In this document: positions 1 to 64,000 of the stretch, in pieces
Layout: every line of letters begins with the position of its first letter
Position numbering within the stretch: the first letter of the stretch is position 1
Assembly: GCA_002269645.1 (NCBI GenBank)
Contig: NIVC01002622.1
Coordinates: forward strand, 62,001-126,000
From: Macrostomum lignano
Lineage: Eukaryota
Direction: 5' to 3'
DNA length: 64,000 nucleotides
Program-made: the position numbers and the translations under genes
Notes under the pieces: generated by a model
What the model was told of the DNA's origin: nothing
The model's database searches: none
What the model saw: only the letters and a program-made list of their open reading frames with translations

Positions 1-152
1 AAGAATGCCAGCAGATACAGAAATAAACAGAAGGTCATTTTAACGGGCAGATAATTCTCTTTTTAACTGCAACAAACTTAATATTTCTGATCGGTCAGAA
101 AAGGCTGTAGTGAAGAAAGTATAGCACCGACTTTTGGGACACCCCTTGTACA
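1..152. mobile_element. Possible right end of a Tc1/mariner DNA transposon
   Basis: TTTTGGGACACCCCTTGTA at about 132-150 resembles the reverse complement of a Tc1-type CAGGGTGTCCCAAAA terminus followed by TA. The rest would lie outside the window. Confidence 0.35.
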
Positions 153-164
153 TGCTAAAAGTAT

Positions 165-926
165 TATAGCTTTTTGCAGCCCATTTGGGCTTACGTGCAT
201 TTAATCTAATCCAAGATAGGTTTGCCAATGTAGTGGAGCTTTTGTCTATGGTAGCAAGGCTGCCACAGCGGCACTTAATTTAGTCCAACAAGCATCAATT
301 TGGTCCATAGCTTTATTTGCAACTGTTGCGGAGGAGCAAGATCAGCTCCACAATTGTGAACCATGCTAGGTTGTCGAACGTATGGCACTTGCTTGTGATC
401 AAAGCACTCAACACAGGTGAACACCCAAAGGACATTGCAAGGTTGCTGAATACAGAAGAAAGATGGTTTACAGCATCCATCAGCGTGTTGAAACCACTTC
501 TGGCATAGGTCGCCTGTGAAAGGTGGCAATCGCCAAGGCAAGTTGCTAGAGACTCAGGTCCAACTGCTACTTAATGCAATTGAGATGAACCCTTTGTTGA
601 CGGAGCAGAAAATGCAGCAGCAGTTGAAGGAACAGTTCCAGTTGGTTATCAGATTCTGACTATCAGCAGAGCTATGGAAAAGCGACTGAAAATTGCTGGT
701 ACAGACGCTGACATTTCAGCGGTGCGCAACAACCCTTAGGCGGTTGCGAGAAGGCAAGAGTTTGCCATTGGCTCACAAGCATTTGGACCAAATTGATGCT
801 TGCTGGACCAAATCGAATGCCGCTGTGGCAGCCTTGCTACCATAGACAAAAGCTTCACTACATTGGCAAACCTATCTTGGATTAGATTAAATGCACGTAA
901 GCCCAAATAAGCTGCAAAAAGCTATA
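165..926. mobile_element. Non-autonomous Tc1/mariner-like remnant with ~108-bp inverted repeats
   Basis: 165-272 is a near-perfect reverse complement of 818-926. The interior encodes a broken HTH-like stretch (IKALNTGEHPKDIARLLN) like a Tc1 transposase N-terminus, with stops and frameshifts. Confidence 0.6.
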
Positions 927-1180
927 TTGAATTTTCATGAATTATTTGCCTTTGCAGAAACAGAGCATATCAAGTCCACTACTGATGGTACATTTAACGT
1001 GGTCAAGGATGCTATGCTTCAAATATTTCAACCCAATTATAATTCCCCGTCATTGTGATTGGTTTAGAGAAAATGTATTTAAGTTTTGACACGACGCATT
1101 TCTGATTCTATTTGGAAGCCATTTCCATTTGAAGCATAAAAATTTATTCTGAAAAATCATTGCTTCAAAAAGCTAGGGAA

Positions 1181-4100
1181 ATGAAAACGTTGCCAATGAT
1201 CTTCAATTTAAGTCTGCTGCTGGTTTTCTGCTGCGATTTCTGCGCTCAAAAAGTGCTTGGTAGGTTTGATTTAACCGCGTCTCAGTGTAAGCTGTAACTT
1301 TGGTCTCAGGACTCGATATAATGGTGGCTGGGCCTTATCGAGTCAGGGGCAAGGCAGTGGAGCTGTGACCACCCTGCCGCACTTTAAGCGACATTGTCAA
1401 CACAACCAGCGCGAGGCATTACTGCCCATTCTGCCGACTCCCCTGTGCAGGCACACAAACGCTTGGATATATACGCACAGGCACTCACTCACAGAGGAGT
1501 GTACAGCGGCCCTAACTTTATATTATCGTTTTGTCTTGGGGCTTTGGCCCTCAAGGCCGTAAAGTGCACGAGCAGAGCCAAGCCGAGATTCCAATTTAGC
1601 CCCAAACTGATGTGACTGCACTTGGAATCGAGCCTGGGCCGCTGGCACATCAGAGCGCCGCGCCAGACCACTGGGCTACGCCCCTCCTAGACTGCTGTTA
1701 GTAGAAGCTCGAGATGGGACGTCTAATGAGAAAATATTTCAACTCAGTTTTCTATGAATAGGTAGCTTCGACAGCTCAAATTGAGATGATACATAAGAAT
1801 AGGTAGCTTTGACCAGATTTAATGAATTAGACTAAATAAATAAATATACTGTCATATGTGCATCGTCTGCAGGTGCTGAGCAAATCACCGTTCCCAAAAA
1901 CAAGCCTGCTAAGCAGTCTTCAAAGTTCCGCCCAAACGACGACCCAGCCCTGGCCAACAACGGCAACACCGGCGGCCACCTTGTGCGCCTGTCGAACTGC
2001 TTCGAATGCGACAAAAACGACCCGCTACCCTGGTGGATGGTTGACATGGGCGAGATCTACTTTGTCCACCAGGTAAAGGTGTGGAACAGAATCAACTGCT
2101 GTGCTGACCGGTTTCGGCAGATTAGCGTTGGTAAGTCGCTGCTGCGAAGAGTTTTTAATCCATTGTATAGTACATTGCAGCGATGGCAAAAGTTTAGGTT
2201 GACTTACTTGACTTAGCTGCAGGGGGCTCCGCGCGTCCGGAAACAGCGAGGAGGCGTTGCCGCCCATTTCGCTAACCCCTGGCGACCACGGGCAGCTAGT
2301 GCTGCGGTGTCGCGCAGGGAGTTTCGGTGGCGCCGGCGTCCGCAGCGCGGTCCCCCTCCGGAGAGTCCAGGAGGTGGATTGTCGCTCGCCCGGTAGCCCT
2401 TAGGTAGCGGACGATCTGGCAGAGATTCTCGGGCCTGAAAACGTCGGAGAGGTCCGGGTTTGGGCCGAGGTAGGTGAGCCTGTCCTGAGTAAAGGCGGGG
2501 CATTCACAGATGAAGTGCTCCGCATTCTCGACACCGAAGAGGCAGAAAGGGCATTCCTCACTGCCGATTTTCTCCTGGAGGTAACGATGCCTGGCAAAAC
2601 AGCCATGACCCGAGAGGGCCATGGTCACCGCCCTGATATCCCTGCGGTTGAGTCCAAGCAGGGCCCTGCGCAGGGCGGAGGAGGGACAGGGGACAGCCGC
2701 GCGGGAGTGGTGACAACGGCGATGGGGGTGGGGGCCACGGGCAGGGGACCAGTGAAAGAACCGGTCGAGCCAGCCTTGGCCAGGCGATCGGCCAGCTCGT
2801 TGCCGGGGTGGCCCGAATGCCCGGGGATCCACCTTAGGGACACCTTGTTGGAGGCGCCTAAGCGGTTGAGCTGCCCGATGCAGTCGAGGACTGTACGCGA
2901 GCAGGTGGTGGTGCGCTCAAGGGCGTGAATCGCCGCTTGACTGTCCGAGTGGAGGGTAATTTCCTTCCCCCAGACGTGCTGATTGTACGGCTCCATGGCA
3001 CAGGAGCTGATGGCGAGAACTTCGTTCTGGAAGACGGTGGAGCAGGTGCCGGTGTGTTGGGAGAAGGTCGCCACAGTTCTCCCTCCAGACACGATGCAGT
3101 AGCCGTATCCAGAGGCGGAGTTGACTTGGGACCCGTCAGTGAAGCAGTAGATTTCATGGGGTTTCCATTCGTCTCTCGCTTCATGGCGTGGTGGAATGCT
3201 GGTTTTGAATTTGAGCGGGGGGCAGAGCGTGGATGGGATTCCGTCCGAGAGGGTCAGCAGGCCTCTCGCTGCTTCCAGGTCTCGCAGGCTGAGGTCGCCA
3301 TGCGGCCGGAGGTTCCGCTTTCTGAAGGCAAACTGCTTCTGGATTTGGACACCCGCGTCAAGCAGACGACGGGTGGTTTTCATTGCCTCCCCTCTAACAA
3401 AGAGGTCGAGGGGGGGAATGTCCAAGAAGGAGTTCATGCCAGCGAAGGGCGTAGAGGGAGCCGCGCTTATGATAGCTCGACAAGCGCGGCCTTGCACCCT
3501 ATTTAAAACCTCAAGAACCCCTTTCACCTCTAGGGCACTGTTCCAAATGAAGCCGGCGAAGGAGATGGCCGGTCTAACAATGGCAGTGTAAATCCACCAG
3601 AGGCGGCGGGGGATGAGGCCCCAGGTAGCACCGAAAGCTCTGCGGATCTGCGCGAGAGTCGCGAGAGCTTTGCGGGCTTTCGTTTGGACGTGCGGGGTCC
3701 AGCTCAACCTGTGGTCGAGGGTGACGCCCAGACATCTAGTTTGTTTCTCCCAAGGACTACTTAAGGATACTTAAGTAGTCCTTGGTTTCTCCATGGCAAC
3801 AGGTTTGCCATAGAGGGAGAGCGGTTCGATCCTCCAGTTTCGGCGGCTGGTGAACATGATAGCCACGGTTTTAGACTCAGAGAACCTGAGGCCGCAGCTA
3901 TGTGCCCAGCGCTCGGCACGGTGGATGAAGGCTTGAAGGAGGTCCCTGAGGACCGCGGGTGATGGTCCAGCCACAGTGGCGGTAACATCGTCCGCATAGC
4001 CGACCTTCTGAACAGGGTCCGGATGCGGCTGCAAAGCAGCTCGTCCATGACTAAGTTCCAGAGGATCGGGCTGAGGACTCCACCTTGCGGTCCGCCCTTC

Positions 4101-7100
4101 TGGACTTCCAGGGAGCGTGAGTGTCCCAGGAGGTGCGAGGTGGCAGTACGATGAGAGACCCTGTACATGATCCAGCGGGTGAGGTGCTCGTGCGTGCCCC
4201 GGGATTCCAGGGCTCGCTTAAAGGCTTCAAAGAGCAAATTGTTGAAAGCACCATCAATGTACGTCGAGGAAAAGCGACAGCGCGTATCCACTGCCAAGCA
4301 CGGCGCGCTCCAGCTTGTCGACAATGGCGTGCAGCGCACTTTCGATGGAGCGTCCAGGACGAAAGGCGTGCTGATTAGGGAGAGCGGGGAGTTCCTCAGC
4401 TCAACGAGGAGAAGGCGCCAGAGCACCAGCCGTTCCATCAGTTTGAGGAAGAAGGACGTCAGACTGATAGGGCGGTAAGCTTTGGCGGAGTGATAGTCTC
4501 CCATTCCTGGCTTGGGTATGAAGACTACCGTAGCCTCTTGCCAGGCTTTTGGCACATACCCGAGGGTAATGCTGGCCTTGAAGAGGTTGCAGAGGAGGCC
4601 GAGAAACCTGTCATTTTTAACTGCCTCATGAAGGAAGGCAGGATAAATGTTGTCAGGACCCGGGGACTTGAAAGGAGAAAAGGATTTTGCGGCGCGAGCC
4701 GTCCTCTCTCTGGTAATGATGGTCGAAGCCAGGATCTGTCCGCCCGGAGAGTGGTCCGGTGGGCCTAGCTGCGGTGCGGCACGTGGGAAAGAGCTGGTGA
4801 GCATAATGTCCAGTGATTCCCCAGGGTTCTCAGCGAGCCGGCCGTCCGGTCTTTTAATAACTGAGAGCTTTGACATTTTGTCGAGGGTGAGAGCCTTAAC
4901 TACGCGCGAAGTAGGGCGGGTGCCTTCTAACTCTGCGCAGTATTGGCGCCATTTGTCGGACTTGGCTTTCCTGGTTTCACGCTTAAAGTCGCGGATCGCT
5001 TCTTGATAGGCGGCCAGGTCAGCTGGGTCCTTTCTCTTGCGAGCTTTCCGTTGGAGGCACTTTGCCTTGCGCCGGAGGGATCCGAGCGCCGGGTGCCACC
5101 AAGGGGCGGATTTTTTGCCTTTGTAGGCTTTAAGGGGACAGGAAGCCTCATGGGCTGTCAGGACGGTTTTGCTGAGCAAGTCTGCAAGGTCATCCATTTC
5201 CTGACAGGTGGTTGGAGCGACGGTAGTCAGCTGATCTGTCTGGCATTTCAGGGTTTCCGTGAAAGACGTCCAGTCAGTGTTCCGGACGTTCCTTTTCCAC
5301 AGAATGTGAGGCTTGGGGCAAGAGGATTGCAAACGAAAACGAACGAAGCGATGGTCAGACAGAGACTCCTCTTCGTCCCACACCTCCCAGTCCTTGACTA
5401 AAGGAGCCAAGCCATGAGAGACGAGGGTAACGTCGAGGGCCTCCGTCCATCGCCCGTTGTCAACGATTTCCACCAATGTAGCAAAACTCAGTGTTGGTGG
5501 CGCAGATGTAAGCAAGGAGTTCCTCGCCTCTGCTATTGGAAGAATTACTGCCCCAGAGGGTGTGGTGAGCGTTGATGTCGCCCGCCACCAGCAGCTCGAA
5601 CCTACAGTTAGAGCAGTAGTCCACGAGGGAGGTGAGGTTGGGTGGAACCGCGGGGCCATCGCCAGGGATATAGATCGAGGCGATGATGACCGTGCGGTTG
5701 GTGATAATGTGGTTGGACTGAATGACACAGAGATCTCTGTCAGAGAGGTCCGGTCTGTGCCAAGCTTTGAGATGGGTAGACACGAACATGGCTGCTCTGG
5801 GGTTTTGAGGGTCCTGAAAACAGTCAAAACCAGCAGGAATATTCGGAATCTTACCTTTCTTTGTCCAGGGCTCCTGGAGTAGGATGATGCCCGGTTTCGC
5901 AAAGTTTGCCACCCGCATCAGGTTGGTCGAGGCCGCGATGCAGTGGTGCAGGTTTAGCTGCAGGATGTCCACTCCGGGGATTCCACGAGTGGTCCGCGCA
6001 GCTTCCTGCCGGCTCAAGGCGAGTTGTGCAGGAGATCGAGCTGCCTCTTCTGCCTCGCCGATAGCTTCAGGCTCCAGCTCCATGGGCTCCTCCCGGATGG
6101 ATTCCATGGTCGAGGGCGATGTCGTTACCTGGGAGGCATTCTCGCTCTCGGCCCGGTTTTCCGGGGGGCCGCAGTGGTGACACTGGGCTGGGGGTGGCTG
6201 CGGTTGGGGGCCTTGGCGGTGTCCAGCAGCTGCTTCGCGCGCTGAGTTAGACCAGAGCGGATAGTATTCCGGGCGGGTTTCCGGCCCTTTCCACGTCCGC
6301 CTGTTGCTGCAGCTTTCGCGGCTTTCCCTCTGACAGGGTCCACGTCCTCGGAGGGGTCGTGACGGCCGGGAGCTTCTTTTCCTGGGCGTTTCCACCCGGC
6401 AGAGCCCCCGACTGCCCGCTTACGCTTCTCCGGGGGCGGTGGGCGGGTGGCGTCAGACTCAAAGCTAAAGAGCTGAATCTGCAACAGCCCGACAGAGATT
6501 ATGGACATGTCCGGGTAGCGGAGCATCCAGCTATCCGACAGTCCAAGAATAGCCGTGAAACCGTCTCCGCCCGGCTTGGAGATGGTCTCGTGAACTACGA
6601 CACCGTTTGCTGGTAGCTCCGGGTTGGAAGCCACTAGCAGGTGACGCAGCTCGTCGGCCTTGGTGATGCAGCTGCGAGCCGGGATCCAGGCACGGTGCCG
6701 GTGTGTCCGGGGTCGCTCGTCCTCCCTGTAGATGAACAGGTTCTCCAGCTCCGTACCCCAGTCGAAGGTTTTCAGCAGCTCGAGGAGCTGCTGTCCTGAC
6801 TGGCTGTCGGCGGGCTGGATATAGAGGGCTTGGTCCTCGACTTTCGTCTTTTGGACTCGAATAGTAGTGCCGCTCAAGGCCATCTTGACCAGGTGGGAGT
6901 CCAACCTGCGCCAGATAAGGTCGAGCTGTTCGGCCGTAAGAGGCGTCTCCTGGCCTTGGATAACCAGGGCCGGCTGCCTCTTGGCCATAGCCGCGTAGGT
7001 TCGCTTTGGCTTTGTGGTTTGGCCAGCGCCCCCCGCTTTGGATCCCTCTACAGCCGTGGGAGCTTCCACACGGGCAGAGGTCCGGTCACGGGAGGGGCCA

Positions 7101-9564
7101 GCCGCACCAGGAGCTTCGGCGGCACCTGACGCATCAGACCGGCGCGCAGGGTCCACCCCCTTGTCGGATGTCGGCTCCTCCGCGGGGTTCGCAGAGTTAC
7201 CGGCACCCTCCTCAGAGGTGGCCGGAGGGGCGGCTTTCGCATTCCTCCGTTCCTCCGCTTTGCGCTGGAGAAAGGCTTTGTAGCGAGCAATGCTACGGGC
7301 CTTCTTTTTCGAAATCTGAGGTCCGCTGTCTTGTCCAGCCACTCCGGTATTATCCTGAGCGGCGGCAGCGGCAGATTGAGAGGCACCGGGGGTTCCGGTG
7401 TTGCGAATGTCCGGCTGGGCCGCGGTACCAACCTCGGTTGGTGCTCCAGCAGCCTCGGACGTGATGGATGTAAGTGAATACTCCATGAGTCGCTGAAAGG
7501 CGAATGGGGACTAGAGGTGAGAAGCCGCTGGGCCGTAACCCCAAACCCAACAGCCAGGCCAAGAGGTAGCGACCGGGGGGTGGCTTAAGCCCGTACCGGC
7601 CCGACCGCTAGCAACCGAGAAACTCCCCGGCTAAGAGCCCGGCTTGGAGAAACCAGAGGCCGAACCAAAGGACCATCAGCACGGTACTACACTGGGCCCT
7701 TGAGGGAAGCAGGAGGACTGCCTCCGGAGCCTGCGGACTGGCCGCATACCCTGTTAAGGTCAGAGGGTGGTACAGCTGTTCCTCAGAGCCGTGGCCAGAG
7801 GTACCTGATACGCACAGATTAACTTCCGGGCGGAGCCCGTACCCAACTTGGCCAAAAGGCCACGGATGGGTTGCCGCCGCTGGAGCCCAGTCAGTCCAGC
7901 AGCCCTAGGGCTGCCTTGAACACATGCGGGGCGCGAACCCCTGGGTCGGCTTGCGAGTCAGCTTGGAGAGAGTTCTACTGCCATTCCTGCACCAGAATAG
8001 AGGGGGTGCAGGTGTGTAGGATCGCAGACCTTAGCTCGTAGGCCTAGTCTGTCTCATGCTACACAGGCGTGCTGTACCCGCCATTGCATGCAAAAGTTTA
8101 GGTTGGATTTTTTTCTTTTTTCACTAGTGTACATGTATATTTTACTAATCGAAATGCTGAGAACCGCCATAAAGCTTGCATTTTGAGTTGGCATATTGGT
8201 AGCAATTTCGAGTATTTTATGTCAGCTCCATCAATCCGAATCAGTTCAACGAGTCTGACTGGTCAATATGCTATAGACGATGATCTTTTTGAAAGGGCAA
8301 GAATCACCTGGCAGGCTAGAGCTCAATACAATATGCCTGCCGCTTGAGAGATTGTTGGTAATTACGAGCATAATATTAACTTTCCACAAATATTAGCCTG
8401 CCTCCAAATTTCCAAAGATTTTTTTCATAAGAGACTTATGGGATAGTCTTCGTACTTTGAAAATTCGGGCACCTGGCTCAATGTTTCTACTTTGCTAACC
8501 CCTGAAATATGCCTCCCTAATCAAATCCTCTCTATATTCCAGGTGTGGCTAAAAATCCCATCGTATGGACGTCCTTCAACCAGGACCTGTTCGAACGCTG
8601 CGACTATTGGCCCGGGGTGGCCACGGTGGCTGACAATCCCATCGTGTTCACCTGCCCCAGCCCCATCGGAGGCAGGTACCTGGCAGTGTACAAGAACACC
8701 AGCGGACTGAGCGACGGGAGTGCCAGGCTGCACTTTTGTGAGACTGACATCCTTGCAGGTTAGATGGGCCTTTGTAGCTTTGGTAGCTGCACTTTTGCGA
8801 GACTGACATCCTTGCAGGTTAGATGGACCTTTGTAGCTTTGGTAGCTGCACTTTTGCGAGGCTGACATCCTGGCAGGTTAGATGGACCTTTGTAGCTATG
8901 GTAGCTGCACTTTTGCGAGGCTGACATCCTGGCAGGTTAGATGGGCCTTTGTAGCTTTGGTAGCTGCACTTTTGCGAGGCTGACATCCTGGCAGGTTAGA
9001 TGGACCTTTGTAGCTATGGTAGCTGCATTTTTGCGAGGCTGACATCCTGGCAGGTTAGATGGGCCTTTGTAGCTTTGGTAGTTCTTTTATATTATGTTCT
9101 GGCAATTTAAATATAGGAATAATGGGCTACATCACAGTCACTGAGTGTTACTTGGGCTGATTAATAGGCAACAAGATTAAGACGCGCCGGTAGATACTGA
9201 GCTACCGTATTTAATTTAAGTCACAATTATTGGGTATTTCTAGTTCGCTCTTGACTATCACCTTATTTTATTAAAACATATTCTTAAAAATTAAATTTCA
9301 GTCCTAAAGCCGTCCATGATCTCGTTCAAGGCCAAGGTCATTCCGCCAAGGTTCTCAACGAAGCCAACCGACTCGCAGCTCGATGGCTCTCCGATTGCTG
9401 TCAAGTCGGACATCGCCTGCGTGCGTGAGTGCGGCAGCCACCCAATGTGCCTCTACACTCTGTACAAGCAGGGCAACTGCTGGCTGTTCTCATCTGGCAG
9501 CATCTCCGATAGCTTCATCAGCATCCTGAGCGGTGGAGATGCCAAGTTCATGCAGCTGAACTAA
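1181..9564 (+). CDS. Secreted F-type lectin-like (FTP) + PAN/Apple domain protein, paralogue 1
   Basis: Exons 1181-1259 (signal peptide [23 protein letters not shown]), 1873-2130 ([20 protein letters not shown]), 8543-8758 ([16 protein letters not shown]) and 9302-9564 (PAN: [23 protein letters not shown]). All introns are GT-AG, phase 1, and the frame is continuous. Confidence 0.85.
1365..1684 (-). mobile_element. tRNA-derived SINE, family A
   Basis: The minus strand begins GGGCGTAGCCCAGTGG (A box) ... GGCTCGATTCC (B box). The body matches copies at 14787, 24402, 28525, 34040 and 38063. Confidence 0.85.
2202..8089 (-). mobile_element. Full-length non-LTR retrotransposon (I-group, LOA/Lian-like; ORF1 + APE-RT-RNaseH-CCHC) with frameshifted ORF2
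   Basis: 16-bp TSD GCAAAAGTTTAGGTTG at 2186-2201 and 8090-8105. ORF1 is 6125-7486. ORF2 is split over several frames: APE ([22 protein letters not shown]), RT ([31 protein letters not shown]), RNase H ([31 protein letters not shown]) and CPFC..H..C. 3' end is ...TAAGTCAAGTAAGT. Confidence 0.92.
6125..7486 (-). CDS. LINE ORF1 protein (453 aa, no obvious CCHC knuckle)
   Basis: Long intact ORF directly upstream of the APE domain, inside the TSD-bounded element. Confidence 0.75.
   Translation of the reverse strand: MEYSLTSITSEAAGAPTEVGTAAQPDIRNTGTPGASQSAAAAAQDNTGVAGQDSGPQISKKKARSIARYKAFLQRKAEERRNAKAAPPATSEEGAGNSANPAEEPTSDKGVDPARRSDASGAAEAPGAAGPSRDRTSARVEAPTAVEGSKAGGAGQTTKPKRTYAAMAKRQPALVIQGQETPLTAEQLDLIWRRLDSHLVKMALSGTTIRVQKTKVEDQALYIQPADSQSGQQLLELLKTFDWGTELENLFIYREDERPRTHRHRAWIPARSCITKADELRHLLVASNPELPANGVVVHETISKPGGDGFTAILGLSDSWMLRYPDMSIISVGLLQIQLFSFESDATRPPPPEKRKRAVGGSAGWKRPGKEAPGRHDPSEDVDPVRGKAAKAAATGGRGKGRKPARNTIRSGLTQRAKQLLDTAKAPNRSHPQPSVTTAAPRKTGPRARMPPR
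8727..9080 (+). repeat. Six 59-bp tandem units containing the lectin exon-3 end and its splice donor
   Basis: Unit GCTGCACTTTTG(T/C)GAG(A/G)CTGACATCCT(T/G)GCAG|GTTAGATGG(G/A)CCTTTGTAGCT(T/A)TGGTA starts at 8727, 8786 and so on. Confidence 0.92.
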
Positions 9565-10099
9565 TCATCAAATATTCGGGAAAGTTGTGAAACAAGCTAA
9601 ACTGAACTCAAATAATACTCGTAAAACAGCTTTTTAAAGTTTCAGGTGAAATCTAAAGCCAGCGCGATAATAATTATTTTAAAAAAGCTACTGTTTTAAA
9701 TGATGTGACTAAAATAAAATAATTATTTCCCAATTAGTTAACGTGTAACACAGATATTAGAATAACTAGATGGTCCACTCAGCACATTTGCGCCTTTTAG
9801 CTACTTTCAGTTCAGTAGTAAGTCAAACTGAAGAATTTTAATGTATTTTTAAACACAAGGATTATTCTTTAATACCTGAAGAACAAGAACCTTCAGGCCT
9901 CAGACTCCATACAGAAACCTCTACCTTTTTTCCCTAGCCAGCAAAAGCAGGAAATTTCATTGTTCGCAGGAAACAGAAAGAATATTTTGATGTGGTCTTT
10001 CAACTTCTTAAAAATTATTTCGAAAAATAAGATATGGGTTTGAAGAACTGCCTGCAGAAAGAACAACGCTATTAAATAGCTTTATATATACAGTAATAG

Positions 10100-10420
10100 C
10101 ACTACGAGGTAGAACTCTTTGGGGCAGGTTCCGACACCTGGATCCTGACGGATGCCTTGGAGAGGCAGCTGGACGCTGCGCATGCGGCCATTCTGCGAGC
10201 GGCGTTCGGAAAGCAGCGGTCCAGACAGTGAGACCAATACGCCGCGCTCTACACGAGTGCGCGCCTGATGCGGCCTTCTGACCTGCCTACGCCGGCGGCG
10301 ACTTCGACTGCCCTGAGCCGCTGCTCTCTGACTCCCCCCTTTCTGGCTACACTGCGTGGCTGGCGGGGTGAAGTATGTTTTGTTGTTGTTGTTGTTGTTG
10401 TTTTTGTTGTTGTTGTTAAG
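10100..10420 (+). mobile_element. RTE-clade LINE 3' remnant with (TTG)n tail
   Basis: The + strand translates as GSDTWILTDALERQLDAAHAAILRAAF..ALY..RRRRL..HC, resembling the post-RT region of RTE elements (YGSETW..LDG..MLR). A (TTG)n run follows at 10378-10417. Confidence 0.6.
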
Positions 10421-11049
10421 GCAGGTCAAGAGAAGGAGTAAGGAAAAAAGAAACAATTTCTTTATTTTTAATTAAGTTCTGACGATTGAGATATATTGTG
10501 AACTAAGCTAGTGCCAAGAAAACTGAAAACTTACTCGCTAATCTTCTTTGCAGCGAACACCGGCAAACTTCCAGCAAAATTTGCAGCCAGCTTTTGAAAG
10601 CAGTAAAGCGGAGTGTGGATCCACCGTAGACCCTTGAGTTTGCCAAAGAGTTTCTTGTTCATATAAGGCTTTTCAGGTAACCATAGTTTCTAGCGTAAGC
10701 AGGATGCCTTACTTTAAGCATCAGTAAAGCGTTGCATTTTCGTGCTCACTTCTATCAACAATGCATCTTTGTCATTTGAGTTTCTGCCTGTGAGAGTCTG
10801 CTTCTGAGAGAAACAATGGGTGAATGGCTCACTGAGCATGTTAAGAGCCAGGAAAAGCACTTGTAAGTACTTGGTTGTAGTTAAAGGCTCAAGTTTTCCT
10901 CTTAAGACTCTAAGCCACTAGCTGCAGCTTCAGGAGAGGTTTAGATTCTTTTTAAGCAGAATTTCTTTCCAAATTTTCTGTAGACATTTTTTCTCTAAAT
11001 TTTACTCAATATTTTCCAAGAAGAATTGCTAGTTCGTAAAATAAACGCG

Positions 11050-12847
11050 ATGAATAGGCAACAATACAAGTTCGACGCAAATTCTTTCTTTATCGTTTTC
11101 ATCATCTGCTTGTTGAGATGCTCAATCACTACCGGTAAGGCAAACTTATTTGAGAATTCTAAAGGTGGTTTCATCATCAATTAATACTCTGAGAATGCAT
11201 TCTCTAATTCTAATTGAATTTCTCAGCTCCCACCGTGCCGAAAAACTTACCGACCAAGATGTCGTCTTTGTACGAGGCGCCATCGAATTCTGCCTATGGC
11301 TACAACGGCAACACTAATGGAGTTTACAATCCATCCACTCAGTGCTTCGCTACTAGCAACACCGACTTTAGTCCCTGGTGGATGGTGGACATGGGAAAGG
11401 ACTACATTGTTTCTGGTGTTCGAGTGTGGAATCGAGTCGATTGCTGCGCTGAACGGTTTAGACTGATCACTGTTGGTGAGTGGCAGCTGATTCCATTTGG
11501 TTTTTATTGACGATGTTGTTCACCTTGAGAGTTTTCAACCGCATCCAATCCAAGGAGTCACCTCGAATCCGTCCGCGTGGAACAGCGCAGATCGCAACCT
11601 GTTCAGCAAGTGCTTCGATTGGCAGGGAGTAGCCGCGGCCGTTGACAATCCACTGAGCTTCTCTTGCAATCAACCGACTGTAGGCAGGTACCTGGCTGTG
11701 TTTAAAAACACGAGCGGACAGACTGGAGACGTCATTGTGCTGACAATGTGCGAGATCGACATCTACTGTAAGTTCAACACAACCAGGGTGGCGCAGTTCT
11801 ACGCAGTTTTATTGGGAGATGGGTCTTTATTGGAAGATGGGTCTTTACTGGGAGATGGATCTTTACTGGGAGATGGGTCTTTACTGGGAGATAGATCTTT
11901 AATGGGAGATGGGTCTTTATTGGAAGATGAGTCTTCACTGGGAGATGGGTCTTTACTGGGAGATGGGTCTTTACTGGGAGATGGGTCTTTATTGGGGGAT
12001 GATTCTTTATTGGGGGATAGGTCTTTATTTGGGGATAGGTATTTGACTTTGACTCTTTATTGGGGGATAGGTCTTTATTCGGAGACGGGTCTTTATTGAG
12101 AGGGGTCTTTATTGGGGATATGTCTTTATTGGGGGATACATGCGTAGGTCTTTATTGGGGGATAAGTCTTTATTCGAAGATGGGTCTTTATTAAGGGATA
12201 GGTCTTTATTGGGGGATAGGTCTTTATTCGAAGATGGGTCTTTATTAAGGGATAGGTCTTTATTCGGAGACGGGTCTTTATTGGGGATAGGTCTTTATTG
12301 GGGGATACATGCGTAGGTCTTTATTGGGGGATAGGTCTTTATTCGAAGATGGGTCTTTATTAAGGGATAGGTCTTTATTCGGAGACGGGTCTTTATTGAG
12401 AGATGGATCTCTAATAGGCTTTAGCACCAAGGTCTTTAGCACCAATAAGGGGCGCCAACACTTAAATGAAAATGTTATTTCAAGACCATCCAGTCAATAT
12501 TCAGCTATTCCGTCAGGGATCAGATGTACAAGTTCGTACATATAACCCAGGCAGAAGGCTAACAAAACGCTCGTGAATCGCTTCCAGACAAAGATCCATC
12601 GTCCGGCGTCTTCAAGACTACTCTGCCAAGCTTCTCAGCGAGCTCGACTAGCCTGGTGGCTTCAACCTCCGCCAGCACAGACGTGCATTGCACCACCATC
12701 TGCGCCGCCAAAACTGAGTGCTTGTATATTCTGTTCCAATCAACCACACTCAATTGCTGGCTGCTGTCATCGTCCACTGCTCCAGACAATTTGCGCATCG
12801 AGTATAACAATCCGGATGCTAAATTCTTGGGATTTATCGAGGAGTGA
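11050..12847 (+). CDS. Secreted F-type lectin-like (FTP) + PAN/Apple domain protein, paralogue 2
   Basis: Exons 11050-11134 (signal peptide), 11227-11475 ([19 protein letters not shown]), 11555-11767 (GRYLAVFKN..MCEIDIY) and 12588-12847 (CTTICAAKTECLYILFQSTTLNCWL). All introns are phase 1, with the same exon layout as paralogue 1. Confidence 0.87.
11805..12410. repeat. ~18-bp intronic minisatellite (TTATTGGGAGATGGGTCT variants)
   Basis: Tandem array in intron 3 of lectin paralogue 2. Confidence 0.9.
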
Positions 12848-13239
12848 ATTCAATGACTGATAATTTACTCAAAGTCCAAGCAAAATTAGTTTGAACTGCT
12901 ACAGTACGGTGTTCCCACACTGCTCCCATTATTATTAGATTCATGGGATTTATCTACCCCCCGTAGGTTTATTTACAGAGCCCAAGTTATTATTTACAAT
13001 TTGCAGTCATTCGATTGCACAGCGCAACAGGTGTTCGATCTATCAACTTCGATAACAACTTGGTGTGCTGTCAAGAATCTCGAAAATAAATCAGCTAGAT
13101 TGACAGGTTGGCACTGCACTTGGAAGGAATAAACAGTACTTTCTGCACACCAAACTTGTTTTATCTTAATTGGCTGGGTGTTTTACTTAAATTGGTTTAA
13201 TAATCAGTGTGTAGCATGCGGAGTTGAATGTAGAGTGGA

Positions 13240-13400
13240 GTTTGTAGCTTGTGGACTGGAATGTAGAGCTTGTGGACTGGAATGTAGAGCTTGTGGACTG
13301 AAATGTGTAGCTTGTGGACTGGAATGTAGAGCTTGTGGACTGGAATGTAGAGCTTGTGGACTGGAATGTGAAGCTTGCGGAATAGAATGTGGAGCTTGTG
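13240..13400. repeat. 21-bp minisatellite (GTGGACTGGAATGTAGAGCTT)
   Basis: About 7 tandem copies visible. Confidence 0.85.
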
Positions 13401-14181
13401 AGGTGGAGTGTCTGGAGTGACTGAGTATTTAATGTCTTGCTTAATCTGTTTAGTCATATCATAAGTACACAGCTACATGTTTGCTAGTTTTTCAAAACCA
13501 TTACTATAGCTTATTGATAAAATGAAATAAGAAAATTAAACAAAAAAGCAATAGATTTACCATGATAATTTCAAGAGCGGAACTGCCCAACCAAATTGAT
13601 GACAGATATTGATTGAGTCGACTTATACTTGAGCAAAACTGCAACGCAAACAGACAACTAAGAAACCAACGCTTCCGTAGATCACGTACAGACTTTACGA
13701 CCATATTATATAGTTAAAAACAGATGAAAAATAAACAAGTGTTACAGTCTGCAAGGGTAGCCTGAAGATGAATAAAAAATACACTCATGGAGTTAAGTAA
13801 GACGAACTGATAACTACTTATTAAGTAAATTGAAGGTCAAAAGTAAGAAAATAGATTTGAAAAGGTTAGAGATGCTTATTAAATTGTTAAAATTGATATG
13901 CAAACAGAACAGTAAAAAATGGAGGGTGACAGTGACAGTGTAAACACGTTTTAGACTTACAACTAGCCCACTAAATGCAGATTAGTTAAGCACAACAAAA
14001 ATAGTTACTATTATTAAATGTATCGATACTTAGACTTCTGTACTACAAATGGGCGCGCGGCAATCAAGCAAAACTTGAAATATAATTATAGCACCATTTC
14101 ACCTAACATCAAATTTACTGCTTAATGCCAAAGTAATAAAAAAAACTCGATAACAGACTGAATCAGAGTTAAAGTGTCTTT

Positions 14182-17100
14182 TCAACAGGCTTTAGCCTGA
14201 GCCCGAGCCTGAGCTCTAGCCTGCTCTTCTGCAACGGCAATGGGCCGACGGAACAGTATAATGTGCGGCTCCGGGTGGTGAACCATATAGTTAACCCAGC
14301 CTAGGCTCTGTTGAATGCCCAGACTGCGCCACTCGGCTTCGCTCATCAAACGGATTGAATCGCCACTCCTTGGCAGTCTGGACACCAGCTCCTTGGGAAT
14401 GTGGCAGTGCCTAAAAATGTATGCTTTTAGTGTATAGTAGTAGTATGATATTAAATTCAAGGTGTAGTGTTTAACTGTAATTATAGCTGCGGCTATAGAA
14501 CATGTGCTAGGTTGATATTTTACCTTGGGCATTATAAAGAGGGTTGCGGTACCAAGAACCTTAATTTACTCATAGTATATAAAATAAGTCTGCTTGGTGC
14601 CAACCTTAGAATATTCTTTATGCTGGGATTACAAAAAATGATAGAGAATGAACTGGCATAGGTAAAAAACTAAATAGGAGTGGTTAAATCTGGGTCAGAG
14701 CACCTTCTCATACCCAACCCAATAACTTGATTGCAAACTTTGTTTACCTTTGCTATTGAAAATTGAACTATAATGTAAGGGAAGAAAGGGGGGCCGTAGC
14801 CCAGCGGTAGCGCAGCTGCTCTGGTGTGCCAGCGACCCAGGCTTGATTCTAAGTGCAGTCACATTAATTTGGGGCTGAATTGGAATCTCGGCTTGGCTCT
14901 GCTCGTGCAATTAACAGCCTTGAGAGCCAACCCCCCAAGGTGCAGTGAAGTGTACATGCCTAACGATAAAATGAAGTTAGGGCCGCTGTACACTCCTGTG
15001 TGAGTGTGTGCCTGAGTATGTATCCGCGCACTTGTATGCCTGCTCAGGGGAGTCAGCGGAATGGGCAGTAATGCCTCTTGCTAGTTGTGGGCCCATGTCG
15101 CTTAAAGTGTGCCAGGGTGCACACACCCCCCCCCCCTACCTCTAATAATAAAAAAGTAAGGGAAGAAGTCTTAAGATTAGAATGCTAGGGACTAGGAACT
15201 GATAACCTAGGAAGTAGGAACAACAAGGTTGATAACTATCTTTCCTGACCTATCCCATTAGCCTAGCTTGCCAATGAGATAGCTAAAAACATTTAAAAGC
15301 TAAAACACAAATGAGACTCCTATATACTGCCAATATTTACACAGCAACAAAATTTATAAAGCCTCCTAGCTCTCAATAAGTTGAAATAAATTAAAGGAAA
15401 GCATTGATTTAGTAATTTTAATAAGGATATAAAGTTTTATTAACTGTATTTATTTTGATCTTTTGCAGCTTTTTGAGTAGCCCCTAATAGGCTAATAGGC
15501 TTATAGGACCTATATAAATTTTTAGCTAAAAATAGAATTCCACTGTAGCTACAGATATGGCTACAGGAAGTTACAGATAGAGATATGGTTATGGGAACTT
15601 GTACTTCACATATATACTAATACCACTCAACTGAGACCCAAAAATACCACAAGAACTGTTGATCTGATGGAGAATAAGAGAAATTAATAACTGTTGCTTG
15701 CTAGCCTTCAAAGTGGTAAGAACTTTAAAGTCTCTAAAATTTAGGACTCAGCATCAACATAGACTGTCAATGCAATTTCCATGTTATAGTTGGATAGTAA
15801 AGACTGAAATAAAGATGAATTTTTTTACTTTCAAAGGGGAGCTTTTAAGTCCCTACATGGATTTGGAAACTTAGCAACAGAGTTGATACCACATGCACAT
15901 ACACAAGGGAAGGGGGCTAAAGTTAGATGAATATTTTCACTTTCAATGTAGGGAAGCTCTTAAGTCCCTAGGGTTAAAGACTTCAACAAAAGAAATTTTT
16001 GATGCCATATGCTGGGTTGTGGGGCCATACATGCGCAACAGTCGGCTGAGTCAACCGATCTGGCTGACCGATTTGGCAGCCAATCAAGGAAGTTGCAAAA
16101 ATGCCCAATCGAAAAAATACCAAAGTAGTATTACTAAGTAGCTGATGAGGCATTTTGACCTAATAAGACAGTCATAGTTACTCCTTCTGTTTACCCAAAA
16201 TTGCATTAATTTTGCTTTACGGTTTTTATTACATGTAAGTCACATTTTTGGCCAAAAACTATGTCGCATCTTTGTTAAAACTAAGTTGCATGGCTGACCG
16301 AATTTTGGAGGTTGTGCAAGTATGCGTGGGGCTAAAATTAAGACAAATATCTTTATTTTTAATGTGAAGGCCAAAGGGAATTTTCAAATTCTTAGAATTG
16401 GAGACTAAAGCAACAAATATAGAAATATTTGATATTGGAATTGGAATTAAGGTTGGAATAAGGGGCATTAAAGTTAAGATATGTTTTTATTATAAATAAA
16501 CAGGGAACTCTAAAGTCTCTAGGGTCAAGCCAAGGACTTAAGCAATATATATTTGACACTTGAGACACATTGTGGTTGGGATAGTGGGTGCTTAAATCAA
16601 GATCAATGAAGCAAATTGGGAAGCTGACTAGTATCTACCATTATCAAAGAAGGTTAGATTGCAAAAAAGGCTTTTTGGAAACCAACTAATTGGCCCAAGT
16701 AAACTATTATAATTGCAGAAGATCTTGATAAGAATTAAAGATTTAGTTACTTTAGTTACCAAAACAATATAAGAAAGGAAAAAAAAAGGAAAAATAATGA
16801 AAAAAGGAAAAGAGGGGAAAAAGAGAAAAGGAAAGGAAAGAAGAGAAAGAAGAAGGGATAAAAAAGCAAAAGAGAGAAAAAAGAAAAGAGAAGACATTTG
16901 CCCTTGGCTACAATCCATAGTTTAGATCATATATTAGTATATGCTAGGTTTAGTAGAAGAAAAAAGTAAGACTAAGACCTTGTATATATACTAGGACTAA
17001 AAATGTCACTGATGTTTTTTATTGTATAATGTATATTAGAAATGTATATATGCAATATCTAGCTGTTTTTTTAAACTTAAAGCATTTTATTTATCAAGGT

Positions 17101-17508
17101 CTAGGTCTTAGTACTATAATCTATATAATAGTTACAGAAAGTTTATTAACTAGGTAGATATAAATACCAATTGTTGATTTACATGTAGACCCTATCTTAA
17201 TAATGTATATCTCCCATTCAAAATTTTCTAGAACCTGACAGATAATTATGGATAAGGATAGGCCTAGGCAGCTATAGTCATATAGAAAAATTATAATAGG
17301 CCTATAAGATTATGGTGGCCTAGCTCTAGGTTATTTTTTAGCTAAGACCTAGTCCTAGTCCTAGGCTCTACTCCTAGGTCTAATAATAGGCCTAATATTT
17401 ATAATTAAAATAATATTAATTAACAATTATTGACTTCACTTACCTATATTCATACATATCATCTCTGTATTTCTCAGAGTATAAAATTTTTGATGCCAGA
17501 TTGCTCAT
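14182..17508 (-). CDS. CKS1: Cyclin-dependent kinases regulatory subunit (Cks1/Suc1)
   Basis: Exon 1 is 17444-17508 ([22 protein letters not shown]; GTAAGT donor) and exon 2 is 14182-14410 ([45 protein letters not shown]). The phase-2 junction is consistent. Confidence 0.95.
14787..15155 (+). mobile_element. Full-length tRNA-derived SINE, family A, with 12-bp TSD
   Basis: A box TAGCCCAGCGG, degenerate B box GGCTTGATTCT and A-rich tail TAATAATAAAAAA. TSD GTAAGGGAAGAA at 14775-14786 and 15156-15167. Confidence 0.9.
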
Positions 17509-18953
17509 CTTTTCGTTTTATAATTTTTTGTACTTGTAAAATTGTATGAACAAGGTGGTCTAGATTTTCAATGTAGTAGGGGCCTATAGTATTAGTAGAA
17601 TCTAGGGGCTAATCTAAACTAGGGCCAATGCTTTGCTTTTTATAGTTCTTGGCCTGTTTATCACAATATTAAAATAAAAAAGATTAAGATGCAAGTAGCA
17701 GTGTAGTGCGTAGCCCCTATTTAACTTGAATAGGCCTAAGTATATGATGAGCTTTTGTCTACGACTAGGCCTACAGATTGTTAAAATGGAACTTGTGGCT
17801 GTGCGCTCTAGTATAGTCGAACGTCAAAGCAAATAATAAATGTTATTCTTTATGCCACTATTGTGGGCCTGATCGTGGATTCGTGGGCCTAAACCGTCTA
17901 GTAAGTAGGCACTAAGACTAAAAATACGAAGGCTTCAATTATATAGTGCTCGGCGCCTTATAGTGCCAATGCCAAAACAAAACTCACGTGATATACTTTA
18001 AAGTTTACGTTAAATAAAACAAAACTTAAAACTAGGTTTTATTTTATATTTTTCAGATAGCATATCTCTTTAAAAGTTTATATTAAATAAACTTTACTTC
18101 TTTTAAATACATTAAAAAGTTGTATAATGTTAATGCAAAAAGATTTTGAGTCCTTAGCATTTTTAACATCAGCAATTGATTATTAAATGACCGGCGGTGC
18201 GGCAGACAGACAGCAGTCTCGACTACTCTGGAAGATTTCATCACATCGTATATAGACAGAGCTTCCCTAAATGCTTGATTAAAAAAACGTAAAATTCCCT
18301 GGCAAAGCATTAACACTTTGAATATCTGTCGTGTTGTAAAATACAACACCCTGGCCCCTCGTTCTCCCCTGCTAGTACTACTTTAACTGAAGGTCCTAAC
18401 TATAGCAAATTATTTTTCATCAAACACTAGACTTTGGTTTTCTAGCTTACATGCACTGCTATCATTGTTTTGAAAGTTAACATGAGGCTCCCAGTAGTAG
18501 CACTAGCTGGTATTATTCATTTTAGGCAATTTTCCTCTTCAGTTCGTTATAATATTTTTTACGTTTTAAATGAAACAAATTTTGCTTAATAGCTTATAAA
18601 TAACACGTGCTTTCACTTTTATATGGTTTCTGCAATCTATTAATTATTAAAAGCTACAGAATTTTTAATATTGGGTAGGGTAGACTTGTCATTAAATACA
18701 TCCTCTTTGGAACTTTATATTTTTTATTTATAAAAGTTTCTATATTTATTCTTACAGTTACAAGTTTTAAATCAATTTTAACTTTTTAAATTATTGAAAA
18801 TAATGTTTTTAACTTTTTAGTTATCTCATTAAAATCACTTATGGCATATAATGGGAAACCAAAGCGGAGGCTAAATTTAACCCTAATTTTACTGGAACAA
18901 TCAAAGAATAACTTACTAAGCTTATAAGCCGTGTAAGTCCGAACAAAAGTCAC

Positions 18954-29225
<10,272 letters not shown>

Positions 29226-30894
29226 CAGGCAGACTGACAGACAGAGCTCCAGAGCTTTAAATTGGCTGTGTCATATGGAACGATGCACCAAAAGGACCAT
29301 TGGTACTAGTAGTAAGACATGTAGGTCTGAACATCTATAAATTTGTTAAAATCGAAAATTCGCTTTAAAATGCATTCTGAGACAGGATGGTAGTCATCGC
29401 GAATGCAATTTAATACCAATATGGGTACGGAGCTTTAACGGAATTTTCAAGTTTTTAAAAAACCCATTAACCGTCATTTAAAAATAGTATTTAGTATTAA
29501 ATCTTAGTATTTTCAATTTGGATATCTAAATTCAAGTAAACACAAAGCTCGGACCAATTTTATAAGCGCAAATGAAGTTCAAAAGGTGAAGTTGCTATCA
29601 AATTTCCAGAAAAAAAACTGAAAAGTTTGAGTCTCACGATTGCATCCTGGAGCGAAATTATGACTTTAAGTAATATTTTTTATCAATTTCTATTGAATAA
29701 CTGACCTGCTTTTAACAGTCTTTAAAACAACGTTTCGTGTACCTCAATAATTTTGTGACAGTAGATTCACTACTTAATTCCGAATATATAATGTACAGCT
29801 TTGTTGGATATTTAGTTTTAAAATTTGCTTTCTAACACCGGATAAGCCCATTAGTTAAATTGAATATTTGGCAACAGCAACAATTGAACATTTATAACCT
29901 TTTTGATGTCGAATTTTTGTTAAAGCAACATTGTGGAATCTCAGTGTCTACTACACTCTTGTTCTTAATTTTTAAGAATTGATTTATCCTTAATTTCGGA
30001 ATTTAACGAATGAAACCTTTTGCAGTGCGCCTTTTACATTGTTGACGATGCTTTGCACTGGTTCTCTTTGCTTTTTGTTTTGGCAACAAACTGCTCAGAT
30101 TTGCTTTTAATGTGAGTCCTTTGCACTACTCAGAAAGATTTTTGTTTTATTTTTTTCCACTTACTATGTACACATACTTTTTGAGGCCCCCACAGTTAGA
30201 ATTATTCCGAGATAAAGTGTAGAAATCTTCCCAATGCAGTGCACAGAAGTTTGTTAATAAGTCTGACAATATATTGTGAACTTTCATGGGAAACCTGCTG
30301 TAGAATGACGCTACACACTCAAATTTCTTGGAAATGAGATGAGAGCCGGTAAGGAACCTACAGTATGGTCTGGAGTGCGCATTGCACAGATTAAGGTTTT
30401 GCCATAGACAAATTCATTTCTAAGAAAATCGAGTGAACCGTAGCGTCCTTGTACTTCAGGTGTCCATGGGCGACTTTTTGCAAATAATAGCTAATGAACT
30501 GAAACTGCATGCTGCTTTTACCATATCGGTAGAAGTTCTGACTTAATTGATTAACAAAATGTCGATAAGGGCCACAAGCCGTAGCCCTCAGTACAGCAAA
30601 GTGTGCATGCTTATCGCTCCCATGCTTCGACGACAGAAATAAAGAGCAATTATAATCTTTAGACTGGCTTTAAGGACTAGATTACAAGAGATTGAATTCG
30701 ATATGTTTACCTAGCTACACTGGGCCGCTTTACATGTAGATAGGCCATATCGAGTCAAGCAAATCTTGGCTGTTTCACTGCAGTGCAACTGGGGGCAGAC
30801 GGAGTTCAAGATTTCTGTACGGTCATGCAGCTAACACACAACGTTAGTCACGGCCCCACCAGTGCAGCAATCGACACTGTATCTAATCGGGCCT

Positions 30895-30972
30895 GACTGA
30901 CTCAGTTTTCCATAACAATCTGCGCACCTGCGAGTCACGCGCACCCGCCTCTATCGAAGCGTATTTATAAGC
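30895..30972 (+). promoter_or_regulatory. Putative stomatin core promoter (AP-1 site and TATA-like box)
   Basis: TGACTCA at about 30897 and TATTTATAA at about 30962, roughly 80 bp upstream of the ATG at 31042. Confidence 0.35.
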
Positions 30973-31041
30973 TCTGAAAGCCCCTGTGGAAGACGCGGTG
31001 ACGTTGAAATTTACAAGCAACTCCAACTGTACGAAGCCAGC

Positions 31042-32829
31042 ATGGACGCCAGCACAGTTGCTAAGCAGGATCGGCGAGTTGAATTTGAAGAAGACGAACC
31101 CGAGCCTGGAGTCGGATTCTGCGGCGGAATCCTCATCTTCTTCTCAGTTATTCTGATCATTTGCAGTTTTCCTATTTCGATCTTTATGTGCATCAAGGTA
31201 AATTGCTGTCGAAATTGCTTGGCATGTATGCTTTACTAATGTTCTCTTTAGTAGTTTATTTTTAACAACTTCAGATTGTGGCGGAATACGAACGGGCGGT
31301 GATCTTCCGGTTGGGCCGTATCGTTTCCGGCAGACCAAAGGGCCCAGGCCTGTTCTTCATTATTCCCTGCGTGGACACAATGCGCAAGGTGGACCTGAGA
31401 ACCATCATGTTTGACATCAGGCCTCAAGAGGTGACTACCAATTTCAAATTCAATTACTATCCAGGGTGATCTAGATCGAAACAAACAACCAACCAACCGA
31501 CAAACCAGCCAACCAATCAACCAACCAACCATTACGACGTAACCAACCAACCAACCAACCAACCAACCAACCATTAACCAACCAACCAACCAACCAACCA
31601 ACCAACCAACCAACCAACCAACCAACCAACCAACCAACCAACAAACCAACCAACCAACCAACAAACTAATCAACCAACCAACCAACCAGCAAACCAACCA
31701 ACCAACAAACCAACCAACTAACCAACAAACCAATCAACAAACCAACCAACCAACCAACCAACCATCAATCCGACCAGATTCTGACCAGAGATTCTGTCAC
31801 AGTGACGGTAGACGCTGTTGTGTACTACAGAATCTTCAGCCCCATCATGTCGGTGAAGAATGTGGCCGACGTGGACTCGTCGACTAGATTCCTGGCTCAG
31901 ACAACGCTACGAAATGTTCTTGGAACAAAGAATTTGTCAGACATTCTCTCGGAGAGGGAGGCAGTCAGCCAAGCAATGCTGGTGAGCATTGTTGAATTCT
32001 CATACATCAAAACCGTATACTGTATAATACCTGTCACTAATGTTCACTGTTGTCACTAACAACGTAGGCACAACTGGACGAAGCCACTGATCCTTGGGGA
32101 GTGAAGGTCGAACGAGTGGAAGTGTGAGTTGCATCAATTTATCTCGGATAGCAAGCTATTTTGCACTATTTTCTAATAAATTTCCTGCAACAAACCACCT
32201 TGATTTTTACAGCAAGGATGTCAGGCTGCCAACCCAGATGCAGCGAGCCATGGCTGCTGAAGCTGAGGCGAATCGCGAGGCCAACGCTAAGGTGAGATTG
32301 CCAACTGGAAAAAATCTAAGAGGATTAAATAAAGCAATAAACTTCTCTCTAATGTAGTAGTAGATAGGTGAGGCAGTGCAATTATTTCTGCAGAATTGCT
32401 ACAGGAAGATGATTGACCATTCGGTTGTTATGCAGTTGCTACACAGTTGTTATGCAGTTGCTATGCAGTTGCTTGCTACGCGGTTGCTATGTAATTGCAG
32501 TGTTGCCTTTTGCAGAACTTTAGAGCTCGGGTAGAGCCGTTTAAGTTATACACCCGAGCTTAAGTTGAGTTAAAAATAGCTCTTCTTATCTGTTATTACT
32601 AACTTTTTCTCCTGTAAACTCCCAGGTAATCGCTGCCGAAGGCGAGAAAAAGGCCTCTCGTTCGCTCAAAGAGGCCTCCGACATCATGGCGGAATCGCCA
32701 GCCGCTCTGCAGCTGCGCTACCTGCAGACTCTGAACACGATATCAGCGGAGAAGAATTCCACAGTGATCTTCCCGCTGCCAATGGAAATCATGTCGTTCT
32801 TTGTGGACAACAAGAAGACGAAGATGTAG
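31042..32829 (+). CDS. STOM: Stomatin / band 7 family (MEC-2-like) protein
   Basis: Exons 31042-31197, 31275-31430, 31778-31981, 32068-32123, 32213-32291 and 32626-32829. Motifs [54 protein letters not shown] and [10 protein letters not shown]. Confidence 0.96.
31480..31765. repeat. (AACC)n microsatellite
   Basis: Array in stomatin intron 2. Confidence 0.95.
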
Positions 32830-33464
32830 TGGAGAATGAATAGACAAACAACTCTACGCTTATGCATTAGTTTTACATCGGGATAATCTGATTTATCGCC
32901 TACTAAAACAAGTTTTTTTGACAGAAATATTGTAGCATCTCAAATCAGAAGCAAGCAAAGTTTTTATTCAGAATTTTAGCTGCATGTATACTCGCTAATC
33001 TTATACCTTATTAGATTTTATATTTTTCTATCGCTGTTCCATTAAGCACTGTTCGTTCACTAATTGGTTGTGTCTGTATTCACGGCATGGAGTGAAGAGT
33101 GAAGACAGTCTGAACTTGGCTTTGAAATGTTTCGCATTGCTCTCCTGATTCGTGCAAATGATTGGGAATTTATGAACAATTTACGACGTATTAGTAGATT
33201 ATGTAACCTTCATGTCAATACGATTATTATTGCTGTCACAGACAACGGCAGCAAATTAAATTTTTGGATGTATGTCACTTAAAAGACTTCAAATTTCTAT
33301 CTAACGTATATTTACCGCATTTCATACGGCAGTATTGGTGAAACAAATATTTTTTGAAACGCGATAGCTGAAAAATCATGCCTACACAACTTACTTACAA
33401 TAAGGAAGAAAAATCTTTAGTAAGTAATTGTATGTGGAATGTTACACTAATTGCTAAATTTTCA

Positions 33465-33955
33465 GGTGGCACTCTCTGACTTACAGGTGACATTCACTGA
33501 TTTACAGGTGACACTCACTGATTTACAGGTGACACTCACTGACCTAAAGTTGACACTCACTGACTTACAGGTGACACTCACTGACCTACAGGTGACACTC
33601 ACTGACTTACAGGTGACACTCACTGATTTACAGTTGACACTCACTGACTTACAGGTGACACTCACTGATTTACAGTTGACACTCACTGATTTACAGGTGA
33701 GACTCACTGACTTACAGGTGACACTCACTGATTTACAGGTGAGACTCACTGACTTACAGGTGACACTCACTGACTTACAGGTGACACTCACTGATTTACA
33801 GGTGACACTCACTGACTTACAGGTGACACTCACTGATTTACAGTTGACACTCACTGATTTACAGGTGAGACTCACTGACTTACAGGTGAGACTCACTGAT
33901 TTACAGCTGACACTCACTGACTTACAGGTGACACTCACTGATTTACAGTTGAAAC
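33465..33955. repeat. 21-bp minisatellite (CAGGTGACACTCACTGATTTA), block 1
   Basis: Tandem array. The same unit occurs at 34490-35430 and 37020-37445. Confidence 0.95.
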
Positions 33956-34213
33956 TGTGCCACTTATATGACTAGGCATACGGCCTTCGTATCCTTACTA
34001 GCTTCGTATATGTTTTGGTGCAATATAAAGCGCAGTTTGCGTAATTTTGGGGCTAAATTGGAATCTCTGTTCTTGCCATTAACGGCCTTGAGTGCCAACC
34101 CCCAAGGCACAGTGAAGTGTACATGCCTAACGATTAATCAAGTTAGGGCCGCTGTACACTCCTGTGTGAGTGTTTGCCTGTGCGTATGACTGCGTACGTA
34201 TCCGCGCGCTTGC
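33955..34213 (+). mobile_element. SINE family A body with a non-tRNA head, 3'-truncated
   Basis: Head GTGCCACTTATATGACTAGGCATACGGCCTTCGTATCC is shared with 38066. The body matches family A and contains an uninterrupted GCGTATGACTGCG. Confidence 0.8.
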
Positions 34214-34860
34214 GAACTGCCACCGTTGTTGCCTCCTGCCACCACGCCGAAGTCGCTCCAGCCGAGCGACAGACCGTAGTAGCCGAAGCTGACCATGGCG
34301 AACACCGACCAGACGGCGAAGGCGACCGAGCGAATAACTTGGCGAGACAGCAGGTGGGCGAGTGGAGCGGTGGCCGCTACGGGCTTCTGGCAAGAGTGCT
34401 GGGTGGCTAACTGGGCCGGTGTGTTCCTAATGGGTGAAGATTGGGATGGATTTTAATGGGAGTTGAGCTTCCGGTTTGCAGGCAACTTTCGCTGATGCAC
34501 AGGTTACACTCACTGATACACAGGTGACACTCACTGATGCACAGGTTACACTCACTGATGCACAGGTGACACTCACTGATGCACAGGTGACACTCACTGA
34601 TGCACAGGTGACACTCACTGATGCACAGGTGACACTCACTGATACACAGGTGACACTCACTGATGCACAGGTGACACTCACTGATGCACAGGTGACACTC
34701 ACTGATGCACAGGTGACACTCACTGATTTACAGGTGACACTAACTGATTTACAGGTGACACTCACTGATTTACAGGTGACACTCACTGGTTTACAGGTGA
34801 CACTCACTAATTTACAGCTGACACACTGATTTACAGCTGACACTCACTGATTTACAGGTG
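34214..34860 (-). pseudogene. Duplicated fragment of the SLC22 terminal exon, with its splice acceptor and flanking satellite
   Basis: Appears identical by eye to about 36743-37400. It is joined to a SINE at its left end. Confidence 0.85.
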
Positions 34861-35430
34861 ACACTCACTAATTTACAGCTGACACACTAATTTACAGCTG
34901 ACACACTGATTTACAGCTGACACACTGATTTACAGCTGACACTCACTGATTTACAGGTGAAACTCACTGACTTACAGGTGAAATTCACTGGTTTACAGGT
35001 GAGACTCACTGATTTACAGGTGACACTCACTGATTTACAGGTGAGACTCACTGATTTACAGGTGACACTCACTGACTTACAGGTGACACTCACTGATTTA
35101 CAGCTGACACACTGATTTACAGCTGACACACTGATTTACAGCTGACACACTGATTTACAGGTGACACACTGATTTACAGGTGACACTCACTGATTTACAG
35201 GTGAGACTCACTGATTTACAGGTGACACTCACTGATTTACAGGTGACACTCACTGATTTACAGGTGACACTCACTGATTTACAGGTGACACTCACTGGTT
35301 TACAGGTGACACTCACTGATTTACAGGTGACACTCACTGATTTACAGGTGAGACTCACTGATTTACAGGTGACACTCACTGATTTACAGGTGACACTCAC
35401 TGATTTACAGGTGACACTCACTGGTTTACT
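34490..35430. repeat. 21-bp minisatellite, block 2 (TGATGCA/TGATTTA variants)
   Basis: Tandem array. Confidence 0.95.
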
Positions 35431-35894
35431 CGTGAAACTACTTTCTAGCAAAGAAATCTAAATCATCCCATAGGCCCAAATGAGGTTATGTTAGGCCACA
35501 TCAGATATGTGTTCTCTTAGACTATCACGTGAGGTTCTCCAAAAATTCCAACCTTAACAACTAAATGTATTTATTATTAATAGTCGATATTCAGCATTAG
35601 TGTTACAAAGCAAAATATGGAACATCAAAGCATTGCTTGATGGTAAATAACTAAAGAATTGGCGTGCAACAAAAATGTAAAAAAAATTAACAGCTTTTAG
35701 TGGCCACCCAGGATTGCGAGTGGCACAACGCTTGATTTGGTGAACTCGAACTTCTTAGTGCAGAATCGGCCTAGTTTTCAATATTTCAAGTTCAGAGACC
35801 CATACTTCTCACATCCGGCTTCAAAAGTAAAAATGAAAAGAGACATCGATTCCACTTTAAGTAATTAGTACACAGAATGATCTTGATTAAAACC

Positions 35895-36150
35895 AATCAA
35901 ACAACCAACCAAAAAATCAACCAACCAACCGAATAACCAAATAACCAACCAACCAACCAACCAACCAAACCAATCAACCAACCAACCAACCAACCAAACC
36001 AATCAACCAACCAACCAACCAACCAACCAACCAACCAACCAACCAACCAACCAACCAACCAACCAACCAACCAACCAACCAACCAACCAACCAACCAACC
36101 AACCAACCAACCAACCAACCAACCAACCAACCAACCAACCAACCAACCAA
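35895..36150. repeat. (AACC)n microsatellite
   Basis: Just downstream of the SLC22 stop codon. Confidence 0.95.
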
Positions 36151-36210
36151 ACTATCTCTATCGTTAGTCTTAATTAAAAAGTCTTCGTTTTCTCCGTCAG
36201 CATTGCAGCA

Positions 36211-39200
36211 TCACCGACAAACGCCGCAGTCTCTGATACAGCCTCGACCTCGTCCTTCCAACATCTGCTTCTCCGCCTCGTCCAGCGTGTCAGGGGCCGG
36301 ACAATTTCGAGTTTCTGGCAGCACAGCCGCCGACAGAAGACATCCGATCAGGCTAACAACGCCGCATGTGACGAGAGGCAGTTGCGGCCAAAGCTTGCTC
36401 AGCAGGGTGAGCTCCGGAGCCAGAACCCCGCCAACTCTGGCCGCCGTGGAGCCGACTCCGACGGCGGAGTTCCTCGCCGGAGTGGGGAACACCTCGCTAG
36501 CGTAGAGCCAAATCAGTTCAAACGCCAGCAAGAGGCCGAACCGACCGGTCAGGGCGAGGGCGATCGCCGCTTCCACAGGAAGCAGCTGGTTGTGACGCAG
36601 AGCAGCTGTAAGAAGGAGGGCCGCGCCGCCCACACCCATCGAACCGGCTAGAAGGCGAACCCGGCCAAGGCGAAGGCCGCAAACGGTGCCCAGGACTCGA
36701 GCGGCCACTTCAGCGCAACCGCCAAGCGCCATGGCAACGAACGGCGAACTGCCACCGTTGTTGCCTCCTGCCACCACGCCGAAGTCGCTCCAGCCGAGCG
36801 ACAGACCGTAGTAGCCGAAGCTGACCATGGCGAACACCGACCAGACGGCGAAGGCGACCGAGCGAATAACTTGGCGAGACAGCAGGTGGGCGAGTGGAGC
36901 GGTGGCCGCTACGGGCTTCTGGCAAGAGTGCTGGGTGGCTAACTGGGCCGGTGTGTTCCTAATGGGTGAAGATTGGGATGGATTTTAATGGGAGTTGAGC
37001 TTCCGGTTTGCAGGCAACTTTCGCTGATGCACAGGTTACACTCACTGATACACAGGTGACACTCACTGATGCACAGGTTACACTCACTGATGCACAGGTG
37101 ACACTCACTGATGCACAGGTGACACTCACTGATGCACAGGTGACACTCACTGATGCACAGGTGACACTCACTGATGCACAGGTGACACTCACTGATGCAC
37201 AGGTGACACTCACTGATGCACAGGTGACACTCACTGATGCACAGGTGACACTCACTGATGCACAGGTGACACTCACTGATTTACAGGTGACACTCACTGA
37301 TTTACAGGTGACACTCACTGATTTACAGGTGACACTAACTGATTTACAGGTGACACTCACTGATTTACAGGTGACACTCACTGACTTACAGGTGACACAC
37401 TGATTTACAGGTGACACTCACTGACTTACAGGTGACACTCACTGATTCCCGGTTGGCCCTCTTTGTCCTATTATTGATGGCTTCTTTTTGCCTCTATCTT
37501 ACAGGTGAAGATTCTCACTAGTACAGTATGGGACAACTACTAGTAACTGTTGATGTCCACATGTAGCAGGCGTTGTCAGACATCTGTGCCCAGAAAATAA
37601 CTAATTAAACGTATCAAAGCTCTGTCTAAAGTATCCTTACTTGTCTCGCAGCTGGTGCGGATGCAGACTCTGCAAGCTCTGCAGACCGTTCTCCTGCAAA
37701 ACTGACAAGTTCTTGCTATCTCGACGGGTTTCGCTGGTGCAGTCCGTGTCTTCTCCTTCCGATGACTGCTGACCTGACGGCTTTCGTGGTTTTCTTGTGT
37801 GTTGCTGGTGTTGCAATTGTTGATGCTGTTGTTGTTGTTGTTGTTTTATCCTCTGATGCGAGTCACGAATGTACAGATGCATCGCATTTCGACGCTCGCG
37901 ATCAGCCAGCAGACTGTCCAGGCGGTTCGTTCTTCCGTTTACGGCCGCCATTTTATGCAGCGCTGCTGTTGCGTCGCAGGCTCGACCGACCTGCGGTGCG
38001 ATGGGCGGTGAATTGAGAGGCGGGGACTTAACGACCTAGTTTTTGGACCTAAGTTGGTCTTGAAAGTGTGCCACTTATATGACTAGGCATACGGCCTTCG
38101 TATCCTTACGACCTTCGTAATGTATAAAGCGCAGGTTTGCTCTTACGCATGACCGTAATTTTGGGACTACGAGTAACATGGAGTCTCTGCTCGTGCAATT
38201 AACGGCCTTGAGGGCCAACCCACCAAGGCGCAGTGAAGTGTACATGCCTAAGGATTAATCAAGTTAGGGCCGCTGTACACTCCTGTGAGTGTGTGCCTGT
38301 GCGTATTGCTGCGGGCTGGCTTCTGCCCGAGCAGATTGAACTTTAATTTGTAATTGCCATAGACAAGTTTATTTGCCTGTACTGCGATTAGTTGGCGCAA
38401 GTGTCAAAGAGCCTTCGTGACAAAAAATAGAAATACATAAGTATTCAAGAAGACTCTGATAAGAGCAACGGCTGCAAGAGCCGAGAGTGCACGGCACACA
38501 ACTTGCGTAAATATAACGCAATACAAAAGACAGACTTGTAACAGTGGCGTCGCAAGCAGGATGAAGAGCGGTGTGAAACAACCGTCGGCTACTGACAAGT
38601 CTCCTGCTTCGCCGCTCAAACACGCCAAAATGGTGGTGATGGCGGATGCTGAAGCACAAAGTCAGCCAATAAAAGGCTCGGATGGACCAGCGCGTGCGGT
38701 AGCTGGAGCTATGGAAATCGAGCGCCTGGAGTTAGGAAACAACTACTCCCGGTGGCTGGACAGATTTACAATCGTCGCGAAGTTCTACAGATGGGACTCG
38801 ACGGCGAAGGCTCAGATGCTTCTGATGCGTCTCCCGACAGCATTGTACGACACGCTCGCAGATCAAGCTTCTCCGAAGAAACCAAGTGAGTTGTCTTACT
38901 CGGAGATAGAAACAGCTCTGACAAGCATCCTGGTCCCAGCTACGTTTGTTCTGGCGGAAAGATACTCTTTCCAGCTGTGCTCTCGAAAGTCAGGGGAAAG
39001 CGTTCGCACATATGCGGAGCGAGTCCTCAAGGCTGCGGAGAAGTGCGAATTTATAAACAAGGACGAGCGTCTGAGAGACCAATTTATTTGCGGACTGGCT
39101 GACCAAAACGTCATCGGCAAGCTGCTGGTCAAGGACCATCTGAGGCTCAGCTTCAAGGAGGCAGTTGCTGAGGCTGAAGCACATTCAGCATTAGTCTCAA

Positions 39201-42200
39201 CGGACATCATGAAGAGTGCCCCGAAATCTGAAAATTCTGGGATAATGAGCATTGGAATGTTAAAATCGTCATCAAAACCGCGGATCAAGGGAGTGAATCG
39301 ACAACAGTCACAGACTCAAAGCTCATCAAAATGCTCGCGCTGTGGAACAAGCCACGGAAAAGACGCGTGTCCAGCTTATGGAAAGACATGTCGTAAGTGT
39401 GGGAAGCAGAACCATTTTCAGAAAATGTGCCGCTCAAAGTTTGTTGTCCCGAACCAGAAAAACACAGCTGCAGTTCAGCACTTAGACGAGCACTCGCAGT
39501 CAGATCATGTCTTCATGGTTGGTGCAACTTCAAGGCAACCTTTGTCTACGGATGCAGTCGCAGTGACCCTTGACTTCATATCATCAAGTGATAAGGTATC
39601 AATTCCGTGCCAGGTGGATACTGGGGCAGCAGTTTCAGTTATGTCTGACCGGGTCTGGAAGCAAATCGGCACCCCTGAACTGCAGCCTAGCAGCATCACT
39701 TTGACAGGATATACCGACGCGCATCAATTCAAAATGTTGGGCCATTTCATCAGCAAAGTGAGTTACCAAGGAAAAGTGCACCGAATACCATTCAAAGTGG
39801 TTCGTTCTGATCGATCGTTTGCTCTACTCGGCAGGGACATTTTGACCATAGAAATAGATTTCAGCAAGGCTGATGGAAGCGAAGCGACTAGAGTATTCAG
39901 AGCGAGACTAGAATTGATTCCGGATGCTCAGCCAAAGTACATCAAGGCACGGTCGATCCCTTTTGCCTATAAAGATCGATTGAAAGATGAGATTGACAAG
40001 TTGCTAGCTGAGGGAATCATTGAGCCAGTGACTTTTTCTCAATGGGCCTCACCAATTGTCATCGTTCCTAAGGCTGATGGTAGGCTGAGACTCTGTGTGG
40101 ACTACAAGCAAACATTGAATCCACAGCTCATGAAGGACAGTCATCCAACACCGACCCCGGAAGAAGCTTTCAGTACAGTAGCAGGATGCCGAATGTACAC
40201 CATCTTGGACTTAAAAGCAGCGTACAACCAGGTGGAATTGGAGGAGGACTCAAAGCCTCTCACGGTCATGTCTACACCTTTCGGCAACTACCAGTACAAC
40301 CGTCTGGTGTTTGGGATACGGACTGCTCCGAGTATTTTCCAGCGCTACATCAGTCAGGTCATACAGGATGTTGATGGTGCAATTGCCTACGTCGATGACA
40401 TTTTAATTGGTGGTGAGTCAGAGAAGCAGCTTAAGGATCGTGAGAGTCAAGTGCGAGAGCGTCTGGAACAACATGGCCTCAAGGTCAACGAAGAGAAATG
40501 CCAGATTTGTCAGTCTCGGGTTCGCTTTCTCGGGTTTATCCTGGACAATGGCATGATCCTGCCCGACCCGGAGAAAGTGAGAGCCCTGCAAGAAATGGAG
40601 ACTCCCAAGACGATGGCAGAACTAGAATCGCTCATCGGACTCGTCAGGTTCAGTGGCTGGTTTGTGCCCAATCTGTCGCACTACCTGGAGCCGTTGACTC
40701 GATTAATGCGCGGCAGAAGAGAATTCCAATGGGATTCTGAGCAAGATGAAGCTTTTCAGCGTATCAAGTCCATGCTGACAGAAGATTCAGCTCTGGCTAA
40801 TTACGACCCCAAGAAACCTGTGGCTCTGGAGTGTGATGCTTCCCAAAAAGGACTGGGCGGAGTTCTGATTCAAGACAACAGACCGGTTTTGTACATCAGC
40901 AAAAGGTTATCAGAAGCCGAGAAGAAGTATTCTCAGATCGAAAGGGAGGCCCTTGCAATTGTCTGGTCAACTCAGAGGTGTCAGCGGTTCTTAGCGGGAC
41001 GTCATTTCAAGCTGATCACGGATCACAGACCATTAACCTACATCTTTGGGCCGAACGAGGGCTTGCCTACGCGCGTATCAGCACGCCTTCAAAGATGGGC
41101 CATATCGCTAATGGCTTTTGACTACACCATCGAGTATCAACGGTCGCAGCTTATGAAATCAGACGCTCTGTCCCGGTTGCTTAACAACGAGACGGCTCGG
41201 ACGTATACAATCGGGAGCATCCAACTACCCTCAACGATCATATCCATTCAAGAGGTTAGAGACCAATCACAGGATTGCCCAGAGATCGTTCTGTTAAAAA
41301 AAGCCATCCGGACGAGCAACTTTAACGACCCGAGAATCCGCCCCTACAAGGCAGTCGCGGACGAACTGACGATCGAGTCGGACGTGGTACTCCGGGAGAT
41401 GCGAGTCATTCTTCCAAAGACGTTGCGGTTATCGGCAGTCCAAACGGCACACAGCACACATCTAGGCATTGGCCGAACCAAGTCACTGTTAAGAGCACAA
41501 TTTTGGTGGCCCGGCTTGGATCGAGATGTAAAACAACTCATCGGAAATTGCAAGACGTGCAAAATGGTCAAGGCTAGCAATCGAAACTACCTAAAATCTT
41601 GGCCGACAGCAATGGACGCTGGAGAGCGCGTACATGCGGATTTTGCGGGTCCAATAGATGGCCAATATTTGTTGGTGCTGGTGGACGCCATGTCGAACTA
41701 CCCTGAGGTGCATCTGACCGCCAACATGGAGTCATCTACAGTCATCTCTAGGCTACGGAGAACTTTTTCGCAGTGGGGTGTGCCAAGGACACTTGTCACC
41801 GACAACGGCCCAAGCTTCGTCTCAGCTGAAACAACACAGTGGCTGAAAGCAATCGGGTGCAGCCATGTGACCACACCTCCATATCACCCTCAGAGCAACG
41901 GACTCGCAGAGAGATTTGTCCGCACAATGAAAGAATCTGTGTCAGCGTTGGGTCTGAGTCAACACAACATTGACAAGTTCCTACTGTTCTACCGATCATC
42001 CAAAGGAAACGATGGTCGCACACCGTCGGATAAGTTTCTAGGTCGAAACATCCGGACTCCTTTGATGACAGAGTTTTCTGGAGATGACAATGTGGTGTAC
42101 AGGACACAAGGAGCTACGTCACTAGCCAGAATCGTCCTGCCTACAGGCCGCAACACGGCAATCATCAAGCTTGAGAACGGCTTGTACAAGAAGGCTCACA

Positions 42201-44578
42201 GAGACCAGATACAGAGCTTCAAGGGCAGCGATGACAAGGACGTTGGCCCGGAACAAGCTACCACTGGTGCTGCTGGTGAGGTCGATCACCCTCTAGCTAT
42301 GCGCCCTGGAGAAGAGGAGCGGGAGCAGCAGCAGCAGCAACCCAGAAGAAGTGAAAGACTGAGGAACAGACCGACTGTGAATTATAAGGAGTGAACTGTA
42401 ATTTTGAAGCAGGGAGGTGCTGCGGGCTGGCTTCTGCCCGAGCAGATTGAACTTTAATTTGTAATTGCCATAGACAAGTTTATTTGCCTGTACTGCGATT
42501 AGTTGGCGCAAGTGTCAAAGAGCCTTCGTGACAAAAAATAGAAATACATAAGTATTCAAGAAGACTCTGATAAGAGCAACGGCTGCAAGAGCCGAGAGTG
42601 CACGGCACACAACTTGCGTAAATATAACGCAATACAAAAGACAGACTTGTAACACGTATGACTGCGTACGTATCCGCGCGCTTGTGTGCCTGCTCAGGGG
42701 AGTCGGCGGAATTGGCAGCAATGCCTCTCGCCGGTTGTGCGACAATGTCGCTCAAGTGCGCTAGGGTGCACACAGCCTTCTGGCAAAAAAAGTGGCAGGT
42801 TCCTTTAGACTTGTAGGAATATTTTTCGGGATTGCAGAAAGGTTTTGAGATCCCAGTATTCGAATATCTTAGTGAATGTGGAAGTGACCATTAACTTAAT
42901 GCATGTAAAATTTGAAAAGACACCCGTTTTTCTTTCAAGAGTAAAATATCTGACCCTGGAAATGGGAAAGTTCATCCTTCGGTTTATTGAAGGAATGCAA
43001 TACCGAGTTTGGCTAAAGGTCAAACCTGCATGAGCCAGCGAGGCGACTCAACCACGTAGAAGTGGGCGAGCAGCAGCAGCAGGGCCGGGGCCGAGATGAC
43101 CAGCTCGAGGTATCGCCAGTGCTGAGTTACGTAGGCTGCGCCGGTTAGCAGAAAAATTCCTGCACTCCAGCCCTGCAAGTAGTTTATTGGGTGTTTGTAG
43201 GTAATTGCGGAGTAACTCGAAACTGCACTGTTACACGTGGATGTGCAAAATGTCTTCGTGTACAGTAGGTAGGTGACGTTTTTACGGAGACAATCAGACT
43301 GGGTTTACAAAGACATCAGACTGGGTTTACACAGACATCAGACTGGGTTTACACAGTCATCAGTCTGGGTTCACGCAGTCATCAGACTGGATTCACACAG
43401 TCATCAGTCTGGGTTCACACAGTCATCAGTCTGGGTTCACACACTCATCAGTCTGGGTTCACACAGTCATCAGTCTGGGTTCACACAGTCATCACACTGG
43501 GTTCACACAGTCATCAGTCTGGGTTCACACAGTCTTCAGGCTGAGTTCACACAGTCATTAGACTGGGTTCATACAGACATCAGACTGGGTTCATACAGAC
43601 ATCAGACTGGGTTCATACAGACATCAGACTGGGTTCATACAGACATCAGACTGGGTTCACTGCTTGCCCTGTCGATTTTTGCTTTTATTTGCGCCAGTGA
43701 CCGAAGCCGAGTTAATAACTGGCAGGAAAAATTTCCTCTCTCACCTGCTTCATTAGCATAGTAAAGAGGAACCTGTGCCTGCTGTGCTGCATCTCGGTGT
43801 GCCAGGCGAAGCACACAGTCAGCAGACCGGAGGCCGCGAAGCCGGTCACGAAGCGGAACACTGCGTAGGCGGCCACCTCCTTGACGAAGGCCGCGATGAC
43901 GCCGCCGACAGCCAGATTGACGCAGGCCAACAGGTAGGCGTTGCGCCGGCCCCACCGATCCGACAAAATCCCATAGCTTGTGCTGCCAAATAGGAAGCCG
44001 AGCATAAACATCACCTTGACAACCGTTGCTATGGGTTCCCAGCCACAGACAAGACCGAACGATTCCGTCACAGTTTTAGACATCGGGTCGGAGCTGTTGA
44101 AGAGAAAGCGCTGGCAAGGTATTCCGGCTGCAGAAGGAACGCTGCCGTTCTGAGTCGCCTCTGGCGCCGATGTCGGACCGGGAATCTGACAGCTGCTCAA
44201 GTTGGACACCGAGGCCCAGTCGATTGAAGCTGCAGCTGAGGAATTATTCGAGCCGAAACCGGTGGCGCAGACGAACGGGCGTCTCAGCATGGTGAAATTC
44301 ACCGAGTGAATCTGCATCGACGGAAACGCGACAGCCAGCGCGATTGTGACCATGAAGGCGGCCTGGTACTTGTGTCGCCGGCCCACCACGTTCATGTACT
44401 CGTCAAATGTCGGCTCCAAGCTGCCGCCCGACATCAGAGACTCCATCGAGCCGGCTGTCCGCTTCAATTGGTGCTGCTCAACTTTATCTAAGTCGTTTCC
44501 TTCTTCATCATCGTCCTCGTCCGCTCCATCTAGCTGATCTTTGATCTCGCCGACAGCTTGTTTTACAGGCTCCTGCAT
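36211..44578 (-). CDS. SLC22A: Organic cation/anion transporter, SLC22 family (MFS)
   Basis: Exons 43745-44578, 43026-43172, 37641-37990 and 36211-36958, with consistent phases. Motifs [48 protein letters not shown] and VLPETRN. Confidence 0.93.
37020..37445. repeat. 21-bp minisatellite, block 3
   Basis: Array in SLC22 intron 3. Confidence 0.95.
38307..42654 (+). mobile_element. Intact Ty3/Gypsy LTR retrotransposon (Mag-like)
   Basis: 237-bp LTRs TG...CA at 38307-38543 and 42418-42654, identical by eye. 5-bp TSD CGTAT at 38302-38306 and 42655-42659. PBS TGGCGTCGCAAGCAGGA at 38545. PPT AAGCAGGGAGG at 42407-42417. Confidence 0.97.
38561..42394 (+). CDS. Gag-Pol polyprotein (Gag-PR-RT-RNaseH-IN), 1277 aa
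   Basis: Twin Cys/His knuckle ([23 protein letters not shown]), protease VDTGA, RT LCVDY/YVDD, RNase [16 protein letters not shown], integrase [20 protein letters not shown]. The domain order is that of Ty3/Gypsy. Confidence 0.97.
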   Translation: MKSGVKQPSATDKSPASPLKHAKMVVMADAEAQSQPIKGSDGPARAVAGAMEIERLELGNNYSRWLDRFTIVAKFYRWDSTAKAQMLLMRLPTALYDTLADQASPKKPSELSYSEIETALTSILVPATFVLAERYSFQLCSRKSGESVRTYAERVLKAAEKCEFINKDERLRDQFICGLADQNVIGKLLVKDHLRLSFKEAVAEAEAHSALVSTDIMKSAPKSENSGIMSIGMLKSSSKPRIKGVNRQQSQTQSSSKCSRCGTSHGKDACPAYGKTCRKCGKQNHFQKMCRSKFVVPNQKNTAAVQHLDEHSQSDHVFMVGATSRQPLSTDAVAVTLDFISSSDKVSIPCQVDTGAAVSVMSDRVWKQIGTPELQPSSITLTGYTDAHQFKMLGHFISKVSYQGKVHRIPFKVVRSDRSFALLGRDILTIEIDFSKADGSEATRVFRARLELIPDAQPKYIKARSIPFAYKDRLKDEIDKLLAEGIIEPVTFSQWASPIVIVPKADGRLRLCVDYKQTLNPQLMKDSHPTPTPEEAFSTVAGCRMYTILDLKAAYNQVELEEDSKPLTVMSTPFGNYQYNRLVFGIRTAPSIFQRYISQVIQDVDGAIAYVDDILIGGESEKQLKDRESQVRERLEQHGLKVNEEKCQICQSRVRFLGFILDNGMILPDPEKVRALQEMETPKTMAELESLIGLVRFSGWFVPNLSHYLEPLTRLMRGRREFQWDSEQDEAFQRIKSMLTEDSALANYDPKKPVALECDASQKGLGGVLIQDNRPVLYISKRLSEAEKKYSQIEREALAIVWSTQRCQRFLAGRHFKLITDHRPLTYIFGPNEGLPTRVSARLQRWAISLMAFDYTIEYQRSQLMKSDALSRLLNNETARTYTIGSIQLPSTIISIQEVRDQSQDCPEIVLLKKAIRTSNFNDPRIRPYKAVADELTIESDVVLREMRVILPKTLRLSAVQTAHSTHLGIGRTKSLLRAQFWWPGLDRDVKQLIGNCKTCKMVKASNRNYLKSWPTAMDAGERVHADFAGPIDGQYLLVLVDAMSNYPEVHLTANMESSTVISRLRRTFSQWGVPRTLVTDNGPSFVSAETTQWLKAIGCSHVTTPPYHPQSNGLAERFVRTMKESVSALGLSQHNIDKFLLFYRSSKGNDGRTPSDKFLGRNIRTPLMTEFSGDDNVVYRTQGATSLARIVLPTGRNTAIIKLENGLYKKAHRDQIQSFKGSDDKDVGPEQATTGAAGEVDHPLAMRPGEEEREQQQQQPRRSERLRNRPTVNYKE
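43295..43660. repeat. 22-bp minisatellite (TCATCAGTCTGGGTTCACACAG)
   Basis: Array in SLC22 intron 1. Confidence 0.9.
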
Positions 44579-45309
44579 GATGTAGAATGAATGGAAAACG
44601 ACGGTAAATTTCCTTGCAAGTTGTAAACTTCAATTAGTTAGCTAGTTGTACATTTATGACGGTATTGAGGAAGGCACAGCTGTGCAGGCTAGGGATGCAA
44701 AGTTCCATTAGGCTAATGCCTCTCTCTCTCTCTCTCTCTCTCTCGTGAGGCTGCTATATCAGTTTTTTGTACAGCAAAGCCGTGCTTTGCCACGCTCTAT
44801 CCCTCTCCTCTCTTTCTCTTTCTCTCTCTCTGCCGCCGTCCCACTCAAGCTATAGGAAGGGAGAAGCACAGTGTTCACGCAGAAAATCATCGGTGGAAGT
44901 GTACGCTGCAGACATTGCGTTCCTCCTCTCTCCAGCCCTCTCCTCTACCCCACTCCTCTGCTCCTATTCAACTGTGCGCAGTCCACACACAGAAAGGCTG
45001 AATGCTGATTAAAGTAGCCAAGAAAGAAGCACTTTGCTAGCTTCTTCAAGTAGCTTTTACAATGTGCGTGCACTCGTTGTGGAAAATTTGCATCTAAGAA
45101 ACCTAGTGAAAACCAGTGTTGGAAGGCTGCGAAATTGAAAAGTTTCCTGGTTGACTAATATTGCTGTGAAAAGTTGAAAAGTTGCCCTGCACTTGTGTAG
45201 TGATTGCTGCACTGTTGCACAGTTAGAGTTTAATTAAAGTTTCTAGGAAAGAGATGAGGCTAGAGGATATCTGATTAAGAACCTGATGATCGGACATAAA
45301 ATTGCTAAT

Positions 45310-45485
45310 ATCAGGTGGCCCAGGTTGCTATAACCTCAGGGCAGAGCACGCTGCGACCCCTGCTTCGATTCTGATAATTCATTTGAAGCTTTTGCAAAAA
45401 CAATTGACTGGAAATTCACAGTCATGAGGGCTTATCCAAGTGGCACAGAGAGTTTACATGCCTGACGATTAGAAAGTCAATTGCC
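45310..45485 (+). mobile_element. Diverged SINE fragment, family B
   Basis: B-box-like GCTTCGATTC, then GAGAGTTTACATGCCTGACGATTAGAAAGTCAA core. Confidence 0.5.
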
Positions 45486-45974
45486 CATGCAGAATTGCAG
45501 GTTGTGGACGATTTCGCCGAAGGCGTTGCGCCAGGATGACCACAGCCTTCCTGCGAATATCGCTATTATGATTTAGCCTACTATCAACGTTTTGTGTGGC
45601 TCCTTCCCGAGTTCTTGAAGAGGTTCCTAGAAATAGAACTCGCTGCTCCGGAAGTATTCTAGCTAGATAGTACCGTTGTACTACCTATCGATTTGCCTGA
45701 AAATGAACCTAAAACGTTAGCCTTAGACTTGGTAGGGTTGCTGCCACCTTGGTGTGCGGACTCGACGCGTCGGCAGAGTTGTCTATCCGTCACCTGAAAT
45801 AATATAACGAAGTCGTTCAGAGCAAGGCAAATCTGAAAAATGTCTCGACAGTTGATCGTTCCTAAAATGAAGAGAGGAGAGCTCGGAGGCAGAGAGGCAG
45901 CTCCGGTCGAGCCCAGGCAGGACGACGCGACGCTCCGCGCTGCTCCGCGATCTGGAGAAAATGGTTCACAGATG

Positions 45975-46350
45975 CTCTGTATTTATAGCCGAGCGGACCC
46001 CCAAAAGTCACGTGAGTTTCATGCGGTGAGCGCGTAAAACTTCCTTATTTGGTCCTTAGAATCATGCGAGCGATGCGTGATCCAAGGCCAACTTCCAAAT
46101 AAGGTAACCCTGTCACGCAGCAGTGGCGTGATTCAAGGTCAGCGGCCACGCATAACATGCGTGCACAGTCACGTGCTTATTCTGTGCTAAAAATAGAACG
46201 GGCGGATGAGTCATCCTGTTTACTCCCTCTAGGCAGCCATTACACTCCGCGCGCGCGAGAGGGCAGGTGATGAGTCATCCTGCTGAGCCTCAGCGCGGGT
46301 GGGGAAGATATTGTGTGTGTCTGCCCACGCCTGCTCGGGCGATGAGTCAT
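45975..46350. promoter_or_regulatory. Putative promoter/enhancer upstream of SLC22
   Basis: Minus-strand TATAAATA at about 45980. GTCACGTG E-boxes at 46009 and 46170. Three GATGAGTCATC (AP-1/TRE) sites at 46207, 46271 and 46343 in a CpG-rich patch. Confidence 0.5.
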
Positions 46351-48139
46351 CGGGCAGTAAACACTTAGGCCCAGCACAGGGTAACTCTCTCTCTAGATCA
46401 GGTGGACTGAGCTGCTGTGCAGCGGATCACAGAGCCCGTAGAGATAGCTAGTGAATGCTGCTGAATAGCCAGTTAGTAGCCAGTCACTACAGTTTCAGTG
46501 AAGTTTCAATACTGCTTTTGCAACTTTCACCATAGACTATGGTAACAAGCTTATTGTTACTCTGATTTAACCATAGAAGCATTGCTTAGCAATTTGACGA
46601 TCATTATTCACATTTTTTATTCAGAAAAATTTAATACTACAGCATAACAATGCAAAGAATCAGCGGTCCCAGTGCGTGACGACGATTGTCTGGCGAGCGC
46701 CAATATTTATCCATTGTTATGCATCATGGCTTTAACCTCTCACACTGAAGCCAGAAAAAGTACGTTCCTGCGGGCGTATTCAGCGAGGATGGCCATCGAC
46801 TACGAGTATCGCTGCCATTGTTAGAACTCTCATCAGTTAGAACTTATTCATTACCCAATAAATCTGAGATGAGTAAGCGCGATCTACGTTCTTAAGTGGT
46901 TTATTTTAGAGATGTAAAATAAGCATGGTGATCGCTATGGCGCTTCTACGTTGGAGGATTGTTTTCAGTATGCAGCAATGCTACGATCGGTCAACCAAGT
47001 CGGAAAGCCATGTGGAGCCTCTGGAAAAACGTAGAATTCAATGAGAGCCGACGTGCGCTGGATGCTTCAATGAAGCTGAGTACCCGTGATTGAAAGGGTA
47101 GTGGATCGCGTCGCGCAGGACTTGCTCCATCTGACATCAAATAGACGCTCTGGACTGAAAGTGTGCTTGGTAGTGATAGTCCACGACAACTGATGAGTTC
47201 CAATTGATTTGTGTAAACGTCTGTTCAACACCTGTTAGCTATTCTACAACTTTATAACCTGTTGCTTCTATCTGTTGAGGATACTTTCAAGCGGTTTATT
47301 CGTTTGTCCCAAAGGGGTGTAGAGATTAATTCTACTTGAAATTATAGTACATTAAAAGTGTACTCGTTGTTCTGAATTGTTCAGTACAGTACCCACGGTG
47401 CGCAATCGACAGATTCTTGATAGATAGCTCGTAGCGCCTATGTCTGGTGGTACATGATTCTTCTGCTTCAACGTCCAGTAAAACTGCAGCCAGTAAAGCC
47501 ACCGATTCGGCTATTGAAACATCAACAATACATAAGCACCGCCGTCGAGACTGGAAACTGTCAGATGGGACCAGTGACAAGACGTTGCAGACATTAGCAA
47601 ACAAAATGATTCTTTGACATGTTTTGACATAGCCGCTTTAAGGCTATATTCGCTCACGAAAAGCAGCCACGGCTTTATTCTTGTCAAATATATTAAACAG
47701 TCAGTCGCAGCTAAAGGCAGCTAAGACGATTAAATTAATGCATTCAGCTCAGTAGAATGAATTCGCAAACGAAACGAAATAGCTGCAAAAAGACTGCTTT
47801 TAGGCTGATAGCTGATGGCGTGTGAATGTGTTAAGCTAGCTGCAGTATCTCAAATATTCCAAATCTAACGCAAAAATTAGCTTCATAAAGATGGCTCCGA
47901 GCTAAAATTTCTCTTCGAAAGGAAAAGCTTTGATAAAGCAGCTACCCAAAACAATAAAAGCTCTTGAATCCCTACTAAGTGCTTTGGTTGAATTGAAAAT
48001 TGATTGCAAGGAAAAAGATTTCATTGATCAACGGTAGCTAGTGCATGGAAATTTCTCGATGCATCGAGTTGTCGATAAATAGCTCAGTAAAAGAAGCATA
48101 GTATAGAAGCTGCTAGATGCATATCGGCTTGAGACAGAC

Positions 48140-48872
48140 ATGTCGCTGGGAGTCTTGCTATGTCTGCTGGTCCTGCTACTTGCTGCTCTGCCGCCATTGA
48201 ACAACTCCTCCGGCTCCTTCAGCCTTATCGAAGGCTACCTGTGCATCAGGAGCGACTTCATTGAAACTCCAGGTGGCTCTATGGGACGAAATATTTCTGT
48301 GCCTCGATGTGCAGCCGCAACCCGCGCTGTCAGGCGTTCAGCCTGGCTGACGGTCCGTGCCAGCTGTTCGTGTTCGACAAGTGCAGCAAGTCGGTGAGGG
48401 ACTGCGGCTGCTCCAGGAGAGGCCGGGTGTTTGTGAAGCAGCAGCCGGGACTCGAGGCGGGCGCGCTGTGTCCGTCTGGCTACCGAGACGACCTGTGCGG
48501 AGGGAAGTACAAGCTGCACTTTAACGCCGATTTCTGGTGGCCGAGCAGACGCCTGTGCGAGTCGGAGAGCGGTCTGGTGATCATGGCTGACGTGATGGAC
48601 GCCAGCGAGATGAGCCACGTGGAGACGATCTACAGCAAGTACAGCGCCGGCTCGGAGGCTACAAAACTCCTGGAAGTCCCGAGCCGAGAGGCGGCTGGTA
48701 CTGGGTCGGCTGCAACATCTCCGTTGACGACAGCTTGTGGAACCCAGGTGAGCCTCATGGTAGTGGTGAAAACGTCATTGGCCGCTACAAGCTAAAGGAT
48801 CATCTCTCCGATTTCTGGGATTCGGTGGACAAGTACAGAGCGCTGTGCGAGTGCGTGTCGCCATTTGTCTGA
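48140..48872 (+). pseudogene. Intronless signal peptide + PAN/Apple + C-type lectin gene with two frameshifts (pseudogene or assembly error)
   Basis: Signal peptide MSLGVLLCLLVLLLAA; PAN CSRNPRCQAFSLADGPCQLF; CTLD CPSGY..C..L..., LGGYK..WYWVG..WNPGEPHGSGE..ALCEC, read across three frames. Confidence 0.75.
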
Positions 48873-49876
48873 GCTGTGGAGAGGCCAGTGAATCCGATCG
48901 TGCAATGTTGATTAAGTTTTTTTAAACACAAACGCAGTCTTTTAACGCAATTAAACTGATAATGACGTCTGCCGAAAGTCGGTGTAATGTAAAAGTACAT
49001 ATCTGTCATCGACGTCGGTGCATGACACACCCTGTTCGCTCTGTTTTAGAGTTTTCGGAGTTGAATAATGAATAGCTCGTATTGCAATAAAACATAAATA
49101 TAACGACTTTCAAGCTATTATTTGCGTTCTTCTGAATTCTATTTTGTTCGGGATTCAATAAAATCCCATAAAATCTTTATAACAATATGTTTTATCTTAT
49201 GCTTACGTACATGTATGGTCTGATAAGCAGCCTACATGAAAACTAAAATGATTTTTTCAACATCATGCCGAAAATATCTAAGTGTCGAAAAAAGTTAGCA
49301 AAAGATGAATTGACGAGAATATTTGAATCGCTCAAAACCTGGAAACTATCGGTAAGCCTCATCCTTTTCGCCGTCCAGCCTCACGCTTCTGCGAAGAATT
49401 GACTATTGTTAATGAATGTAGTTGCTGACCTTGATCAACTGGTAAAAGCTTTGTAGAGTCTTGTCCCACCCATAGGCTGCAAAAAATGTTTACAACGCGG
49501 TTATGGCTTTTTAGTGGAGGCCACTCAGCAGGTTGAAGTTTTAAAAAGCATCCGAAGACGTCAATGGTTGATCCCGTAGCAGCACTGATTCCTAAATATA
49601 GTGGTTTGGCTTGCAATAAAGCGAAGCAAATAATGAAAATCAAGGGCTGAGAAAGTCGCAGGTCGCGTGAGCTTGGCGCCAATCTACAGACAGTATCGCA
49701 TAATAAAAACCAAGATTGTGGCGGCGCCTTTCACAAGCCAAGTCGCGGACATGTATCCACAATACGGAAGCGTGTGCCGCGAGAACATCTCGGATTTACA
49801 GTGTATATCGTTAATCAAGCGACAACGGGCGGTGTAGTACCATCTAGCCATTCTTCCTTCACGGAATTGGAGAATT

Positions 49877-49879
<3 letters not shown>

Positions 49880-49936
<57 letters not shown>
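49880..49936. repeat. (GA)n microsatellite
   Basis: Perfect dinucleotide run. Confidence 0.97.
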
Positions 49937-49941
<5 letters not shown>

Positions 49942-50187
49942 TGCAGCTGACGCACGAGAAAGTTGTAGGTGTTGGATCAATATAGTATACTCCTAGCCCA
50001 GTCATATAGAGCAGCTCATGTTAGCTAAGAGATCAAAAAGTATATTATCTATCGCATTGGCAGCTGACTCCCAAGTGTATTTTAAAAAACCAACGCAAAA
50101 TACTTTTGACAACGCCCTCGTAAATTGGACAGTCTATTTAAAAGCGCTTTAAACCAACAGAACTTTGAACCACAGCGCAGCTCGCGT

Positions 50188-53100
50188 CATGGAGTCAACT
50201 GAGCTGTACCGGCTAATCTGCGATCCAAGTCGGACGAGCTATGCAGAGCTCTAACACTGCTGGACAAGCCGTCCGATGCAGACGTAACGGAGATCCTACG
50301 TCGTTGTAGTCGTCGCAGAACAACCTATTTGCACCTGCTGATGCTGCAGCTTCGTCGACTGTCGAATCGATGCAACGGCGACATCGGTTTGGCGATCGCC
50401 CTCGCCTATCGGTTGGCACTGCGTGGCTGCGACGTCAACGGGCAGAACCTGGCTGGCAACACGGCGCTGCACATGGCCTGCTACCGGCCTGCTGGGGACC
50501 AGCTGGCTCAGCATCTCATCCGGATGGGTGCGCCCGATTTCTGAGAGGCTGTGGCTCATAATTTTGGGGGAAAGTGGTTGAATTGAGTGACGCTCATACA
50601 GGGTGTACAGCAGTTCTGACTCTTAATCGTCACGCGGAGTCTGAGGCGTTACTCGCTGAGATATTACATGTACTCATCTGCACTGAGAACTCGGGGATCT
50701 TTTAGTTGGTCCTTGCAGATGCGAATTTGATGACAAGCCCCATTATCAGTGTCCGCAAAAAAACTTTTACAAATTACTTCGTGAAGAACAACACGGAAAC
50801 AATAATTGGCTAACTTCGTTTTCAAACACAAAGGCGCCGATCCTGGCATAAAAACGAACGAAATTGGCGAGTGTTTCACGACAACCGGCAGCACAAGGTC
50901 TGGCTGATTCGCAGCAGCACTGCCGCAAATTGCTGCAGCATGTGGAGTGCAGGTGCGGATCTTTTGCCTGGTTTATGCTTGGTCAGCTGTGCAGAAGGCG
51001 CTGCAAATTTTGCTGGTGGCATGGTTTTCACCACTTTCGGAATTCCGAATTGCACTCGCGGTGCACACACGAGTTTGTTAAGAAACAGTTAGAAAAGAAT
51101 ACTGTTGAAGAGAGGCACCGCTTGACAGTACGCTGAATGAGGTCTCATCTTCGACAAAATTTGGTCGAGAAAAAGTGATTGGAAGTCAGAAAACATCAAG
51201 CAATGAGTTTAAAAACTGCCAAAAATCGGTTTCCAGCAAAATTTGCAACGAATTAAGAGTACATAGCATCCATGGGTTTATGGACTATTCTTTCACCTGC
51301 CTGTCATTCTACCATACTCGTATAATAAACCTGCTGTTTTCCAAGTTTGCGACGGAGTATGGCTGGCTGGTGAGTACAATATCAGGCTTGAATTAAGTTA
51401 GAAAATTTACATGCACCTTTGTAGGTACAGCTAATATTAGAATTCTGTAAGTAGTTTAGCAGTAGGTAGTATCGCAATGTGTATCTATTTTTTGTGAGGT
51501 TAATTTAACTGAATCACTTTTATTTTATCAATTTTGACGCGTCACAATTTAACCTAGACGTGAAGGCTTTGAAATAGTTTTGTCACGTCACGGCGAAATC
51601 GAAACACAACCCATTGGGATGCCAATGTTTAGATCCAACTTATTTATAAAATTATTCAAAGTGATCGTTCTCTAGTGCTTTAGGTTGTGGCCACCCTGAT
51701 GCAAAGCCTTCGGCGATATCGTCCAATAACAATTCCAACGCTGACAGGACGGCAATCCTACCAATCCCGCTGATTCCTGAGCACACTCAGGCACAGCACT
51801 CGTACATTGGCCCTGACTTTCGAATCGTCAGGCATGTACAATCTGTGTCTCTCTGCCTTGGGGGTTGGCCCTAGTGGCTGTGAATCCCACGACGACAAAT
51901 TTCATGCACAAGCACCAAATGAATGTGGCTGTGCAGGGAATCGAACCCTCGGGGTCTTGCCCTTAATGGTTAGAGTCAATACTCAAAGGTTAGGCTCAAA
52001 GTAGCTAGTTTACAAACGCTCTACCTTGTACTCAAACTTAGTTGCCAGGGAGGACACGGCTCTGGTTGCGAAATACCTGAACTCATGGATTCGAGTCGAC
52101 TCTCGTAGACGACGCAAAACTCTGCTGCAGTTGAGCAACGAGACTGGCAATTATGGCATCATCCGGCTGATGGAGAGGCACTCGAACACTAACGAGCTGG
52201 TGTGCAGGGCTCTGGCCTGCGACTGCGACGGAGTTCGCCAACTGCTGGCTCTCAAATCCGGTATGAACCTTTCACAAGTGCTACTTACATATAATTCTAA
52301 TAGCCGTCATTTGACCCTTCTCGTTGTGAAATCGAACCAGCAATCATCCGTGATGCACAATGCACATTGATTGTTGTATAATAGGGGCTGTTTCGAGTCC
52401 TTTAAGCGGCCACATTCATTTAATGCTTTTGCTTTGCTTATCTACGTGGCGCAGAGAGTGTACGTGCCTGACGATTAGAAAGTCAAAAGGCCCCTGTACA
52501 CCCTGTGCGAGCGTGTGTACGAGTGTGTGCTGTAGTAGCGCTGTAGACTAGTCTTCGCTTTATTCAGCTTTTTTACTCCGCAAAAATATTGTCCCCAGAC
52601 AGGCCAAATGTTTCCACGTGCGACAGCTCACAGAAGATCCCAAAGCCACTGCTGGCTGAGATGCGACTGCTCTCCCAGGTGCCAGGTGCTCAGGAACTCT
52701 GCGGACTGCTGCGCTCAGCTGGGGCACCCGATGAGTCACAATATTTTGGTGAGAAGGTTTTAGACTTTAGGTTGTTACCCAGTGATGCTCAGTGGTTACT
52801 AAGTCATGGCTTGTGGTTACTAAGTGCCTCTAATCATCCGTGCCATGATGTCCAACAGCCCAGCTGGAAACAAGTCGACGCTCGTTTCGCCTGTCCCAAT
52901 TCTACCAGCTGGTTCAAACCGGGTCCACTGACAGCTTGGCTCAAGCGTGGAGCGAACTTGACGCCAAGCGGGTTGACGTGGATTGCATTGACGAAGAAAC
53001 TGGAGATACTTACCTGCACTGTGTGGTGCGAAGGTGAGCTCTTTTTTGTTTTTACCTGGCCCTTGAACTTGTCTCACCAACCACCTCACTCCACACCTCT

Positions 53101-56100
53101 TCACTCCGAACCCCCTCACTCCGCACCCCCTCACTCCACACCCCTCACTCTACACCCCTTCAAGGACAAGTAGTTCTTGCACCCCTTCACTCCACATCCC
53201 CTCTCTCCACACCCCTCACTACACACCCCTCACTCTACACCCCCTCCCTTCACACCCTCTCACTCCACACCCCTCACTCCACACCTCCTCACTCCACATT
53301 CCCCACTCCACACCCCTCACTCCACACCCCTCACTCTACACCCCTTCAAGGACAAGTAGTCCTTGCACCCCTTCACTCCACATCCCCTCTCTCCACACCC
53401 CTCACTACACACCCCTCACTCTACACCCCCTCCCTTCACACCCCTCACTCACACCTCCTCACTCCACATTCCCCACTCCACACCCCTCACTTCACACCCC
53501 TCACTCACACCTCCTCACTCCACATTCCCCACTCCACACCCCTCACTTCACACCCCTCACTCACACCTCCTCACTCCACACCTTCTCACTCCACATTCCC
53601 CACTCCACACCCCTCACTTCACACCCCTCACTCACACCTCCTCACTCCACATTCCCCACTCCACACCCCTCACTTCACACCCCTCACTCACACCTCCTCA
53701 CTCCACACCTCCTCACTCCACATTCCCCACTCCACACCTCCACTCCGCGACCCCTCACTCTACACTCCCTACTCTACTGCAGGCACGCATCGGCAGGCCT
53801 CACAGAGCGCAGTCGGCGCAGCTTGGTCCGCCTCATGTACAAACTAGCTCTGGAAGGCATCGATCTACAAGCCAGAAACGTCGCCGGAGACACCGCCTTG
53901 CTGACTGCGGCCAACCCGACTTCGGCGATGCCGTCGGCCTCCTTGGCAACTCTTCCACCGGACCGTCAACTACTGGAACATCTTCTTCGCCTGGGCGTCG
54001 ACGCGGGACTTCGCGGAGCCGGTGGTCGCGGTCTGGCCTCGTCTAGCTTCGGTCCCGACCTCCGACTGCAGCGAGGCGGCTGCCCGCGTTTTCGGGTGCC
54101 GGGACTGACAGCGGCGGTCCGCGACGCCGACGTCGGTCGAGTGCGTCGCTGGTTGGCGAGCCTTGGCCGTGTTGAAGCGGTCAGCAACGGCAGGAGCCTC
54201 CTTCAACTGGCAAGGGAAGCTGGTGGCGAGGTGGCCCGTCTGGTGGAGGCGGCCAGGCAGACGACGGAGTTCGCTGCGGCGGTGATGGCCGGAGATTTGG
54301 TTGCCATGCGGCGATGGCTGGCGATGGGCGGCGCAAATCGACTCGTCAACGCCTGGTTCCGGTAAGGGACTTTAATCTCTGAGGCAGAGCAGCTCAGCCT
54401 TTAGAGAGTCTGACTTTGCACCAGAGTACCCAAAGTATTAATTTGGGACTTGTGCAGGAATATTGGATTGGGGCTTGACTTTCTATGTCGCCCATGAGGC
54501 CCAACCTCCCAACCTACCTACAAGAGTTTGTTCATGCCTAACAATGAAAAGCCATGGCAAAGTCGCTGACAGCACAACAGGTCGTTTGGACGGGCATCTA
54601 GGGCTGCGATGGTGACTTGCTCGTTGCTGATTTTGAAGGCGTCGTGCAGCAAGACAGCCTCGAACAACTCCTGGAACAAGGCCGCCCTCTGGCGGCCTTG
54701 AACTGAAGAAGGCAACTCAGGCAAGCCCGCGACGATGCCGCAGATTTTCGTAGACGCTGGACAACAGACCACCCGGATTAACGAACTGCTGACATCGACA
54801 GGCGCACACACTCGATGTTTTGTAGACACCGACACCCTGGACTCGGTCGGCTTGCCCTGTGGCGCTGTTTTCATAAGACCTGACAGCGTTTATTTTGTTT
54901 TTTTTGTAGACCCGTGCCTGCGTTCGAATGTCCGTGTGCGCGTACTCTGGGATCAGCAGAATAGTCTCTCCTGCTTCTTATCGCTAAGTCGGCTTCGGCA
55001 CTCCTTCTGCAAGCTAGCAAACACTCCCAACAACCTTAAAATTATGGGTTTTTATCTAGCTACCTCTACCTCATAGCTTACCTACACCATCCCCATCCGC
55101 CTCATTCCTGCTCACCCACTCACCCGCCTTCAGCTTCCACTTCGTTGGCCTCAGTACAGACGGCCTGACCCCTGAGTTCGCCAACCGCCCTTTGCTCGCC
55201 GCAGCCGTAGAGTTCGCCCCAGCCAGCGTTGTCGACTGTCTGCTTCGCTTTGGAGCTCGTCTCGACGTCCAGTGCGAGGAGAGACACCCCTGCGGCCCGG
55301 CCGCTTTCTGGGCATTCAACGACGCGCCGTTTGGTGCGGCCGTAGGCGGGACGGCCGTCGCCGAAACCGTAGCCGCCTGGGCCGACGCTCGGCATCTCAG
55401 AGACGAGCTCGGGCGCACGCTTCTGCATGCAGCCATCGAGTGGCGCGAACTCAACGATGAGGAAACGTCGTCAACGCCTAACTCAGAAGATTTAGCATCG
55501 GGGGCTAAGTCGCCTGCGCCTCCAGCGACTCTATTACAATCGAAATCGTTTCATTCAATGCTGAACTCAGTTCGGCCTGAGTCTTCGCTTAGACGGTGCC
55601 TCAGATCGACGTCATTTTACACGTCGTCTAAAGTGCAACCGTCCACCGAGTCCAAAGTGCAACCGTCCACCGAGTCCAAAGTGCAACCGTCCACCGAGTA
55701 CAAAGTGCAACCATCCACCAAGTCCAAAGTGCAACCATCCACCGAGTACAAAGTACAACCGTCCACCGAGTCCAAAGTGCAACTTTCCACCGAGTCCAAA
55801 GTGTCGCTGTCAGAGGCCAGACATCGAGTTATTCGCCGTCTGTTAGCACGAGGGGCACCGTTGGCCGCTCGCGACGCATCAAGTCGAACAGCTCGAGACT
55901 TGGCTAGTGCCGTCGGTGACTTTGAAGTCTGCCGCCTGCTCGACAATCACGTGACCGAGTTGGCCCGTCGAGGCGATCTAGACAGCGTCGAGCAACTGAT
56001 TCTCGAAGCCTACGACGCAGGTTTCGACGGCGCCACGGCGTTAATCGCCGCTCGGCGCCACGATCGCGATCTGCTGCGCTTGCTAGGCGAGACGCCGCGC

Positions 56101-57277
56101 TACCGGCGCCAAATCGCCGCGCTACACGCATCCATAGCCACCGGAGGTGCCGTCGCCGCTGCTGCTTTTGCTCGATTTGCCGGTGAGAAACGGCTGGCGC
56201 TCGGCTTGGACCGACGTGGCCGCAACCTCCTGCACGCCGCCGCGCTGTCCGGCGACGCCGCACTGGCCGGCTCCGTGGCCGAGCGGCTTCCTGCGCTGGC
56301 TGGACAGGGCGACTGTCTGGGTCGGACACCGGCGCACTATGCGGCTTGTCTGGCCGACTCGAAAGCGACGCTGTCGGCAATTTCTCGAGCGATCGGCGGT
56401 TTGGACATGTCGATTAAAGATGCCGTGAGGATTTGCGATTGACTTCTTTAGTAAACTGTCTATATATGCTCTCGACGAGTAGCAAGTGGCGTTATTAGTC
56501 AGGTTGAGTGAAAAAACTGATGGCTTTATTATGACTCTAATATTCAAATTGGGCGCCCATTTTTTCAATTGGACACCTATGTATCTCTTATCTGGGCGCC
56601 CCAGTGTTTAAGTTCGGCGCCACTGTGTCTGAATTGGGTATACCAGTGTGTCTGAATTGGGTACACCAGTGTGTCTGAATTGGGTATACCAGTGTGTCTG
56701 AATTGGGTATACCAGTGTGTCTGAATTGGGCGCCACCGTGTCTGAATTGGGCGCCACTGTGTCTGAATTGGGCGCCACTCTGTCTAAATTGGGCGCCACT
56801 GTGTCTGAATTGGGTATACCACTTGCACTGTCTGAATTGGCGTCGCCCTCGTAGAAATAGGCTGCTTATACTACTTTCTGTAAGTAGTAAAAGAGTTTCT
56901 TCCAGAAAAGAAACTGAATGCCAATACAAATTTTGCAGAACAATCTCAGCGTATTTGACTATCTAGAGCAGATGGATCGGCCAACACCGAAAAAACTGAA
57001 GTCGCCAAGCAGAAGAATACTTAATTATCAGGTAAGAGTGACTTCATTACGCTTGTATAAAGCTTTACTTTTCTCTAAACCTAATTATTAGCGTTTTAAA
57101 TCTGCCTAAACCTGCTTAGGTTAGAGATCTAATAGACATCGAGCGGAGAGCTACAGTTTCAGTTGGCCCAGTTATCAACGAAATCGCTGCTGCGTCAACC
57201 GAAAACGACTCCGAATCGACTGACAGCCAAAAGGCTGACACAGACTTGCCTATGATTCGCATCGATATCGTCGATTG
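50188..57277 (+). CDS. Multi-exon ankyrin-repeat protein (uncharacterised); at least one frameshift in exon 1
   Basis: Ankyrin motifs DVNGQNLAGNTALHMAC, DLQARNVAGDTALL, DELGRTLLHAA, DRRGRNLLHAAAL and DCLGRTPAHYAA. Approximate exons: 50188-50529, ~51349-51372, 52042-52260, ~52599-52747, ~53782-54361, ~55155-56426, ~56968-57031 and ~57126-57277. Confidence 0.7.
51750..52000 (-). mobile_element. tRNA-derived SINE, family B
   Basis: Reverse complement has B box GGGTTCGATTCCC, then GCCAACCCCCAAGGC..TGTACATGCCTGACGATTCGAAAGTCAGGGCCAATGTACG core. The head and linker differ from family A. Confidence 0.7.
52445..52535 (+). mobile_element. SINE core fragment, family B
   Basis: GAGAGTGTACGTGCCTGACGATTAGAAAGTCAAAAGGCCCCTGTACAC. 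Confidence 0.6.
53085..53775. repeat. C/A-rich low-complexity array (CACACCCCTCACTC) with a 186-bp higher-order duplication
   Basis: CCCTTCAAGGACAAGTAGT is repeated 186 bp apart, at about 53156 and 53342. Confidence 0.85.
55628..55805 (+). repeat. In-frame 24-bp coding minisatellite (SKVQPSTE x ~7)
   Basis: AAAGTGCAACCGTCCACCGAGT(C/A)C units inside ORF 55192-56442. Confidence 0.9.
56600..56820. repeat. 21-bp minisatellite (GTGTCTGAATTGGG[TATA/CG]CCA)
   Basis: Intronic tandem array. Confidence 0.88.
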
Positions 57278-57329
57278 AACGGTGAATTACGATTTTTGTT
57301 TAGCATACATCTCAACCCCAGCCCACTAA

Positions 57330-57965
57330 CTGATGCGGCTTTCCTTACCCCTCAACCCCACTCCACTATCTTATGCGGCTTTCCTTACCCCTCAACCCCA
57401 CTCCACTATCTTATGCGGCTTTCCTTACCCCTCAACCCCACTCCACTATCTTATGCGGCTTTCCTTATCCCTCAACCCCACTCCACTATCTTATGCGGCT
57501 TTCCTTACCCCTCAACCCCACTCCACTATCTTATGTGGCTTTCCTTACCCCACCCCATTATCTGATACGGCTTTCCTTACCCCTCAACCCCACCCCATTA
57601 TCTGATACGGCTTTCCTTACCCCTCAACCCCACCCCACAATCTGATGCGGCTTTCCTTACCCCTCAACCCCGCCCCACTATCTGATGCGGCTTTCCTTAC
57701 CCCTCAACCCCGCCCTACTATCTGATGCGAATTTCCTTACCCCTCAACGCCACCCCACTATCTGATGTGACTTTCCTTACCCCTCAACCCCACCCCACTA
57801 TCTGATGCGGCTTTCCTTACCCCTCAACCCCGCTCCCACTATCTGATGCGGCTTTCCTTACCCCTCAACCTCGCCCCACTATCTGATGCGGCTTTCCTGA
57901 CCCCTCAACCCCACCCCACTATCTGATGCGGCTTTCCTTATCCCTTAACCCCGCTCCCACTATCT
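57330..57965. repeat. 40-bp minisatellite (ATGCGGCTTTCCTTACCCCTCAACCCCACTCCACTATCTT)
   Basis: About 15 copies. Confidence 0.92.
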
Positions 57966-58190
57966 GATTGGACCTTTCTCACCCCTCCATTGCCAATGCT
58001 AGAAAAAGTATCAAGCTAACATCCGTCAAAAAATCTGAAACTTTGATTTGAATCCCAAATAAATTTGAACGTCCAAACACTGGTGTTAAAGTTATCATCA
58101 TTTTATTTGTCATTTTCTTTTATTACCATCAATGTACATGCTCAGTCAGAATGGTGTAACATTCGATTAGCGAGTGCTCGACCTCGTCAG

Positions 58191-59054
58191 TCAGTTGTCG
58201 TAGACATAGCCAATCGGTGGGCCGCCCTCCACCTCTTCGCACATGATCTCGTACTTCAGGCACAGTCGCAGCACCTGCAGTCTGTACTTTTGCTGCGACT
58301 CGTCGCTTAGGTACCGCCGAATGCGTCTCTCGCCCATGCCTAGTTCCGATGACGTCATAGCAGCTTTGCCGTCGCGAGCGTCGCTAGATTCATCGTCGAC
58401 TAGTGTAGCGGCCATTGTTGTGGAGACAATGACAGCCAGCAGTAGGAGAGCTGAGGGTTGGAGTAGACCGACTGAATTGATGGATTTGACAAATGGTGGT
58501 GGGTTCGTGTAGGATTGAGCTCGTTTTTACTCAGCTATAGAATTTCTGTTTGCCTCAATTGAGCTGCAGTGAATCGTGAATGTCTGCTTGAAAGACGAGA
58601 CACAGCAGGGCGTTGCGATTTTAAACAACAAGAAGGAGCTCTATTTTTGCCAAAATACAAGCTAGTCCTTGTGCAGTTCGTAATTACTGCCTGTATGCTA
58701 AGCATCCACAACTTTATCACCCATCACCTCAGCACCCACCACCTCAGCACCCACCACCTAAGCACCCACCACCTAAGCACCCACCACCTCAGCACCCACC
58801 ACCTCAGCACCCACCACCTCAGCACCCACCACCTCAGCACCCATCACCTCAGCACCCACCACCTCAGCACCCACCACCTAAGCACCCACCACCTAAGTAG
58901 CACCCAGTTACTCAGCACCCACCACCTAAGCACCCACCATCTAAGTAGCACTCAGTTATTCAGCACCCACCACCTCAACATCCACCACCTCAGCACCCAT
59001 TCTAAGATTAATAAAAAACAAAATAAAGTTTTTCTCACCAATGAATGACTCCAT
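58191..59054 (-). CDS. Putative secreted peptide-hormone/neuropeptide precursor, 98 aa
   Basis: Exon 1 is 59039-59054 (ATG GAG TCA TTC ATT G|GTGAG) and exon 2 is 58191-58471 (AATTCAG| acceptor). The phase-1 join gives MESFIVGLLQPSALLLLAVIVSTTMA-ATLVDDESSDARDGKAAMTSSELGMGE-RRIRR-YLSDESQQKYRLQVLRLCLKYEIMCEEVEGGPPIGYVYDN. Confidence 0.7.
58715..59000. repeat. 15-bp minisatellite (CACCCACCACCTCAG)
   Basis: Array within the intron of the putative prepropeptide gene. Confidence 0.92.
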
Positions 59055-59989
59055 GTTTTTGGAAGTTGCGTTTTTAAGTTTTTGCTTTTGTATTTTTTGT
59101 TGTTGCTGCTACTTAATCAGCACAGATCGGGACACCAAATATGAGAAGAGGCCGACAAGGTACCGACAGTCCCTTTAAATGATTGCAGATGTAGTCATAT
59201 TCCCAGTCACAGTCAGTCTCAGCCAGTCAGAGTCCGGCTATTCTCATTTGCTCCTTGTGCTCCGATTCGCTGAAGAGAGAGAATCGGCACTGATGCAGAG
59301 CAAACTGGTGAAAAAATTCCTAAGAATATTAATAAGGCCCAACTTCATTAGTGCCTCTGAGAGTTCATTAGCCGGTAAAGGTGCTTATAGCTGCTGGGGC
59401 ACCAGGGGCTAATGCTGACTTTATGACCTCCATTCGTGCAGGATAATTTCCTGAAGAAGATCTCCGTCTTCCTATTGCCGGATGCAATCTCCAGCCGTCA
59501 GATAATATCCGCAGTAGCCAGGCCATCCGGCAAGGGGCTAAGCCAGCTGCCTTATCTATTAATCTGGCTGTCCCCAAGCTGTGGAAGTAACGAACCGTTG
59601 ACGACACGCATGTAACCAATTCCTTGTGTACTCTTGATTGGAATGACCAGCGCTGACCCAGCTGAGCCCGTCTCGAATCCAGCTGCCCGAGCGATTCCTA
59701 ATCCTGTAATCTCTGTTCTGAAATTGATCCAGCCGATATCGTCAGACATGTACGCTCGTACCGATTATCAAGGACTGATAAAATTTGGGATACATCGGTG
59801 ATAGACAAATTTACAAGGCCTTCGCTTGGCACTGATAAATATATATATCGTTTCGATAGAGGCCTTAATCTTATTCATTTCCTGATGAATTTGGTGCAAA
59901 AATCGACTGTACAAAATGAAAACTAATGTTAATACAAAAACACGAGCTACATGCATGTACTACAGTCACAACACAAAGCTCCAGAACGA

Positions 59990-60547
59990 TCAGTTCCACA
60001 GCCTGCCAAAATCAACTCCGAAGGACGAGTCGAAGACGCTGAATCCGACCTTCCTGCCCAGCTGGAAACCAGTGCCGAGCACCTTGATCGTCAGCGAGTC
60101 GTCCACGATCCCGATGGCGGACGAGACGCCCAGACCGAGGTTGACGTCGAAGGCGGACATGCGACCTCCAGCGAGGACGAGCTTCGCCCCGTAGCCGAGG
60201 CATGTCGGCCCGGCGAATGCCGACACCTCGGCGCCGAACACGGTGAAATCGATGGTGTCGAGCGGCGTCTCTCCAGAGTTGACCTTCATTAAGCCGGCTC
60301 CGATGAGGTACTCGATCTTCGGGCCGGTGTAATTCTTGGTCACCTTCACCGCGGTCTCGATGAATCCGACCGTGTGCTCTTCAAATTTCTGCAGGCGACC
60401 TTCAACTGCTACGACGTAGGCAGACGATGTGTAGGCCATGGAGTCGTAATCCGCTGCCGTCAGGATCTCGTCGACGCTGTACTCAACATCAGCATTCAGA
60501 TTGTTTTCCAATTTTTCCTTGATTGTTGTCTCTAGGCCCGCAGTCAT
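59990..60547 (-). CDS. Uncharacterised intronless 185-aa protein with a Gly/Ala-rich amphipathic beta-strand C-terminal half
   Basis: ATG-initiated ORF with coding-like GC3 bias. C-terminus is FGAEVSAFAGP..FDVNLGLGVSSAIG..KVLGTGFQLGRKVGFSVFDSSFGVDF. Confidence 0.75.
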   Translation of the reverse strand: MTAGLETTIKEKLENNLNADVEYSVDEILTAADYDSMAYTSSAYVVAVEGRLQKFEEHTVGFIETAVKVTKNYTGPKIEYLIGAGLMKVNSGETPLDTIDFTVFGAEVSAFAGPTCLGYGAKLVLAGGRMSAFDVNLGLGVSSAIGIVDDSLTIKVLGTGFQLGRKVGFSVFDSSFGVDFGRLWN

Positions 60548-61374
60548 GGTAACTGGTTGGTTTTTGGATATCTAAAATTGGAATTCGTCAGCATGGAGCA
60601 GCAAAGTCGGAGGGTGGTCGGTTCGGTTGGTCACCCTAATTTGGGGTTTCTCAAGATACATTCCGGGTCAAGAAACGCACAATGCGTTACACACTAAGCT
60701 GACAAATATCAGGCTGCAAGCACAACCGTTGTGTGCGTCCCTGCACAGGAATAGGGTAAACAAGATTAACAAGGTTAACAAGATTTTAACTTACCTTACT
60801 GATGAAAATTTAAGGACCTTGGGGCTTAAGAAGTGTTTAAAGTTAACAGTTTTTTGTCGCATGGAATTTTATCTATTCGGTTTCGAATTTCCAGGGCACG
60901 ATGAAGAATATTATTTGATGCGCATCTACCCAAGTTATAGTTTTATTTATACTGTCGGCTAGGACGAGTGGTACCACCCCCTGCCGTGCGCGAGCTACTA
61001 CTAGAGACTACACGCTCAGCACAAGCACAATAAGCTAACTGATTCTGCGCTGACAGACGCAGATTCAAGAGAATTTCCCAAGCAAACAATGCCGCGAGAT
61101 GAGAGTCCACTGACCACGCGCTGAACAATAGGCCATGAGTGAAATTTACTGACCCTGGCGAAGTTGCTTGCTAGAAAGACGAGGGCTTTGCTTTTCTTGG
61201 AAAACTCTGTTTTGCCAGGCATTTCGCTCAGGGCGTAAATGACACATTGCAGGTTGTTTACAAGAATCTGGACTACAAACTGCTCCTAAAATAACTCTGC
61301 AAATTATTTACAACCAAAGTGCCGCTCGAAAATGCAGGCTTAATCAGTGAGTTCATTACAGTGAGGCCTCTCCA

Positions 61375-62616
61375 TTTCTCACCTGTGATGTGTCTCCATT
61401 TCTTAGCTGTGATGTGTCTCCATTTCTGACCTGTGATGTGTCTCCATTTCTGACCTGTGATGTGTCTCCATTTCTGACCTGTGGTGTGTCTCAATTTCTG
61501 ACCTGTGATGTGTCTCCATTTCTGACCTGTGATGTGTCTCAATTTCTGACCTGTGATGTGTCTCCATTTCTGACCTGTGATGTGTCTCAATTTCTGACCT
61601 GTGATGTGTCTCAATTTCTGACCTGTGATATGTCTCCATTTCTGACCTGTGATGTGTCTCAATTTCTGACCTGTGATGTGTCTCAATTTCTGACCTGTGA
61701 TGTGTCTCCATTTCTGACCTGTGATGTGTCTCAATTTCTGACCTGTGATGTGTCTCAATTTCTGACCTGTGATGTGTCTCAATTTCTGACCTGTGATGTG
61801 TCTCAATTTCTGACCTCTGATGTGCCTCCATTTCTGACCTGTGATGTGTCTCAATTTCTGACCTGTGATGTGTCTCAATTTCTGACCTGTGATGTGTCTC
61901 AATTTCTGACCTGTGATGTGTCTCCATTTCTGACCTGTGATGTGTCTCAATTTCTGACCTGTGATGTGCCTCCATTTCTGACCTGTGATGTGTCTCAATT
62001 TCTGACCTGTGATGTGCCTCCATTTCTGACCTGTGATGTGTCTCAATTTCTGACCTGTGATGTGCCTCCATTTCTGACCTGTGATGTGTCTCAATTTCTG
62101 ACCTGTGATGTGTCTCAATTTCTGACCTGTGATGTGTCTCCATTTCTGACCTGTGATGTGTCTCAATTTCTGACCTGTGATGTGTCTCAATTTCTGACCT
62201 GTGATGTGTCTCAATTTCTGACCTGTGATGTGTCTCAATTTCTGACCTCTGATGTGCCTCCATTTCTGACCTGTGATGTGTCTCCATTTCTGACCTGTGA
62301 TGTGTCTCAATTTCTGACCTGTGATGTGTCTCAATTTCTGACCTGTGATGTGTCTCAATTTCTGACCTGTGATGTGTCTCCATTTCTGACCTGTGATGTG
62401 TCTCAATTTCTGACCTGTGATGTGCCTCCATTTCTGACCTGTGATGTGTCTCAATTTCTGACCTGTGATGTGTCTCAATTTCTGACCTGTGATGTGCCTC
62501 CATTTCTCACCTGTGATGTGCCTCCATTTCTGACCTGTGATGTGTCTCCATTTCTGACCTCTGATGTGCCTCCATTTCTGACCTGTGATGTGTCTCAATT
62601 TCTGACCTGTGATGTG
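61375..62616. repeat. 24-bp minisatellite (TTTCTGACCTGTGATGTGTCTC[A/C]A), ~51 copies
   Basis: A homogeneous array that explains the long repetitive ORFs on both strands. Confidence 0.97.
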
Positions 62617-63450
62617 TTTTAATTGATTGGTAGCAATTCCAAGAAAACCCATCAAGACACCAAATATTGGCGCCCCCTAGGGTTGCGGCCCTCACCAGTT
62701 AAAAACTATTGCGTACACAACTACATCTATCCTTAAAAATTGTGATGCATGTCGTCTGTCCCTCCGAATATTGATTCTCGATTTCTACATTATACCGTAT
62801 ACAGAAACATACCGGTTATAACCTGGGTCATTTTTTAAACTACTATAAACAGTGCGAAAGTTAAAAAGTATGCCAAAAGTCAAGTGTACACGTACTTTAT
62901 TTACTATAGCTGTTTACACCTGACTGGAGTTTGAACGAGCAAATTACAATTCGCGGGAGTGCTGCGGCACACTGGTGCAACGCTTTAGGCCACTTGTGTA
63001 CATTGTGCTGCTCGGGTGTACATGTACAGCGGCAATAACAATTCCTCGGCCCATTGTTTTCGTACGTGCACAAGCCTCAAATGAATGTGGCCGCGCAATA
63101 TTGCATTTGCCGCTGAGATATGCGCTTAAGCTACTTTTAGTAGAGCGAAAAAGTTCAATTATTTATCCTATTATTTATGCTACCCGCAAATTAAGTGAAA
63201 TTTTGAACAAATGCAAATTTGCATCATTGAGAGAGCAGCAATTTAAATGACACATAGTGAGCAAGTTTTAAATCAATAGAGTTCAATGCAGTTGAAGCAC
63301 AGTTGAAGAATATTTGACAAATACTAAAGTGCTACTAGTACACCAAATACTACTTAATTATAATCACAAATGATCTGGATAGCTCAGTAGGCACATGGAT
63401 TTATTTTTGTGTAAGAAAAAAGACTTGGTGTACAGGGATGCGAAACGCAC

Positions 63451-63893
63451 CCTCTACAATGAACTGGGGCCCTCTCAAATGAACTGGCGCTCTCTCAAAT
63501 GAGCTGGCGAGCTTTACAATGAACTGGCACCCCCTCAAATGAACTGGCGCCCTCTACAATGAACTAGCGCCATCTACAATGAACTGGCGCCCTCTACAAT
63601 GAACTGGCGCCATCTACAATGAACTGGCGCCCCTCAAATGAGCTGGCGCCCTGTACAATGAACTGGCGCCCTCTACAATGAACTGGCGCCATCTACAATG
63701 AACTGGCGCCCCCTCAAATGAACTGGCGCCCTCTACAATGAACTGGCGCCCTCTACAATGAACTGGCGCCATCTACAATGAACTGGCGCCCCCTCAAATG
63801 AACTGGCGCCCTCTACAATGAACTGGCGCCCTCTACAATGAACTGGCGCCCTCTACAATGAACTGGCGCCCTCTACAATGAACTGGCGCTCTC
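63451..63893. repeat. 20-bp minisatellite (GAACTGGCGCCCTCTACAAT)
   Basis: About 22 copies. Confidence 0.95.
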
Positions 63894-64000
63894 CCCACTG
63901 AAACTCCTACCTACACACTCAATGTAATGAAACGCGAACGGTTTAGCTTCGCACGCCACTGACTCCGATCAACTCGAGTTCAACTATCAGACGATCTCCA

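Follow-up and report, generated by a model that had tools for sequence, protein, structure and literature searches.

A two-exon gene of Macrostomum lignano, whose predicted product is a small secreted protein bearing a furin-type site, is located on the minus strand of contig NIVC01002622.1, within the window (the entire 64,000-nucleotide stretch of this contig that was analysed; all positions below refer to it unless another source is named). Quite probably, this locus is a second copy, unannotated on NIVC01002622.1, of Mlig027809.g2, which encodes an orphan secreted peptide processed by a convertase. The gene model consists of the following features; here and below, a slash within a motif marks a splice or cleavage boundary.

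59055 to 59183, minus strand: putative A-rich 5' UTR with a TATA-like element, CATTTAAAG, at about 59181-59173

59039 to 59054, minus strand: coding part of exon 1, ATGGAGTCATTCATTG, encoding M E S F I and the first base of codon 6

58451 to 59038, minus strand: best-supported intron, 588 nt, GTGAG...CCCTCAG, as in the annotated sister model

58718 to 58999, no strand assigned: 15-bp minisatellite CACCCACCACCTCAG, repeated 18.4 times within the intron

58451 to 58471, minus strand: 21-nt stretch between two acceptors, TTCAG/TC (58471) and CTCAG/CT (58450), a possible alternative 3' splice site

58191 to 58450, minus strand: coding part of exon 2 including the stop codon (58193-58191), encoding the remainder of the predicted signal peptide and then the acidic pro-region, the RRIRR site and the tail of 40 aa

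58102 to 58124, minus strand: a pair of AATAAA poly(A) signals, one 66 nt and the other 83 nt past the stop codon

The ORF list contains at this locus solely a 74-aa ATG ORF (58191-58415), and exact look-ups of the 74-aa forms of both copies of the gene found neither in the protein collections. The original prediction was that the ORF track misses the complete frame and that a 16-nt exon supplies the missing ATG in phase across a minisatellite-bearing intron. All of this can be read directly from the sequence, including the minisatellite itself, and the same ATG exon is used in the deposited protein PAA47294.1. On the minus strand, the start codon lies in the context AAAAACATGG, with A at -3 and G at +4, and exon 1 is followed by the donor G/GTGAGA; the ~140 nt immediately preceding the start codon contain no other ATG. 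The first acceptor, ...CAATTCAG/TCGG, is at 58472/58471, about 570 nt from the donor. Joining exon 1 to exon 2 from 58471 yields a 297-nt open frame and a 98-aa product, and joining it to exon 2 from 58450 yields a 91-aa product that begins with MESFIALLLLAVIV. The complete product of the best-supported model (59054-59039 joined to 58450-58191) is MESFIALLLLAVIVSTTMAATLVDDESSDARDGKAAMTSSELGMGERRIRRYLSDESQQKYRLQVLRLCLKYEIMCEEVEGGPPIGYVYDN. In the proposed course of expression, exon 1 would provide the ATG and 16 coding bases, and the minisatellite-bearing intron of about 0.6 kb would be removed.

In-phase splicing by itself is weak evidence: the 1518 nt upstream of the acceptor contain 36 phase-compatible, stop-free ATG...GT mini-exons. 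A GT[G/A]AG donor, the top cis-donor motif in M. lignano (PMC8629364), follows only one of these 36, the 59054-59039 exon, and the GTGAG donor and CAG acceptor both agree with the species motifs (PMC8629364). The coding sequence has a G+C content of 0.55 (0.60/0.40/0.65 at the three codon positions), a pattern that matches that of the neighbouring gene (0.55/0.41/0.76), compared with 0.37-0.49 in the intron and flanks. The spliced leader (SL) of M. lignano itself ends in ATG (PMC8629364), and SL trans-splicing was considered as the source of the start codon; it was rejected, being out of frame at both 58471 and 58450, where it gives a 30-codon frame ending in TAG.

Minisatellite arrays are ordinary in this region, with at least 18 in the 64-kb window. 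Elsewhere, the window is rich in repeats, harboring a Ty3/Gypsy pol ORF, LINE-like RT/RNase H ORFs, and ankyrin, MFS and TTL fragments; a search against Rfam detected no RNA families in it.

The gene model is anchored in a sister copy, ~99% identical, on contig NIVC01004501.1. There, a gene is called at 9139-9897 (numbering of our locus L002), with the 91-aa product PAA47294.1. The called interval runs from the exon-1 ATG at 9139 through the final base of the stop codon at 9897, and both the ATG exon and the stop are shared with the window copy. The sole canonical GT-AG join that gives 91 aa combines the 16-nt exon 1 with exon 2 after the next CAG (window position 58450). The protein predicted from this join exactly matches a deposited entry, PAA47294.1 / A0A267DF70, which is titled hypothetical protein BOX15_Mlig027809g2 [Macrostomum lignano]. 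The window product is identical to PAA47294.1 in 89 of the 91 residues, the differences being I5F and one M/V replacement in the pro-region; the 40-aa tail is the same in both copies. In the alignment, the intron minisatellite of the sister copy is shorter by 105 nt.

NIVC00000000 is the annotated M. lignano Mlig_3_7 genome (PMC5730564). Its annotation was built from RNA-seq, using StringTie/TACO, a de novo transcriptome, TBONE and TransDecoder, where the TBONE step cuts at SL and poly(A) sites (PMC5730564). Because of this provenance, the sister model reflects assembled transcripts rather than an ab initio prediction, and from the ~99%-identical sister locus we infer that the window copy is transcribed as well. 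The GenBank CDS is a longest-ORF call made by TransDecoder and does not imply translation. On the NIVC01002622.1 record, there are no gene calls between the 185-aa gene described below and window position 54990. The 185-aa product is itself annotated on this contig of assembly GCA_002269645.1, and the locus around it agrees with window positions 54990-64000 at 100% identity across 9011 bp. The earlier description of a hidden gene thus holds for NIVC01002622.1 only, where the locus is without annotation, but the sister copy is already present in GenBank and UniProt as PAA47294.1 / A0A267DF70.

The point at which the original model and the deposited one part is the acceptor. The 98-aa product joins exactly as proposed from 58471, but since the annotated sister model uses the acceptor 21 nt downstream, the product is likely to be 91 aa (acceptor 58450) rather than 98 aa. 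Both CAG acceptors are in frame, and inclusion of the 21 nt adds seven residues, VGLLQPS, ahead of the hydrophobic core. The choice of 58471 was reasonable and this acceptor could serve a minor, 98-aa isoform, because no AG dinucleotide is found in the ~50 nt upstream of 58472. By exact look-up, the 98-aa form of either copy is absent from all the protein collections. The window and sister sequences differ at 58502 and 58495, 24-31 nt upstream of the first acceptor, so acceptor use could differ between the two copies. For the secreted product, this would make no difference: the seven extra residues fall inside the predicted signal peptide, and the 91-aa and 98-aa forms would yield the same peptide.

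The peptide locus follows another short gene, here denoted g1.

59990 to 60547, minus strand: upstream gene g1, 185 aa, single exon, with the stop codon 936 nt before the peptide ATG

On the sister contig, g1 is 97% identical (BOX15_Mlig027809g1) and the peptide gene lies ~870 nt downstream of it. The order is the same on both contigs: an Arf/Ras-like gene, then the 185-aa g1, then the peptide locus. The sequences of g1 and of the peptide gene (g2) are unrelated, and on the sister contig the two genes have the prefix Mlig027809 in common. In this annotation, genes that derive from a common transcriptional unit, in many cases a precursor carrying multiple trans-splice sites, receive the same prefix (PMC5730564). 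Given that unrelated sequences share it, we infer that g1 and g2 were assembled as one primary transcript, from which the peptide gene would be cut out. The stop-to-ATG distance of 936 nt falls below the 1-kb limit used for calling operons in M. lignano (PMC8629364), and a strong YTNCAG-type acceptor, CTCTTCAG/CG, is located near 59272, upstream of the ATG. Relatives of g1, 55-60% identical, come from marine metagenome contigs of ~1 kb that do not contain the peptide gene.

A second, independent gene model with a deposited protein overlaps the locus. The 286-aa A0A1I8G3H0, from another M. lignano annotation, matches the window product over its C-terminal 86 residues, beginning with the junction Ala, and enters exon 2 at 58450, the same acceptor as in PAA47294.1. 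Within the overlap, the window and sister copies are distinguished by a single position, and here it carries the AAMTSS allele of the window. Unlike PAA47294.1, this protein, named 'Ysc84 domain-containing protein', fuses the 185-aa gene with an intergenic exon and omits the ATG exon 1. No Pfam domain was detected in it.

The deduced precursor has a hydrophobic leader and an acidic spacer; the basic site RRIRR then precedes a tail of 40 aa, in which six residues separate the two Cys and a Gly for amidation is lacking. Each of these elements had been proposed earlier, and all are present on direct reading. The two C-terminal elements are as follows.

58314 to 58328, minus strand: RRIRR codons; the site fits R-X-[K/R]-R, and cleavage here is predicted

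58194 to 58313, minus strand: predicted 40-aa C-terminal peptide YLSDESQQKYRLQVLRLCLKYEIMCEEVEGGPPIGYVYDN, with 7 acidic and 4 basic residues

The leader begun in exon 1 is continued by the predicted signal peptide region ALLLLAVIVSTTMA in exon 2. The strongest 9-residue Kyte-Doolittle value, 3.56, is reached at residues 5-13, with the core ALLLLAVIV. The n-region, MESFI, has no basic residue, and T-M-A/A conforms to the -3/-1 rule for signal-peptide cleavage (read directly from the sequence) and is the most likely cleavage site. The hydrophobic N-terminus (ALLLLAVIV, then STTMA/A) would direct the protein into the ER and would then be removed; a furin/PC-type convertase, which probably cleaves the precursor, would cut after RRIRR. 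Cleavage would release an acidic pro-piece of 27 aa and the acidic C-terminal peptide, which has a net charge of about -3. The latter ends 15 residues after CLKYEIMC, with no Gly before the stop codon and, accordingly, no amidation signal.

The two Cys (codons 58262-58260 and 58241-58239, six residues between them in CLKYEIMC) are the only ones in the precursor and, for this reason, would pair either with each other or between chains, in one predicted disulfide. In a helical segment, the distance between residues i and i+7 exceeds what an intrachain disulfide can span, so a disulfide-linked dimer would be the alternative if this segment is helical. The single-sequence AlphaFold2 model is unreliable (mean pLDDT 53.6) and too weak a guide to either arrangement.

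In layout, the precursor resembles those of the allatostatin-C/somatostatin type. In these, too, a signal peptide, which is a predicted one here, is followed by a spacer, then by a basic site and at the C-terminus by one peptide whose two Cys are separated by six residues. The allatostatin-C ring is conserved as C-[YF]-F-N-P-[IV]-S-C and is followed by about one residue. In contrast, the ring sequence here, CLKYEIMC, does not match this motif, 15 residues follow it, and the peptide is 40 aa long and acidic. Membership in the allatostatin-C family was therefore rejected on both the ring motif and the position of the ring at the C-terminus; there is also no Pfam match, and none among 1.84 billion representative sequences. 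This accords with the initial observation that allatostatin-C has the same Cys spacing and a different sequence. The acidic pro-region, the R-X-R-R site and a disulfide-bearing product are shared, more broadly, with furin/PC-processed pro-peptides of toxins, growth factors and gland products; with one possible disulfide and no family similarity here, the likeness is one of layout only. The gene is thus best classified as a copy of the deposited PAA47294.1 gene, encoding a secreted pro-peptide of the convertase type.

The searches for relatives retrieved none outside M. lignano, whether among the representative sequences, in Pfam, among PDB sequences or in JGI metagenomes; other Macrostomum species are apparently not included in these collections. 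A word-index homology search with the 98-aa product gave no matches, and no Pfam family was detected in the peptide product. When the exon-2 product was compared with the 1.84 billion representatives using HMMER, the sole match was a 2178-aa repeat protein (E = 1.9e-6), which we consider spurious: it covers the leader and pro-region only (query 13-57), at 23-28% identity, across five weak repeats. Among PDB sequences, nothing matched the 40-mer below E = 0.28. The JGI metagenome scan produced 422 pattern matches, 0 of which were confirmed by tblastn, and neither tblastn nor blastn detected a paralogue within the window. The protein searches covered cluster representatives and so missed the sister protein itself, which, through the fused model A0A1I8G3H0, is clustered with the unrelated 185-aa protein. 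The proposal that the peptide belongs to no known family is consistent with the lack of any Pfam or database family match, although the gene itself was already deposited as a hypothetical protein. The gene thus appears as a species- or genus-restricted orphan that encodes a secreted peptide, with neither tissue nor target indicated by the sequence.

Comparison of the two copies adds little on constraint. Exon 2 and the non-repeat part of the intron each diverge by 0.8%, and the flanks by 2.7-4%; the coding differences amount to two amino-acid changes and one silent change. With the coding sequence and intron equally divergent (0.8% each), there is no sign of purifying selection between these two copies, which are too alike. 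Likewise, the segment that follows RRIRR is identical in the two copies because they are ~99% identical everywhere.

As to function, the peptide could possibly be a lineage-specific exocrine product, of the gland, epidermal, gut, prostate or seminal-fluid type, released to the outside or into a partner, from which the pro-region would be removed on the constitutive route and which would have no signalling role. The secretory features described above, the orphan status and the furin-type site are all compatible with such a product, and in the reproductive and gland tissues of Macrostomum, small secreted orphans that evolve rapidly are common. Against this stand the sequence, which points to no particular tissue, and the composition, which shows no repeats and is neither glycosylation-rich nor of the adhesive type. 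The lack of cationic character also makes an antimicrobial peptide unlikely.

The original prediction went further, to a peptide hormone with a Cys-x6-Cys ring. Under this scheme, which is possible but doubtful, the locus would encode a neuropeptide or hormone precursor; the 40-mer, produced in neural or endocrine cells and stored in dense-core vesicles, would form a Cys-x6-Cys ring and serve as the ligand of a receptor. Many prohormones are indeed arranged in this order, from a signal peptide and an acidic spacer to a polybasic site and a two-Cys C-terminus, and there is a single copy of the peptide at the C-terminus, as in precursors of the allatostatin-C/somatostatin type, which carry one. 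However, the amidation signal is absent, R-X-R-R sites of the furin type are also used by constitutively secreted proteins, and the peptide is long and acidic (net charge about -3). The flatworm and other proteomes searched yielded no relative, and the searched papers and supplements contain neither a mention of Mlig027809 nor its expression. The apparent location in one transcriptional unit with an unrelated gene would, moreover, be unusual for a neuropeptide gene, as these tend to be restricted to particular cell types. Both the 'peptide hormone' and the 'Cys ring' designations derive from a sequence pattern and are, as such, unsupported.

Another, unlikely explanation is that the 91 codons form an ORF that is young or lacks a function: the locus would indeed be transcribed, and the frame, arising by chance or newly born, would be untranslated or would have no role. 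The lack of homologues and of detectable selection between the copies is compatible with this, as are the origin of the GenBank CDS in a longest-ORF call and the fact that ORFs of ~100 codons are common in the window. The codon-position periodicity of G+C, which resembles that of the neighbouring gene and is distinct from the AT-richer flanks, argues for a coding sequence instead. So do the good start context and the opening of the frame at the first ATG past the putative transcription start. The combination of a hydrophobic leader, an RxRR site and paired Cys in one short frame also seems unlikely to occur by chance. Very improbable, finally, is the structure implied by A0A1I8G3H0, in which g1 without its last 8 residues is joined to a 25-aa exon (59723-59649) and then to exon 2 at 58450, so that the peptide exon would become the C-terminal exon of a 286-aa protein and the hydrophobic stretch would lie inside it instead of forming a signal peptide. 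In the GenBank annotation, which is based on transcripts, the two genes are distinct, and on both contigs g1 has a stop codon of its own; a strong ATG exon would be skipped, and fusion of neighbours appears to be a common artefact of gene predictors in operon-like units, which A0A1I8G3H0 probably is.

Thus, the convertase-processed secreted peptide encoded by a two-exon gene remains the preferred interpretation of this locus. As it stands, the finding adds one copy of a transcript-supported small gene that is missing from the GenBank annotation of NIVC01002622.1, and the earlier gene model was right except for a 21-nt shift of the acceptor, which leaves the secreted product unaffected. A more speculative and rather improbable extension is that the 40-mer is a Macrostomum-restricted signal, namely, a hormone, neuropeptide or mating pheromone, that represents a family without described relatives and is produced from the downstream gene of an operon-like pair. 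If so, this would be a recently born peptide signal, unusual in being co-transcribed with an unrelated gene, and would provide a lineage-specific ligand for a flatworm model of regeneration and mating.

The peptide gene lies in a stretch of the genome that is rich in repeats and mobile elements and carries other host genes. The features discussed here are the following (window coordinates).

59265-59280, minus strand: strong acceptor with a pyrimidine tract, TTCTCTCTCTTCAG/CG, located 218 nt 5' of the peptide ATG
59990-60547, minus strand: g1, an intron-less gene for a Gly/Val-rich 185-aa protein
55192-56442, plus strand, with 52026-54365, plus strand: ankyrin-repeat ORF, 416 aa
43712-44578, minus strand; 20510-21265, plus strand: exon-sized ORFs matching the MFS/sugar-transporter and tubulin-tyrosine-ligase families
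38561-42394, plus strand: uninterrupted Ty3/Gypsy-type pol ORF, 1277 aa, whose domains are protease, RT, RNase H and integrase
2296-7486, minus strand: G+C-rich block (0.56-0.63) with LINE-like ORFs
61369-62624, 57311-57968, 53084-53774 and 34492-35429, among others: minisatellite arrays

No fewer than 18 minisatellite arrays occur in the 64-kb window, including ones of 24 bp x 52, 40 bp x 16.6 and 21 bp x 45. The 15-bp and 40-bp arrays vary in length between the sister contigs, the sister locus leaving 105 and 122 bases of the window without an aligned counterpart. The pol ORF looks like that of a young LTR retrotransposon, and the LINE-like ORFs show reverse transcriptase, RNase H and a weak endonuclease match. 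The 416-aa ankyrin-repeat ORF, which includes an 8-aa tandem repeat, SKVQPSTE, is absent from the genes called on that stretch of the GenBank record and probably belongs to a larger multi-exon gene. The two exon-sized ORFs with transporter and ligase matches indicate that the window holds additional host genes.

The protein encoded by g1, the upstream neighbour of the peptide gene, contains no Pfam domain. Its relatives beyond M. lignano were found only on marine metagenome contigs of about 1 kb (TARA, SOLA, Logan; 53-61% identity); one of these relatives carries a fibronectin type II domain. 'Ysc84 domain-containing' is the UniProt name of A0A1I8G3H0, a 286-aa model fusing g1, an intergenic exon and the peptide exon, and is not reproduced by Pfam. 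In the protein collection, the 91-aa sister protein of the peptide precursor, PAA47294.1, sits in the 90%-identity cluster of P0002 (BOX15_Mlig027809g1, the sister-contig copy of g1) under the unrelated 185-aa neighbour as representative, an assignment evidently due to this fused model. Thus, searches against representatives only are unable to recover the query's own sister protein.

Within the 246 nt of intron preceding the peptide-gene acceptors, the sister copies differ only at 58495 and 58502, at the expected place for a branch point; both positions are C in the window copy vs T in the sister copy, and CCCAC in the window corresponds to CTCAC in the sister. The acceptor at 59265-59280 matches the M. 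lignano trans-splice acceptor motif, YTNCAG. If the spliced leader were joined at this site, its terminal ATG would start a 17-codon upstream ORF.
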